A DNA stretch of 58,859 nucleotides from a virus. Its lineage: Duplodnaviria; Caudoviricetes. Made by a program: the position numbers and the translations under genes. Positions within the stretch are counted from its first letter, which is position 1. Each line of letters starts with the position of its first letter. Shown piece after piece: positions 1 to 58,859 of the stretch. The DNA is taken from positions 1 through 58,859 of IMG/VR virus record IMGVR_UViG_3300034073_004285. The stretch is one strand, 5' to 3'. The notes under the pieces were generated by a model. That model ran no database searches. It was not told where the DNA came from and worked only from the letters and a program-made list of their open reading frames with translations.

Positions 1-127
1 TATAGTTGGGCGGCGTTTTTCTGCTCACCGTCATCGGTTTCTTTATCACCGTCATCGGATAACTGCTTACCGTAAGCGGTTTCCGTCTTTGGTTGGGTTG
101 TACCGTTTAACTGGTCTAGAGCGACTT
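1..127. repeat. 127-bp terminal overlap (copy 1), circularisation signature
   Basis: Identical to 58733-58859. Confidence 0.95.
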
Positions 128-524
128 GGATGACTTCGGGAAGAACAATAAAATGGCGAGTTTTATCAAAGGCAAATCGGCTGTTAGGGTTGCGGAAAAT
201 ATCAATAAACCCTTTGTCTTTGAGGGTTTGTAACCCGTTTCGGATCTTGTCCTTTCCCCATGCTCCTAACATGGCTTTCCTGAGATCGGCTTCTGTATGC
301 CATTGAGTTAAAGCGGTGTCGTACTTTCCACGCTCTCCATGTCGCTCAGCAATTTCGTTAGCGGCGATCGCCTGGTGGCGTTGATCTAGCTTGACGTTGT
401 GCCAATAAATCAGGTGGTTAAGTAAGGCGGCGGCGCAAGTGTCACCGTCGCAAATTTCAACAAAACTGGCTCGGATAATAACTAGGGGATCGTTGGCAGG
501 GGGGACAATGCAAGAGGATTTCAT
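1..524 (-). CDS. Phage replication initiator, N-terminal part (continues across the circular join into 58732..58261; 331 aa in total)
   Basis: Manual translation from ATG at 524 gives MKSSCIVPPANDPLVIIRASFVEICDGDTCAAALLNHLIYWHN.... The frame joins the 58261..58533 ORF (524+472=996 nt). It lies directly upstream of dnaB and contains iteron-like repeats. Confidence 0.75.
   Translation of the reverse strand, partial: MKSSCIVPPANDPLVIIRASFVEICDGDTCAAALLNHLIYWHNVKLDQRHQAIAANEIAERHGERGKYDTALTQWHTEADLRKAMLGAWGKDKIRNGLQTLKDKGFIDIFRNPNSRFAFDKTRHFIVLPEVIQVALDQLNGTTQPKTETAYGKQLSDDGDKETDDGEQKNAAQL
25..79. repeat. Iteron-like repeats, candidate replication origin inside the initiator gene
   Basis: TCACCGTCATCGG at 25 and 46 and TTACCGTAAGCGG at 67: 21-bp period, CCG-N4-CGG core; same layout as lambda ori within gene O. 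Confidence 0.65.
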
Positions 525-560
525 GGCGAGTGCTCCTGGGTGGGTGACGCTATTTTTGAT

Positions 561-815
561 TTATCCAAGGCGTTCCACCTTCGTTAGGTAAAGCTTTCTG
601 CCTTTCTCGAAAAACACCTCAGCTTCCACCAATAGGGAAACCAGCTCGGCTGTGTAGGTATAGGAAAGCCCCAGATAAACGGCGATCGCCTTTCGGGAGC
701 GTTTACCGGCTTGGACTGCCTCAATAATTCTGTTTTCGTGCAAAGCTGACTTGCAAACCCACGGTTGCTTGTTGGGGGTGTGGGTTAATATGGAGAGATG
801 GCAATTTTTGAGCAT
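561..815 (-). CDS. Small winged-helix DNA-binding protein
   Basis: HTH-like segment SRKAIAVYLGLSYTYTAELVSLL. Confidence 0.6.
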   Translation of the reverse strand: MLKNCHLSILTHTPNKQPWVCKSALHENRIIEAVQAGKRSRKAIAVYLGLSYTYTAELVSLLVEAEVFFEKGRKLYLTKVERLG

Positions 816-860
816 AATTAGATACCTTTTGTGGGGGAGGCTTAGTGCCTCCCTGTTTTT

Positions 861-1505
861 TTAGAAGTGCAATTCCTGCATTGCATCGTCAACAGCGGGG
901 AACTGTTGAGCGAAGATCTCGGATATAGCCAGCGCAATGTCACGGTGCTCCTTCTGGGTGGAAGGGTGACACCTGACTTGCAGGTAATGAATCCAAGAGC
1001 GAACCGAACCCTTCATGTAGAGCCGTGTCTGGGTGTTCAACGGCAGGAGCATTCGAGCGCACTCTTTGGCAATACCGTCTTCCAACGCCGCTTCGTAGCG
1101 GTCATAACAGAACTCCCAGACTTGCTCTTGCAGGTACAGGAAAGCGTCTTTCACCTCTGGGTCGAGGTCGTCAAAAGAGTTCTGCCTGTTTTTGCTGTCT
1201 TGCCGCCGTGCCTCGCAGGGCTCAAACTCCAGAGCTTCGGTGTACCGTAGGCTTCGCTCTTGGAAACAGAAGCTCCGATGGCGTAATATCTGAGCGGCGA
1301 TCGCCCTTGAGGTGACAATTTCCACAGTCATGTCGCACATCTCGAAAATTGACCAGTGCTTTTCACGGAGGCAGTATTTGAGCAAACCCACGTAATCGGG
1401 GTTGTCTTGGTTGGAGGAGGAAACCCTCGCACAGTAGGCGATCAATCCCTCGGGGGAGAGGAGATCGTCAACCGGCTTGGTGACTGAGATTAGTTGTACT
1501 TGCAT
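861..1505 (-). CDS. thyX: FAD-dependent thymidylate synthase
   Basis: [23 protein letters not shown] ThyX motif, [14 protein letters not shown]. Confidence 0.95.
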
Positions 1506-2526
1506 TGTTGATTTCCATAATTCTTTGATAGGCGATCGCCGCGCATTGGGGCACGACAGTATTGCCGAGGGCTTTTAGGCGTTTTTGGTAGTGGGGGATT
1601 CCGGTAGCGAGGGGACTGGGGTGATGTCCGTCCACCCAAGGGGATAACCTTGCATCTATTCCACAAATTCGGGGTTGAGTTGTCCCTTCACTTGGTTGGG
1701 GTCGGGTTGAAGGTTGCCGATCGCCGACTTGAGGGCTTTCCGTCCGGTGGCATTGTTGAACCGGGTTATCGTCCCCACTGAACCCCGATCGCCGTCCATT
1801 GCCTTGGGGGTTGGTAGAAGTCCCACCGCATGGGGTAGGTGCATTTGATGTCCATTGCGTAGATTGTTCAAAGCGTTGGAGGGGCTGTGTTTGCAATCCT
1901 GAGCTTTGGGCGTTGGGAGTAATGAAGTGCCGATCATTGCCTCCATCGTCTCCTTGTGAAATCCTTGATCGACTAAGGCTTGCGCCATGTCCCGGCTTCC
2001 ACTTCCCCCGCATAGTCCACGAGTTTGAGGGGTAGGCAATGATGAAAACCCGTTCCCTTTGGTGAGGCGCTCCCATGCTGGCCGCTGAAACAACTTGCCA
2101 TTCCGCATCAAACCCGCTTTGGGCAATTTCCCAGAGAACACGGTCAAGTCCCCGGTTAATAAGGGCTGGGACGTTTTCAAGCAATAGGAATCGGGGCTGA
2201 ACTGTGCGAAGGATTCGGACAACTTCAAAGAACAACCCAGATCGCTTACCTTCCAGCCCTCGCCCGTTGGGGTTGGCACTTGAAAGGTCTTGACAGGGAA
2301 ATCCGGCGGTGATGATGTCGAATTGTCCGTGGGTAGGAGAGAAAGTTGTAACGTCGTCATGAATAGGAACTCCATGAAAGTTTTTCTGTAGAACTCGCTG
2401 GCAGTAGGGGTCAATTTCCACAAATTGGGTGGTTTCTATTCCGAACCAACTAGCCGCCAAACTGAATCCACCAATGCCAGCAAAAAGATCGCACTGCCTG
2501 AGGTTTACCAGTTGCGCTGTGGGCAT
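1468..2526 (-). CDS. DNA cytosine-5 methyltransferase, alpha-type chain (motifs I-VIII and X)
   Basis: DLFAGIGG (I), GFPCQDLS (IV), ENV (VI), HQRERVF (VIII), [11 protein letters not shown] (X); motif IX is not in this frame. Confidence 0.92.
1656..2360 (-). CDS. Overlapping alternative-frame partner chain of the C5 methyltransferase (LPTP repeats and motif IX), interrupted by TAG
   Basis: Long nested ORF with three LPTP repeats ending LNPEFVE*. The frame continues MQGYPLGWT to TAA at 1575. Confidence 0.7.
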   Translation of the reverse strand: MTTLQLSLLPTDNSTSSPPDFPVKTFQVPTPTGEGWKVSDLGCSLKLSESFAQFSPDSYCLKTSQPLLTGDLTVFSGKLPKAGLMRNGKLFQRPAWERLTKGNGFSSLPTPQTRGLCGGSGSRDMAQALVDQGFHKETMEAMIGTSLLPTPKAQDCKHSPSNALNNLRNGHQMHLPHAVGLLPTPKAMDGDRGSVGTITRFNNATGRKALKSAIGNLQPDPNQVKGQLNPEFVE

Positions 2527-2792
2527 ACTTTCTCCACCTCTACCAACTGGTAGGCGTTGGATTCTAAGCGGACTATTACCTCTGCCCGCAAGAGGTTTCT
2601 GATTGTGTACTGGGCGTTATAGGGAGCCACTATTTTTTGGAGTTCCCGCAATGTCACCCGTTTTTTGCCGGACATATATTCCAAGATTTTTAACTCCTTG
2701 CGGATCTCTAGGTCTTTTTTGGTGAGGGCTTCACCGTCAAAAACCCCCTTGATCTTTTTGACATCTTTGTGTCGATAAATGGCAACCATCAC
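2505..2792 (-). CDS. Hypothetical protein, possible winged helix
   Basis: ILEYMSGKKRVTLRELQK...IRNLLRAEVIVR pattern; GGAGG RBS upstream. Confidence 0.55.
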   Translation of the reverse strand: MMVAIYRHKDVKKIKGVFDGEALTKKDLEIRKELKILEYMSGKKRVTLRELQKIVAPYNAQYTIRNLLRAEVIVRLESNAYQLVEVEKVCPQRNW

Positions 2793-2968
2793 GAGTCCTC
2801 CTTGTTGATTTCTTTAATGACATAAGTGGCGTACTCACCTGCCACTTTCCGCACAAACTCCGAGGGGGTGAGTTTGACGTAATAGGCGGCCAGCTCTATC
2901 CGTTGTTGTTCCCCTGCCGATAAACGCAGGGAAACCTGTTGGGTTAAACGTTGACTTGTTTTTGGCAT
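2789..2968 (-). CDS. Ribbon-helix-helix protein, 59 aa (not in the ORF track)
   Basis: Manual translation MPKTSQRLTQQVSLRLSAGEQQRIELAAYYVKLTPSEFVRKVA...; fills the gap in the operon with a GTGA overlap. Confidence 0.6.
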   Translation of the reverse strand: MPKTSQRLTQQVSLRLSAGEQQRIELAAYYVKLTPSEFVRKVAGEYATYVIKEINKEDS

Positions 2969-3210
2969 TTTTCTAATTGCTTACGAAACAAACCTAAGTG
3001 AACTGAATAATTGCGGCCTTGACGGCGAAAAGTCTTTTTGAACTCAGGGCGGGCTAACCGTTCCCTGATGAAGGTGGAACTGACTCCCAACCGACAGGCC
3101 GCCGACTTAACTGATTGCCAGCCATCGGCTTGGGCTTCGAGTGCCTCCACCCGCGCCAATAGCTGGTCAATTTGTTGTTGTTGAGTGAGGACTCTGGACA
3201 TAGCTACCAC
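2944..3210 (-). CDS. Excisionase-like HTH protein
   Basis: WQSVKSAACRLGVSSTFIRERL...RRQGRNYSVHL, Xis/MerR-like; early operon. Confidence 0.55.
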   Translation of the reverse strand: MVAMSRVLTQQQQIDQLLARVEALEAQADGWQSVKSAACRLGVSSTFIRERLARPEFKKTFRRQGRNYSVHLGLFRKQLEKCQKQVNV

Positions 3211-3428
3211 TCCACAGCCTGCCAGCCCCTTTCGTGGCAGTAACTACGCCACTGGGGATTCTTGTTTTGGAACCGCCGGAGCCAAACAGGAAAGGCTTGG
3301 CAGGCTTCACCGCCGACTTTCCAAATACCGAACTCTAGGCAGTCCGGTACAAAGTAGATCACCTCTTTTTTGCGCATTGACTGCACCAGTTGATGGCCGG
3401 GGTTGTGTTTAGGACGATCTGCAAGCAT
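3204..3428 (-). CDS. Hypothetical protein
   Basis: ORF tightly packed in the minus-strand early operon. Confidence 0.5.
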   Translation of the reverse strand: MLADRPKHNPGHQLVQSMRKKEVIYFVPDCLEFGIWKVGGEACQAFPVWLRRFQNKNPQWRSYCHERGWQAVEW

Positions 3429-3430
3429 GG

Positions 3431-3769
3431 TTAGAGTGATTGTTGATTTTTAAATTGGGGTTGGGTTTGGGGTGATTTGGGAGCAGTTAAAGCACGGTCA
3501 ATCAATGCAGGGCACAGCCGACGGCCGGCCAAGGCGATCGCCTTTGCAGATATTTCCTGATTGCGTGTGAACTGTTCGTACCATTGGGAGTTATCCCAGA
3601 GTGCCTGCTCTGTGGACTCCCGAAACCCGAACCCCATAGCGAGGTACTCACACTGGGACTGGGCGATCGCCTCTGCCCAAATAGGTAAGGCTTGGGCCAC
3701 CTGTGTGGTGGATAGGGTTAGAAAGTAGGTAGCGGTTAGAATTAGCTTTTTCATTGCATTAGGCTCCAT
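3431..3769 (-). CDS. Hypothetical exported or membrane protein
   Basis: MKKLILTATYFLTLSTTQVAQA signal-peptide-like N terminus. Confidence 0.55.
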   Translation of the reverse strand: MEPNAMKKLILTATYFLTLSTTQVAQALPIWAEAIAQSQCEYLAMGFGFRESTEQALWDNSQWYEQFTRNQEISAKAIALAGRRLCPALIDRALTAPKSPQTQPQFKNQQSL

Positions 3770-3978
3770 AGAATTACGGCGATCGCCGTTGGTAAGTTGA
3801 GCAGACAGGTAACACCGAGGATTTTTAGGTGGTTCATTTTGTCCCCATGTTTTTGAATGCTTGCCACCGCCGGATAGCAGTGTGGAATTGGTTCTGGATT
3901 ATGTCCAGTTCGCTTTTTTTGGGAACGGGGGGAAGGGTGGGCAATAAACGTGCGTAAGAAGTTTGCATTTAGAAGTCC

Positions 3979-4320
3979 TCAGGCTTTGAGTAGTAAGGTT
4001 TCGAGTTGTCCACTATCGGGATTGACAGCAATGATTTCGGCTGTAGTTGTTGGATAACTGGCATACCGTGGACTATTGACAATCCAAGAGTGCAAGCTTT
4101 GGTTTTTAATGGCTTGGCGTTTGATTGGGTTTAGGTGGTGTTCAGTTTCTATCCACCGCTTAACCGCTTCTGCCTCCCCCAAGTGAATACTTGAGTCAAC
4201 ACAATGGCCATCCACTAAAACCAGAAAATTATTAGTCCTTGAACTCTCGGCGATCGTGATTTTTGGGTTGTAAGTTGCATAACTGGGATCTAGTTCCTTG
4301 CGGCGTTTGGCATCTCCCAT
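3979..4320 (-). CDS. Hypothetical protein starting MGDAKRRK
   Basis: ATG at 4320 follows a GAGGA RBS, so it is the likelier start. Confidence 0.55.
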   Translation of the reverse strand: MGDAKRRKELDPSYATYNPKITIAESSRTNNFLVLVDGHCVDSSIHLGEAEAVKRWIETEHHLNPIKRQAIKNQSLHSWIVNSPRYASYPTTTAEIIAVNPDSGQLETLLLKA

Positions 4321-4339
4321 TGGTTTAGTCCTCAAGTAA

Positions 4340-4807
4340 TTAAGCGGCTTTGCGGGGTTGAAAAAGGGGTAAGTCTTGGAGTTCATCAGGGAAGATTGGA
4401 TCAAGGATTTTTGCTTTGTCCCGCCAATACTTCCGCCAAGAGTCAATACAGTTTTTGACTGTTATTGGTTGTTTCGGCGATCGCCATGCACGGGGGGAAA
4501 TCCAAGTTTCTTTGACTAAGCAGTTATCACCGGGAACATGGCTGGTGGCTTCTGTTTCGTGTTCGGCAATGATGCCTAGAACGTTAACGCCGCCCCGTGT
4601 CATGGCTTCAAACATTCGAGTGAAGGCTAGTCGTTGCCCCCAGGGAAGATCCTTGCCCTTGTATTTGTATTCAAGGAAGATGAACTCAACGCCATCAAAC
4701 TCTAGGAATCCGTCAATATCTGTTGGTTTGATGCCCCGCTCAAATCGCAATCCACCAAAGCAGATTTGCTGTGAAAACCGATTCATGTTTGTGATGTGTT
4801 CAAACAT
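4340..4807 (-). CDS. PD-(D/E)XK nuclease-like protein
   Basis: PTDIDGFLEF...IFLEYK...GQ pattern. Confidence 0.55.
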   Translation of the reverse strand: MFEHITNMNRFSQQICFGGLRFERGIKPTDIDGFLEFDGVEFIFLEYKYKGKDLPWGQRLAFTRMFEAMTRGGVNVLGIIAEHETEATSHVPGDNCLVKETWISPRAWRSPKQPITVKNCIDSWRKYWRDKAKILDPIFPDELQDLPLFQPRKAA

Positions 4808-4810
4808 CGG

Positions 4811-6793
4811 TTAAGCCTCCCAAGCAAACTTTTCAGACTCAATGCGTTGCTCGGTTTTTGGGTAAAATTCCTCGGATTTTTCAACCCAATAGGCAACACG
4901 CTGTAAACGCTTGGCGGCCACTGCTGTGGTTCCACTTCCGGCAAAGGGATCTAATACCCGTCCGCCAAAGGGAACAAACAAGGTGATTAGTTTTTCGTAC
5001 AGTTCCAAGGGTTTTTGCGTGTCGTGCCAACCTACCCGTTCTGTCCCACCGCATTGCGGAATAGTAAAGATGCGAGAGGGATATTCCCCATAGATTCGTT
5101 GGTAGTCTTCAATTCCTTGGGTAAGGCTTTTTTCCCCAGGCTTGAAGGCAACAAAAATATATTCAAAGTTTGTCTGCAATGTCGTGGGGGACAATTGCGG
5201 GGCGGCGTTGGGTTTATGCCAAATTGATTGCAATTCTTCCGTTAGCAATCCCGCTTCTTTAGCGGCCAATACCATGCGGTGGTAAATGTGCAGGGTACAG
5301 GTGGCGACAATCACACCGCCGGGGTGCAACCATTCCGCCACATGGGGTATCCATTCTTCCGGGGAAATGGCTTCCCCTTCGGTGTCTTCAAAGTTTTTGT
5401 CAACCGATGCCCGCTTGCCATCTCGCAAGGTAAAACCACCATTGCTGATTAAATAGGGCGGATCGGTGATAATAGCGTCTAGTAATTCGTTGCCAAAGTC
5501 TTTTAAGGAAAGAGTCAAAATGTCGGCGTTAATGCCGGTTGGTGCATACTCAACCCGCAAGGCGTTAAGACGGGCCAACTCTTCTTGTCGCTGACGTTCC
5601 TGCTCTTCCTTCGATGCTTTGGCTTTATTCCATCGTTCATACTTGGCATTACAGCCCATAGCCCAGTTGGAAATTTCAGCCCGAATTTTGTCAATCTTTT
5701 TCTGGCTTGGAACCTTATCCCCATCAATAAGACTGGGTAGTTTTTCCAGAAATTTAGCGGACAGGTTGACGGGTTCACAGTAGGGAAGATCATCTTCGTT
5801 GAACTGCCAGACCATTTCTTCCTTGGGTAAGGCTTCTAGCCCCTCCATGGCAGACTTAACCCATAGCCCAATGCTGTGTTGCAAGTTCTGGGGATTGTCA
5901 GACGTAGCATCGGCAATAACTTTTTTCACCCAATACTCAGGGTTTAAGAAGCCGTGCAATACCTGGGGAATGTCAACCTCTTTGATCGCGCTAACAATCG
6001 TTTCGGTTTGCTTGACACTCCATTCTTTTTCAATGAGTAATTCCGTCAACTGTTGCCCGTATTGTTCGGGGGCTTTAAGGATTTCAGCTAGGTGACTAGA
6101 TTTATTTAAAAGCATTCGGATGTCCGAACACTTTATTCGACTAAGTAACTTGGCTGCTGAATGACATTCAGATAGTGTGCTTTTTGCCTTACCAACCATT
6201 CGTGCATATTCAGAAAGCCCACCTTTCTTACCTCGCCCACCTTCCGACAATTCCACATATTTCAAAACGTGAATGCCGTACTCTAGCGGGGAAAGTTCGC
6301 CTTGGTTATTGGCTAACACCAATTCCATGAAGGCCGCCACGTCGCCCATTTCTTTCACCCAACAGGGCAACATCTGACAGTTTGCTTGCAACGCCGCCTT
6401 ATGACGAGTGTGGCCGGAGATGATTTGATAGCCATCTTCAAATGGACGGACTAACAAGGCGTATTCAGGCTTGAAACCACCGTCAGCAATGGACTGGGCA
6501 ATGGTATCGATAATGTCCTCCCGATAAATTAGGCGGGGGTTGTCGGGGTGGGGGAATAACTGATCAACGGGTAGCCATTGAATGGTGGCACTGCCGATCT
6601 TTTCGGCTCCGCTAACGTCCAGCAGGCTCAATTGGGTTGATGGCAATTGCGGTGATTCGCTTGATTGGCCGCCCGTTTGCTCCTTTGTGACGATTGTGAT
6701 CCTCCCGTCGATCTTGGCCGTGGTGAAGTTATTAACGTCGGGCCCCGTGGTTACCGACTCGTCTACCACTTGCGGCTGTGACTCAAAAACCAT
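4811..6793 (-). CDS. ParB/Srx-domain plus beta-class N6/N4 DNA methyltransferase fusion
   Basis: N terminus PHPDNPR...YQIISGHTRHKAA (ParB); C terminus TDPPY, HDTQKP, VLDPFAGSGTT. Confidence 0.88.
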   Translation of the reverse strand: MVFESQPQVVDESVTTGPDVNNFTTAKIDGRITIVTKEQTGGQSSESPQLPSTQLSLLDVSGAEKIGSATIQWLPVDQLFPHPDNPRLIYREDIIDTIAQSIADGGFKPEYALLVRPFEDGYQIISGHTRHKAALQANCQMLPCWVKEMGDVAAFMELVLANNQGELSPLEYGIHVLKYVELSEGGRGKKGGLSEYARMVGKAKSTLSECHSAAKLLSRIKCSDIRMLLNKSSHLAEILKAPEQYGQQLTELLIEKEWSVKQTETIVSAIKEVDIPQVLHGFLNPEYWVKKVIADATSDNPQNLQHSIGLWVKSAMEGLEALPKEEMVWQFNEDDLPYCEPVNLSAKFLEKLPSLIDGDKVPSQKKIDKIRAEISNWAMGCNAKYERWNKAKASKEEQERQRQEELARLNALRVEYAPTGINADILTLSLKDFGNELLDAIITDPPYLISNGGFTLRDGKRASVDKNFEDTEGEAISPEEWIPHVAEWLHPGGVIVATCTLHIYHRMVLAAKEAGLLTEELQSIWHKPNAAPQLSPTTLQTNFEYIFVAFKPGEKSLTQGIEDYQRIYGEYPSRIFTIPQCGGTERVGWHDTQKPLELYEKLITLFVPFGGRVLDPFAGSGTTAVAAKRLQRVAYWVEKSEEFYPKTEQRIESEKFAWEA

Positions 6794-6801
6794 AGTATCT
6801 C

Positions 6802-7165
6802 TTGATGAATTTGCAAGTTACCTCTTAAGAGTACAGTGACTTGATGAATTCGTCAAGTCATTTGCAGAAAAAAAATTAAGTGCTGACCCTGTCCCGTTTT
6901 GATGACTTTCGCCTTTCAATCTGATCCAATAGCACCGACGTGCTCACACCCAGAGCACTAGCCGCCTTAGACAGCGACTTGCCAGATATTGCATAATATC
7001 CGTTAAACCATCGACACCACATTTCAGCGGGAATGCCGGTCATAGACTCAAGTTCAGATAGCTTGGCTTTTTGAAAATTTACAATCATGTGCGGTTGATG
7101 AATTGTGCAACTCTACACTAGCACAACATATACCATGACCAATACTGCATTGACGATTTCGTCAA
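6802..7165. promoter_or_regulatory. Four palindromic operator sites TTGAYGAWTTYGTCAA-like (6802, 6841, 7095, 7150) in the genetic switch
   Basis: TTGATGAATTTGCAA, TTGATGAATTCGTCAA (inside a 24-bp near-perfect palindrome 6837-6860), TTGATGAATTGTGCAA and TTGACGATTTCGTCAA flank the divergent HTH genes. TTGACG-N16-TAAGAT overlaps the last site. Confidence 0.75.
6876..7088 (-). CDS. Cro-like HTH regulator
   Basis: XRE-type HTH; first gene of the early operon, divergent from the repressor. Confidence 0.75.
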   Translation of the reverse strand: MIVNFQKAKLSELESMTGIPAEMWCRWFNGYYAISGKSLSKAASALGVSTSVLLDQIERRKSSKRDRVST

Positions 7166-7206
7166 AAAAAGTAAGATGGTAGATATAGGAACTGGTATTA
7201 ACGAAA

Positions 7207-7488
7207 ATGTTTATGAATAGAGCCTTTAAGTTGACCATAGAGAAGTTCAACATCCGTGCCGTCGATATTGCTAGATCGAGTGGTGTGGCCGAGTCTGATG
7301 TGTCTAGGTTTTTGAACGGAAAAACAGATAGCGGGTATAAGAAGGTTGATAAGTTGATCTCCGCACTGCCTCCAACCGCCAAAGATTACTTTTGGCTGGT
7401 CTACAAAAGCGGGGATGCAGTTTTCGAGCAGGACTGCATCGATCGCCGTCTAGCCGTGTGTGAAAGCGGCGGAAAATACCATGCTTGA
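7207..7488 (+). CDS. CI-like XRE repressor without a peptidase domain
   Basis: IRAVDIARSSGVAESDVSRFLNGK HTH; co-oriented with and overlapping the integrase start. Confidence 0.78.
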   Translation: MFMNRAFKLTIEKFNIRAVDIARSSGVAESDVSRFLNGKTDSGYKKVDKLISALPPTAKDYFWLVYKSGDAVFEQDCIDRRLAVCESGGKYHA

Positions 7489-8524
7489 TCGCCTGAATGC
7501 CAAACTAGAGAGAGTGAAGATACGACAGAAAGGGAATAGACTGTATCTGCGGGCCACGCTACCAGCCCGCACAGGTACAGGAAAATGGAGCCAGACAGAC
7601 GTTAGAACAGGTTGCCCAGCCACCGAAACAGGATACAAGGCGGCATTCGGCAAAGCACAAAAATTAGAATCAGACCTAATATTAGAACGCTTCAACTGGG
7701 ACGACTGGCTAGGAGAAAAAGAGCAACAGTTGATCGTCCCCATCCACCGGAATATAGAAACCGCTATCCAAGCCTTCGGCGATCGCCATTGGGAGAGCAA
7801 CCCCAGAACCAAGGATAAGGAAAAGTATTACCACAACGACTATGGGATCGCCTTTAACCAACTGCCACTGGATGAACCTCTCACCGTGGAAGTACTGAGG
7901 AAAACACTGATCAAAAGCGAACCCGATACCAGAGCCAGACAGCGAAACCACAACGCCTATACCGCACTGGCCAAGTTTGCTGGCTTAGAACTGCCAGCGG
8001 ACTGGAAGAAACTAAAGGGGAACTATAAACCAGCACCCCGAACAATCCCCAGCGATGAAGAAATCCTAGCTGTGTGGGATAACCTCAGCGAGGGAAGATG
8101 GCGGTGGGCTTACGGCATGATGGCCGCCTATGGCTTGCGAAACCATGAACTTGCCAAAATCGATCTATCTCAGTTTCCAGTTCTGCGAGTCCTCCCAGAC
8201 ACCAAAACAGGGGAGCGTCTAGTCTATCCACTCCATAAACACTGGCCCGATCGCCTAGGGTTGGCAGAGTTCAACCCACCCCAGTATTCCGGCACCAGCA
8301 ACCGTAACAACGGCGATCGAGCAATCAAGGCTTTCCACCGATTAGGGATCGAGTTCACCCCCTACGCCTTGCGCCACGCCTACGCCATTAGAGGAGCCAA
8401 ATTAGGAGTCAGTCCGGCGATCGTGGCCAAGTGGCTGGGCCATAGCCTTAGTGTTCACCACAACACCTACAACCGCTGGATCTCCCAACTCGACTTTGAT
8501 AAGATTTGGGATCGGCTAGAATAA
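7481..8524 (+). CDS. int: Tyrosine integrase
   Basis: YGLRNHE (R), TKTG (K), LRHAYAIR, LGHS, C-terminal Y; ATG at 7481 overlaps the repressor stop. Confidence 0.92.
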   Translation: MLDRLNAKLERVKIRQKGNRLYLRATLPARTGTGKWSQTDVRTGCPATETGYKAAFGKAQKLESDLILERFNWDDWLGEKEQQLIVPIHRNIETAIQAFGDRHWESNPRTKDKEKYYHNDYGIAFNQLPLDEPLTVEVLRKTLIKSEPDTRARQRNHNAYTALAKFAGLELPADWKKLKGNYKPAPRTIPSDEEILAVWDNLSEGRWRWAYGMMAAYGLRNHELAKIDLSQFPVLRVLPDTKTGERLVYPLHKHWPDRLGLAEFNPPQYSGTSNRNNGDRAIKAFHRLGIEFTPYALRHAYAIRGAKLGVSPAIVAKWLGHSLSVHHNTYNRWISQLDFDKIWDRLE

Positions 8525-8662
8525 TGGCGATCGCCGTTAACGGATGGCAACCCTAGCTTTTGCGATATAAGCCTGTTAACGGGGCTAGGTGCGGAACGGG
8601 TGACGGCGATCGCCCCCAACGGGGAAGAATTAGGGAAGAGGGATAAGGATTTCTGAAAGTCA

Positions 8663-8710
8663 AGCTGGTGACGGGATTTGAACCTGCGACCGGCTGATTA
8701 CAAATCAGTT
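8663..8710 (-). other. attP core: 3' part of tRNA-Thr(UGU)
   Basis: Reverse complement AACTGATTTGTAATCAGCCGGTCGCAGGTTCAAATCCCGTCACCAGCT contains the anticodon arm (TGT), T arm and 3' acceptor strand. The D arm is absent. It lies about 140 bp downstream of int. Confidence 0.88.
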
Positions 8711-8855
8711 CTGCACCAGTAACCCACGCCACACCCCAAACCGCTAAACCCCATACAGCAAGGGGTTTTTGCTTTTTTATAGCCGTGCAAAATTGCCAAC
8801 TATCAACGCCACTCCCCCAAAAATTTAGGGAACTGCTAGGGAAGACTTCCCCTCC

Positions 8856-8870
8856 GTATAAATCCACAAT
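8856..8870 (+). promoter_or_regulatory. Late-promoter-like motif GTATAAATCCACAAT
   Basis: One of 11 related copies; 6 nt upstream of the tail tip gene ATG. Confidence 0.7.
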
Positions 8871-8876
8871 GGCGGA

Positions 8877-11330
8877 ATGGCACTCGAAACTTTGGCGATC
8901 GGTCTAGCTCTCAACGTCGGCTCCTCTCTGTTAGGAGCAATTTTTGGGCAACCCAGAAAACCGATTACCCAGAGGGAAATCAATAAGCTCGAAACTTTTG
9001 ATCAACCCCAATCCCGCTACGGTGAGGTTATTCCCCGTTGTTATGGCAAGGTAAGGGTACAGGGGATTTACGCTGCGGCTCAGGTGCCTTTCCCTTGGGA
9101 ACGAGACGATTATTTCAACAGCTCTACCAGCGAGTGGGAGCTAACCTATATCTACTACGGCAACTTGGCCGTGGTGTGGTGTCTAAAGCCACGGATCAGC
9201 AGTTCACCCGTCGTCAAACGGATCTACTTTAATAAGCAGTTCTATTACTCCGACGGGAGTATTGATTCAATCCTCGGCTTGTACTGGGGACAGTTTGAGG
9301 GGTTAACCGTTAACAACTACTACGGCGATCAAACCGCTGCCGACCCGATTACCGATTTTCTGGGAGAGTACCAAACCGCTTTTAAAAATACCGTCTATTC
9401 AGCTCTGGGACGTTTGCGCCTTAACAACAGCGACGGCGGACTGTTTGACTTTCGATACCCCAACTTAGAGGCAGAAATCCACACTCACAGCGGCTCCCTT
9501 TACCTCTCGGCAGTGATCGCCGATCTACTGGAAGGGGCAGGCTACGATCCCAGTGAGTTTGATGTCACTGAGTTGGCCAACGTGGAAATCACCGGCTTTG
9601 TCACTGGGGTGGAAAGTCTAGCGGCTAAGTTAGAGCAGTTGCAGTTCTGCTATTTCTTCGAGATCGTTGACACCGGAGCCAAGCTCAAGTTCATCAAGTC
9701 CTTCCGCTCCAGTTCTTCGGCTTACCTGCCCTTGACGGTGCTGGGTGGCACTGACGGGGAAAAGGCAGGTGAGCTGTTTACCGAGTCCGAGGTGGAATTG
9801 TCCAGCCTGCCTACCTCTTTCCGGTTGGTTTATAACAACTACAACGACGACTACCAACAAGCCAGCAAAGAAAGTTTTCAAATCAAATTAGGGGAATGGG
9901 AGAACGTCGAGGAGGTGCAGACTACGCTCACCCTTAGCGAATCCGACTCTTTAACTATTGTCAACCGTCAACTGTTGCTGGCATGGGCACGACGCAAGCA
10001 ATACAAGTTTTCTTTACTCCCTCGCTTTCAGTACCTCGAAGCCGGTGACGTGGTAGACCTGATTCTGCGGGACGATACGGCCACCCAAGTCCAAATCACT
10101 CGGATCAACCAGTCCGCTTCTGGCTTGCTCACGGTGGAGGCTGTTGGTTACGACGGCTCAATATTTGGGCTCGGCTACACCGCACCAGCAGACAACCAAA
10201 CCACCGCCACCATCACCCAAGGCGATCCTATCCCCCTTGGCCAAGCCGATATTTACGCCGTCAACTCCGTTACCAACGCTGACGGCACGGTTACCTACAC
10301 CGAGGGGGACGACTACACCGTAGACACCGCCACCGGCACTGTCACCCCTGTGGAAGGGGGCGATATTCCCGAAGGCTCCGAGGTGATCATCTACTGGCAA
10401 GGTGAACCTCAAGACCCGCCTCCACCTGCCGCTCCAATTGACACCACCCTAGCGGCGATCGATATTGTCAAACCCACCGATAGCGACGCACCAGGGATCT
10501 ACGTTTTTGCCGATGGGGACTCCCCTTGGCAGTCAGCAACCCTCTGGATCTCTAATGACGGCACCAACTACGTCAGTGGGGGCACAATTTACCGAGGCTT
10601 TTTCGGCACTTGTGGCTCTATCCTCCCCGACGGCTCTGGTATTGATAACCTCTCCACCCTTTCCGTCGTTTTGACGGAAACCATGTCCTTGCCAGCTAGT
10701 GGCCGAGTATTGGTGGGGAACGAGATCCTTGACTATAGCAGTGCCGTTTTAGCCGCATCCACCTCCACCAGTCGCACCTATACCCTCAGCCAGTTCAACC
10801 GAGCACTACGCAACACCGACGGCACTGGCCACGTTGCCAACGAGGACTTTTATCTGCTCTCTGGGTATAAGTACGTCTCGGCTATTTCCGAAGCCGATAT
10901 AGGCACAACCCGCTACTTTAAAGCCGTTACACCAGGGCAAGAATTAGCCGACGTAACGGCGATCTCTATTCTGATTGAAGGCAACTCCCTCAAGGGTTTT
11001 CAAATCACCCATTTTTCCCCCACTCAAGGGGAAATAGGAACAGCAATTTCTATCTATGGCTCTGGCTTTACAGGAGCCACCTCAGCGGCAGTCAACGGCA
11101 CAAACATAACCAGTTTTGTTGTCGTTTCAGACACCGAGATCACTGGGATAGTAGCCACAGGAACCACCACAGGGAAAGTGTCAGTAACGGTGGGGAGTAA
11201 TACGGCTTACAGTGTGGCTGATTTTGTTGTCACTGTATTGGCTGTAGAATGGGGGGACATTGGCGGCAATGCTGGTGACAACCCCACGTTAGAATATGAA
11301 TTGTTAAAGTTATTTTGGGTGCAATTATGA
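8877..11330 (+). CDS. Tail tip / host specificity protein (GTA-type central tail protein) with C-terminal IPT/TIG domain
   Basis: SRYGEVIPRCYGKVRV, LEAGDVV and RALRNT motifs; C-terminal ITHFSPTQGEIGTAISIYGSGF Ig-like domain. Confidence 0.8.
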   Translation: MALETLAIGLALNVGSSLLGAIFGQPRKPITQREINKLETFDQPQSRYGEVIPRCYGKVRVQGIYAAAQVPFPWERDDYFNSSTSEWELTYIYYGNLAVVWCLKPRISSSPVVKRIYFNKQFYYSDGSIDSILGLYWGQFEGLTVNNYYGDQTAADPITDFLGEYQTAFKNTVYSALGRLRLNNSDGGLFDFRYPNLEAEIHTHSGSLYLSAVIADLLEGAGYDPSEFDVTELANVEITGFVTGVESLAAKLEQLQFCYFFEIVDTGAKLKFIKSFRSSSSAYLPLTVLGGTDGEKAGELFTESEVELSSLPTSFRLVYNNYNDDYQQASKESFQIKLGEWENVEEVQTTLTLSESDSLTIVNRQLLLAWARRKQYKFSLLPRFQYLEAGDVVDLILRDDTATQVQITRINQSASGLLTVEAVGYDGSIFGLGYTAPADNQTTATITQGDPIPLGQADIYAVNSVTNADGTVTYTEGDDYTVDTATGTVTPVEGGDIPEGSEVIIYWQGEPQDPPPPAAPIDTTLAAIDIVKPTDSDAPGIYVFADGDSPWQSATLWISNDGTNYVSGGTIYRGFFGTCGSILPDGSGIDNLSTLSVVLTETMSLPASGRVLVGNEILDYSSAVLAASTSTSRTYTLSQFNRALRNTDGTGHVANEDFYLLSGYKYVSAISEADIGTTRYFKAVTPGQELADVTAISILIEGNSLKGFQITHFSPTQGEIGTAISIYGSGFTGATSAAVNGTNITSFVVVSDTEITGIVATGTTTGKVSVTVGSNTAYSVADFVVTVLAVEWGDIGGNAGDNPTLEYELLKLFWVQL

Positions 11331-11674
11331 TGGAATTTCCAACTAATCCTATAGACTATCCAAGATTTATTTTCTTAGATACGCAATCAGAACCTCTGGC
11401 GCTTTATAAGCCTTTTCAATACATTGCCAATCTGTCTGGGGATGTTTTTATTGACCTAATCGGAATGGTTTTGGGAGGCGAAGAAACCAAGGTATGCGTT
11501 CCCTTGGCTGACTTTACTTCTGGCAGGTTTATCCCTGTATTACAAGTCAACAATTTAAGGCAATTGGTAGGGTCTTTTCAATCGTTAGACTCTAACGTGT
11601 TGTTTGGCGGTTCATTCCCAAATAATGCGCCTGTTATTGAAATTCCCGATCCACTTATTAATCCAGAGGTATAA
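11327..11674 (+). CDS. Hypothetical protein of the tail fibre module
   Basis: ATGA overlap with the upstream gene. Confidence 0.55.
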   Translation: MMEFPTNPIDYPRFIFLDTQSEPLALYKPFQYIANLSGDVFIDLIGMVLGGEETKVCVPLADFTSGRFIPVLQVNNLRQLVGSFQSLDSNVLFGGSFPNNAPVIEIPDPLINPEV

Positions 11675-11676
11675 AA

Positions 11677-12024
11677 ATGTCCACTATTTCTGACCCGCAA
11701 TTTAAAGGGGCTGTTTTAAATAGCACTTTGACAACTGCATTGTTAACTGCTTCGGCGGGCACTAGGATTAAAATTGACCATATCACGATTAGCAACGGAG
11801 GAACTGCGGGGACGGTTACTTTAAGCCGTTTTGATAGCTCCGCCAGTGCCAGCTATAGGCTTTTAAATGCTTACACTATCGCCGCAAATAATGCCACTAC
11901 TGGCAATCTCCCCCCAGTTGAATTAATGACACTTTACCTAGAGGCTGGGGACGAATTAAGGGGCGGGGCTACAACCACAACCGACGCTGAAATTTCTATT
12001 GATTATTTTGTGATTACATTATGA
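11677..12024 (+). CDS. Small beta-rich virion or tail fibre-associated protein
   Basis: LYLEAGDELRG motif typical of small proteins that precede glycine-rich fibres. Confidence 0.6.
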   Translation: MSTISDPQFKGAVLNSTLTTALLTASAGTRIKIDHITISNGGTAGTVTLSRFDSSASASYRLLNAYTIAANNATTGNLPPVELMTLYLEAGDELRGGATTTTDAEISIDYFVITL

Positions 12025-13073
12025 CAGTTCATAAAGTTAACAATAAGCATGGCAAAATCATAAGGTCTGGATTAAGTCATGGTGCGAAAGTTATTGCAAC
12101 GCCCAGTACCGATATTGCTCAAGCTCAATCGTCACGAATCAAAAATGCTTTAGGGCGAAACGTCGGGGTCTCAACTGGCACGGGAGGAAGTGGCGGGGCT
12201 GGTGTTTTTGACGCTATTTTTACAGCACCGGGAACCTATTCATGGACAGTGCCCAGTGGGGTTACGTCTGTCTGTGTTGTGTGTGTAGGGGGTGGGGGGG
12301 CAGGCGATGACGGAAATTCTGGGGACGGTGGCGGCGGGGGCGGGGGCGGTGGTGGTTTAATTTTCGCCAATTACATCCCTGTAACGCCGGGGGCATCCTG
12401 TTCTGTTGTGGTGGGTGCTGGCGGGAGCAACGGAAACGGAAAAGGAGCTAGGTCGCAATCTGGGGGAAATAGCTCGTTTACTTGCACGGCAGGAAGTTTG
12501 ACCGCAAATGGCGGACAGGGAGGGGGAAATTATCCTGCTATTCCGGGCGCCACGGGGGGAAGTTTTAGTTTTTCGTTGCCCTCAACCATTCCTGTTTTTG
12601 GCTTTAGCGGAGGAAATGGGGGCAGTCCTTACGATGGCGGCGGGGGCGGTGGTGGATCGGCAGGATTCGGGGGTAACGGCGGCAACGGGTCTATGTCCTC
12701 TAATCAAGTTGGACATTTATATTCAGTAACGTCAACATTGAATTTTGGCGCAGGGGGCGGCGGCGGTGCGGTTTTTGCCCGCGGGCTGGGCAGTGGAGGC
12801 GGTGGGAATGGAGGGGTCGGTGGCAGTAATACCACTGGAGGCGGGGGCGGGGGAAGCTATATTTTCAGGACTGATATTTTATCCCTTATTAATGGTTCCA
12901 ATGGCAACAATTTAACCTCTGCTGGCTCAAAAGGGGGAAATGGAGGTTTTCCGGGCGGTGGCGGTGGCGGTTCATGGGACAACAATACGGGCGTAGTCTC
13001 AAACGGTGGCAACGGTGTAGTCAGAATTGTCTGGGGAGATGATGCGCTGTTCCCTTACAATGCACTTGTTTAA
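12021..13073 (+). CDS. Glycine-rich domain tail fibre / adhesin
   Basis: FTAPGTYSWTVPSGVTSVCVVCVGGGG ... GGNGVVRIVW boundaries with poly-Gly loops. Confidence 0.78.
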   Translation: MTVHKVNNKHGKIIRSGLSHGAKVIATPSTDIAQAQSSRIKNALGRNVGVSTGTGGSGGAGVFDAIFTAPGTYSWTVPSGVTSVCVVCVGGGGAGDDGNSGDGGGGGGGGGGLIFANYIPVTPGASCSVVVGAGGSNGNGKGARSQSGGNSSFTCTAGSLTANGGQGGGNYPAIPGATGGSFSFSLPSTIPVFGFSGGNGGSPYDGGGGGGGSAGFGGNGGNGSMSSNQVGHLYSVTSTLNFGAGGGGGAVFARGLGSGGGGNGGVGGSNTTGGGGGGSYIFRTDILSLINGSNGNNLTSAGSKGGNGGFPGGGGGGSWDNNTGVVSNGGNGVVRIVWGDDALFPYNALV

Positions 13074-13093
13074 CCGTGCCTTGATTCAGTCGC

Positions 13094-14479
13094 TTAAGAT
13101 ATTAATACCTTATCAAAGGTAAAACTCTTAATAAAATAAGTCCCAGTTCCCGATCTACAAATCAGTCGTTGCCCTGTTCTTTCTATCCGCAAACAACAGA
13201 TACTCCCCGGAGGGTCTGCTATAGCCGTATCATCTTCATAGAGTAGAAATGACTCTCCCCCAGTAGAGTCAAGTACTGATTCCTCGTCATTCTCCCAAAT
13301 AACAGACACTAGCACCCAGTAAAGAGCCAACCCTGAGACAGGGAAACTATCTGGGTCTAATGGATCGCTCCCCCCGTCAACCTCGTCCCCATCATTAACC
13401 CCGTCCCCATCGGTATCGGAGTTGTTTGGGTCTGTTCCTAACAAAATTTCCTCGTCATCGGTTAGCCCGTCGCCGTCTGAATCTAGAGAGCTAGCTACAC
13501 CGATCGCCGTAACAGCCATTCCCCCCAGATTGAAAATAACTTCATCCTCACTGTAGGCTTCAAAGCGAAAACTGATCCTATCCTCAGCAAAACGCACGTC
13601 TTGAACCGTATTAGTCTGCCAATCCTTGAAGCGAAACGGGATTGCCATGCCCCGACAGACACGAAACAATCTAATCAGATAATCCAACTCCGAACGGATC
13701 AAAAGCCGATCGCCAATGTCCCAACTACCAAGGGAAGAGTCCCAGCGGGATTTTCGTAGCTCAAATTCGGCGGCGTTGGCTTTGATGCCTGTGGAAAAAG
13801 ACGGGCCGCCTAGGGTGCCGAAATCGTAACCGAGATCGATCACCTCTGCCAGACTACCAGGAAGAGCGTCTAAATCAGGGTAAATGGTTGGCTCTACCCG
13901 AATTTCGGTGCAAGTCAATGGTGCCAGAGTAAACAATCCCTTGGCTTCAAAAGTAAAATCTATTTTGTCCTGCTCAAACCTTACTGGCACGTCAAACTCA
14001 AAATCAACGGCGATCGCCCCTGTTAGTTCGGTGGTGAGGACTCCCGTGGTGGTATCCACGCTCCAACCGTTTTCCTCTTCCACGCCGTCAACGTAAACCA
14101 CCACACTACCGGCTACCGGCTTGGTTATAGGTCTGGTTACCGTAGCAGTGGAAATTGAGTAAGTTTTCACCAGTTGCCACGTTTGCACCGTACCATTCCC
14201 CGTTCCTATCGATTGATTAGTCGCTTTGTAATCGCTCCAGTCCCTCAGCCGGAAGCCGATCGCCGCCCCTTTGACGGTGGCATGGAAAGCTAGTAGGGTG
14301 TTCAGTTCGGACTGGGTAACACGGCGATCGCCGAGCTGTGCCATAACTAGCGGCTGGCTCCACAATACCCGCCGTTGCTCCTGCCCATCGGATTGGGTGA
14401 GGACGGCAGTGTTGAACCGTGGGCCAAAGGTGGCTCCGTAGTTAATGCCCAAGTCTAATCGTTGCTCGTGAAACGTCAT
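13094..14479 (-). CDS. Distal tail protein (DUF2460/TIGR02217-like), tandem domain plus acidic Ca-binding repeats
   Basis: FHEQRL, GPRFNT, EQRR, GFRLRDWSDY, RPITKPVAGSV, FEFDVPVRF; partial second copy; DSDGDGLTD...GTDP repeats. Confidence 0.85.
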   Translation of the reverse strand: MTFHEQRLDLGINYGATFGPRFNTAVLTQSDGQEQRRVLWSQPLVMAQLGDRRVTQSELNTLLAFHATVKGAAIGFRLRDWSDYKATNQSIGTGNGTVQTWQLVKTYSISTATVTRPITKPVAGSVVVYVDGVEEENGWSVDTTTGVLTTELTGAIAVDFEFDVPVRFEQDKIDFTFEAKGLFTLAPLTCTEIRVEPTIYPDLDALPGSLAEVIDLGYDFGTLGGPSFSTGIKANAAEFELRKSRWDSSLGSWDIGDRLLIRSELDYLIRLFRVCRGMAIPFRFKDWQTNTVQDVRFAEDRISFRFEAYSEDEVIFNLGGMAVTAIGVASSLDSDGDGLTDDEEILLGTDPNNSDTDGDGVNDGDEVDGGSDPLDPDSFPVSGLALYWVLVSVIWENDEESVLDSTGGESFLLYEDDTAIADPPGSICCLRIERTGQRLICRSGTGTYFIKSFTFDKVLIS

Positions 14480-15336
14480 GCCGGTTGCTCGTCTGCTCTA
14501 GTGGTGACTGTATCCTGCCCCGGTAGTGCCGGTTCCCCCTGAAAATTATCTTTATTGCCGTAGACAGACCTACATGTGCCAAAGGTTTTATCACAAGCTC
14601 TAACGATTAAAGCCGTATCCCCTACAGTGACAGGGTTCGGTGGCGGGTTCAACAGCCGAATCGTGGTACCACTGGAGTAAATTACCGTGCCAGTGTAGCC
14701 GGTGTTGTCCCCCGTTAGCCACGTCAGGGTTCCTCCCAGAAAATAATTGTCAGCACGGCTCAGATTAGTGGAAAAATTCTTGTCACTGGTAACACCGGCG
14801 ATCGTGGCCGTCTCGGTAAAGTTGGCTAAATTGATCCCGCAGACCGAGTCACCGAACTGGTTGCGGCAAGTTTTACTGGTGACTGCCCCTTGTTTGGTTT
14901 GGAGCAAATCCTGCAAACCCCTCGCCTCCACCGTATAGCCCAAATCCGTTAGGCTCACCTTCCCCAACCGTCCCGACACCAGCGGCTCGTACTGGTAGGG
15001 AGAGTCAAAGGTGGTAGGCAAAACGAAAGGATTCACCCGAAACACAAAAACGGCGGCGTTATCGTAGGCTCCTCTGGCTATTTCCGCCTCTGTCACCGAG
15101 TCAGAAAAATAGGAAACCAGCGACACCTGATCAGCCTGTTTCTCTAAGCTCCGATCTATATCCGACGGCAGTATTCCCCCCTCGGCGTGATAGGTGACAC
15201 CGTCAATCACCAAAGGGCGATCGAACTCCGTTAAACCCACTACCACACCGTCGGTGCGGGTGATTCGCCAACAGCAAGGTAGGTAGTTGGAGGACTGGGA
15301 TAAGTAGGATAGGAACGGGGCTGTGTAAGATTTCAT
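14476..15336 (-). CDS. Tail hub protein (DUF2163 / BR0599-like)
   Basis: CWRITRTDGVVVGLTEFDRPL, CRNQFGDSVCGINL, CDKTFGTC...NFQGEP. Confidence 0.88.
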   Translation of the reverse strand: MKSYTAPFLSYLSQSSNYLPCCWRITRTDGVVVGLTEFDRPLVIDGVTYHAEGGILPSDIDRSLEKQADQVSLVSYFSDSVTEAEIARGAYDNAAVFVFRVNPFVLPTTFDSPYQYEPLVSGRLGKVSLTDLGYTVEARGLQDLLQTKQGAVTSKTCRNQFGDSVCGINLANFTETATIAGVTSDKNFSTNLSRADNYFLGGTLTWLTGDNTGYTGTVIYSSGTTIRLLNPPPNPVTVGDTALIVRACDKTFGTCRSVYGNKDNFQGEPALPGQDTVTTRADEQPA

Positions 15337-15342
15337 GCCACC

Positions 15343-15357
15343 ATTCTGGATTTATAC
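15343..15357 (-). promoter_or_regulatory. Late-promoter-like motif GTATAAATCCAGAAT
   Basis: 6 nt upstream of the hub gene ATG. Confidence 0.7.
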
Positions 15358-15378
15358 AAAAATTCTTTTGGAAACCCC

Positions 15379-15408
15379 TTGATATCATCACACCGGTTGT
15401 GTTATATT
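15379..15408 (+). promoter_or_regulatory. Sigma70-type promoter of accessory island 1
   Basis: TTGATA-N18-TATATT with extended TG; a near-identical layout occurs at 16385-16414. Confidence 0.6.
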
Positions 15409-15438
15409 TATTTTATTGAAACAACCAACCACAAAACC

Positions 15439-15942
15439 ATGAACACCACAGCTATCGCTCAACACCTCAATATCCTTGATTCCGCAATCATCGAAGTTCA
15501 AGAATGGGCTTCTGTCATTTGGGTTAAATTTGTAGGCGGTTGCCGTTTTGTGTCCAAAAAAATTAACGAGGCTAAAAAAATGAGCAAATTAACAATAATT
15601 GACGGAAAAGGATTTGGTGCTACCATTGTCCATGAAGACGGGCATAGCGAGTATTACAGCCAGCTAAGTGGCGACCTTTACATAGTTGGAACTGTATTAG
15701 GAAATTATTATGATTACCAACATTGTCTAATCGCATTAGATGCTGGCGGCGAAGTGATTGACAGTAGCACCAGTAAATGGGGAGAAACTCGCCTCCACAA
15801 AGTTTCAGTTGATTCCGACAAATTAATTGAATACTGCCAAAAACTAGAAAAAGCACGTAACCCTCGCGCTGGCATGATGCAAACCAGCACAGGTGAGTGG
15901 GTCATGGCAGATGATTGGGATCGGATTGAATGCTGTCGATAA
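15439..15942 (+). CDS. Accessory (moron) hypothetical protein
   Basis: ATG after the AACCAACCAC leader; AT-rich; opposite strand to the tail genes. Confidence 0.7.
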   Translation: MNTTAIAQHLNILDSAIIEVQEWASVIWVKFVGGCRFVSKKINEAKKMSKLTIIDGKGFGATIVHEDGHSEYYSQLSGDLYIVGTVLGNYYDYQHCLIALDAGGEVIDSSTSKWGETRLHKVSVDSDKLIEYCQKLEKARNPRAGMMQTSTGEWVMADDWDRIECCR

Positions 15943-16103
15943 TGAACAAGATCCCCTCTCTCCAACAGTGGCGGCGATTCAAGCTGTGGCTAGACAACGA
16001 TTGCAATGTCAAAGCCACAGCAAAGGCGGACGGCTCCCAGCCTGAAATAATCCGCAAGGCGATCGCCGCCGTCCACTGGCACCTAAAAAAATCAAAAACC
16101 TAA
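15942..16103 (+). CDS. 53-aa putative HTH protein (not in the ORF track)
   Basis: Manual translation MNKIPSLQQWRRFKLWLDNDCNVKATAKADGSQPEIIRKAIAAVHWHLKKSKT; TAATG coupling; ends at a terminator. Confidence 0.55.
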   Translation: MNKIPSLQQWRRFKLWLDNDCNVKATAKADGSQPEIIRKAIAAVHWHLKKSKT

Positions 16104-16105
16104 TC

Positions 16106-16144
16106 AAAATCCCCGCTAACCAACCACGGAAAAGCGGGGATTTT
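16106..16144. terminator. Bidirectional intrinsic terminator with AACCAACCACGGA in the loop
   Basis: AAAATCCCCGC / GCGGGGATTTT 11-bp stem; near-identical copy at 17207-17246. Confidence 0.75.
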
Positions 16145-16190
16145 GCAACTAGCCATAAAGCGGCTTGCACACTTAAAAGTAGTATAGCCT

Positions 16191-16379
16191 ATGACCCCCT
16201 GCCTTTACTGCAACCATCCTAAAACCCACAAGCACGGCGATCGCCGTTTCAAATGTCCCAACTGTGGCAAAACCTTCCGAGTAGATAAACTCTCGGAGAC
16301 GGGAAGGCCTGCGATCGGCGATCGACCCATGACGGGATATGAACGGCTGAAACGTTGCCTCAGAAAAAAAAATTCCTGA
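16191..16379 (+). CDS. InsA-like zinc-ribbon protein
   Basis: CLYC...RRFKCPNCGKTF followed by a basic GRP...ERLKR tail. Confidence 0.6.
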   Translation: MTPCLYCNHPKTHKHGDRRFKCPNCGKTFRVDKLSETGRPAIGDRPMTGYERLKRCLRKKNS

Positions 16380-16384
16380 CCCCC

Positions 16385-16414
16385 TTGTCAGTTTCACACC
16401 ACTTGCGTTATATT
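16385..16414 (+). promoter_or_regulatory. Sigma70-type promoter of accessory island 2
   Basis: TTGTCA-N18-TATATT; shares a CACACC box with the island 1 promoter. Confidence 0.6.
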
Positions 16415-16449
16415 TAAAGAGTCAAACAACCAACCACGGAGACAAAATT

Positions 16450-16749
16450 ATGGAAATTTACCGCTACGCATCAACCGACATTCAACAACACCATCAAGAT
16501 CAGTTATCTAAATTTGGTTTGTGGTGGGCCGACTTGGAAGAGGCAGGAATTGAAACCGCTTATCTTGCATGGGATGGCGATACAATCACGGGATTTCAAA
16601 CCGTATCTATGGATGGGCTATGTGTGGCGATCGAGGTTGATCCCGAATTTCAAGGGCAGGGCATAGCTCGCGCATTGATTAATGAATCTGGTTGTACAAA
16701 GCCAGAACGCAATGAAAATCCTGAATTCTGGGAGGCGATTAATTACTAA
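16450..16749 (+). CDS. Minimal GNAT acetyltransferase
   Basis: IEVDPEFQGQGIARALI acetyl-CoA motif and N..FW; 99 aa, acidic. Confidence 0.8.
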   Translation: MEIYRYASTDIQQHHQDQLSKFGLWWADLEEAGIETAYLAWDGDTITGFQTVSMDGLCVAIEVDPEFQGQGIARALINESGCTKPERNENPEFWEAINY

Positions 16750-17204
16750 TGCGGCAAGTCATTAACTGGGAACCAATAGATCCCATATTGGGAACAAAAC
16801 CAGACCCCGAAATTGCCAAAAGCTTTAATATTCCAAGCACATCCGTTTTGAGAAGACGGCAAAAGCTCGGCATCCCTGCTGTTGGCTTTCACAATAAATA
16901 TCCCTGGCAAAACATCGACCCACTACTGGGGAAAATTTCAGACACCGAAATTAGTAAAAAAATTGATATTCCAAAAACGTCGCTGTATGAGAGGCGAAAA
17001 ATGCTGAATATCCCATCAGCCAAAAAGATAACGGAAGAAATGATCCAGCAGTGGATTGACTGGGAAATAGAAGGCATTCCACAAACTGAAATGGCTAAAC
17101 GCTCAAATGTTCACTGGACAACCGTTCATCGGCATTTGAATACGGCACTAAACAAGCCTAAATTTGGCAAGTTTGCACATTTGATCAAAGAATCCAAGCC
17201 TTAA
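16749..17204 (+). CDS. Triple-HTH DNA-binding protein
   Basis: Two W..IDP.LG...D.EI.K repeats plus a C-terminal QTEMAKRSNVHWTTVHRHL HTH. Confidence 0.7.
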   Translation: MRQVINWEPIDPILGTKPDPEIAKSFNIPSTSVLRRRQKLGIPAVGFHNKYPWQNIDPLLGKISDTEISKKIDIPKTSLYERRKMLNIPSAKKITEEMIQQWIDWEIEGIPQTEMAKRSNVHWTTVHRHLNTALNKPKFGKFAHLIKESKP

Positions 17205-17206
17205 TC

Positions 17207-17246
17207 AAAATCCCCGCCAAACCAACCACGGAAAAGCGGGGATTTT
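17207..17246. terminator. Bidirectional terminator between island 2 and the tape measure gene
   Basis: Same 11-bp stem and nearly the same loop as 16106-16144. Confidence 0.75.
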
Positions 17247-17252
17247 TCTACT

Positions 17253-29200: not shown

Positions 29201-29552
29201 TGGGAAGGGTTTTAACTAGGCGATCTAAATCGACGGTAACAGTGATGCCGTTTTTCTTGCTATTAGTATTGACAGTGGTATTGGCTTTGTCAGATCCCGA
29301 TTTTACGGCCAACCCAGCCCGCAACCGCTCCAAACCAGAATCAGTGCGCTTCTGGAAGGAGACAGCAGCATTGATAGCCCCTTCTATAACCTCCAACTCC
29401 GAGCGAATATCGATCAGTGTGGCATTTTGATCTAATTGTGCGCCATACCGTTGGCGACCCACGCCCAACTGCCTAGAGCCAAGGGAGCCGGTTGTATTTC
29501 TGAGCCGTTCAACCGCATCAACGACTGCCACAAAACCACGATTATCAACCAT
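17253..29552 (-). CDS. Giant (~4100 aa) multi-enzyme tape measure protein
   Basis: Follows the tail tube and chaperone genes; tape-measure core (ALQQSLSKQKMSAEEVRGQLGE); C-terminal GFASGGYTG...AGIVHAGEFVL; embedded GHSFGG, YHGT, WYHAS, two HEYTH, HQGID/HLH and RlpA-like motifs. Confidence 0.9.
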   Translation of the reverse strand: MVDNRGFVAVVDAVERLRNTTGSLGSRQLGVGRQRYGAQLDQNATLIDIRSELEVIEGAINAAVSFQKRTDSGLERLRAGLAVKSGSDKANTTVNTNSKKNGITVTVDLDRLVKTLPKAIASEIRRQPLRIQTGFLEKVGQGLFQGLGNQFVKGFDRGTKKNIGINTESVGYGVGNFATNPVAGVKDAIKARRSWQTQNAALRDALLVADNAEKIKLDENRENVFTVGGVARRQGRAGSYVGREIKNEFGVQNVKTITVENPNTDVSLDMETIKGVYGALKKAKVDNATIGNIINGLQGLRFAVGQIDSMLVRGYNPDASQLAGQVIAAKRQNPQAKISLAGHSFGGLVVEEALAILQQAGITDVAGFGIATPDLGVGFNQQNYQSFLGEKDFVGQDMAVQVMRPDLLPETQRLTDEENAKLGGHELPQYLKHSAVAGALSSRLRPTTPNAVQERLAGEASQQAKELLSSIEGLNGPELDQLRSELLLLSSSLDAVNADPLNISPLQEAIAVLQEGMAGLSVTVEQLRQGLESLQAPLEQMGGRKKGTALSRQYADRLSEIVDSSRRSAGETVRTLIPNFKDMNLSQKRDTAAQYNKGLQGQVKAYRQAVQDGDRQLAAEIGEKLLADAQTVDQVYGDLLAALPSDYVGTKSLQSQRNQVKRIQNEVLKGDKGAGRVPVGLPDLVAESEGLADSGDNAAQSFIDSVRGKLAGVQSAGVGIGEALKAGVDDSLDMHSPSEEMRDRGEMAGDSFVSGLESTISEARAVVSEQMEGVLKELKAALEDANKYFDIATLNKPLTVYHGTSGRSAKAIRSKGFLRGDQLDDDAFRGGGHDVIQRSTSFSLSPKVAANFASQAQYYQDIPTILLATIKKGTKIALIKFGAEFAEDLEGEIEKVMKRLGISLAYLDAEKEVVSFEPSQLSLSKKQFAGSNPFKNPFTESNLDVSIQNAVDFLTKAVESQLAELKGAGVGIGEALKAGVDDSLDMHSPSEEMKDRGKNAGDSFGMGAVESLRDAGKAISAEVEKLKATIAKDLEYLRAVATGDTAKARRMVDKTAKNSVYGNQKWYHASKEGLNFTEFDQSYIRDLGFHFGTKDQAKEFGKAKPYFVNKGESLEVADLNDWQSDTVAWELGNKGIETPNLDSVKQSLSSGEYNAISTKMMDAWLFEKKAEREAAQTAWILDKEKDEQIPTTAEDLLNKKHLVEEAIWKDIQGAGYQSLSYLNKYEGNKRQNSLMVFNPNQIKSAKPVTTTDAGVPVPLSARFDDSVADIRGNVNDIFAGLKSQAGEALQPLIAELETQFAAMGDNSINSLIDSLEGLLGKLRGTGESVGQTLAQGTEDALGIDSPSKVYKAIGKDVIAGLEGGLEGFEGTLEEKRKLLETYVKSVIELVYDFKKVMGEAETPAQEVRKLFQEIGKAGNATPEQLTQAKGYFPQLGILANGGIAGASYDVLNNKILAREKASINDFIHEYTHALQFNLKGLPPNQEDYSVDELTRFSPSLSLSGWKELQKKPMPPRIAGGVKSSADHYVSLFPSAPPTDRDKLRTFAESIESEAYANAEGIESKFNRRKELRFSKRPFFRADAESVAPQIKQQKIRNRLQKQFDRATEDAPDKENLRSVFDFALLGYDTNKKSFNSEAFELAEQALSTEGLENYKKALSDIGINVTDSLTQSIEGDLGDVKDSGAAIGKALSQGTEDALQIDSPSKVFKAIGKQIIAGLESGLEGFEGTLEEKRKLLETYVKSVIEVVYDLPKVTGEAVTPAEKVRKLFQEIGKTGTATTAQLEEAKGYFPNLKQLPAGSPAAAVYQVRENKIVIDPKRGEQLPEDLIHEYTHAMQSRFGVGSRWADKPQDYLRYQGVLGRRAEMDDPRVKQSAGRSAQAFMGQLGIDSTDRRYQQGFDHIAAAEAEAYGNELGIGKERQRRGFFRAEAEEMAQQFRVLKAQAKRQAEEAKQTAAAVGQGFADGYEEGRKAILERINGFLDWLEGIPLLGQLVKWGRGIAGAIAGLFKGQEKATAAAKPKPTPKPQPKATATVKPTPAVADPWEEQPQPQPQITEPIKEAIDSQKQAERWLAYVHQWATELGEEFEVALDDEIEELKASGENVAQSLRSKIDNISQELDDKKAAFRQAIAKGNAEISKAIGTELVEQSEKLRVLFKKMAQNVKFFEGRGMWRDQAAEMTKLQREAVKGYPNVKGRAPVGVYQAIAESTSDGFTEGIEGELKEAENSGYALGEAAIKGAKKALGIKSPSREFYEMALQVVQGWNMGMEELGGDGENNIVRFIRQVDQGVAGGIDKIKEGFSGLFSKVGEAFPIFGQLKNLILGFGAAMILENVFTMAVQGFGAMAAGAFDTVIAFESLNRAFVAISGSSAKAETNLQFVANTAKKLGVDLKTAEDAYLGLLSTTRGTALEGTQTQQIFEAFSQTASVRGLSNEEQGRMFAALQQSLSKQKMSAEEVRGQLGEIAALDFQGTLARSLGVSVAQLDDLMSSGELLASDVMPKIAAQYAAENAVVANSSETTAQAIARYQNSLEQFRRSLSSWFDQAKVIFNGLSALIDWFTSAMPTVIQIVSALGLVLAWNSASLLAGFAKTAIAGALFKSAIAATMSVLKSALPVIGTYLGQIILIQLAIDAVTAAFNVTQDRFDEFTKSLDTAKKATIEMKKTLAELNNTASETKTLFTGRIVSEESWSPFGIDIKPLAEKVGIDPEAGMGQNIGKLARFGPLALMGKNANLEAIRQGVGLRTLGEKQFDDFLIKGGDSVFNAYSTLQEQIGAEKLVEDVKKIDEEINRIRTRRANLIKGDTEQYGKIVKEEQELLKERERLFKGTSAYATALEEDITTLKQGLEDLANIKAPESQKDSLRLSMETALADLEKTKQSYDDLSNSLQKSLSFLERQMRNLNEQYTAFNENLNRQATNNRVKFLRQATSQGTGTTVQGLGLGSLDSQATQERIVFLRKQVEEINSYLTEPKTAKLLEELAEQAKLEGTDLNNSATLDRLINDISPDSGERKSVAVMLKRMLEIQDELGQSEEQLAQSLLDQKNGLFDLSRSIQDFFQQLTLQIEETRLEIERVKNQMKYGRIRQKLQQAIAPGSNTFMNGIIGTIQGIFDQAGQLMEKAIGQKSSLLQFGSEKYSLENQMIDFGRSVNGATEAVEAFKAALGMGNAVLDGAGQTTATQSAIRGGRFYPLVNGQVGISSGQRYGANRDGGRRKHQGIDFNAAVGEAVHSVAAGTIKEIKLWDKKVNSHKIVVIGDDGVTYVYGHVVPKNIKEGQRVGAGDRLASISAKDRLSSGPHLHFETWRNGKSFDPTSMVSGLPRPTQSNLAKAPTQTVANAPSGMQPTGKTRTAKASFYGGPTDPTRWHGRKTASGEVYDENGLTVAVPWRSKTDKRPSIPFGTYLLVTNPANGKQVVVRVTDTGNFGTDAQYGGRGLDLSYGAAKALGTIQSGVANVNYQTVSPGAKPQPVATSVSYNQPSATPPAISTVPDPAVQKAKSDTATLVGLKKAVVDGNAELLNQEFKDFRINSAAEILGAGVQLDQELRNLGNDVADLKNQFADLDDQYSPQTLSRQAAAENRQAENQLRQLTNQLTEREIVLKQAIATMTDFAPALREASSQLGIAPEAAANMRGLADRLESEFLPAYQKALAETQNYQAQLEPLRAKMQEFNQLQQAIRQTNQDAELAALKAQAAAETRQDLLKRDAEIERANVEFKKQSLELSTRLEGDELAKQLKYHEQIRDAQIVTANYEYDSLLRARELEIVQGKLAIAVFNGNIEQQLKLELQQIELETLTEIARINREITDETTKQTMLAQTLETSQNRQKQAYFDDVNRRLELQNIERDLAARNAENRANLTTNPFEATAIREQQAIAARRAEFEQKAIELRQKYQGNPALAESLVSREAEILAQDLQLIDRQFRDVSETVGDMLSGAFNNFFTALINGENAIQAFTNSLLQSITELGSQMIQQGLNGLFGGIFEGAIPGFASGGYTGNGDRLQPAGIVHAGEFVLNKKATQKIGLPTLNLLNRLPGYFDGGYVGLESRLLSGLNTYQSPRLSLPDNGDRRGMAGATTNTVNVNINDKESRFYRQSRTLAREMASELRNV

Positions 29553-29826
29553 TGCCCCCAAGCCCCTTTAGTGTTTTTTGAATGCTTTTTTTGTCCCCTT
29601 GAGCGGCCACACTAGTCAGAATTAATTGACTACGCCTATCCTCCGCCTCCAACTCCATAGCGCACTCCAAAAAGAGTTTGATTTGGGGGTAGGTGTAATT
29701 CCTAATCTCTGACCAGCTATGACCGGCCCTGATTAATCGGCTGATTCTAATACCCCAGTCTTCGGCGTTTCCGCTTTGACCTCCTCTTTTTTGGGTTGCA
29801 CGATCGCCATTAGTTTCGGAAAAAAA
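29545..29826 (-). CDS. Tail assembly chaperone C-terminal extension (gpGT-like), reached by -1 frameshift
   Basis: T TTT TTT slippery run at 29820-29826. The -1 frame is open through DWGIRISRLIRAGHSWSEIRNYTYPQIKLFL to a TGA overlapping the tape measure start. Confidence 0.75.
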   Translation of the reverse strand, partial: FFSETNGDRATQKRGGQSGNAEDWGIRISRLIRAGHSWSEIRNYTYPQIKLFLECAMELEAEDRRSQLILTSVAAQGDKKSIQKTLKGLGGNG

Positions 29827-30173
29827 TCCATGTTCTGTTTCAGAACTTCTGCCATCAAACTTAGGACTTCATCGTGCCCCAGTTCTTGCAATTTTTCTTT
29901 TTCTACGCCAGAGCAAACGTGGAGAATATGCAACATATCACCGGCGATCGCCGCCTTACTTTCCCCACAACCAAGGATGGCGGAGAGTAAGGCGAAATTG
30001 TCTTGATTAGCGGTTTCATCCCCCAGTACTTTGAAGTAACGATCAATGATGGCGATCGCCTCAGCACCTTCATCGGTGAGGATTTTGATAGGGCCAATTT
30101 TCACGTCACCAACGGAAGTTTTGAATGTTTTGGTGGGTACAAGAACGGTTAATTGAGAAGCCATATTGTTCAC
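29733..30173 (-). CDS. Tail assembly chaperone (gpG-like)
   Basis: Position between the tail tube and tape measure genes; NMDFF slippery site. Confidence 0.78.
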   Translation of the reverse strand: MNNMASQLTVLVPTKTFKTSVGDVKIGPIKILTDEGAEAIAIIDRYFKVLGDETANQDNFALLSAILGCGESKAAIAGDMLHILHVCSGVEKEKLQELGHDEVLSLMAEVLKQNMDFFPKLMAIVQPKKEEVKAETPKTGVLESAD

Positions 30174-30215
30174 AGAATAAAGGTTAAAAAGAGGGGGAAT
30201 TATCCCCCATTGGGA

Positions 30216-30980
30216 TTAGTCTTGGATCACGTAGTTGCCATAGCCGCCGAGGTTAGAAGACGCTTGGAGGGGTTCAAATAGGCACTCAAAAGTGGCGGTC
30301 ATGGTGACGATTTCATCCCCTAACAAATTGCCGAGGCTAGCGGGGTCAAAAGAGACCTTGAACAGTTCAACAGAAACCCGTTTGCGGTTAACGGTATTGA
30401 AGCCGTTGAAGTAGAGGTAATATTCCTTGAACTGGGAACCAAATAAATCCACCTGAGTTGCGTCACCACTGGTGTAATTGACTAAAATAGGATCGCCAGC
30501 CAAGGTGGAACCTTCAGGAACATAGATCACCCGTCCGTCCACAACGTAATCGTCACCAGCGGTGAACGTGGTGCCAGCAGGGTCACTGGTGATAGAGGTA
30601 ACGGCAGTGACGATCGCCGAGGTCAAAAGAAAGGCCTTACCAGCGGCAGGGGCGGTGTGCGACTCAGCAGAAACGGTGGCACCAGATACGGCAGTTAGTT
30701 TGCCGCGCATGAAGTCGCGGAAATTGGTAGCTCCGGTGTTATCCAGAACAAGGTTGCCAGTGAGGGTAGTAGAACGGGGAATGCGCACGTCCTTGCGCCC
30801 ATCACCGGACTGGTGCTCCATGTGTTCCACGAATTCCTGACTAGGATCAAAAGTAAGCTCGGATGCGTCACCGATAAAGGTTAAGCCGGTGCTGGCTTTG
30901 GTGCCGGTGGTGAGGTCACGGTCAGCGATAAAAATAGTTCCAGAATTTCTCTGGTAGTATTCGGGTAGATTGAAGGCCAT
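30216..30980 (-). CDS. Major tail (tube) protein
   Basis: FIGDASELTF, VSVELFKVSFDP motifs; position. Confidence 0.8.
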   Translation of the reverse strand: MAFNLPEYYQRNSGTIFIADRDLTTGTKASTGLTFIGDASELTFDPSQEFVEHMEHQSGDGRKDVRIPRSTTLTGNLVLDNTGATNFRDFMRGKLTAVSGATVSAESHTAPAAGKAFLLTSAIVTAVTSITSDPAGTTFTAGDDYVVDGRVIYVPEGSTLAGDPILVNYTSGDATQVDLFGSQFKEYYLYFNGFNTVNRKRVSVELFKVSFDPASLGNLLGDEIVTMTATFECLFEPLQASSNLGGYGNYVIQD

Positions 30981-31012
30981 TGGTAGCTCCCTCTGGGTTA
31001 ATTTCTACCCTC

Positions 31013-31048
31013 AGTTTGGATTTATACGCTGGTGTATAAATTGACAAT
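31013..31048. promoter_or_regulatory. Back-to-back pair of late-promoter-like motifs
   Basis: GTATAAATCCAAACT (minus, 31013-31027, tail tube gene) and GTATAAATTGACAAT (plus, 31034-31048). Confidence 0.68.
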
Positions 31049-31072
31049 CAGGAAAAAATTCCCCAGTGCGCC

Positions 31073-31489
31073 ATGCCCAACCATCCCAGTGAACCTAAAC
31101 AAGTGAGCGGAGTCGCTGAACAGCCGATCACGGTGGAGGCTATCAACGATATTTGGTTTTTGATCGTGGCACTGGCGGCGGTGGTGGCCTACTGTGTGCG
31201 GGTGGAGCTGAGCGTCCAGAACTGCGATCGCCGTATCAACAGAATTGAAACCGATGTTCGCGAACTGGAGAGCGATTTCGAGGACTCACTAGCAGAAGTG
31301 CGGAAGGCTTTTTCCGCTGAACTACAGGCGGCTCTGGAAAGTCAACGGGAATTTATAGCCGGTCAAACGGCTTTGATTTTAGAAAAAATCCACAATATCA
31401 AAGAGCAAACCGATCGCCAGGGGAAGGAACTGCGGGAGGTAGGCGGCTTGCTGAGCTATAAAAGACACCATAACGATCTTGAGGACTAA
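31073..31489 (+). CDS. Single-TM coiled-coil protein (possible lysis accessory)
   Basis: IWFLIVALAAVVAYCVRV TM segment then a coiled coil; own late-type motif. Confidence 0.55.
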   Translation: MPNHPSEPKQVSGVAEQPITVEAINDIWFLIVALAAVVAYCVRVELSVQNCDRRINRIETDVRELESDFEDSLAEVRKAFSAELQAALESQREFIAGQTALILEKIHNIKEQTDRQGKELREVGGLLSYKRHHNDLED

Positions 31490-31902
31490 TACCTGTATTC
31501 GATTTCTAGAGTCAGGGTACAACAAACGAACGGCTTCCCTTTCGCTTCTACTTGTTTACTTTCGGAGATGGGACGCACAGCGATCACGTTGCTGTACCAG
31601 TGTGTCTTCACCGTCGCCTGATAAATATCCTCCATCAGGTGACAGGAAACCTCCAGCTTGTCCGCTTGGGTGGTGACGGCGATCGCCTCCACTTCCACTA
31701 CCAGCCGGTTGGTTTGGCGGGTGTTAGCCCACTCGTAATTCGTGTCAATATCCCGAAAAGTCACCGAGGGTACACCGTTATAGTCTTGCTCGTAGGTGTC
31801 CCAATAGGTACAGGCAGAGCCTATTTCGGTGTTGTAACCGTTGGCCGTGGTGATTTTTTCCAGTTGGGTTTGCAGTGCTTGCAATAGTTCTAGTCTGAGC
31901 AT
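31486..31902 (-). CDS. Tail terminator / completion protein
   Basis: LEKITTANGYNTEIG N-terminal motif; ends LEIEYRY. A degenerate late motif GTATAAGTTGAGGAT lies at 31928-31942. Confidence 0.7.
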   Translation of the reverse strand: MLRLELLQALQTQLEKITTANGYNTEIGSACTYWDTYEQDYNGVPSVTFRDIDTNYEWANTRQTNRLVVEVEAIAVTTQADKLEVSCHLMEDIYQATVKTHWYSNVIAVRPISESKQVEAKGKPFVCCTLTLEIEYRY

Positions 31903-31994
31903 TTTTCTAGTTCTCTGATTTGCCTATATCCTCAACTTATACGGAGTTCCCCTGGCGCACCAGAGATAATAGTTAAAAGATTTTTTGAGCCAAC

Positions 31995-33119
31995 ATGAAA
32001 TTTTCTTGCAGTCAATCAGAATTAAACAACTCCCTCGGCTTAGTTTCCCGCGCTGTTTCTCCTCGTCCCACTCACCCTATATTGGGAAACATTCTGCTGG
32101 AAGTCGTCGGCGATCGCCTGACGTTAACCGGCTTTGATTTGTCGGTGGGGGTGCGGGTGGAGATGCCGGCAGAGGTGGAAAAAACTGGTGCGGTGACAGT
32201 GCCGGCCAAGCTATTCGCTGATATAGTGTCTCGTTTGAGCGATGATCTAACTGTCGAACTAGAAGGCGATAACCTAGAGCATTTTGCCAATCGGGTTATT
32301 ATTCGCTCCGAAAGTGGCCGGTTTGAGTTGGGAGGACTAGAGGCGGAGGAGTTTCCGTCTCTGCCAGAGGTAGCGGGGGAGGGGGTAACTCTGCCAGCAC
32401 AAGCTTTTTTGAAGGGACTGGCCGGTTCTGTGTTTGCCGCTAGCACCGACGACACCAAGCAGGTGTTAACAGGCGTGCATATCCACTCGGTAGAAGATGG
32501 GTTGGAGTTTGCCGCCACGGATGGACACCGCTTGGCAGTAATGACGGTGAACTGTGACAGTGTTCCCGATTTGGTGGTTACCCTCCCCGGCCGTGCTTTG
32601 CGAGAGTTGGAACGGTTGGCAGGTCAAGCAGAAGAAACCACCTTCTTTGCTGATGATACCCAAGCTGTCTTTGTAGCTGGCGATCGCCGTTTAACTTGTC
32701 GCAAGTTGGAGGGAGCCTATCCCAATTATCCCCAGTTGATACCGGCACAATTTAGCCGTGAGTTCACCGTCGATCGCCGTCGGTTGATCAGTGGCTTGGA
32801 GCGGGTAGCGGTGTTGGCTGATCAGAAGACTAACTTGGTTAAAATCTCCCTAGATACCAGTAACACACTGGAGCGTCTTTGTTTGGAGGTAGAGGGGAGG
32901 GATGTTGGTAATGGCCGGGATACTATGCCGGTGCAGGTTTTGCAGGGAACGGCAATCGAGATCGGTTTCAATCTGGGTTATCTGTTGCACGGTCTAAAGG
33001 CTTTTACCTGTCAAGAGGTGAAGATTTCTTGCAACGAGCCAACCCAGCCGGTGATTCTCTCCCCCCTCAACGGCGATCGGCAGATTTATTTGGTAATGCC
33101 GGTGCAAATTGTTCGGTAG
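31995..33119 (+). CDS. dnaN: DNA polymerase III beta sliding clamp, host-like
   Basis: SRAVSPRPTHPILGNILL, AATDGHRL, LEGAYPNYPQLIP, YLVMPVQI. Confidence 0.96.
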   Translation: MKFSCSQSELNNSLGLVSRAVSPRPTHPILGNILLEVVGDRLTLTGFDLSVGVRVEMPAEVEKTGAVTVPAKLFADIVSRLSDDLTVELEGDNLEHFANRVIIRSESGRFELGGLEAEEFPSLPEVAGEGVTLPAQAFLKGLAGSVFAASTDDTKQVLTGVHIHSVEDGLEFAATDGHRLAVMTVNCDSVPDLVVTLPGRALRELERLAGQAEETTFFADDTQAVFVAGDRRLTCRKLEGAYPNYPQLIPAQFSREFTVDRRRLISGLERVAVLADQKTNLVKISLDTSNTLERLCLEVEGRDVGNGRDTMPVQVLQGTAIEIGFNLGYLLHGLKAFTCQEVKISCNEPTQPVILSPLNGDRQIYLVMPVQIVR

Positions 33120-33472
33120 GGTTCTACCTTGATATGGGTTTCGGGTGGTTCGCCGCTATAAATTAGTTGAATTTTAAGGGACGGTATCCGTGTCAGATTA
33201 TCGTCCTTTATTATTCCCGCCTGCACCATTGCGTCAAGTATTGCCCCAGCGATGTTATCGGCATCTCCCCTCCGGCTGTGTTTGCCTATCAGGATTATTT
33301 CTATCGCTACTGGTTCGGCGATCGCCCCTCCGTGGTGTTGTTGGCGTAGTTCCCAGATGGCGTTGTTTTTCCAGTCCCGATAGTTTTGGGGGAGGTAGTG
33401 GCGTCCGGTGGATAATCCCCTTGGCCGTGCCTTGGGGATTATGGTGTCGGTTAGGGTGAAAGTGTGGGTCAT
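33086..33472 (-). CDS. rusA: RusA-family Holliday junction resolvase
   Basis: PKARPR, RGDADNIAGAILDAM, IKDD. Confidence 0.85.
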   Translation of the reverse strand: MTHTFTLTDTIIPKARPRGLSTGRHYLPQNYRDWKNNAIWELRQQHHGGAIAEPVAIEIILIGKHSRRGDADNIAGAILDAMVQAGIIKDDNLTRIPSLKIQLIYSGEPPETHIKVEPYRTICTGITK

Positions 33473-33649
33473 CTAACCCAAAAACACATAACCAACATTG
33501 ACAGCGTTTGCCTCATCTTCAGTGCTAACCATGACAGTGGATTGGGATTCCACCCCGTAAGCCTCAACAAGTACCTTGACAAACCAATGTTTATGATAAA
33601 AATATGGCTTGTCAATTACTTTCACGACAGTTAAATCAATCAAATTCAT
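33473..33649 (-). CDS. Hypothetical protein
   Basis: Short ORF (MNLIDLTVVK...) abutting rusA. Confidence 0.5.
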   Translation of the reverse strand: MNLIDLTVVKVIDKPYFYHKHWFVKVLVEAYGVESQSTVMVSTEDEANAVNVGYVFLG

Positions 33650-33700
33650 GATTATTCCCCAATCAATTTTTGGCGATGGTTCCCATTGCAAGTTCCCAAC

Positions 33701-33883
33701 TTAAGCATCTCGGATGATTTTCTCCAAGTTTTTGATTTGGGCTTCCTGCATAACAGCAAGACACTCCGTCACAGATTTACGGACTTCGTCGTGCATTAAA
33801 TCCAATGTGTTGTGTTCATTCCCTGTATCCATTGAGTCTAGGTACATAGATAGAATTTTGCAGACAAATTCAAGATTTCCCAT
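33701..33883 (-). CDS. Hypothetical protein
   Basis: Short ORF with GGGGAG RBS in the minus-strand run. Confidence 0.45.
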   Translation of the reverse strand: MGNLEFVCKILSMYLDSMDTGNEHNTLDLMHDEVRKSVTECLAVMQEAQIKNLEKIIRDA

Positions 33884-33899
33884 TAGATTTACTCCCCAA

Positions 33900-34595
33900 T
33901 TAATGTCTGACGACTAGCGTCGTGGTTTCTGGCAAGCGAACGTCGGGATAACAAGCCCGCCAAACGTCGTGATCGTAAAGGTTCTTGTATTCAAAGCGAG
34001 GACAGGGAACCCTTTTTATTTCGTAGCCTAGCCGATTACTCATTGCCTTTAGTGTTTGCCATTTAAAGCGGGATTCGCTGACGTTGTTAAACTTGGCCAC
34101 CCGAATAATGGAGGAGTAGTTGAACAGTTCATCTACGGCTTCGGATAGCTGTTCATTCTGTTCCTCTAGTAAAGCCTTTTCTGCCTGTGCCTTTTCCAGT
34201 TCCAGTGCCAGCCGTCCTGCTTCTAGCAAAGCCTGTGCATAAGTCTTGGGGACTGTCGGCTCCTGTGTTGGCACTAAGCTGGTTTGCCCAGTGGCCATTA
34301 AGTTGAAAATGTGGCTATCACACCAAACGGCAAAATCATCAGAAAGCCAGCGAGCTAAATTAATTGCAACGCTGGGATGTCCCCACGTTCCACCATTAAT
34401 CCCCTCCTCTGTGTAAACTACCTCAGATGTGAGGGAGTTTGAAAGCGTTGCCAGATAAGACTTTGTGCCTTTTAGCCGAAACCAGTTGTCTAGGCGAGCA
34501 CCATTGGCTTGGCACATTTGGGTTAGATTCACAAACCCATCATTGCGCCGCTGAATTAGTTGTCCGTTGTAGTCGAAATTCTGTAGGCTAGTCAT
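33900..34595 (-). CDS. KilA-N domain antirepressor-like protein
   Basis: DGFVNLTQMCQA, GGTWGHPSVAINLARWLS, PKTYAQAL. Confidence 0.88.
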   Translation of the reverse strand: MTSLQNFDYNGQLIQRRNDGFVNLTQMCQANGARLDNWFRLKGTKSYLATLSNSLTSEVVYTEEGINGGTWGHPSVAINLARWLSDDFAVWCDSHIFNLMATGQTSLVPTQEPTVPKTYAQALLEAGRLALELEKAQAEKALLEEQNEQLSEAVDELFNYSSIIRVAKFNNVSESRFKWQTLKAMSNRLGYEIKRVPCPRFEYKNLYDHDVWRACYPDVRLPETTTLVVRH

Positions 34596-34694
34596 AAGCC
34601 GATACCTCTCTGATAGGTGTTGGTAAAGTCCTCCCAGCCGCAAACTGGGGGGCATTCTATTATTTTAACCCCTCGCTATGGAAGGCGATCGCCG

Positions 34695-34985
34695 TCAGAT
34701 GTTGTCATCTCCTGAATAGTGAGGCGATCGCCGTTGAGTGGAAGGCTTAAGAGACTTAATTTCAGCCTCCAAAGCCTTGTTACGTTGAATCAGTTTTTTG
34801 AGCTTTTCATCATCAGAATCAGCCTTACTTCCCCGACGCATATAACCGGCGATCGCCCCCATGCCAAACTGAATAGAAGCCTGTGCCAGAGTGATAATCT
34901 CCCCCTGATACACCGCCGCAAAAACAAAAGCCACGGTGATAAACGCCACTAAAGCTAAGGCGATCGCGTCGTCGTCTAAACGCAT
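34695..34985 (-). CDS. Holin-like membrane protein
   Basis: Hydrophobic N-terminal segments and charged C terminus; directly after the endolysin. Confidence 0.6.
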   Translation of the reverse strand: MRLDDDAIALALVAFITVAFVFAAVYQGEIITLAQASIQFGMGAIAGYMRRGSKADSDDEKLKKLIQRNKALEAEIKSLKPSTQRRSPHYSGDDNI

Positions 34986-34987
34986 GG

Positions 34988-35965
34988 TTAATCCGTGGGA
35001 TAGGTAACAAACAGAGGTAGGCGGCTAACTCCCAACCCTTGGAGCTTCAGCATCTCCCCCTCAAAAGACTTGAACCGATCGCCACTCATGACAATGCACC
35101 CCATCGATCCGGGAGTGTTAGCGTCCCGATGGATACCCAAGTCAGAGCGCACCCCACCCTTGTCGGTTCTCACCTCAAACGGCAGGATCTTATAGAAATT
35201 CCCCTCCACTCCCTTGACTTTAATCAGGTTCACTGGTGCAGTTTCCACCCACCAACACCGCAGGCTAGGCACTCGGTACTCTGGCGGAATCGGGCCGCCC
35301 CGTGCGTGAAATCCCTCCGCTACCTGCTTAGTGCCGAGGGAGGTGGTAGCTACCCAAACCTGATGAGTTCGGCCACCTTCGGCTCCGACAGAACGCAGAG
35401 CCAAACGGCCATGCTCCAGACGATTATCACTATCCAGAGCCAGACAAAAATCCAGAAACCAGTAATTTGCGGGCATAGTAGCTTCCTCGGTAATTTGAAC
35501 ATTTTTCGGTGAAGGTGACGGCGATCGCCATAATTCAGCCTCTTTTTGCCGCCGTCTGGTCAGTCCCAGTAAGGGTTTGCCGTTGGCTTTGTCGTACAGC
35601 AACAACGCTTCTGGCACAGCACCCCAGTCCTTTTCCCTTAGTCGTTTGCTGAGGGTGTCAAAACCGTTGGAGCCATAGAAGCTAGATCCCAAATTCCAAG
35701 CAAAGCTAATTAGTGCCGCCTGTTGGTTTGGGTTCATTTCCTCCCAGAACGGTATTCCCCGCAGTTTTGGCAGGTACTCTGTTTTGACTTGTTCCCTCAA
35801 TAGGCGATCGGCGTCGGCTTCACCGGCTAATTTGTCTCCTTTCCTGACGGGACGGCCATTAATGCGGGTGAGTCCATGGCCAATCGTGTAAACGTTTGCC
35901 GGGCACAAATACGCCTCCAGCCTCAACCCTTCAAATTCTTTGATAATGGCGATCGCCGTTTCCAT
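34988..35965 (-). CDS. Endolysin: GH24 lysozyme plus C-terminal L,D-transpeptidase-like domain
   Basis: IKEFEGLRLEAYLCPANVYTIGHG, ALISFAWNLG, GLTRRRQKEAELW; C terminus GIHRDANTPGSMGCIV. Confidence 0.88.
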   Translation of the reverse strand: METAIAIIKEFEGLRLEAYLCPANVYTIGHGLTRINGRPVRKGDKLAGEADADRLLREQVKTEYLPKLRGIPFWEEMNPNQQAALISFAWNLGSSFYGSNGFDTLSKRLREKDWGAVPEALLLYDKANGKPLLGLTRRRQKEAELWRSPSPSPKNVQITEEATMPANYWFLDFCLALDSDNRLEHGRLALRSVGAEGGRTHQVWVATTSLGTKQVAEGFHARGGPIPPEYRVPSLRCWWVETAPVNLIKVKGVEGNFYKILPFEVRTDKGGVRSDLGIHRDANTPGSMGCIVMSGDRFKSFEGEMLKLQGLGVSRLPLFVTYPTD

Positions 35966-35989
35966 AGCCAAGGTGTTGTAGTTTCCCCC

Positions 35990-36004
35990 AGCTTGGATTT
36001 ATAC
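35990..36004 (-). promoter_or_regulatory. Late-promoter-like motif GTATAAATCCAAGCT
   Basis: Upstream of the endolysin gene. Confidence 0.7.
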
Positions 36005-36126
36005 GAGCAAAAAAAAGCCCCCGCCATCAGCAGGGAATAGGAGGTCTACAGCTATAAATTAATTTTAGCCCGCCCCACTGAACTACTCCAGAATTGCCGC
36101 CACAAAATCAGCAGGTAGATTGTCTA

Positions 36127-36570
36127 TTAAAAACTTAGTGGAATATCATTGGCATCGGCGATCGCCTGCCACTCTGTAATAGCATCAACTGATGGCGGGA
36201 ATGACTCTTTGTACTGATTGTAGACAGATTGCAATATTGCCCAATTATTGTCAATTTTGGCATTAGTAGCAACGTCCAAAAAACCGCTCTGACGGAACAC
36301 AGAAAAATGGCTGAGCCACGATTCAAAATTTGCGTTGGCAAACATATCCTGAAGGAATTTGGCAGGATCATATCCTTCTGGAGGAGTCACTATCGGCAAA
36401 CCCAAAACTGCTCTTGCTGTGTCAATTGAGTCAAACCAAATCCAGCCGTTTTGATTGTTTGGATAACGATAGAGATCTTTATCCAATTCCGTCAGAGTAA
36501 AGCCGGGACCATAAATAGTCAAGCCGGTACGGAGTACATTGTTAATTAATTTGTAGTATCCTGCAGTCAT
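36127..36570 (-). CDS. Tail fibre-associated hypothetical protein
   Basis: Downstream of the LRR fibre; GPGFTL...YP...GWIWFDS motif. Confidence 0.6.
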   Translation of the reverse strand: MTAGYYKLINNVLRTGLTIYGPGFTLTELDKDLYRYPNNQNGWIWFDSIDTARAVLGLPIVTPPEGYDPAKFLQDMFANANFESWLSHFSVFRQSGFLDVATNAKIDNNWAILQSVYNQYKESFPPSVDAITEWQAIADANDIPLSF

Positions 36571-36582
36571 GATTCTCCTTTG

Positions 36583-37929
36583 TTAAGTGCCGATTACTGT
36601 CCAACCTTTTGCAGTTGCAATTGACGGATCATCTGCTGTGGTTCCCCAATTTCCAGTGACGGTAATAGTGGGAGCCCCTGTTGCCACAGGCAGGTTAGAA
36701 TAGATCTCGTTCAACGCATTAGGTCCCAGAGAGCAGGAGGCTAGATTGACGCTTTGATTGCTGGGGAAGATAACGTCTACCTTTGCTAGGGAAAGACATA
36801 AATTGAACATATTGCTAAAGTTAGTCCCTAGTGAAGTATTTAATTGTGGAATACTTTGTAGGGAAAAACATGCATTGAACATAAGAGTAAAGTTAGTCCC
36901 TAGTGAAGTATTTAATTGTGGAATACTTTGTAGGGAATAACAGTAACTAAACATACTGCTAAAGCTGGTTCCCAATGAAGTATTTAATTGTGGAATACTT
37001 TGTAGGGAATAACAGTAATTAAACATATTAGTAAAGTAAATCCCTAGTGAAGTATCTAATTGCGGTATACTTTGTAGGGAATAACATGAAATGAACATAT
37101 TGCTAAAGTTAGTCCCTAGTGAAGTATTTAATTGTGGAATACTTTGTAGGGAATAACATGAATTGAACATATTGGTAAAGTTAGTCCCTAGTGAAGTATC
37201 TAATTGTGGAATACTTTGTAGGGAATAACATGAATTGAACATATTGCTAAAGTTAGTCCCTAGTGAAGTATTTAATTGTGGAATACTTTGTAGGGAAAAA
37301 CATGCAATGAACATATTGCTAAAGTTAGTCCCTAGTGAAGTATCTAATTGCGGTATACTTTGTAGGGAATAACAGCTACTAAACATATTAATAAAGTTAG
37401 TCTGACTATTACTTCCCACCCATTCAAACTGCTCTAGTAAACGATGCACCCAACTGCCGCTATACAATGTCATTGTTCCAGAGTTATTGAGTGCTAACCG
37501 GATGTCTAACCATTGGGAGGACTCCCCATTCACCAACCCAGTTTGATTGTGTTTAACACTTAAATTAATGTTGCTTAAATTTTGCCCTGATTGGGGCGTA
37601 ATAATTACTAGAGCCTGCTTATAGCCTCTAGTAGTCAACGTACTGTCAAGGGCAGGTGCGTTGTAGTTATAGTTGCGATAAGCGGTTACTCCAGAAGCGT
37701 AATTCTGGATCGTGCCGTCCCCCCAGTCAACGGTATAAGCCCCCGTGGCGGTGACGGTGATAAAATTAGACTCGTTATCAAATACAGCGTAGAGTCCGTA
37801 GAATATTTGGTCAGTGGCAGTGACGGTTGGCAGTGGGAGCCAGTCACTAGGGCGTTGGTAGCTCGTTGAAGACGTTGAGTTACCAGACAAAAGAATCGAG
37901 CCTAAATAAAGTTTTCCTGTAGTTGGCAT
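36583..37929 (-). CDS. BspA/DUF285-like leucine-rich repeat protein, candidate receptor-binding protein
   Basis: YQRPSDWLPLP, VDWGDG, eight 24-aa repeats FxNMFxxCxSLQSIPQLxTSLGTN, C terminus IATAKGWTV. Confidence 0.8.
   Translation of the reverse strand: MPTTGKLYLGSILLSGNSTSSTSYQRPSDWLPLPTVTATDQIFYGLYAVFDNESNFITVTATGAYTVDWGDGTIQNYASGVTAYRNYNYNAPALDSTLTTRGYKQALVIITPQSGQNLSNINLSVKHNQTGLVNGESSQWLDIRLALNNSGTMTLYSGSWVHRLLEQFEWVGSNSQTNFINMFSSCYSLQSIPQLDTSLGTNFSNMFIACFSLQSIPQLNTSLGTNFSNMFNSCYSLQSIPQLDTSLGTNFTNMFNSCYSLQSIPQLNTSLGTNFSNMFISCYSLQSIPQLDTSLGIYFTNMFNYCYSLQSIPQLNTSLGTSFSSMFSYCYSLQSIPQLNTSLGTNFTLMFNACFSLQSIPQLNTSLGTNFSNMFNLCLSLAKVDVIFPSNQSVNLASCSLGPNALNEIYSNLPVATGAPTITVTGNWGTTADDPSIATAKGWTVIGT
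36790..37400. repeat. 72-bp coding tandem repeat, 8 full units plus a partial unit
   Basis: GAAGTAT(T/C)TAATTG... recurs at 36833, 36905, 36977, 37049, 37121, 37193, 37265 and 37337. Confidence 0.9.
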
Positions 37930-38639
37930 TAGTCTGTGATCACATAAAGAGTTGACGGGTTAGGCGCAGAAATCGCATCATATTCGGCTTGGGTGAGACT
38001 AACTATATTTGTCACCACGTCTGCTCCTGTGATACCTGTCGGGTTGCTAATCACAGTGCCAGCATTGTAGCCCTGTACTGTAATCCCAATATCATCAGGT
38101 TGTAACGCTGTATCAGCCAGTGTGCCCTGAGCCGCTGTAGCGTAGTCTGTGCTATTTGTTGCCGCCGCTGTTCCTAATGTTGGTTTATTTAGGATTTGAG
38201 CGTCACCACTAACCGCATTCCAATCGGCGTTGACGTTGACTTCTGCGCCTTCTGCTATTCCTGCTAATTTAGTTTCCTGATCGGTGGTAAAACTGGCGGT
38301 TGTATTTGTTAAAACCGTAGCCAATGGCTGATAGTTAGCCAGTGCCGTTGTTAATTCGCCATCAGTAACATATCCAGACAAATCAGGGTTAACTTGCGCC
38401 CCCGATTCAATCCCTTCTAGTTTTGTTTTTTCAGCATCAGTAAAAGTATTATAGTCAGGGTCAATAACCGTATTCGCATTATAGGGCTGTACTGTAACGC
38501 CAATGTCGTCAGGTAATAAAGCCTCGCTATTTTCTACAACCTTGACTACTGCAATCTCTATCTCTTGCGGGGTTTCTGGCAGAACAGATACGGTAATGTC
38601 ATTCTCTACCAATTCAACTGTAATATCAGGCAAGCTCAT
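37929..38639 (-). CDS. Fibre shaft / adaptor protein
   Basis: KTKLEGIESGAQVN and VNADWNAVSGDAQILNKPTL fibre repeats; LTQAEYDAI..PSTLYVI C-terminal motif. Confidence 0.7.
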   Translation of the reverse strand: MSLPDITVELVENDITVSVLPETPQEIEIAVVKVVENSEALLPDDIGVTVQPYNANTVIDPDYNTFTDAEKTKLEGIESGAQVNPDLSGYVTDGELTTALANYQPLATVLTNTTASFTTDQETKLAGIAEGAEVNVNADWNAVSGDAQILNKPTLGTAAATNSTDYATAAQGTLADTALQPDDIGITVQGYNAGTVISNPTGITGADVVTNIVSLTQAEYDAISAPNPSTLYVITD

Positions 38640-39036
38640 CTCTATTAGCCTCTCCTATTACCCACAAGTAGCCCGGTGCAATCTTTTTAATTAAACCGTT
38701 AAAGCTAAATTCTAGATCATAAATTAAAGCATTTCTGTCACTTGGATCGCCGATTCCTTGGTATTTGGTAATAGGCAAATCTTTGGTAGTTTCAGCGTCT
38801 AAAGTTGGCATGAATATTGTTTTGAGGTTTTCGGAGTCGTATAACGGTGAGGGAAAAGTGAACTCTGCTAATAGTTCGCCGCCCTTGTCGGATCGCCCAT
38901 TCCTAATCTGCCCAGAGCCTACCCAATTAGTAAAATCGCCGTCAGGGTAAGTTTCGTTAGATCCAAGGGAAACAACTAGCTTTTGCCAAGTTTCCCCTTG
39001 GACAACGCAAATAGTTGGGTAGGTTGAGCAGGTCAT
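38626..39036 (-). CDS. BppU-like / fibre attachment protein
   Basis: VQGETW, GQIR and YDLE motifs. Confidence 0.55.
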   Translation of the reverse strand: MTCSTYPTICVVQGETWQKLVVSLGSNETYPDGDFTNWVGSGQIRNGRSDKGGELLAEFTFPSPLYDSENLKTIFMPTLDAETTKDLPITKYQGIGDPSDRNALIYDLEFSFNGLIKKIAPGYLWVIGEANRDELA

Positions 39037-39317
39037 GTCTCCTCCAGAATCAGCTTGATAACTTGACCGTCTTCGATTGGTTGAATCTCTGCCACAGTGA
39101 AGGACTCGGTATTAATGACCACCGTCACCCCCTGTGCAATCCCCTCCAAGTCAGTCGCTTTGGCGATCGCCGTAATGGAACGCCCGCCAGCACCGAAGGC
39201 CAGCGGGTCATGCTTGCGGCTGAACAGACAGGGGAAGGTTTTGCCGTTCCAAGTGAGAGGAAGTCCGAAGTCTTGGAAGAAAACGGACAGATCCTCGAAG
39301 CTATAGACTGGCAAGCT
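39033..39317 (-). CDS. Head-tail joining (gpFII-like) protein
   Basis: DLSVFFQDFG...FTVAEIQPIEDGQVIKLIL; downstream of the capsid gene. Confidence 0.65.
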   Translation of the reverse strand, partial: SLPVYSFEDLSVFFQDFGLPLTWNGKTFPCLFSRKHDPLAFGAGGRSITAIAKATDLEGIAQGVTVVINTESFTVAEIQPIEDGQVIKLILEET

Positions 39318-39531
39318 GGTCATCTTCAATCACCTGGTTGATCACTTCCACCACTTCCTCGGGGGTAGGCTCCTCCACCAGTTCCACGTTGCCGCCGGAA
39401 AGGTGGAGGTTGAGGCAGTGTAGTGGCATTTCTGGCAATAGCTCACCCGGCGCATAATAAACGCCAGCGTGGCGACAGCCTTGGTTGGCGGAACGATAGA
39501 CAACGCTACGGTCAGTTTTTTTCCGAGCCAT
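39301..39531 (-). CDS. Small head-associated protein
   Basis: HAGVYYAPGELL motif; head gene cluster. Confidence 0.5.
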   Translation of the reverse strand: MARKKTDRSVVYRSANQGCRHAGVYYAPGELLPEMPLHCLNLHLSGGNVELVEEPTPEEVVEVINQVIEDDQLASL

Positions 39532-39533
39532 GG

Positions 39534-39968
39534 CTAGAACCTCTCAGCGGTGATATAGCCAACGATCACTCGGATATAATCATCGGCACCGCCGCCAATA
39601 GTCCCAGCGGCCGCCCCGTTGGTGTCACAGGCAAACAAACCGATCTCCTCAGCCGCCGCTACCGTGGTGGAGGTAGCCAGAAGCACGGCAGAGTCAGAAA
39701 CGGCAGTCAGATCCGAGGATAGCCAGTACTTGTCAGGGTCAGCGGTGGAGGTTAATCGTCCCACACCGATTTTGACGGCAGTAGCGGCGGTAATAGTGTT
39801 AGGAATGTCGATCGCCACGTGGGAAACCACAGAGCCGGCGGGGATAGTGCCAATGCTGAAATTGGCGGCGGCAGTGGTGAGGTCAACGATTTTGCTAATT
39901 GTCCCCGTCGTCAACCCCTGAGGGAGAGGTGCGGGGTTTGCGGGTACGATTTTGTCTGGGACTGTCAT
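39534..39968 (-). CDS. Putative capsid decoration protein
   Basis: Ala/Thr-rich beta protein (IGTIPAGSVV) after the major capsid gene. Confidence 0.55.
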   Translation of the reverse strand: MTVPDKIVPANPAPLPQGLTTGTISKIVDLTTAAANFSIGTIPAGSVVSHVAIDIPNTITAATAVKIGVGRLTSTADPDKYWLSSDLTAVSDSAVLLATSTTVAAAEEIGLFACDTNGAAAGTIGGGADDYIRVIVGYITAERF

Positions 39969-40119
39969 TTTCGGGTTCCTCGTAGGGTTCTAATTGGTGC
40001 GAATAGAGAGCAAACTGTTCGGGGGTGAGTTTCAGGATTGCCCCTGGGGAGTGGATGCCACCGCCAACTAAGTGGAGGTGGAACCCAGCCCGGACTCGAT
40101 AGGAGAATAATTCAGACAT
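39895..40119 (-). CDS. Small head-associated protein
   Basis: Starts 5 nt after the capsid stop. Confidence 0.45.
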   Translation of the reverse strand: MSELFSYRVRAGFHLHLVGGGIHSPGAILKLTPEQFALYSHQLEPYEEPENDSPRQNRTRKPRTSPSGVDDGDN

Positions 40120-40124
40120 GGCTA

Positions 40125-42146
40125 CTAACTAGCGGTTTTAGCGTCGGTGAACATCCCGAAGGACTCTTCATAAGCGACATTCAGATCCATGGTCTGGAAT
40201 GCAACGATTTCTACGCCACCGGTGCGGAAGGTTGCGCCGTTGTAGTTGGCAGAAAGGCTTAACCCTTCCCACTCGCCGATATAAATTTGACTCCAGTCAC
40301 CCAGATAGATCTCGGAGAGGTTGGTGCCGTTGCCTTTGGTGAGGGTGGAGCGCACTTGGTTGGTGACGTAATAGGGTTTACCGCAGAAGGTGCTGGAGCC
40401 GTCACGAATAATGAAATTGCCTTCCACACCGGAAGCCTGAACGGGGGTGATCATCAAACGGGCTTGGGTTTTGGCGTTGATTAACCATTTCAATCCGTTG
40501 ATATTGGCGTTGGCCGCTTCGATTTCACCGCACAGTTCGATCAGCTTTTCGTAGGTGGGATACCCGCCGTCGGTACCAAAGCCAGCAGTCAATTTTTTGA
40601 TGCCGCTATAGTTAGCGATTCCCTTGGGAACGGGAGCCACACCAGAGCCATAGAGCACCGTTTGATCGATTTTCAGGGCCATCGCTTTCACGAGGTTATC
40701 CCGTGCGATCATCTCAGCGTCGGGAGTCGATTGCAGTAACAGTGTGCGGGTGAGGGTGGTATAAGCGGCGATGGTTTTGGGGTTTAAGCCGATTTGCCCA
40801 ACGGTGTAGTTGGATTCGGGTGCAGGCTCGTTTTCGTTGATCCAATCAGCGGTGCTAACTCCCGTCTCTTTAGGGAAAGCGACGTTACCACGCAAACCAG
40901 TGATGAACTTAGCTCCCATTTGGAGCACGATCGCCTTATTGCGGAGAGCCTCGATCCACATGTCGGCACGGAGATCGGTGTCAATTAGGTTGCCGCCGAG
41001 GGTAGCAGAGCCGGTGTTTTGAATGTCCCGCTGGCCGTAGTAAAGGTTACGGGTGGGGAAGTAAACCCGATCCTCACTGCCACCTACTTGCTTGGCAATT
41101 TGTTGGCTAACCTCTCTCTCGAAGCAGTTTTTGCCGTAGTCATTGGGGAAGTCAGGGATCATGCTACGGAGCAACCGGAGCATAGAATACTGTTGGTTCT
41201 CCCGTTTGCCAAAGCCAGCCAGATAGTCACGGGGTTTGTCGGTGGGGTTGCTCACACCGGCGATCGGTTGTTGGTTGAAGCCTCGCTCTACTTCCACGGC
41301 AAAAATACCTCTGGCTTCCTCCACCGATTTACCGGACTCAATTAGTTCCTCAGATAGTTTGGCGAATTGTGGCCCGAGGTTTCGGCTCCACTGATCGCCC
41401 ATGGCACGGATTGATCTCTGGCGATCGGTTTCCGCCGCACGGAGTTCATCCATGTTAATTTCTGGTTTTTCGTTTTCCATCTGCCCCCCCTTGGGTGTTT
41501 CTGTAACCTCTAGCTTGGATTTATACAGAGGTGTTTTTGTTGTTTTTTCCTCTGTTTCAGTTTCTTCTTCTTCCTCTATTTCCACCTCAACGGCTTCAAT
41601 GGGTTCAACGGCGATCGCCTCTGGGGTCGTTTCTGACGGGGAATCTTCCAAGCTACGCCCAACACCAACAGACGGATCAGCCGGGTCAGACACGAAACTG
41701 CAATGCACTGGGGTAAATCGGGTGACGTAGCATTTGCCGTCCCGTTCAACCCAATCATCTATTTGGTAGCGAATGGAAACATTGGTAACGATGCCGTCAT
41801 CTACCAAGGATTTATATTTTGTCGCCAAATCGGTTTCAGCCCAGCGAAAAGTAACGACGCTTTTTGTTCCGTCAATACTCCAATCCAAAACCTTGCCCAG
41901 GGGTTCTGCCCCAACGGAAGGATCGTGACCGTGGTTCCACATCACCACCATTCCGTTGACACGTTCGAGGTTAATGCACTCCGGTTTGTGGACTAGAATT
42001 TCTTCCCCTGCCCAACTGCCAACGGGATACTCTGATGCTACCGACATTCGATAGACCATTGGGTCGTCGCTTGTTTTGACCGGGTTAGCCTGTAATAATA
42101 GTCGCTCTCTGGTTTCTGCCATGACCTTTTCCGATAGTGGTGTCAT
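40125..42146 (-). CDS. Prohead protease-major capsid fusion (HK97 fold); internal capsid start at 41480
   Basis: VMWNH, GIVTNVSIRY, SFVSDPAD protease motifs; acidic linker; GGNLIDTD, WINE, LNPKTIAA, IYLGDWS capsid motifs. Confidence 0.92.
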   Translation of the reverse strand: MTPLSEKVMAETRERLLLQANPVKTSDDPMVYRMSVASEYPVGSWAGEEILVHKPECINLERVNGMVVMWNHGHDPSVGAEPLGKVLDWSIDGTKSVVTFRWAETDLATKYKSLVDDGIVTNVSIRYQIDDWVERDGKCYVTRFTPVHCSFVSDPADPSVGVGRSLEDSPSETTPEAIAVEPIEAVEVEIEEEEETETEEKTTKTPLYKSKLEVTETPKGGQMENEKPEINMDELRAAETDRQRSIRAMGDQWSRNLGPQFAKLSEELIESGKSVEEARGIFAVEVERGFNQQPIAGVSNPTDKPRDYLAGFGKRENQQYSMLRLLRSMIPDFPNDYGKNCFEREVSQQIAKQVGGSEDRVYFPTRNLYYGQRDIQNTGSATLGGNLIDTDLRADMWIEALRNKAIVLQMGAKFITGLRGNVAFPKETGVSTADWINENEPAPESNYTVGQIGLNPKTIAAYTTLTRTLLLQSTPDAEMIARDNLVKAMALKIDQTVLYGSGVAPVPKGIANYSGIKKLTAGFGTDGGYPTYEKLIELCGEIEAANANINGLKWLINAKTQARLMITPVQASGVEGNFIIRDGSSTFCGKPYYVTNQVRSTLTKGNGTNLSEIYLGDWSQIYIGEWEGLSLSANYNGATFRTGGVEIVAFQTMDLNVAYEESFGMFTDAKTAS
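41512..41526 (-). promoter_or_regulatory. Internal late-promoter-like motif GTATAAATCCAAGCT
   Basis: Inside the fusion gene, about 30 nt upstream of the in-frame ATG at 41480 with a G-rich RBS. Confidence 0.68.
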
Positions 42147-42150
42147 GGTC

Positions 42151-42165
42151 AAAATAAATTTATAC
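42151..42165 (-). promoter_or_regulatory. Late-promoter-like motif GTATAAATTTATTTT
   Basis: Just upstream of the protease ATG at 42146. Confidence 0.55.
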
Positions 42166-43455
42166 AAGCCGCTTGATTTCCCGCTCTATCACGGCGATCG
42201 CCTTTTTGTAGGGCAGGTTTGGGGTAAAGCATTCCGTATCGCCACCACGCAACAGCAAAGGGAATAACATGGCTGGCTGTCTATAATGCCGAAACCGCTT
42301 CAATACCTTTTGCTCTATCTGGTATGCGTAAATGCCGGGGTCGATCTGCCATTCGTACCTTTCTTTGACAAATAATGCGTCTTTCCCAAACCTATCTTCT
42401 ATCGTGCTGTTAGTAATCCCAATCTTCCAAAATTCAGCAAAATCTTTTTGGAACCGAATAAAGTAAAGTATTCCAGGCTTGCCAAAGTTAAATCCATACT
42501 CCGCGCACTTGCAACACCCCTGCCCTCTTAGATGATTATTGGCTACCTGCTCAAATACTCCGTGTTCTGGGCAAATAACTTTAACCTTTTCTTTGTTGCT
42601 AGAGTACTCAACCAATGAATAGTCATATCGGTTGCCATGGACAATTACGGCTTCAGATATAAAATCCTCTGTTGTTTTCTGCGCCACCCCGGCACATTTA
42701 ATACAGCCACGCCCTTTAACGTGATCTTTTGGTGTTTGCTCAAATACACCATGATCGGGGCATATTATTTTGACCTTTTCTTTGTTGCCATAATACTCAA
42801 CCAATGAGTAGTCGTACTTGCCTCCATGAACTATGTTTGATTCATCAATAAATTCTTCAGTCGTCTTTTTCGCTGTCCCACCACATCTTGCACACCCATA
42901 ACTCATATGCTCACATGGAGATTGTTCAAATACGCCATGATCGGGGCATATTATCTTAACCTTCGCTCTTGCATTAATGTATTCAGTTAATGAGTAGTCG
43001 TACCTATATCCATGCACCGATTGCGCGGACTGAATAAAATCGTCTGTTGTTTTTGTTCTGGACTTAGCCCTTTGAAGTTTTCCACACTCGGTGCATCCTT
43101 TCCCCGCTAAATGACCGTTTGGCGTCTGGGCAAATATCCCATGATCGGGGCATATTATTTTGACCTTCTTGTTAGACTTTATATACTCAGCCATTGAATA
43201 GTCATACTTGCACCCGTGAACTAATAACGCATCGCGGATAAAGTCATCGGTATTTTTCCCTTTCCCTTGGCACTTAAGACACCCACTCCCTTGCAAGTGT
43301 CCATTGGCACACTGTTCAAACAATCCATGATCGGGGCAGATTATTTTTACCTTAAACTTTGCCTTGACATATTCAGTCTGGGAATAATCGTATTTGTGAC
43401 CATGTACGGATTGCGCCTCTTGAATAAATTGCGCTGTAGTCTTACACTTTTTCAT
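42160..43455 (-). CDS. Putative free-standing homing endonuclease: five DUF723-like Zn repeats plus GIY-YIG-like domain
   Basis: Five F...A..VHG.KYDYS..EY...KVKIICPDHG.F.Q...H..G.GC..C units; LYFIRF...WKIGIT...RF...GDTECF. Confidence 0.8.
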   Translation of the reverse strand: MKKCKTTAQFIQEAQSVHGHKYDYSQTEYVKAKFKVKIICPDHGLFEQCANGHLQGSGCLKCQGKGKNTDDFIRDALLVHGCKYDYSMAEYIKSNKKVKIICPDHGIFAQTPNGHLAGKGCTECGKLQRAKSRTKTTDDFIQSAQSVHGYRYDYSLTEYINARAKVKIICPDHGVFEQSPCEHMSYGCARCGGTAKKTTEEFIDESNIVHGGKYDYSLVEYYGNKEKVKIICPDHGVFEQTPKDHVKGRGCIKCAGVAQKTTEDFISEAVIVHGNRYDYSLVEYSSNKEKVKVICPEHGVFEQVANNHLRGQGCCKCAEYGFNFGKPGILYFIRFQKDFAEFWKIGITNSTIEDRFGKDALFVKERYEWQIDPGIYAYQIEQKVLKRFRHYRQPAMLFPLLLRGGDTECFTPNLPYKKAIAVIEREIKRLV

Positions 43456-43522
43456 GTTGACCTATTGACCAGGTTGACCGCGCCTCGGAATGTTACCAGC
43501 ATTGCCGGGGCTTCAAAGTATT

Positions 43523-45115
43523 TTACAATCTTTGCATCTGTTTTTTCCGTTTTCTAGGTAACCGTTTTTCCCTTGGTGGTGTTACTGGCTTAGGTTGATT
43601 TTCCTGCTGTGCGTCATCTGCCAAAATTGCCTCGGCATCCACTTCAATGGGCTCAAAATTGACACCATATTTTTTCTCTAACTCCATCTCCATTGCTTTC
43701 TCCCGAAGGATGTCCTCGTAATCAATCCCCTTTTCTGCCAAAAATCGGGTTCGAGTATTTACGCCCAGCGATATTTCAAGCTCTGTGGACTTCAGATCTT
43801 TTAGCGGGTCAACCCACGGCATAGAACTACCGCACCACCAATCACAGACATAATCTGCCTTGTTGAACTCGTAATCCCTGGGCATCGTAACAAAACCCGA
43901 CATTGCCGCCGCATCCAGCCAGTGCCGAAAAACAGGGGAGTTCAAGTCTGTATTCAGTCGATCCCGTAACAGTTTCACCCGCCGCCATTCGTTCAATTTC
44001 CCTTCACGCAAACTTGAATAATTAGCACTGCTCAAATCTTTATGAACTTGGTGGGCACTTAATCCCAAAATCCCTGCAATACTGCGCTGAAAATGCTGTG
44101 CAAAATCAACCAACTTGTCATTGGGGCTGGAAGCATCGAAGGGTGCTATTTTTTGCCCCGGCTGTAAATACTCAATCATGCCGGGATATAACTCTTTGCC
44201 CCACTGCCCCGATTCATCAATAAATTCCGGTTCGATGTCTGGAAATTCGGATTCTATAAAGACGGAAATAGCGGATTGCACTCGCGCTTTAACAATTTCA
44301 CTTTCTTCAAGCCCCAACAGGTTACGAGCTTTCAGTATGCCTGCATGGATCGCCGGAACTCCCCTAGTCTGCCCCGGACGCCATCCCTGACGGTTTACCA
44401 AGTGCAAAACCTGCCAAGCCGGAACGGGTTTAGACTGGAATCCTTGGGTTCTGGCACCGTAAAAGTCCCCAGGGTGATCTTCCAATAGCCAGTAATATTC
44501 TGGCCGTTTCCACTCGTTAACCTCCACCCCCATCCTGATCTCGTTACCGTTTTTTGCTCTAGCAAAATTTAGGCGATCATCCAACTGATCTACCTCGATT
44601 AACTCCAAGGCAAAAGGCACTGGGGAATCGTCAAAACGCTTACTCACCAACCGCACTAACACGCCGCCATCTACCAGCATTGAGTGCAAAACTGTTGCCT
44701 GCATTTCCCAGAAAGTCTGACGGCCCGCCGCATCACACCAGCTAGGATTATTGGCCCAACGGTTAAATTTCTTTTCAATTTCCTCATTTAGCCGTAAATT
44801 CAAACCGCCGCCGCGCTTCATTTGCACCTGACTTTGCAAGTGAATCCCTGTATCTACCACCAAAGAAACAAGTTCATCGATCGCCGTTTGAACGTTGGAG
44901 TCGTCCTGATAGAGGGAGCGACTCCTGGCGATTAGAAGTCGCAGACTACTCCAGATTTCATTGTCGGCACTGGTTTGGCCAACGTGCCAATCTAGGACAC
45001 CCGTTGTGTTAGTGCTAGCCCCTGCGTATTTGCGGATGCCATAGCTCCGCCCCTGTTTCTCTACAGGCAAGGGGATTTTAAATAAATTGGCGATCGCCGT
45101 TTGGAAGCGGTTCAT
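43523..45115 (-). CDS. Portal protein, lambda family
   Basis: ARSRSL, RPGQTRGVP, DLSSANYSSLR, WVDPLKD. Confidence 0.95.
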   Translation of the reverse strand: MNRFQTAIANLFKIPLPVEKQGRSYGIRKYAGASTNTTGVLDWHVGQTSADNEIWSSLRLLIARSRSLYQDDSNVQTAIDELVSLVVDTGIHLQSQVQMKRGGGLNLRLNEEIEKKFNRWANNPSWCDAAGRQTFWEMQATVLHSMLVDGGVLVRLVSKRFDDSPVPFALELIEVDQLDDRLNFARAKNGNEIRMGVEVNEWKRPEYYWLLEDHPGDFYGARTQGFQSKPVPAWQVLHLVNRQGWRPGQTRGVPAIHAGILKARNLLGLEESEIVKARVQSAISVFIESEFPDIEPEFIDESGQWGKELYPGMIEYLQPGQKIAPFDASSPNDKLVDFAQHFQRSIAGILGLSAHQVHKDLSSANYSSLREGKLNEWRRVKLLRDRLNTDLNSPVFRHWLDAAAMSGFVTMPRDYEFNKADYVCDWWCGSSMPWVDPLKDLKSTELEISLGVNTRTRFLAEKGIDYEDILREKAMEMELEKKYGVNFEPIEVDAEAILADDAQQENQPKPVTPPREKRLPRKRKKQMQRL

Positions 45116-45138
45116 ATTATTTGCGGCTACTTTCCCCC

Positions 45139-45153
45139 AGTCTGAATTTATAC
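45139..45153 (-). promoter_or_regulatory. Late-promoter-like motif GTATAAATTCAGACT
   Basis: Upstream of the portal gene. Confidence 0.68.
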
Positions 45154-45155
45154 AG

Positions 45156-45467
45156 CTAGACTTTTTCGAGTAAAACGCCTAGATCGTACTGGGAGAGCAC
45201 CTGAGCAATAATTTCTGTCACTTCCTCGGGGGAAACACTGGGGCGATCGATGATCTCGGTTAATTTGTCGATATTTTGCCGGCAGTAGGCTAGGAAAAAA
45301 TCGTCTAACTCGCTGATGGTTTTTTCGGCTTCGGCTTCGATAATTTTGGCCCGTTGATCTAGCTTGTGCCACAGGTACCTAAATATCTCCACCTGCACCG
45401 GCTTTAGGAATCCTTCCACCACAACGCCCAACGCTAAGCCGATTAGGATGCTGCAAATAGTTGCCAC
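45156..45467 (-). CDS. Hypothetical membrane-anchored protein
   Basis: N-terminal TM segment; GGAGGAG RBS; late-type motif GTATAAACCTAAGCT at 45492-45506. Confidence 0.6.
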   Translation of the reverse strand: MATICSILIGLALGVVVEGFLKPVQVEIFRYLWHKLDQRAKIIEAEAEKTISELDDFFLAYCRQNIDKLTEIIDRPSVSPEEVTEIIAQVLSQYDLGVLLEKV

Positions 45468-45507
45468 TGGTTTCTCCTCCGCTTTTTTCCTAGCTTAGGT
45501 TTATACG

Positions 45508-45537
45508 CAAAAAAATCCCGCCACTAGGACGGGTTTG
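45508..45537 (-). terminator. Intrinsic terminator closing the cassette array
   Basis: CCCG...CGGG hairpin followed by a T-run on the minus strand. Confidence 0.55.
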
Positions 45538-45541
45538 GGAG

Positions 45542-45658
45542 TTATTTGTTGCGGTTGAATTGTCGGTTACAGTCACGGCATAGCCACTGCTGTTTTCCTG
45601 ATTTGGCTACGCCGTTTTTGACTGTGTTTAGGCTGTTACAGTTTGGGCAGACTTTCCC
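45542..45658 (-). CDS. InsA-like zinc-ribbon extension of cassette 4, reached by -1 frameshift
   Basis: G GGA AAG heptamer at 45652-45658; -1 frame reads GKVCPNCNSLNTVKNGVAKSGKQQWLCRDCNRQFNRNK* with no start codon ahead of the first CxxC. Confidence 0.7.
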   Translation of the reverse strand, partial: GKVCPNCNSLNTVKNGVAKSGKQQWLCRDCNRQFNRNK

Positions 45659-46062
45659 TCAATTTTGCCGTATTCGGCATCTAACAACCGGCGCTTGTGT
45701 TGGTAGACTAACTCTTTAAAATCATTTTCAGATGTGACGATTTCAACTTTGATTAACGCCATAGAGTAAACATCTCCGTAGCTGACTACTTGAGCAATAA
45801 ACCGAGTGCCCGGGGGCAACTCGACTACGTTGCTCCACTCATAACCGCCTTTGTAATTTTTTTGACGGTTGTATTTCTCGTCTTTTCCGAGGGCGGAAGT
45901 GCCTCCAAGTTGCAAGGTTTCATCGCCTGTGACGGTTCCAGCAAAAATGCCGTCTTTATCGGTGGGGGGATAATCGCAAGCGATGGTTACAACTTCTCCT
46001 TTTTCTGTCACATATTGCCCAGATACTTGGGCATTGCCTGTTGCTTTTTTGATGCTTTTCAT
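45628..46062 (-). CDS. Accessory cassette 4, hypothetical protein
   Basis: Preceded by the 43-bp repeat. Confidence 0.7.
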   Translation of the reverse strand: MKSIKKATGNAQVSGQYVTEKGEVVTIACDYPPTDKDGIFAGTVTGDETLQLGGTSALGKDEKYNRQKNYKGGYEWSNVVELPPGTRFIAQVVSYGDVYSMALIKVEIVTSENDFKELVYQHKRRLLDAEYGKIEGKSAQTVTA

Positions 46063-46081
46063 TGACTTTCCCTATAGTTGA

Positions 46082-46124
46082 TTGGTTTACTTGCCCCTGA
46101 TTAGCGACAGAGGCGATCGCCGGT
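46082..46124. repeat. Inter-cassette repeat (HIP1, hairpin, leader), copy A
   Basis: 43 bp identical to 46402-46444. Confidence 0.9.
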
Positions 46125-46133
46125 TGGAGTTAA

Positions 46134-46379
46134 TTAAATAACGATATAATCACCGTCCAAAATCTGGTTTTTCACCTTTTCCCATACTGGATAGGCGGGC
46201 AAGACTTGCCACTTTGTGGCCTTGTCACGATCTTGAGTGACTACCGCAACGGTGCGGGTGTTGTTTTTGCGATATTTAATCGCCTCTTTAGTAACGGGGG
46301 ACGCTACTGCGGGTTTTATAACCCGGTAGCCATTATAGAAATAGTTTTGACCGCCGACTATGACTTGCATTACGTTCAT
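46134..46379 (-). CDS. Accessory cassette 3, hypothetical protein
   Basis: Bracketed by the two identical repeats. Confidence 0.7.
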   Translation of the reverse strand: MNVMQVIVGGQNYFYNGYRVIKPAVASPVTKEAIKYRKNNTRTVAVVTQDRDKATKWQVLPAYPVWEKVKNQILDGDYIVI

Positions 46380-46401
46380 GATTGTCTAACTTCCTTTGTG
46401 G

Positions 46402-46444
46402 TTGGTTTACTTGCCCCTGATTAGCGACAGAGGCGATCGCCGGT
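46402..46444. repeat. Inter-cassette repeat, copy B
   Basis: 43 bp identical to 46082-46124; a diverged third copy is at 46689-46740. Confidence 0.9.
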
Positions 46445-46449
46445 GTAGT

Positions 46450-46677
46450 TTAACCTAGATCCCATGTTGCAACAGTTTCGTCAGGGGACTCCCCTTGATG
46501 ATACTGGGCACTCCATTGATCAAATTTAATGTTTTGGTCGTTTAATATTTTTTCAAGGTCAGCAGTCGGGACACTGCTAGGGAAGGATAAAACTACTTTT
46601 TTGCCTTCGGTTTTGATTAAGATCTCGCCGCCCTGTACAGAAGCTACGGTTGTCCAGTCATTAGTTAAAGCGTTCAT
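46450..46677 (-). CDS. Accessory cassette 2, small acidic protein
   Basis: ATG after the AACCAACCACCGGAG leader. Confidence 0.68.
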   Translation of the reverse strand: MNALTNDWTTVASVQGGEILIKTEGKKVVLSFPSSVPTADLEKILNDQNIKFDQWSAQYHQGESPDETVATWDLG

Positions 46678-46742
46678 GATTATCTCCGGTGGTTGGTTGT
46701 TTGTAGTGCCATCCATTAGGCGGGATGGCGATCGCCGGTTAA

Positions 46743-47051
46743 TTAAATTTTGTGGGCAGGAATATACCCTGATTGATCACAATTTTTTACCCATTGCTTG
46801 ATTGCATATTCATCACTGACCTGCACTAGGGTTTCGCCATCGTCCCCCACTATGTATGCACCCGTCGCATAGGTATGCACCCCATTCCAAATGGAAACTT
46901 CCCCTTTAACCACCGTGCCACGCTTGCCTTGTGGGGGATGCAATTGGAAACGCAAGAAAAATGGGGAAGATCCTATTTTTTCGTTTTCGTCGTACAACAA
47001 AACGCCAATTGCTCCGGGTGTAAATTTGTAGTCTAGTTTAATTGCGTTCAT
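46743..47051 (-). CDS. Accessory cassette 1, hypothetical protein
   Basis: ATG after the AAACCAACCACAAGGA leader. Confidence 0.68.
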   Translation of the reverse strand: MNAIKLDYKFTPGAIGVLLYDENEKIGSSPFFLRFQLHPPQGKRGTVVKGEVSIWNGVHTYATGAYIVGDDGETLVQVSDEYAIKQWVKNCDQSGYIPAHKI

Positions 47052-47267
47052 GGCTTCATTCCTTGTGGTTGGTTTACTGGGTTGGGACTGTCCCCTCCAC
47101 CCATGAATCCAATATAATCCCCCATCCCTAGCTCTATCATGTCGTCTTGTGACACCTTTAAAACTGGCACACGATTTATTGACTTTTATGAAAACTGTGA
47201 TATAGAAGCAAAAACCCCCTATATAGTAGGGGGCTGAGTCCTTAGAGTTTACCTTTTCGTCCAAAAC

Positions 47268-47669
47268 CTAGTTTTTTTTTAGTTTACTAGCACCACCGGC
47301 AAACTTGCCTTTCAACCCACCGCCAGCACTTAACCCAGCTACACCACCGCCAGCCAGCTTAGCTTTTAGTTGCTCTAGGGCTCCGGTTAGCTCAGACTGG
47401 GGGACAGTCCCGGGCACTGGCAGATCGTTAAATTTTGCCATAAAGGCGTTTAACTCCTCGATTGAATTGACGGTAGGTAACTCCTCGACAGGAATAGTAA
47501 TACCGTATTGCCCTTGCAGAATCTCAGAATTGTAAATGTTCAAGAGTTCCTGAGCAGGCATATTCAAGGCTTCGTTGAACTTATCCTCGATACCCAACTC
47601 TTTGGCGTGTTTACGCAGTACCTCCGTGGCTTGGGCACGGGTTTGATCGTTGACAGGGGAAGCAGACAT
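47268..47669 (-). CDS. Hypothetical late protein
   Basis: Late-type motif GTATAAATCCACAAT at 47698-47712; GGAG RBS; followed by a hairpin at 47210-47236. Confidence 0.65.
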   Translation of the reverse strand: MSASPVNDQTRAQATEVLRKHAKELGIEDKFNEALNMPAQELLNIYNSEILQGQYGITIPVEELPTVNSIEELNAFMAKFNDLPVPGTVPQSELTGALEQLKAKLAGGGVAGLSAGGGLKGKFAGGASKLKKN

Positions 47670-47695
47670 AAATACTCCGTGATGGGCGATTTCCT

Positions 47696-47971
47696 TTATT
47701 GTGGATTTATACGGCGGGGACTAATCGGCTTTTTTTGGGGTGGCCGCCACGCCTGCCAAGCGGACTGGATCGCCGTGGCTTGTACCGAGGTGAAGGTGCT
47801 GTTTTTGCACAATTTTTTGAGCCGTTCTTGTAGGGTGATTTGCGCCTGCCGGTGGGGGAAGGGGAAGATCCCCTTTTTCTGTTCCTCCAACTCTTTTTTG
47901 TAAGCTTCGTTCACCGCCCGCTCCCAGTTTTTGAGGGCGATCGCCAGTTGTTCAGTAGATTCCTGTAGCAC
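47696..47971 (-). CDS. Hypothetical protein
   Basis: ORF in the minus-strand run. Confidence 0.5.
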   Translation of the reverse strand: MLQESTEQLAIALKNWERAVNEAYKKELEEQKKGIFPFPHRQAQITLQERLKKLCKNSTFTSVQATAIQSAWQAWRPPQKKPISPRRINPQ

Positions 47972-48185
47972 ATTGCCCCCCGTTTAGAGAGTAGTTTGGT
48001 AGGCGAATTGTGTTCTGTGAAGCGAGGTAAGTCTGGAGGAAACGGAATTGTTCCTTGTTTAATTGAATTGCGGAGTTTGAAAAATGTAACTCAGCACCTG
48101 CCTCGTTAACAATAATTTGGGTGACTAAATCGAGGTTTAACCATTGCGGTAGGGTTGATTCCCCCTTGGGAAAATATAAGAACAT
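47952..48185 (-). CDS. Hypothetical protein
   Basis: AAGGAG RBS. Confidence 0.55.
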   Translation of the reverse strand: MFLYFPKGESTLPQWLNLDLVTQIIVNEAGAELHFSNSAIQLNKEQFRFLQTYLASQNTIRLPNYSLNGGQCATGIY

Positions 48186-48248
48186 AACACTCCTTAATCG
48201 ACTCTAATAATTATCCCACCCGCTACAGGTGGGAACCGTAATTTTTGC

Positions 48249-49268
48249 CTAGAAGTCTTCCCAACCGTCTAGTGCTGAGGACATATTGTATTCGGTAACA
48301 GTTGCCTCAAAAAAGTTCCCCTTAACGTCACCGCCACTGCTGGTATTGGCGATTTTTTCCAAGTGTTGATAGGGGTTAATTTTTTGATTGTAGAGCGGTG
48401 GCAAATTGATCGCCTTTAACCGCAGGTCTGCCAGATATTTGGTGTACAGTTCGGGGGCGTGGGGAGGGATACCCAGAACGTCGTTGTTGGTGATATGGTG
48501 TGTCCATTCGATTTCCTTAGTAACAGCCAGATCAACCATCTCCAAGAGTTTGTCTTGGGAGTAGGGGAAGGTTTTGAACGCTTCGGCTAGGAGCTTGGAG
48601 AATAGGCGAACGTGATCCAGTTCATCACGGTTGATCAGGCTGATAATATCGCCAGTCCCCTGCATCAATTGACGACTAGAGAGTGTATAGAAAAATGCGA
48701 AGCCGTTGTAGAAGTACAACCCCTCTAGGAGATAATCAGCAAATAAAGCGTAGAGGTAATCTTCGTCGCTTCGGGTGTCACAATATTGCTGGTAATAGCT
48801 GGTAATTAATTGACAGCGATCCGCCAGTATTTTGTCAGACTCCCAGAGGTAATAAATAGAGTCCCTTTCCTTTTCGGGGTAAAGGGTTTCGATCATGTAC
48901 TTGTAGGACTCGCTATGGATCCCCTCGAAATAACACTGCTCAGCCAGACAGTGGCGGACAGAGGGAGCAGTCATCACCTCACTGATTTTAGGCAACATCG
49001 TTTCTTGAATTGAATCCAGATAGGTCAAGTAGGACAGAATGCCTGTATAGGCTTGACGCTCGGAGTTGGTAAGTTGAGCAAAGCTGTTAACGTCTGGGGT
49101 TAAATCCACCCGTTGAGGCACCCAGAATTTCTCGCGCATTTGCTTGTAGAGTTGATCAGCCCACTGGTAGGGATTGCGATCCAAGTTCATTAGGTTGGTG
49201 GTTTCACCGTTCCAGATTTTCAAGTCTTTGTCGGTGGCGTTGATGTCGAAAATAGCGGGTGACTTCAT
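48249..49268 (-). CDS. nrdB: Ribonucleotide reductase class I beta subunit
   Basis: FWVPQ, LTYLDSIQ, EGIHSESY, LEGLYFYNGF, INRDELDH, NFFE...EY. Confidence 0.93.
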   Translation of the reverse strand: MKSPAIFDINATDKDLKIWNGETTNLMNLDRNPYQWADQLYKQMREKFWVPQRVDLTPDVNSFAQLTNSERQAYTGILSYLTYLDSIQETMLPKISEVMTAPSVRHCLAEQCYFEGIHSESYKYMIETLYPEKERDSIYYLWESDKILADRCQLITSYYQQYCDTRSDEDYLYALFADYLLEGLYFYNGFAFFYTLSSRQLMQGTGDIISLINRDELDHVRLFSKLLAEAFKTFPYSQDKLLEMVDLAVTKEIEWTHHITNNDVLGIPPHAPELYTKYLADLRLKAINLPPLYNQKINPYQHLEKIANTSSGGDVKGNFFEATVTEYNMSSALDGWEDF

Positions 49269-49270
49269 GA

Positions 49271-49585
49271 TTATAGATAGGTAACTTGTTTGCTTGAGCG
49301 GGCTTGTTTGTCGCTGACGACTAGCTCAACCGCTTCCTCGTCAGACTCGCAGACACCGATCGCCTGCCAGCCAAAATTGGCGATCGCCGAAATCACCTCG
49401 CTAAAATCCGCCGAGGCTACCACTAGGGTGAGAGGCAGAAATATTAGTAAAACGGTATAGAGGCAAGTTCGGCTTCCCCAGAACCACAGCCAACAGGGGC
49501 GATAGAAGACTTGGTACTCCTCCCGCACAGGATCGGTGCGCTGTAGCCGGATGATTCGATAGTGGGAATAGTGGGGATAGTTCAC
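49271..49585 (-). CDS. Hypothetical membrane protein
   Basis: One TM segment; coupled to phoH and nrdB. Confidence 0.5.
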   Translation of the reverse strand: MNYPHYSHYRIIRLQRTDPVREEYQVFYRPCWLWFWGSRTCLYTVLLIFLPLTLVVASADFSEVISAIANFGWQAIGVCESDEEAVELVVSDKQARSSKQVTYL

Positions 49586-50292
49586 TGTTTTAATCTGTCT
49601 CGAATAGTGGAAAAGGCGTCAATAATTTCCCGAATTAGGGGATCTCGCAGGATGTCGTTGTAATTAAGGTTAATCACACAGAAAGGACTTCTGCGTGAAA
49701 ACTCCTCACACACCAATTCAAAAGCGTCAAACTCACGGGAAAACAAATCCCGCTGTCCCTTGAAGTCCCCCAGCAAAATTAGCTTAGATGACTCTGGTTT
49801 GCGGGTCATAACGGTTTCCAAAGCCGTTAGATCGGCGTTTTGTGCTTCATCCAAAACTAGGATTGTTTCCAACGGCGATCGCCCTCGGATCATCTCCACG
49901 TCACTACCTTCAATGCGCTTAGTTTTTAATAGGTAGTCCAGCTCACCCGGAGGGACTAAAGCGGTGAGGTTATCCTCGATTGGTTTCAACAAGGGAGAGA
50001 GTTTTTCCGACTCCTCACCGGGGCGAAAACCTAAGCCTTTTTCGTTAGGGCGTTGGATATTCTGGCGGATATAAAGGATTTTTTCATACAATCCCTGCTT
50101 AACTAATTTGAGGCTGGTTTGCAACGCCAAAAAAGTTTTTAAGCTACCGGCTGGCCCATTAATAATGGTGACAGGATTGCGGTGGATAGACTGAATGATC
50201 CGCTCGTGATTAGCCGTTAACCGTTTAAAGTGGGACGGCGATCGCCACTGGTGGGGATTATCAGAAAGCTTACTGGCTCTGGTTTTTCGCAT
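49582..50292 (-). CDS. phoH: PhoH-family ATPase
   Basis: GPAGSLKT, LGFRPG, IRGRS, LDEAQN, ILLGD, DILRDPL. Confidence 0.92.
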   Translation of the reverse strand: MRKTRASKLSDNPHQWRSPSHFKRLTANHERIIQSIHRNPVTIINGPAGSLKTFLALQTSLKLVKQGLYEKILYIRQNIQRPNEKGLGFRPGEESEKLSPLLKPIEDNLTALVPPGELDYLLKTKRIEGSDVEMIRGRSPLETILVLDEAQNADLTALETVMTRKPESSKLILLGDFKGQRDLFSREFDAFELVCEEFSRRSPFCVINLNYNDILRDPLIREIIDAFSTIRDRLKQ

Positions 50293-50488
50293 TGGTGAGG
50301 GGGTTAGCGGGGCAGTGTTCGGAGAGGTAGACAGCCTCTTTGATTTGTGCGCTTAAGTCCTTATAGCGTTGATTTTTAGCAGTCAACAATTCCTTTTTCA
50401 GGCGTTCAATTTCGTCAGGACGGGCAACCCATTTTCTGCACAATTCACAGAATTGATTGTCTAGTCCCGGAATGGAAATTTTATGCAC
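50270..50488 (-). CDS. Hypothetical protein
   Basis: ORF with CxxC; overlaps its neighbours. Confidence 0.45.
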   Translation of the reverse strand: MHKISIPGLDNQFCELCRKWVARPDEIERLKKELLTAKNQRYKDLSAQIKEAVYLSEHCPANPLTNAKNQSQ

Positions 50489-50729
50489 AGGGATGACTAG
50501 CCTCAGTCAACGCCACGTTAATTTCTAGCCCCACCATAGCGGCTCGTTTCTCCCAAGTATCGCCAATAGTGGAGCCCTTACACGGGTTAATACAAGGTCG
50601 ATCGCCGCTTAATTTATTGCAAACCAAACCGGCTAAATCGTGGGGATTACCTTTCTTTCCGGTGCCACTCCAGTGGTGTACCCCGTCGATAAACTGTGTG
50701 CCACAGGTGGGACAAACTGCGATGGCCAT
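50481..50729 (-). CDS. Cys-rich hypothetical protein
   Basis: CPTCG...HHW...DLAGLVCN...CINPCKG...GDTW; GAGGA RBS. Confidence 0.6.
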   Translation of the reverse strand: MAIAVCPTCGTQFIDGVHHWSGTGKKGNPHDLAGLVCNKLSGDRPCINPCKGSTIGDTWEKRAAMVGLEINVALTEASHPCA

Positions 50730-50806
50730 AGCCTAATCCTCAAAGAGCTTTTTTAAATAATAATGCCAGCAAAATATGATCACCAGAAAAAGCGCAAAAA
50801 TAATGA

Positions 50807-51340
50807 TCATGGTGAAAACCTCGCTCTAGCGGTGCGAGAAATCCCTCGACTTCTGGCTTCTTCGTTTTGTACCCTTTGATACCAATAAGCCTCAGCTTTT
50901 TGTAACTCTTCTAAACTGCGATAAGTTACGCCCCTGCCTTCGATCTGATAACTAGAAACCTTGCCACTAGCTAGATCGGCGATCGCCTGCTGTATGCCGT
51001 CTAAAATTTTCTTGGCCATGGTGCGGCCATCATAAGGTTCATCTACCAGAGCGAGGTTATCTACTACCTGCAAGGTGCCGTTCCCAACAAACAGGACTTT
51101 GCCGGTGTCAACGTGAATTAGTCGGGCACTCCATTGGTATTGCCCTGGTAATGCGTCCTCAAAATCAGCCCCGTCAATCTCGGTGAGCCAGCCGGTGCCG
51201 TTGGCGGTGCTGGTGGTGGGGATAATTATGTTGCCAGCGATACTGACTTGGAGATCCCAATGGTCACTGGAATACTCCGTCAAACTACTCTCGAACTCTG
51301 TGGAAACGGCGATCGTTAATTCTTTGGGGATGTTCAGCAT
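50807..51340 (-). CDS. gpW-like head completion protein with N-terminal extension
   Basis: C terminus AIADLASGKVSSYQIEGRGVTYRSLEEL; follows terL; late motif at 51367-51381. Confidence 0.72.
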   Translation of the reverse strand: MLNIPKELTIAVSTEFESSLTEYSSDHWDLQVSIAGNIIIPTTSTANGTGWLTEIDGADFEDALPGQYQWSARLIHVDTGKVLFVGNGTLQVVDNLALVDEPYDGRTMAKKILDGIQQAIADLASGKVSSYQIEGRGVTYRSLEELQKAEAYWYQRVQNEEARSRGISRTARARFSP

Positions 51341-51375
51341 GGCGGCCAACCAAATAGATTGCCGCCATTGTGGAT

Positions 51376-53307
51376 TTATACGCCCCGCCCATAGCCGCTC
51401 AGGTAGCCCGATCGCCGTGGTGTTTTGCGGGTAGTAGTGCGAGGCCTCTGGGGTTCTGGAACGGGAAGGTTTAAGTCTTTTTCCGGTGTGGGTTCAGGTG
51501 TGGAGAGAGGATTGCTAACGCTCACTAATTGGCGCAACTTCTCCCAATGGGCGGCGTTAAAACGGTTTAAACCGACAAAAATGGCGGCGGCGTAGGCATA
51601 AACGGCACAGTCTAGGGGTTCATTTCGCACACCTGGTACCGGCTCCCAGACATACGCCCACTGTGCTCCTTTTTTCTTCTTGACTAACACCTCAGAGCCT
51701 GCCAATTCCTGACAGTAGCGAGGGGGAACGTTGACGGGTAGGTTCAGATATTTGGGGGACGGCTGTGCGATCCGGCACCGGCCAAGGAGAGTTTGTTTGA
51801 TTAAATCCACACCGAGGAGGTGAAGCTTAACCCCCTTTTTGATTGTCTTCCCTTGCCAATTGGTTTCCTGCCAAGTAGCGGGGGCAACTAACTTGCGATC
51901 GCCTTCCTTCCCTTTGACTACCATCCAAGCCTGCTTGCCACGGCTCCTGCCATAAACCTCTTGGGTGAGGTAGCCAGAATCCACCGCCGCCTTTTTAATT
52001 TTGATAGTGCCACCGAGGGGATGGTGGAACTCGTAGCCCAACACTTCCTCTAACTCCTGCCAAACCCCATCCCGACTTGGATCGCCGAACAAAACATCAT
52101 GGCGAATCAAGTAGCTTTGCTCTCCTTCCCCCCAGCCAAAAATGGACACCTCAATCCTGTCCCCTTGCACGTCTACCCCAGCAGTCAAGAGTAGAACACC
52201 TTCGGGAATTTGGCCCATCTGATAGTCAGAGTTTTCGGCTCGGTATTGCAGGTTTTCCCAGTCGAATTTGGTTTGCAAGTCGTGTTCATAGGGGAGTCCT
52301 AGTGACGTATTCCAAAACACTTGCAGACGGAGAGGATCACCGATCGCCGCTTCGTAGTCCCTAGCCACGTCCTCCCACGCTTTCCAAGGGGAGTACAACT
52401 CGTTAAGGTGGAAGCCAGCGATACTGCCTTTTCTTCCCTGTGCCTGCCAGTGGCCGGCCCTGAGCATTGTCAGTTTGTTGGTTTCTTCTATATCTGCTTG
52501 GCAATGCACGCACTCGTACCGCACTTCCTCAATATCAAACTTTTGCAAGTTCACGCTTCCTTTGTTTTTGTACTTCAACCCCTCCCACTTCAAGGTCTGA
52601 TACTCTCCACAGTGGGGGCAGGGTACTTGGTACTCACGGCGATCGCTCAGTAGCCAAAGCTTCTCTATTCGGCTTTTCCCTTGGATAGTGGGAGTGCTCA
52701 CCCAAATATGGATTTTATTCCAGAAAGTTGTAGTACGCTTTTTAGCTAAATTGACAGGATCACCTTCTGTACCCGCCGACTCTGGCCAGCGATCCAACTC
52801 ATCCCCAATCACCGCACGGATCGGACGGGAGGCGAGGGAGGCTGGGGAGTTGGCACCAGCAAGGGTAAGCACTCCTCCTGGAAACCGCTTGCTCAACAAG
52901 GTATTCCCCGAATCCCTAGACTGGGGTGGTTTTATTTTGTCGGCAAAACATTTGGAGTCCCGAAACATTGGCGCAAGGCGATCCTTGCTGAACGCCTCGG
53001 CCATTTCCAGAGTGGGGTTAATTGACAGAATAGGACATGGTTGGAGGTCAATCAAAAAACCAATCAGGCTTAAGACAACCGTACTCTTCCCCACCTGCGC
53101 ACTTGACATAATTACCACGTCTTCAATGGCGGGATCGGCGATAGCGTCTAACATTTCCCGCTGGTAGCAAGCACGGTCAAAATTGATCCGACCCGGTTCA
53201 GCACTAGCTTCGGGACTAAGGTGCATCCGTTGCTCTGCCCATTCGCTAGGCTTCCACCGCACTGGTGGGGCGATCGCCGTTGACGCTGAGGTGAGGAGGC
53301 TAGGCAT
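51376..53307 (-). CDS. terL: Terminase large subunit, lambda gpA family
   Basis: SSAQVGKS, DELDRWP, STPT, PCPHCG, AGVDVQ, RNEPLDCAVYA. Confidence 0.95.
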   Translation of the reverse strand: MPSLLTSASTAIAPPVRWKPSEWAEQRMHLSPEASAEPGRINFDRACYQREMLDAIADPAIEDVVIMSSAQVGKSTVVLSLIGFLIDLQPCPILSINPTLEMAEAFSKDRLAPMFRDSKCFADKIKPPQSRDSGNTLLSKRFPGGVLTLAGANSPASLASRPIRAVIGDELDRWPESAGTEGDPVNLAKKRTTTFWNKIHIWVSTPTIQGKSRIEKLWLLSDRREYQVPCPHCGEYQTLKWEGLKYKNKGSVNLQKFDIEEVRYECVHCQADIEETNKLTMLRAGHWQAQGRKGSIAGFHLNELYSPWKAWEDVARDYEAAIGDPLRLQVFWNTSLGLPYEHDLQTKFDWENLQYRAENSDYQMGQIPEGVLLLTAGVDVQGDRIEVSIFGWGEGEQSYLIRHDVLFGDPSRDGVWQELEEVLGYEFHHPLGGTIKIKKAAVDSGYLTQEVYGRSRGKQAWMVVKGKEGDRKLVAPATWQETNWQGKTIKKGVKLHLLGVDLIKQTLLGRCRIAQPSPKYLNLPVNVPPRYCQELAGSEVLVKKKKGAQWAYVWEPVPGVRNEPLDCAVYAYAAAIFVGLNRFNAAHWEKLRQLVSVSNPLSTPEPTPEKDLNLPVPEPQRPRTTTRKTPRRSGYLSGYGRGV

Positions 53308-53308
53308 T

Positions 53309-53566
53309 TTAAAACAAGATGTTAGAGTACATAAACTCACCCTCTTCAATGCACTGGCGGATATAGCAGGCGAGGTCTAGTATTTCAGCATAGGCATCGA
53401 CTAAACCCTTTCGCCCATTGCCCGCCTGCAACAAAGTCCCGTACTTTTCCAATCCAAACCGTTTCCTGTCCTCAATATCCTTGACAACCAAATCATGTAT
53501 AGATGGGTTGCTATTGGGTACGGGGTTAGGTTCAGGCACCGAATAATTCACGCAAACCTCACTCAC
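53309..53566 (-). CDS. Small helical protein, possibly MazG-like nucleotide pyrophosphatase
   Basis: RKRFGLEKYGT...NGR...DAYAEILDLACY acidic helix pattern; near dcd. Confidence 0.45.
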   Translation of the reverse strand: MSEVCVNYSVPEPNPVPNSNPSIHDLVVKDIEDRKRFGLEKYGTLLQAGNGRKGLVDAYAEILDLACYIRQCIEEGEFMYSNILF

Positions 53567-53790
53567 AACAAATTCTCCTCTAAGACTTTTTTGGCAGTTG
53601 TCAGATCAGCCCCAAGGTAGTCGCCGCTGTCACCAAACCACCGAGCCACATCGGGCACCGCCCAGAAGCCGGTCTTGGTGCGCCACTCTATTGTGAACTG
53701 GTAGAGGTTGGGGTTGTCTTCCACGGCTTGATCGGCGATCGCCTGTAGAATGTTTCGCTCTGCCTGCTTGCTTAACTTAGTTTTTGTCAT
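53563..53790 (-). CDS. Hypothetical protein (paralog of 53787-54023)
   Basis: IEWRTKTGFWAV...YLG motif. Confidence 0.55.
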   Translation of the reverse strand: MTKTKLSKQAERNILQAIADQAVEDNPNLYQFTIEWRTKTGFWAVPDVARWFGDSGDYLGADLTTAKKVLEENLL

Positions 53791-54023
53791 TTACCCTCCA
53801 TTACTCGGCGATCGCCGGTGTTAGCGAGCATTTTTAGCTTGTGCTTCGCTTCGTAGTGGTTTGAGCCAAGAAAGATTTTGTCGTGGTCGGCGATCGCCCA
53901 CCAACCGCCTCTAGTTTTCCACTCGACTATGTAGCCACTCAAAACACTTTCTGCCATCTCTTGCAGTTGTTTTTTGTAATTCACTGAAATTGTTTCTCCA
54001 TGTTTACAAAACGATCTAGGCAC
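53787..54023 (-). CDS. Hypothetical protein (paralog of 53563-53790)
   Basis: VEWKTRGGWWAI...FLG motif. Confidence 0.55.
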   Translation of the reverse strand: MPRSFCKHGETISVNYKKQLQEMAESVLSGYIVEWKTRGGWWAIADHDKIFLGSNHYEAKHKLKMLANTGDRRVMEGK

Positions 54024-54067
54024 TCAGCTAGTTTTTCCGGGCTGTAATCACAGTGATCGGCTCAGCA

Positions 54068-54637
54068 TTAGCCTTTACTCTCCATAACTCGGCGATCGTT
54101 GTTGTACCGGCCACGCACAGAATAATCCTGATCCGGCGGGGCAAGCGTAAGGGAAAAAACCAACTGCCCCATCTTTAGTCCCGGATAAATTGGGAGGGGT
54201 GCAAGGTCGTCATTGGTTAACTCCATAGTTAGCTTGCTGTGACTCCAACCCGGATCACAAAAACCTGCAAGCTGATGTCCATACCACTCCCTGCCCCGAC
54301 TAGATTTGAGTTTAAACTGAGCGCAAAGAAAATTAGGCAAGCAAAATTTTTCCAGTGATGCCACCAATAGCCGATCGCCGTTTACAAACCAAAAAGGCTT
54401 AGATTCAGAATAGTTAGACAAATCAATATCCAGATACCCGTTATCAGTCCGCAACTTAGCCGTCTGTCCCACCCTAATATCCAAGGATGCAGGGTTAACC
54501 AAACTTGGATCAAACGGCTCCACCATTGGCAACACCTTGGCGGGAATATCAGCCCACAAACTCGAATAATAAAACCGCAACTCATCGGGCACAACGCCCC
54601 GGCACAAGTCAGCAATATGGCGATCGATTAGAATCAC
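54068..54637 (-). CDS. dcd: dCTP deaminase
   Basis: VNPASLDIRVG, LKSSRGR, AGFCDPGW, LTMELTN, GQLVF, GRY. Confidence 0.9.
   Translation of the reverse strand: MILIDRHIADLCRGVVPDELRFYYSSLWADIPAKVLPMVEPFDPSLVNPASLDIRVGQTAKLRTDNGYLDIDLSNYSESKPFWFVNGDRLLVASLEKFCLPNFLCAQFKLKSSRGREWYGHQLAGFCDPGWSHSKLTMELTNDDLAPLPIYPGLKMGQLVFSLTLAPPDQDYSVRGRYNNDRRVMESKG

Positions 54638-58859: not shown

Follow-up and report, generated by a model that had tools for sequence, protein, structure and literature searches.

Repeated HIP1-hairpin-leader cassettes between the small ORFs of a probable accessory operon in a cyanophage

The four-gene unit and its cargo

The window, by which we mean the whole stretch of 58,859 nucleotides that was analysed, carries four small ORFs (g1 to g4), all encoded on the minus strand, between the terminase and gpW-like genes and the portal gene (Table 1). 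Terminal repeats are present in this 58.9-kb record, showing that it represents a complete cyanophage and not a prophage, as had been assumed in the initial annotation. The assignment of the array to the early region could likewise not be upheld, since it is flanked by packaging genes and forms a promoter-to-terminator unit of its own. The best TerL match among the GenBank phages is 42% identical.

The unit is arranged in the order terminator, sigma-70-like promoter, four unrelated small ORFs and terminator, with the first terminator ending the upstream gene (47669-47268). The promoter is the sole promoter-like site on the minus strand within 45000-48400, and the promoters that can be recognised in this phage use TATATT or GTATAAAT. 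We consider it somewhat more probable than the alternatives taken together that the unit represents an independent accessory operon in a HIP1-rich phage.

Pairwise BLASTP of g1 to g4 did not yield any similar pair (all E values at least 0.64), in agreement with the earlier description of the ORFs as unrelated. Each of them has its top codon score in the annotated frame, and the codon-usage scores, based on the phage's own usage, are 0.19-0.29, while small ORFs have a median of 0.165. The cluster search with g1 matched only g1 itself among 5.8 billion clusters, and a search of viral contigs returned no member of the g2 family. Scans of genome contigs with g4 and the portal did not give a match, and the 27.8-kb contig encoding the g4 relative P0002 was absent from viral contigs. 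The N-terminal extensions that gene callers had assigned to P0002 and P0003 were back-translated as possible upstream leaders and gave ungapped scores that did not exceed those of shuffled controls. A metagenome scan with g4 returned one DprA match on a bacterial contig, which was judged spurious. Searches of Pfam, PHROGs and PADLOC with g1 to g4 did not return any match; the AlphaFold model of g4 (pLDDT 53.8) had no Foldseek match at E ≤ 0.001 and the ESM Atlas model of g1 (pLDDT 0.39) no usable match. Neither the modelling nor the fold comparison was informative. The proposal that the cargo consists of anti-defence genes thus found no backing here.

The proposal that every ORF is preceded by a stem-loop, a leader and an RBS has to be modified, since g1 lacks the HIP1 hairpin and g4 has a variant leader. 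The stem upstream of g1 differs from the HIP1 hairpin and is statistically unremarkable (z +1.29). The g1 5´ UTR contains the leader motif (47074-47065) and an SD as well as a 16-nt block, TTGTGGTTGGTTTACT, that is identical to a block in spacer B. At the other end of the unit, the g4 frame contains the heptamer G_GGA_AAG (45658-45652), after which a frame for an InsA-type zinc ribbon without a start codon (45652-45542) opens in the -1 frame.

Table 1. Features of the four-gene unit and related elements (positions refer to the window)
Feature	Position	Strand	Description
Terminator-like hairpin with T-run	47213..47235	-	9-bp stem, T-rich tail; upstream boundary of the unit
Sigma-70-like promoter of the operon	47111..47140	-	ATGATA, 18 nt, TATATT; predicted by consensus only, 9 of 12 matches
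g1 5´ UTR	47052..47103	-	predicted non-HIP1 stem-loop at about 47103-47078, then AGTAAACCAACCACAAGGAA, start codon
g1	46743..47051	-	102 aa, ORFan
Cassette A	46678..46742	-	TAATTAA stop context, HIP1 46735-46728, hairpin 46729-46708, leader 46698-46689, GGAG
g2	46450..46677	-	75 aa; small family, six relatives with 35-59% identity
Cassette B	46380..46449	-	HIP1 46440-46433, hairpin 46434-46413, leader 46407-46398, AAGGAA
g3	46134..46379	-	81 aa, ORFan without relatives; near-identical cassettes B and C on either side
Cassette C	46063..46133	-	TAATTAA stop context, HIP1 46120-46113, hairpin 46114-46093 as in B, AGGGAAAG
g4	45628..46062	-	144 aa; two relatives with 76-77% identity
3´ module common to G001	45542..45658	-	76% nucleotide identity over 149 nt
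Intrinsic terminator, operon end	45510..45533	-	CCCGTCCTAGTGGCGGG and T-run; 23/24 identical in G001
Promoter-leader cassette	15379..15438	+	TTGATA, 18 nt, TATATT ... AACAACCAACCAC; precedes 167-aa ORF
Promoter-leader cassette	16385..16449	+	TTGTCA, 18 nt, TATATT ... AAAGAGTCAAACAACCAACCACGGAG; precedes GNAT-like ORF
Terminator hairpin, leader in loop	16106..16144	+	17-nt loop carries AACCAACCACGGAAAA; -22.7 kcal/mol, z -7.25
Terminator hairpin, second copy with leader motif in loop	17207..17246	+	

Linker cassettes and their hairpin

The four ORFs, located between 47051 and 45628, are separated by three spacers of 65-71 nt. These follow a common order of stop context, CCGGCGATCGCC, a 7-bp hairpin with an 8-nt loop (NNNCUAAU), the leader AACCAACCAC, an SD and the ATG; the loop ends with CTAAT in all three, and cassette C in front of g4 carries the variant leader AACCAATCAAC (46087-46077). 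Spacers B and C share a 46-nt block in which 45 of 46 positions are identical; its exact run of 43 nt is as described previously, and the same 43-mer is collapsed in the Logan assembly graph. Spacer A is 63% identical to B and C over their 46-nt block and, as had also been noted correctly, keeps the HIP1 site, the 7-bp stem and the CTAAT loop end but has a stem of GCCATCC/GGATGGC where B and C have GCCTCTG/CAGGGGC. At the RNA level, the hairpins read GCCAUCC / CGCCUAAU / GGAUGGC in A and GCCUCUG / UCGCUAAU / CAGGGGC in B. The blocks are shared in different combinations, making the spacers a mosaic: the stop context is common to A and C, the hairpin to B and C, the ATGAACG start to A and B, and the leader to B and the g1 UTR.

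A fourth copy of the hairpin was found in a second phage record from IMG/VR (G001), which adds a third stem variant. In the alignment of the four copies (A, B, C and G001) all 28 of 28 cells are paired, four of the seven stem pairs are changed on both sides and the remaining three are invariant. When the partner strand was slid by 1-3 columns as a control, 32-50% of the cells were paired and no double changes were seen; the observed covariation score was reached by 2 of 500 shuffles. With four copies known from two phages, and B and C being effectively one variant, the covariation rests on three independent stems. The 3´ half of the loop, CUAAU, is kept in all four copies. The compensatory change for which a selected structure had been proposed is thereby extended, and the hairpin is, as judged from covariation and not from folding energy, a selected structure. 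The folding energies of the whole spacers are unexceptional (z -2.3, -0.65 and -0.62), and a genome scan for stems of at least 6 bp with a loop ending in CTAAT returned six hairpins, three of them in the array, while mononucleotide shuffles averaged 1.98 and reached at most 7. On the opposite strand, the U-G pair of B and C would turn into a C-A mismatch, which favours a function of the sense strand and thus the proposed role as an RNA element. A covariance model (R1), the check suggested earlier, did not detect further copies in 118.8 kb of the four phage records, where the next-best matches scored at most 20 bits.

One could ask whether the spacers are simply functionless remnants of a recent local duplication, as the near identity of B and C would suggest. 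The compensatory changes in A and G001, and the retention of the cassette in a second phage with other cargo, make this explanation hardly credible.

The consensus scan of the minus strand did not call a promoter or a terminator in spacers A, B or C. Downstream of the stem the spacers continue as AAGUAAACC or ACUACAAAC, and the U-tract that would be expected for an intrinsic terminator does not follow. Each spacer might nevertheless be a unit similar to the PeSLs discussed below, with its own promoter consisting only of a -10 element in the AT-rich stop region (TAATTAAC; TTATAAC in G001), so that each gene would have its own primary transcript starting with the hairpin. Many cyanobacterial promoters lack a -35 box, a 5´-terminal hairpin is a classic mRNA stabiliser, and in A, C and G001 an AT-rich hexamer does precede HIP1 by 2-9 nt. 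However, the scan did not report a promoter-like site in any spacer, the TAATTAA block is missing from spacer B, and TATATT or GTATAAAT are what the recognisable promoters of the phage use; we therefore regard separate transcription as improbable.

Searches of databases for known elements were negative. Rfam gave no match at the gathering score for the whole window and none at E ≤ 1 for 45400-47300, and a tRNA scan had no match. GenBank phages and PLSDB plasmids contained only chance-level matches for the cassettes, a strict cassette pattern with a CCGG prefix did not match, and publications with these motifs were not found among Creative Commons PMC and bioRxiv texts.

The leader motif and cassettes in other phages

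The leader AACCAACCAC is present in seven exact copies in the genome, compared to 0.25 expected, and none of 100 shuffles reached seven. In all seven cases its orientation matches that of the local genes; five copies sit 6-22 nt before a start codon and two are located in terminator loops. The motif lies 5´ of separate and variable SDs (GGAG, AAGGAA, AGGGAAAG) and does not include the SD. The idea that the leader pairs with the 16S rRNA 3´ end was dropped, since the geometry would be wrong. A search for the leader followed by GGAG matched seven unrelated non-cyanophage loci, with an ATG 6-7 nt past GGAG in five of them, which suggests a generic C/A-rich leader design and not kinship.

At both 15.4 and 16.4 kb, the leader follows 13-14 nt past the -10 box of a strong promoter-like site. 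Since the leader is shared with these sites, the downstream cistrons of the array would receive the 5´ leader of primary transcripts. Close copies of the second of the two promoter-leader cassettes (16385..16449) occur in G001 and in a further record, G002. Four terminator hairpins from three phages display the leader motif in the loop, and their stem is identical in all four copies; the one at 16106..16144 is 97.6% identical over 41 nt in G001 and occurs in G002 too.

This display of the leader in four loops, together with the CUAAU half kept in every linker hairpin, could also indicate that hairpin or leader is a protein binding site or decoy, for instance for a translational repressor, as a stoperator-like roadblock or as a mimic of a CRISPR repeat that soaks up Cas6-type enzymes. 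Stem and loop have the size of a CRISPR repeat hairpin, and HIP1-like cores can, as described in PMC6604393, occur in cyanobacterial CRISPR repeats. In the Synechocystis repeat given in the same source, CGATCG is however located in the loop and not 5´ of the stem. In addition, the sites in the window are confined to two accessory clusters, unlike stoperators, which are found across lytic operons. We consider such a binding site very improbable.

The structural genes of G001 are unrelated to those of the window and only 7 of its 49 called ORFs are held in common, with amino acid identities of 45-66%. Its hairpin cassette is identical to spacer A at 30 of 32 positions, and the two differences form one compensatory pair. 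It sits between two ORFs, X1 and X2, that are unrelated to g1-g4. G001 is the only other record with the hairpin cassette; it keeps the leader and the operon 3´ end while its ORFs differ. Around the array, homology between window and G001 is limited to the cassettes and the 3´ module, and the two phages are too distant for single events to be mapped. Between the phages the cassettes are 94-98% identical, compared to 64-69% nucleotide identity for shared genes. For the promoter of g1 and that of G001, 17 of 30 positions agree by eye; this similarity was not reported by blastn-short, and we do not claim homology.

G002 is closer to the window in its packaging genes (TerL 66%, gpW-like protein 53% and portal 50% identical) and contains the promoter-leader cassette twice as well as the terminator hairpin, again around other ORFs. 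The IMG/VR portal search identified a sole locus, L008, with 58% portal identity. The hairpin cassette is absent from the examined parts of the L008 and G002 records, the closest ones by portal. Gene content between gpW-like gene and portal differs between window and G002; in L008, in which a gpW-like gene was not identified, the 8.8 kb from TerL to portal differ again. The swappable-cassette proposal, which fixed gene content in relatives would have contradicted, is supported by G001, which keeps the cassette with other ORFs, but not extended to L008 and G002, in whose examined parts it is absent.

Proposed expression linkers and candidate exchange sites

The explanation that we favour, with a probability of roughly 55%, is that the cassettes are intercistronic linkers acting at the RNA level, which provide stability or processing and standardised translation starts, and at the same time homology patches at which ORFans are swapped. 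Each copy would bring along the stop context of the ORF before it, an extended HIP1 site and the RNA hairpin (7 bp, 8-nt loop), followed by a C/A-rich leader without structure, a Shine-Dalgarno sequence and the initial codons of the ORF after it. In the mRNA, the hairpin may act as an insulating stability or processing element: a cut in the AU-rich stop region would turn it into a protective 5´ stem of the downstream cistron, or it might alternatively shield the 3´ end of the upstream cistron. Such cuts would be in line with what PMC8682795 describes for cyanobacterial RNase E, namely a preference for single-stranded A/U-clamp sites, a connection between intergenic sites and operon discoordination, and exonucleolytic decay that is hindered by structured 5´ ends. 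The leader may give each cargo ORF an open ribosome landing site, as in the promoter-proximal accessory genes. Since cassettes of one family are found next to different ORFans in cyanophages that are otherwise unrelated, they might, like the PeSLs of T4-type phages, serve as short patches of homology for the gain, loss and exchange of accessory genes, and an involvement of the RecT-type annealing recombinase of the phage is plausible. A single-strand-annealing recombinase gene is indeed present (55634-56371), although it belongs to the RecT family and not to Bet, as had been stated.

It might also be possible that the cassettes are purely regulatory RNA elements without a role in exchange, kept by purifying selection because a factor reads the exact sequence, and that cargo differences arose elsewhere by illegitimate recombination. 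Covariation and the asymmetry in favour of the sense strand fit this possibility, the identical stem of the four terminator hairpins suggests sequence-specific reading, and purifying selection by a shared host factor could account for the identity of the cassettes across phages. Derivation of the cassettes from a host repeat would be a further possibility. In addition, neither a recombination joint in the array nor the deletion variants called for earlier were seen in assembled Logan contigs (4 runs, one study), in which rare variants would not appear; Logan unitigs break at the 43-nt repeat, and the depth of the g3 unitig is similar to that of its flanks. None of the listed runs with the sequence is registered as RNA. 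On the other hand, homology between window and G001 starts and stops at the cassette edges, the cassettes are far more similar than the shared genes, and the spacers of the window are mosaics of each other. We thus consider a purely regulatory role unlikely.

Morons, known from lambdoid phages, are accessory genes inserted in phage late regions and equipped with a promoter and a terminator of their own. The unit described here resembles them in being a terminator-promoter-genes-terminator arrangement, located between gpW-like gene and portal, with probable accessory genes; it differs in having four genes with repeated internal linkers, and the moron concept leaves the cassettes unexplained. 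Intercistronic hairpins that set stability or processing are represented by the early RNase III sites of T7 and the REP stabilisers of E. coli operons. The linker hairpin is comparable to these, and to the RNase E-linked operon discoordination described for Synechocystis (PMC8682795), in being a stem-loop between cistrons without a U-tract, at a position that fits the end of a processed fragment. Its 7-bp stem is, however, too short for RNase III, and it is not a member of the REP family.

A further possibility is that the hairpin acts in single-stranded DNA as the site of a site-specific recombinase, in an integron-like or HIP1-dependent platform. An array of promoterless ORFs divided by imperfect inverted repeats is reminiscent of integron attC arrays, a weak tyrosine-recombinase-like ORF is present (7460-8521; 22.7 bits, under the Pfam cut-off of 27.1), and excision at HIP1 has been the subject of older work. 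HIP1 has also been linked to excision and recombination in the studies PMC5861425, 10.1101/2024.09.10.611283 and PMC4390886. However, attC sites are imperfect palindromes of 57-141 nt with R and L boxes, as these are generally described, extrahelical bases and an adjacent IntI, whereas the element here has a 7-bp stem within about 22 nt, appears to lack these boxes and bases, and has no adjoining integron-type integrase; the tyrosine-recombinase-like ORF is the only one of its kind and is located 37 kb from the array. The G-U pair suits RNA more than DNA. HIP1 does not reach into the variable part of the stem, and 57 of the 64 HIP1 sites of the genome are inside called ORFs, the 7/64 outside being a weak excess over the 6.5% of the genome that lies there. 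Taken together, a DNA site of this kind seems quite improbable, and the recombination linked to HIP1 that had been proposed gained no support.

The closest parallel to the linkers are the PeSLs of T4-type phages, which according to Arbiol et al. 2010 (PMC2839356) and Comeau et al. 2014 (PMC4122927) are likewise short conserved composite stem-loop cassettes in hyperplastic regions, located next to ORFans and common to several phages in which they surround different genes. Here, the gene content upstream of the portal varies among window, L008 and G002, and g1 and g3 are without relatives. In the PeSL model as presented in PMC2839356, a circle recombining at a cassette would leave a pattern of flanking repeats such as the one seen at g3. 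A PeSL consists, in the same descriptions, of a strong sigma-70 promoter and a terminating stem-loop, whereas the linkers have neither consensus; they lie within a single operon and contain, in addition, a HIP1 site and a leader close to the start. There is also a difference in the phages, which are siphovirus-like cyanophages that encode RecT here and T4-type myoviruses there. For cyanomyoviruses, the study PMC4503421 judged a PeSL mechanism unlikely in the phages that it covers.

Another comparable element is the SAS with its extended form (ESAS) in Cluster K mycobacteriophages (Pope et al. 2011, PMC3203893), which is likewise an asymmetric repeat found in one orientation before a subset of start codons. 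As described there, an inverted repeat directly upstream accompanies roughly half of the copies, the upstream stop codon is sometimes inside the element, and a role in translation is assumed. The SAS contains the SD itself, whereas the leader motif is located 5´ of it. The ESAS arms, inverted repeats of 17 bp, do not covary in that account and DNA binding is favoured by its authors; here, the arms are 7 bp long and four pairs covary. The linkers have no sequence similarity to SAS or ESAS.

A more far-reaching but doubtful idea is that HIP1-rich cyanophages share a toolkit of portable linkers, made up of the promoter-leader cassettes, the HIP1-hairpin-leader intercistronic cassettes and the terminator hairpins with the leader in the loop, which would be swapped across unrelated virion modules. 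It would constitute an integrase-free platform in which any ORF placed between linkers is insulated, stabilised and translated, RecT would mediate the cross-overs, and one dedicated RNA-binding factor of host or phage would read both hairpin and leader.

Outside the T4-type phages, the acquisition and discarding of ORFans is, to our knowledge, poorly understood, and we know of no well-described cassette mechanism other than the PeSLs. A comparable but structurally distinct system appears to exist in siphovirus-like cyanophages, with intercistronic cassettes in place of promoter/terminator cassettes. If this is true, the covariance model would be a search key for accessory-gene hot spots in cyanophage metagenomes, the cassettes would offer compact and portable natural parts to insulate and translate genes in cyanobacterial operons, and the array would provide a concrete site at which an involvement of HIP1 in exchange can be tested.

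The four-gene unit and its setting

The record is an entire virus genome of 58,859 bp with direct terminal repeats and a completeness rating of 100%. With 64 HIP1 octamers (0.66 expected), it is a cyanophage genome and not a prophage. Annotation of the 73 called ORFs with Pfam and PHROGs shows a siphovirus-like phage, with an HK97-type capsid protein, a 4102-aa tail protein, RecT, DnaB, DnaN, ThyX, RNR-beta and PhoH as well as a weak integrase-like ORF. Between this convergent ORF and the next gene, HIP1 abuts a 10-bp palindrome (CCGTTAACGG, 8524-8553), which might terminate transcription in both directions or be a candidate attachment site. A 431-aa ORF between the portal and capsid genes (42163-43455, minus strand) matches treble-clef zinc-finger and DUF723 models and, weakly, T5orf172; it could be an insertion resembling a homing endonuclease.

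All array genes are encoded on the minus strand, in the order g1 (102 aa), spacer A, g2 (75 aa), spacer B, g3 (81 aa), spacer C, g4 (144 aa). The order from promoter to terminator and a separate motif before the next two genes indicate that the array is a unit of its own, of the 'moron' type, between the gpW-like gene and the portal gene, and not part of an early region. Phage-like codon usage of the four genes is confined to the annotated frame. They are mutually unrelated and had no match in Pfam, PHROG or PADLOC; relatives of g1 and g3 were absent among 5.8 billion protein clusters, g2 had six (35-59% identity) and g4 two (76-77%). The structure model of g4 was poor (pLDDT 53.8) and the fold search found no match.

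The two genes following the array, a 103-aa ORF and the portal gene, are each preceded by their own copy of GTATAAAT[CT]. The genome contains 11 copies, nine of which are located at most 50 nt (20-50 nt) upstream of called starts, before structural and packaging genes; the rough expectation is ~2. The motif often directly follows a terminator, and it was also found before the portal gene of L008 and four times on the gene strand of G002, both related IMG/VR phage records. It is probably the late promoter of this phage.

Positions of the features discussed (window unless another record is named; L023 is a piece of record G001, L026 a locus in record G002)
Feature	Position	Strand	Remark
gpA-type large terminase	51379-53349		
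gpW-like head-tail joining protein	50810-51349		
Lambda-type portal	43526-45115		
Terminator-like hairpin closing the upstream gene	47235-47213	minus	
Promoter-like site (ATGATA, 18 nt, TATATT)	47140-47111	minus	sole such site on that strand in the region
Intrinsic terminator at the unit end	45533-45517 + T-run	minus	
InsA-type zinc-ribbon frame	45658-45542; L023 2342-2223 (= G001 20342-20223)	minus	
Promoter-leader cassettes	15379-15438, 16385-16449; L026 790-850, 1085-1146	plus	before unrelated small ORFs
Loop-leader hairpin	16106-16144 (+), 17207-17246 (+); G001 20696-20656 (-); L026 1412-1442 (+)		
GTATAAAT[CT] sites (examples)	8856(+), 15357(-), 31027(-), 36004(-), 45153(-), 45506(-), 47712(-), 51381(-)		

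Spacer hairpins and their relatives

In each spacer, the stop codon is followed after 4-10 nt by CCGGCGATCGCC and by a stem of 7 bp with an 8-nt loop ending in CUAAU; a further 5-9 nt lead to the C/A-rich leader AACCAACCAC (in C, AACCAATCAAC), after which come a Shine-Dalgarno sequence and the ATG. The stem begins with the three bases that end the extended HIP1 site. B and C are identical in 45 of 46 positions, including the exact 43-nt run reported for two spacers in the initial annotation, while A is 63% identical across the same block; the stems are GCCUCUG/CAGGGGC in B and C and GCCAUCC/GGAUGGC in A. The spacers are mosaics of each other: A and C have the stop context ATTTAATTAAC in common, B and C the hairpin, the g1 leader and B a 16-nt identity (AGTAAACCAACCACAA), and A and B AATCATGAACG, which spans the start codon. 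A genome scan for such hairpins found six, three of them in the array (shuffles ~2). No promoter-like or terminator-like site was found on the coding strand of A, B or C, and no Rfam family matched the spacers.

The lineage of this phage is thinly sampled. No GenBank phage matched the array region, the best TerL match in GenBank had 42% identity, an IMG/VR search with the portal protein returned one relative (L008, 58%), and neither g4 nor the portal protein had a match among the genomes of 185,579 species. Scanning with a relaxed structural pattern (HIP1, GCC, 7 nt, CTAAT, 4 nt, GGC) yielded exactly one other record, G001 (37.5 kb, 56% complete). Of the 49 ORFs called in it, seven have counterparts among the proteins of the window: RNR-beta (62%), ThyX (66%), dCTP deaminase (65%), DnaN (45%), two KilA-N proteins (~51%) and, marginally, a tail protein. 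Its virion genes are unrelated to those of the window, and G001 is a different phage.

On its minus strand, G001 has an operon with the framework of the array. It starts with a promoter region, AAAGAGTCAACAAAACAACCAACCAC and the ATG of X1 (74 aa, TAA stop), followed by a hairpin with the leader in its loop that is 97.6% identical over 41 nt to terminator hairpins of the window, and then by the cassette, with GGCGATCGCC and the hairpin GCCACCC / CGCCUAAU / GGGUGGC. ACAACCAACCAC, a Shine-Dalgarno sequence and the ATG of X2 (91 aa) lie 3' of it, and over 149 nt the 3' module with terminator matches the end of the window operon with 76% identity. X1 and X2 are unrelated to g1-g4; the cassette borders different gene content here. 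The G001 cassette agrees with spacer A in 30 of 32 positions, and both differences together replace a U-A pair by a compensatory C-G pair.

The compensatory stem change described earlier was borne out over the four cassettes, including the G001 copy, which represent three independent stems and hence a small sample. In the named helix all 28 cells are paired and four of the seven pairs are changed on both sides; the three invariant pairs form the GCC/GGC base, which overlaps with HIP1. When the partner was slid by 1-3 columns, pairing dropped to 32-50% with zero double changes, and the observed structure score was reached by 2 of 500 shuffles. RNA of the sense strand is favoured, because on the opposite strand the U-G pair of B and C would turn into a C-A mismatch. 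The covariance model of the hairpin scored the four copies with 76-89 bits; no other hit in the four phage records, 118.8 kb in total, exceeded 20 bits.

A scan for the loop-leader hairpin revealed a third record, G002 (11.3 kb; TerL 66%, gpW-like protein 53% and portal 50% identical to the window). In this record, a tandem of two promoter-leader cassettes and the loop-leader hairpin accompany still other ORFs, and its genes from gpW-like to portal are wholly different from those of the window. The 8.8 kb from TerL to portal in L008 differ again from both. The interval between the gpW-like gene or TerL and the portal is thus a hot spot whose content varies in each of the three relatives. Directly after the terminase gene, L008, the closest portal relative, carries an IS200/IS605 pair (2541-4193; TnpB-like OrfB and Y1 transposase, Pfam-confirmed).

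The conserved 3' module starts exactly at a heptamer in zero frame, G_GGA_AAG in g4 (45658-45652) and A_AAA_AAG in X2. From there, 36-37 codons of an InsA-type zinc ribbon (Pfam Zn_ribbon_InsA, 29.1 bits, cut-off 26.1) are open in the -1 frame; this frame lacks a start codon, and a stop codon precedes it by 2-4 codons. Between window and G001, 28 of 114 nt differ (10/4/14 by codon position of this frame), and the ratio of synonymous to non-synonymous codon changes is 11:11 in this frame compared with 6:15 and 2:20 in the other two. This substitution pattern suggests translation of the frame, with programmed -1 frameshifting as a candidate mechanism for appending the zinc ribbon to unrelated N-terminal proteins; the downstream stem is weak. 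Free-standing small InsA-like zinc-ribbon genes, 47% identical, follow the loop-leader hairpin at 16191-16379 (+) and at L026 1470-1679 (+).

The leader motif and other conserved elements

Exactly seven copies of AACCAACCAC were found in the genome (0.25 expected; seven reached by 0 of 100 shuffles), all oriented in local gene direction. Three are in the array. Two follow the -10 box of strong promoter-like sites (10/12 matches; TTGATA or TTGTCA, 18 nt, TATATT) at a distance of 13-14 nt; these sites head a second accessory cluster (15.4-17.2 kb, plus strand). The remaining two lie in loops of 17-18 nt, within a pair of near-identical terminator hairpins (-22.7 kcal/mol, z -7.25). Cistrons behind a hairpin cassette thus carry the leader of promoter-proximal transcripts.

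The promoter-leader cassettes share one layout (-35 box, 17-18 nt, TATATT, AAAGAGTCAAA..ACAACCAACCAC), and their accessory clusters are insertions oriented opposite to the virion genes on either side. The loop-leader hairpin has an identical stem in four copies from three phages, a loop with the leader motif and GGAAAA, and starts at the stop codon of whichever ORF is upstream; the U-tract that makes it terminator-like in the window is absent in G001. The leader in the terminator loop might conceivably be a decoy for a leader-binding factor.

Other elements are conserved as well. In the KilA-N gene leaders of the window (34700-34585, minus) and of locus L022 in another phage (17255-17146, minus), HIP1 comes directly after the stop codon of the preceding gene, and the Shine-Dalgarno sequence is preceded by a hairpin rich in G/C (GCCCCCCAG.. 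/ GCCCCCTG..); this is a different conserved 5' UTR element. The 24-nt terminator of the window operon has an exact copy in an unrelated high-GC phage contig (L028, 2001-2024, minus), at the end of a ~300-nt stretch without obvious ORF or Rfam match. With 23 specified bases, a chance origin is unlikely.

Possible roles of the cassettes

Closest in behaviour are the PeSLs, the promoter-early stem-loop cassettes of T4-type phages, but a PeSL is defined by a strong promoter together with a terminator stem-loop; the spacers lack both and are thus not PeSLs. The start-associated sequences (SAS) of Cluster K mycobacteriophages and their extended form (ESAS) likewise have a motif at gene starts with an inverted repeat 5' of it; the SAS, however, contains the Shine-Dalgarno sequence and the ESAS arms do not covary (PMC3203893), unlike the spacers here. 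Intrinsic terminators, attC sites and any Rfam family were excluded by test. A mimic of a CRISPR repeat would be a further, unlikely reading. No paper with these motifs was found in Creative Commons PMC and bioRxiv.

The hairpin lies between cistrons of one operon and is followed by a leader as found at primary 5' ends; it is probably an mRNA stability or processing element. Cyanobacterial RNase E prefers single-stranded A/U-clamp sites, structured 5' ends impede exonucleolytic decay, and RNase E sites between genes have been connected with operon discoordination (PMC8682795). The AU-rich stop region 5' of the hairpin could offer such sites, and cleavage there would leave each downstream cistron with a 5' stem and the standard leader. 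The C/A-rich leader probably acts as an unstructured ribosome landing site: leader and GGAG occur at seven unrelated phage loci, with ATG 6-7 nt later in five of them.

The cassette family is 94-98% identical between phages compared with 64-69% (nucleotides) for shared genes, and the flanked ORFs differ. Homology between window and G001 starts and stops at cassette edges, and the ORFan g3 has near-identical cassettes on both sides, an arrangement expected from integration of a circle at a cassette according to the PeSL model outlined in PMC2839356. No recombination product was seen in the assembled contigs. The homology edges, the mosaic spacers, the bracketed g3 and the RecT gene point to cassettes that probably serve these phages as homology patches for gene exchange.

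Follow-up and report, generated by a model that had tools for sequence, protein, structure and literature searches.

Programmed frameshifts of tailed phages have been annotated almost only in tail-chaperone genes, and TACs make up 2397 of the 2476 joined genes of the PRFect training set, according to its description in PMC10885494. In the lambda G/GT system, a -1 slip on G GGA AAG, close to where a small ORF ends, yields a minor isoform, extended at the C-terminus by the T domain, beside a major short one. The ratio of short to extended isoform is given as 30:1, and both G_GGA_AAG and A_AAA_AAG are listed as highly shift-prone in E. coli (PMC5009743). The latter heptamer is also the one used at the -1 sites of dnaX and IS3/IS911.

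IS1 slips on A AAA AAC. Its InsA protein consists of an N-terminal zinc ribbon followed by an HTH, with insB, the DDE transposase gene, downstream; the zinc ribbon thus lies upstream of the slip site, and slipping adds the transposase. In acr-aca operons, variable anti-defence genes are closed by a conserved autorepressor gene, and the Aca proteins are free-standing HTH proteins. The PeSL promoter-terminator cassettes described for T4-like phages place conserved non-coding motifs between small variable ORFs in hyperplastic regions (PMC2839356, PMC4122927). Finally, a slippery heptad positioned 8-10 codons (A-site to A-site) before a stop with a stalled leading ribosome was reported to raise -1 frameshifting about 2-fold (PMC6815119).

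Here we describe a locus of a cyanophage-like virus at which a small array of accessory genes ends with a gene that very probably gives rise to a second, longer protein through a programmed backward slip that adds a zinc-binding tail. No prior description of a frameshift-added zinc-ribbon module was found in the open-access PMC and bioRxiv literature.

Anatomy of the predicted recoding site

The window, i.e. the whole stretch of 58,859 nt that was analyzed, carries the following features at the end of the array, in the order of translation:

45628..46062, minus strand: 0-frame ORF of 144 aa, encoding an orphan protein; terminal gene of the array
45659..45661, minus strand: TGA closing the -1 frame directly 5' of the heptamer
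45652..45658, minus strand: slippery G GGA AAG heptamer that is in phase with the 144-aa frame
45545..45658, minus strand: -1 frame ORF of 38 codons without a start codon, encoding a four-Cys InsA-type zinc ribbon (from sequence, Pfam match and purifying selection)
45628..45630, minus strand: 0-frame TAA, seven codons past the heptamer and within the zinc-ribbon codons CTA AAC
45542..45544, minus strand: TAA stop of the -1 frame

The 144-aa ORF ends with GAG GGA AAG TCT GCC CAA ACT GTA ACA GCC TAA, in which the AAG of the heptamer encodes residue K137 and lies 8 codons, A-site to A-site, from the TAA. The 38 codons of the -1 frame translate as GKVCPNC...CRDCNRQFNRNK. As 36 of them specify residues that would be new after the slip, the predicted trans-frame product comprises 137+36 = 173 aa, with the predicted junction ...IEGK/VCPNC..., written ...IEGK/VCPNCNSLNTVK. 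An initial annotation of the window had noted the in-phase G GGA AAG, a TGA immediately upstream in the -1 frame, no start codon before the first CxxC, an IS1 InsA-like zinc ribbon and the end of this frame just before a terminator. All of these observations hold. The heptamer is located at 45658..45652 and the TGA at 45661..45659 on the minus strand, ATG, GTG and TTG are absent from the entire -1 ORF, and 8 nt separate the -1 stop from the terminator hairpin. The peptide matches Zn_ribbon_InsA (PF03811) with 29.1 bits (E 8.4e-7), above the Pfam cut-off of 26.1. Only zinc-ribbon families of Pfam match the 38-residue piece, and the appended part is devoid of an HTH. The zinc ribbon is C-terminal, ending 8 residues beyond the last Cys.

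The 144-aa protein matches no Pfam or PHROG family. Two relatives, P0002 and P0003, share 76-77% identity with it. The extra length of both is N-terminal, and the in-frame fusion that the initial annotation had considered for homologs is present in neither; P0003 carries an N where the heptamer requires a K. A search of longer proteins for in-frame fusions of the 144-aa protein likewise yielded none, which is weak evidence, and no predicted protein containing the fusion was found in a search of 5.8 billion clusters. Neither the region nor the 144-aa protein had a blastn or tblastn match among 50,697 phage records. Viral and metagenome contigs searched with the protein or its alignment provided no confirmed relative locus, and a degenerate pattern for HKRRLLDAEYGKI had 0 matches each in metagenome, viral and genome contigs. 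The AlphaFold2 model of the 144-aa protein is poor, with a mean pLDDT of 53.8, and the ESM Atlas returned no match above 0.80 and no TM above 0.40.

The site resembles lambda G/GT in its heptamer, in that the -1 slip would occur shortly before a small ORF ends, and in the prediction of two isoforms, a major short one and a minor one with a C-terminal extension. In contrast to lambda G/GT, it lies outside the tail module and lacks chaperone homology and a PHROG match, the extension is a zinc ribbon of 36 residues instead of the T domain, and the recoding unit is common to partner genes without significant mutual similarity. The window has a tail-chaperone site of its own:

29733..30173 (phrog_1442) and 29545..29868: -1 overlap of the window's TAC, with an in-phase T TTT TTT

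Recurrence of the module

GGGAAAG occurs 15 times in the window compared to 13.96 expected occurrences, and the heptamer alone is thus not beyond chance. Its conjunction with the zinc ribbon is, because all four distinct versions of the module, found in five viral records, show it. Besides the window, the module is present in the IMG/VR records G001, G002, G003 and G004. G003 is identical to G001 across 8,672 nt, which leaves three distinct versions in addition to that of the window. Searches of viral contigs with two further patterns returned the same four records and two chance matches without a zinc ribbon (L021 and L022).

The zinc ribbon is encoded in the -1 frame relative to the end of the upstream ORF in each of the four versions. 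The initial annotation had suggested looking for the heptamer upstream of similar zinc ribbons, and an in-phase heptamer is indeed present at the same place in every version, as G GGA AAG in the window and G002 and as A AAA AAG, the heptamer of dnaX and IS3/IS911, in G001/G003 and G004. The heptamer is invariably followed by exactly seven 0-frame codons and a TAA, and the -1 frame is closed by a TGA located 0-7 codons upstream. The nucleotide similarity among the versions starts at the AAAG of the heptamer. The partner proteins of 144, 105, 75 and 103 aa show no significant mutual similarity (best blastp E 0.48). These counts refer to four distinct versions only, and the pairs with a shared GGG or AAA are perhaps not independent.

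It is this comparison across module versions by which a -1 frameshift that fuses the zinc ribbon to the last protein of the array, as first put forward in the initial annotation, is strongly supported. Programmed -1 frameshifting of ribosomes at a heptamer of the X XXA AAG class is therefore well supported and, judged from sequence comparison, the likely origin of the predicted longer protein. Ribosomes on the array's last ORF would arrive at G GGA AAG, where the majority would stay in the 0 frame and terminate seven codons further on at the embedded TAA, giving the 144-aa protein. A minority would slip by -1, with the P- and A-site tRNAs re-pairing on GGG AAA, and read 36 more codons. The resulting 173-aa isoform would carry the InsA-type four-cysteine zinc ribbon at its C-terminus, and transcription would end 8 nt past the -1 stop at the intrinsic terminator. 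We infer that slipping takes place and that the longer isoform is the minor one.

Alternatively, the zinc ribbon could be a separate small protein with its own initiation, at a non-canonical start or by re-initiation, in which case the heptamers would be incidental. The version in G002 lends itself to this explanation, since its -1 frame contains an ATG that lies six codons 5' of the heptamer, is preceded by GGAAAG seven bases upstream and opens a 44-aa ORF from which the zinc ribbon could be made without slipping. Furthermore, GGGAAAG precedes the start codon (ATG) of the 144-aa ORF by 3 nt (46072..46066) and also occurs before the portal start (45136..45130), which indicates that this sequence can resemble a ribosome-binding motif. 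However, the frame has no start codon in the other three versions (window, G001/G003 and G004), in which ATG, GTG and TTG are missing from the upstream TGA through the ORF. Re-initiation after termination would lose the first CxxC, because this motif lies upstream of the 0-frame stop. Independent initiation also leaves the in-phase X XXA AAG in all four versions unexplained, as well as the occurrence of GGG or AAA directly 5' of AAAG, and we consider it improbable.

Selection on the zinc-ribbon frame

The versions differ from each other at 25-32 of 117 nt (21-27% nucleotide divergence), and neither an indel nor a stop has arisen in the zinc-ribbon frame. In this frame pN/pS is 0.22-0.32 (pS 0.57-0.69), whereas values of 1.0-2.75 were obtained for the other two frames. 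The four Cys residues (CxxC...CxxC) are invariant in the alignment of the zinc ribbons, and all four Cys codons alternate between TGC and TGT. As a signature of dual coding, the codon that bears the 0-frame TAA encodes L in three versions (CTA) and I in one (ATA); the 4 relatives fetched as the closest in-frame ones have H, K, T or V at this residue.

Related zinc ribbons occur in conventional genes. P0142 and P0147 are unrelated small proteins with in-frame C-terminal zinc ribbons of the same subfamily, and L018 is an ordinary gene with its own ATG and an N-terminal InsA-like domain. An XRE-type HTH is present in the protein that is the ribbon's closest in-frame relative. By tblastn with the zinc ribbon, 85 phage records were found, all below 60% identity and none informative. 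The pattern QWLCRDCNRQF had 0 matches in viral and genome contigs. A PDB profile search retrieved only C2H2 zinc-finger knuckles that matched half of the motif, and is regarded as uninformative.

Such in-frame fusions and the InsA-like nature of the domain would be compatible with an untranslated, decaying relic, either of an in-frame fusion that was broken by an old 1-nt indel or of a captured N-terminal fragment of an IS1-type insA. A non-canonical heptamer in one relative (see below) would also agree with decay. However, the low pN/pS at a pS near 0.6 and the intact frame in four versions at the divergence given above are not expected of a relic. The module is joined to four dissimilar partners, and DDE_Tnp_IS1 (PF03400) was detected in none of the five module-bearing records, whereas the E. 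coli positive control matched. A relic is therefore very unlikely. The locus shares with IS1 the zinc-ribbon family of the appended domain, but the order is reversed, with the ribbon after the slip, and the transposase is absent.

RNA structure and the fixed-distance stop

Two further elements lie downstream of the heptamer:

45569..45625, minus strand: conserved bipartite hairpin of 6 + 11 pairs, starting 26 nt past the heptamer and 2 nt past the 0-frame TAA
45510..45533, minus strand: intrinsic-terminator-like hairpin CCCGTCCTAGTGGCGGG with a T run, 8 nt past the -1 stop; the hairpin proper spans 45533..45517

The bipartite hairpin has a fold z of -3.25 and a consensus fold over the four versions, in which 91.2% of cells are paired compared to 25-43% when the partners are slid. 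Hairpins equivalent to the terminator follow the module in G001/G003 and G004, and that of G002 is weaker. No tRNA genes were found in the window.

The hairpin, kept in all versions, and the abrupt start of similarity at the module border raise the question whether the stretch is conserved as a non-coding RNA or DNA element, i.e. a hairpin plus terminator or an array recombination site, with the open frame as a by-product. The arrays do hold other conserved non-coding repeats. This explanation, too, is very unlikely: substitutions concentrate at the synonymous sites of a single frame, the encoded peptide scores above a curated Pfam cut-off, covariation in the hairpin is not significant (70 of 500 shuffles, four versions) and positions 45000..47400 gave no Rfam match.

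Returning to the programmed frameshift, no stimulatory structure was present at the canonical 5-9 nt 3' of the heptamer and no consistent upstream SD-like motif was seen in the alignment of the versions. In this respect the module differs from IS-element sites with an upstream SD-like or closely spaced stem-loop stimulator. Neither a stimulatory RNA structure nor an SD-like element is obligatory for low-level frameshift sites. Slipping may instead be stimulated by a leading ribosome that is paused at the conserved TAA and the adjoining hairpin. The 8-codon spacing found in all four versions, with the TAA retained by codon choice, parallels the collision-stimulated frameshifting described by Smith et al. 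2019 (PMC6815119), although the system described there is an engineered UGA reporter in E. coli, whereas the present site is natural and uses TAA. The link is suggested by this analogy of spacing. Its readable dual-coding signature makes the module a clean natural test case for the tuning of low-level -1 slipping where a classical stimulator is lacking and a stop at fixed distance possibly acts in its place.

Integrity of the assembly

A 1-nt sequencing or assembly indel in a gene that is truly fused in frame could be suspected from the short G and A runs at the site, but is refuted for practical purposes and has a negligible probability: the contigs of the runs X1, X2 and X4 (depths of 12.6, 155 and 571) do not differ anywhere in 45300..46111 and show 0 gaps, and the frame offset is shared by a relative that comes from another study and by four other assemblies. 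The single-base indel in reads against which the initial annotation had cautioned is accordingly absent from the run contigs at depths of up to 571. The three runs belong to one study and are possibly the origin of the window's own sequence. In the relative from the other study (X5 record 16) the -1 arrangement is preserved, with 0 gaps and without a start codon. Its zinc ribbon shows conservative changes, namely K>R through two bases, V>I, and an N>A located between Cys residues. In this contig of 151 nt with a depth of 3 the heptamer reads G GGG AAG, which is synonymous in the 0 frame and violates the X XXY YYZ rule.

The array and a possible regulatory role

In all four versions the module forms the 3' end of arrays with 2-4 variable ORFs. 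In at least five mosaic genomes of cyanophage-like viruses, small variable ORFs are thus arranged in arrays that end with a portable unit of slip site, start-less zinc ribbon, stop at fixed distance, hairpin and terminator. The unit occurs in an accessory array and not in the tail-chaperone genes to which annotated frameshifts of tailed phages are almost confined. For gene callers it provides a pattern, X XXA AAG and a start-less zinc ribbon with seven codons followed by a stop, by which domains that are now missed could be found.

The zinc ribbon is perhaps the functional unit, serving as a nucleic-acid- or protein-binding tail and possibly as a regulator of the array, and the N-terminal partner may be less important. 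The module is also a natural test case for the role of a bare InsA-type zinc ribbon on arbitrary proteins. An element that could be involved in regulation is located at the other end of the array:

47148..47171, minus strand: inverted repeat TGTGCCA-N10-TGTCACA followed by ACATGATAG, at the 5' end of the array; candidate operator/promoter element

This is the only exact match of the repeat in the window; with at most one mismatch there are 3 matches compared to 0.22 expected, two of which are this very site counted on both strands. Repeats of the form TGTGnCA-N10-TGTnACA head the arrays in the window, G001 and G002, and at the array head of G004 only the ACATGATAG part was seen.

The initial annotation had assigned an Aca-like role in regulating the array to the fusion. 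Support for this is circumstantial: the module is the conserved terminus of arrays whose other content varies, three versions share the inverted repeat at the promoter of the array, and the closest in-frame relative possesses an HTH. The lack of an HTH in the appended piece argues against it. Like acr-aca operons, the locus has variable small ORFs in an array, an inverted repeat that is conserved close to the promoter, and a coding element that is conserved at the 3' end. Unlike in acr-aca operons, this element encodes a zinc ribbon of 36 residues that lacks an HTH and exists only as a predicted trans-frame extension. No known Acr was recognised in the arrays, in an analysis that drew on no Acr library.

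A joint scenario, in which a portable recoding cassette, collision-driven slipping and feedback by the isoform via the promoter inverted repeat act together, is compatible with the sequences but doubtful as a whole. If true, the cassette would move from one cyanophage genome to another, always as the fixed 3' terminus of variable accessory arrays, collision with a terminating ribosome would drive frameshifting in place of a conventional RNA stimulator, and the translation load of the last gene would be the sensor that sets the output of the operon.

Within the array, a further repeat precedes the 144-aa ORF:

46063..46133, minus strand: intergenic repeat that comprises a HIP1 site, the leader AAACCAAyCA and an RBS

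Sister copies are located at 46380..46449 and at about 46690..46742. Such conserved non-coding motifs between small variable ORFs in hyperplastic regions recall the PeSL cassettes, from which, as described in PMC2839356 and PMC4122927, they differ in being HIP1 leader/RBS repeats inside one operon of siphovirus-like genomes, with a recoding module at the end. The contigs of the runs break at the repeat at 46063..46133, and the depth increases about 3.7-fold at 46082..46124.

Predicted slip site and zinc ribbon in the last array gene

The initial annotation proposed that a hidden -1 frameshift adds a zinc ribbon to the last protein of the small accessory-gene array. The anatomy it described (an in-phase heptamer, a TGA, a -1 frame without start codon, a zinc ribbon and a terminator) was borne out in every detail. 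The features of the locus are:

46062..45628, minus: 144-aa ORF, 3' end GAG GGA AAG TCT GCC CAA ACT GTA ACA GCC TAA
45661..45659, minus: TGA in the -1 frame, directly before GGG AAA GTC TGC CCA AAC TGT...
45658..45652, minus: heptamer G GGA AAG, in phase with the 144-aa ORF
45625..45569, minus: bipartite hairpin of 17 pairs, conserved among module versions
45544..45542, minus: TAA of the -1 frame ORF, which has 38 codons after the TGA
45533..45517, minus: terminator-like hairpin and T run, 8 nt past the -1 stop

The -1 frame ORF encodes the peptide GKVCPNCNSLNTVKNGVAKSGKQQWLCRDCNRQFNRNK, contains no ATG, GTG or TTG, and matches Pfam Zn_ribbon_InsA with 29.1 bits (E 8.4e-7; cut-off 26.1 bits). 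Slippage after K137 is predicted to yield a trans-frame product of 137+36 = 173 aa. The GGGAAAG heptamer on its own means nothing, because 15 copies occur in the window versus 13.96 expected. Two further copies precede start codons: that at 45136..45130 (minus) lies shortly ahead of the portal gene, and that at 46072..46066 (minus) is 3 nt from the ATG that opens the 144-aa ORF. Comparison of GGGAAAGTCAATG before this ORF with GGGAAAGTCTGCC at the slip site shows that one start site and the slip site have the 10-mer AGGGAAAGTC in common.

Recurrence of the module behind other genes

A degenerate-pattern search located the zinc-ribbon core in four other IMG/VR records, G001 (66.8 kb), G002 (56 kb), G003 (52 kb) and G004 (37.5 kb). 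G003 is identical to G001 over 8,672 nt and the two were counted as one, giving four distinct versions of the module, which comprises slip heptamer, zinc ribbon, 0-frame stop, hairpin and terminator.

Table. Distinct module versions: heptamer (in brackets) to 0-frame stop, and partner ORF
Window: GA[G GGA AAG] TCT GCC CAA ACT GTA ACA GCC TAA; 144 aa
G002: AT[G GGA AAG] CCT GTC CAG CCT GCG GAA GTC TAA; 75 aa
G001/G003: CC[A AAA AAG] TCT GTC CAA ACT GCG ACA GCC TAA; 105 aa
G004: GC[A AAA AAG] TCT GCC CGG ACT GCG GTG GCA TAA; 103 aa from the first ATG

All four versions have one layout. The upstream ORF carries an in-phase X XXA AAG heptamer at the same place and ends with a TAA after seven more codons; its -1 frame encodes the zinc ribbon and is closed by a TGA located 0, 2, 7 or 2 codons upstream. 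Three of the four lack a -1 frame start codon, the exception being G002, where an ATG would give a 44-aa ORF. Nucleotide similarity (alignment A2) begins at the AAAG of the heptamer, with none upstream, and no significant similarity was detected by blastp among the four partner proteins (best E 0.48). This recurrence behind other genes is the decisive evidence for the predicted recoding. A recoding unit portable between genes is the unusual feature of the module, of which no description was found in open-access papers and preprints.

The module-bearing genomes and the window are mosaic relatives. Sliding clamp, dCTP deaminase, integrase, RNR beta and thymidylate synthase are shared with the window at 32-66% identity, and the neighbours of the array differ in each genome (portal, sliding clamp, integrase, dCTP deaminase). 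Three of the records encode a further InsA-like zinc ribbon in an ordinary open reading frame, at G001:C1:12861-13269, G003:C1:51920-52247 and G002:C1:14495-14840; it is N-terminal with its own ATG in G001 and G003, and the G002 locus encodes a multi-ribbon protein.

Selection on the two frames

Module versions differ at 25-32 positions per 117 nt, without indel or stop. The zinc-ribbon frame shows pS of 0.57-0.69, pN of 0.13-0.20 and pN/pS of 0.22-0.32, versus pN/pS of 1.0-2.75 in the other two frames, and TGC and TGT are exchanged at all four Cys codons across versions. Both patterns indicate that the zinc ribbon is translated in the -1 frame in every lineage. The 0-frame tails SAQTVTA, SVQTATA, PVQPAEV and SARTAVA are not conserved as protein. 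The TA of the 0-frame TAA comes from a zinc-ribbon codon that reads CTA, CTA, CTA and ATA (Leu, Leu, Leu, Ile); the peptide's other Leu codon is free to vary (CTA, TTA, CTG, TTA), and the TAA-bearing residue is H, K, T and V in the four closest in-frame relatives fetched. The TAA-supplying codon shows that both frames are under selection simultaneously.

Sequencing check

A single-base indel, which according to the initial annotation would refute recoding, was absent: Logan contigs of the sequencing runs X1, X2 and X4 (depths 12.6, 155 and 571), which belong to one study and may be the source of the window, showed 0 differences and 0 gaps over 45300..46111. Record 16 of run X5 from another study, a single 151-nt contig of depth 3, covers 45569..45717 with 14 differences, which at a depth under 5 may be errors, and 0 gaps; therefore the zinc ribbon is still in the -1 frame there. 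Among the 6 differences listed, two adjacent ones change a zinc-ribbon codon from AAA to CGA (K>R), one gives V>I in the zinc ribbon, and two turn N into A between Cys 1 and Cys 2. The sixth, at 45655, changes GGA to GGG and is silent in the 0 frame; the resulting heptamer G GGG AAG is non-canonical for slipping and is the one observation counting against the recoding reading.

Low-depth contigs with zinc-ribbon variants (VKNGVTRYGK..., KNGTTRYNRQ...; 30 letters each, in register with the window codons) were seen at window 45539-45592 in X4 record 10 and X5 record 15, so more versions of the module exist in these metagenomes. The X1, X2 and X4 contigs all break at the intergenic repeat 46082-46124, where summed depth rises ~3.7-fold (X1: 47 vs 12.6), and thus the run contigs hold several near-identical copies of this repeat.

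Relatives of the 144-aa protein

No Pfam or PHROG family matches the orphan 144-aa protein, its predicted fold is of low confidence (pLDDT 53.8), and an Atlas search found nothing. Among 5.8 billion clusters its only relatives are P0002 (162 aa, 77% identity) and P0003 (173 aa, 76% identity), whose extra length is N-terminal. Their C-terminal ends ...KIEGKSAPVATV and ...KIAGNDARPVAV fall at the same position as that of the window protein and the protein search found no longer form, so an in-frame fusion, the other finding that the initial annotation named as refuting recoding, does not occur among the known relatives. Both tails would be compatible with an overlapping CxxC in the -1 frame, because A or V stands at positions 139 and 142, and codons for these residues start with GC or GT as a -1 TGC or TGT needs. 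P0003 carries N in place of K, and its heptamer, if any, would be G GGA AAY.

Proposed frameshift mechanism

Recurrence and selection support the recoding claim well, and a programmed -1 frameshift that adds the zinc ribbon is considered highly probable. Its predicted mode of action is like that of lambda G/GT and of dnaX or IS frameshifts; membership of the tail-chaperone and IS1 systems was rejected. Transcriptional slippage could instead act at the two G GGA AAG versions, but the longest base run there is 3, and this alternative is unlikely.

No RNA structure was found at the usual spacing of 5-9 nt after the heptamer. The review by Atkins and co-workers (PMC5009743) rates G_GGA_AAG and A_AAA_AAG as highly shift-prone in E. 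coli, and states that roughly half of known bacteria read AAA and AAG with a single tRNA-Lys and that lambda G:GT products occur in a crucial 30:1 molar ratio; on these statements, low-level slippage on the bare heptamer is plausible. The bipartite hairpin starts 26 nt past the heptamer and 2 nt past the 0-frame TAA. Across versions 91.2% of its cells are paired, versus 25-43% with partners slid; two pairs changed on both sides, a covariation matched by 70/500 shuffles. All versions place the TAA 8 codons, A-site to A-site, from the slip A-site codon AAG. Smith et al. 2019 (PMC6815119) report ~2-fold more -1 frameshifting when a slippery heptad lies 8-10 codons before a stop, with a peak at 9 codons, or 8 without bL9, and ascribe this to a trailing ribosome colliding with a stop-stalled one. 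Given this report, the 8-codon spacing and the positions of TAA and hairpin, a leading ribosome may be held at the conserved TAA and by the adjoining hairpin, and the following ribosome would then sit on the heptamer.

Function of the zinc ribbon

A zinc ribbon belonging to an IS1 element was ruled out, as DDE_Tnp_IS1 matched 0/5 records and the positive control in E. coli. An exhaustive HMMER search with the zinc ribbon yielded 417 proteins at E<=0.001, of which the best 150 were listed and 10 fetched. Tandem zinc-ribbon arrays rank at the top of these 150. Of the single-copy matches listed, the most similar include P0128 (69% identity), which combines an XRE-type HTH_3 with the zinc ribbon, so that a close relative is likely a DNA-binding regulator. 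P0142 (66%) and P0147 (61%), also single-copy matches listed, are small proteins whose very C-terminal end is the zinc ribbon and which have no similarity to the module's partner proteins; therefore in-frame proteins of a small domain plus C-terminal zinc ribbon exist.

The inverted repeat at the array head has its sole exact match there in the window and is kept in G001 (perfect, TGTGACA-N10-TGTCACA) and G002; of the array-head elements only the adjacent ACATGATAG was seen in G004. The acr-aca operons likewise have a conserved promoter repeat and a conserved terminal coding element, and this pairing is compatible with the regulator idea of the initial annotation. The zinc-ribbon piece lacks an HTH, however, and as a repressor a 36-residue ribbon carried by four different proteins is unusual. 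A putative Aca-like regulator of the array is therefore a rather doubtful assignment. The zinc ribbon itself is probably the functional unit, because its partner differs each time and G002 could make the ribbon alone.

Array and genome setting

The 58,859-bp window, which has terminal repeats, is a complete virus record. It contains 64 copies of GCGATCGC (0.66 expected), which is the HIP1 palindrome typical of cyanobacteria and also occurs in related loci (6-10 copies per 10 kb); because of this excess the virus is probably a cyanophage with cyanobacterial hosts. The PHROG order on the minus strand is TerS, dCTP deaminase, TerL, head-tail joining protein, PhoH and RNR beta, then a block of small orphan ORFs (48185..45542) whose last gene is the 144-aa ORF with the slip site, then a 103-aa ORF, lambda-family portal, endonuclease and protease/major-head fusion. 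An integrase gene is located at 7460..8524. Part of the orphan block is regularly built:

47171..47148, minus: inverted repeat TGTGCCA-N10-TGTCACA, array leader, followed by ACATGATAG
47171 to 45510, minus: array of four ORFs, each behind a similar intergenic stretch (HIP1 site, ...AAACCAAyCA..., RBS), ending with slip site, zinc ribbon and terminator

This scaffold is shared by at least four versions (window 45510-47171 and the loci L011, L012 and L026), in the order leader inverted repeat with ACATGATAG, 2-4 small ORFs and slip/zinc-ribbon/terminator module, with a HIP1-containing leader/RBS repeat of ~55-70 nt before each ORF. No significant similarity was found between the small array ORFs of different genomes. 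The leader motif (A/C/T)AACCAACCAC occurs four times before small plus-strand ORFs, at 15422, 16117, 16427 and 17219, which suggests that 15422-17229 (plus) may be a second array of similar build without the zinc-ribbon module.

A canonical tail-assembly-chaperone overlap was also observed. After the TAC ORF (30173..29733, minus, phrog_1442) comes a -1 frame ORF (29868..29545) that reaches a 4102-aa tape-measure-like gene, and an in-phase T TTT TTT lies at 29826..29820; the overlap 29545-30173 is the probable G/GT-type frameshift of this phage. The 431-aa endonuclease-like protein between the portal and protease/major-head genes (42160-43455, minus) has five to six KVKIICPDHG..F zinc-knuckle repeats and a T5orf172 domain (phrog_681, DUF723) and is probably a homing endonuclease.
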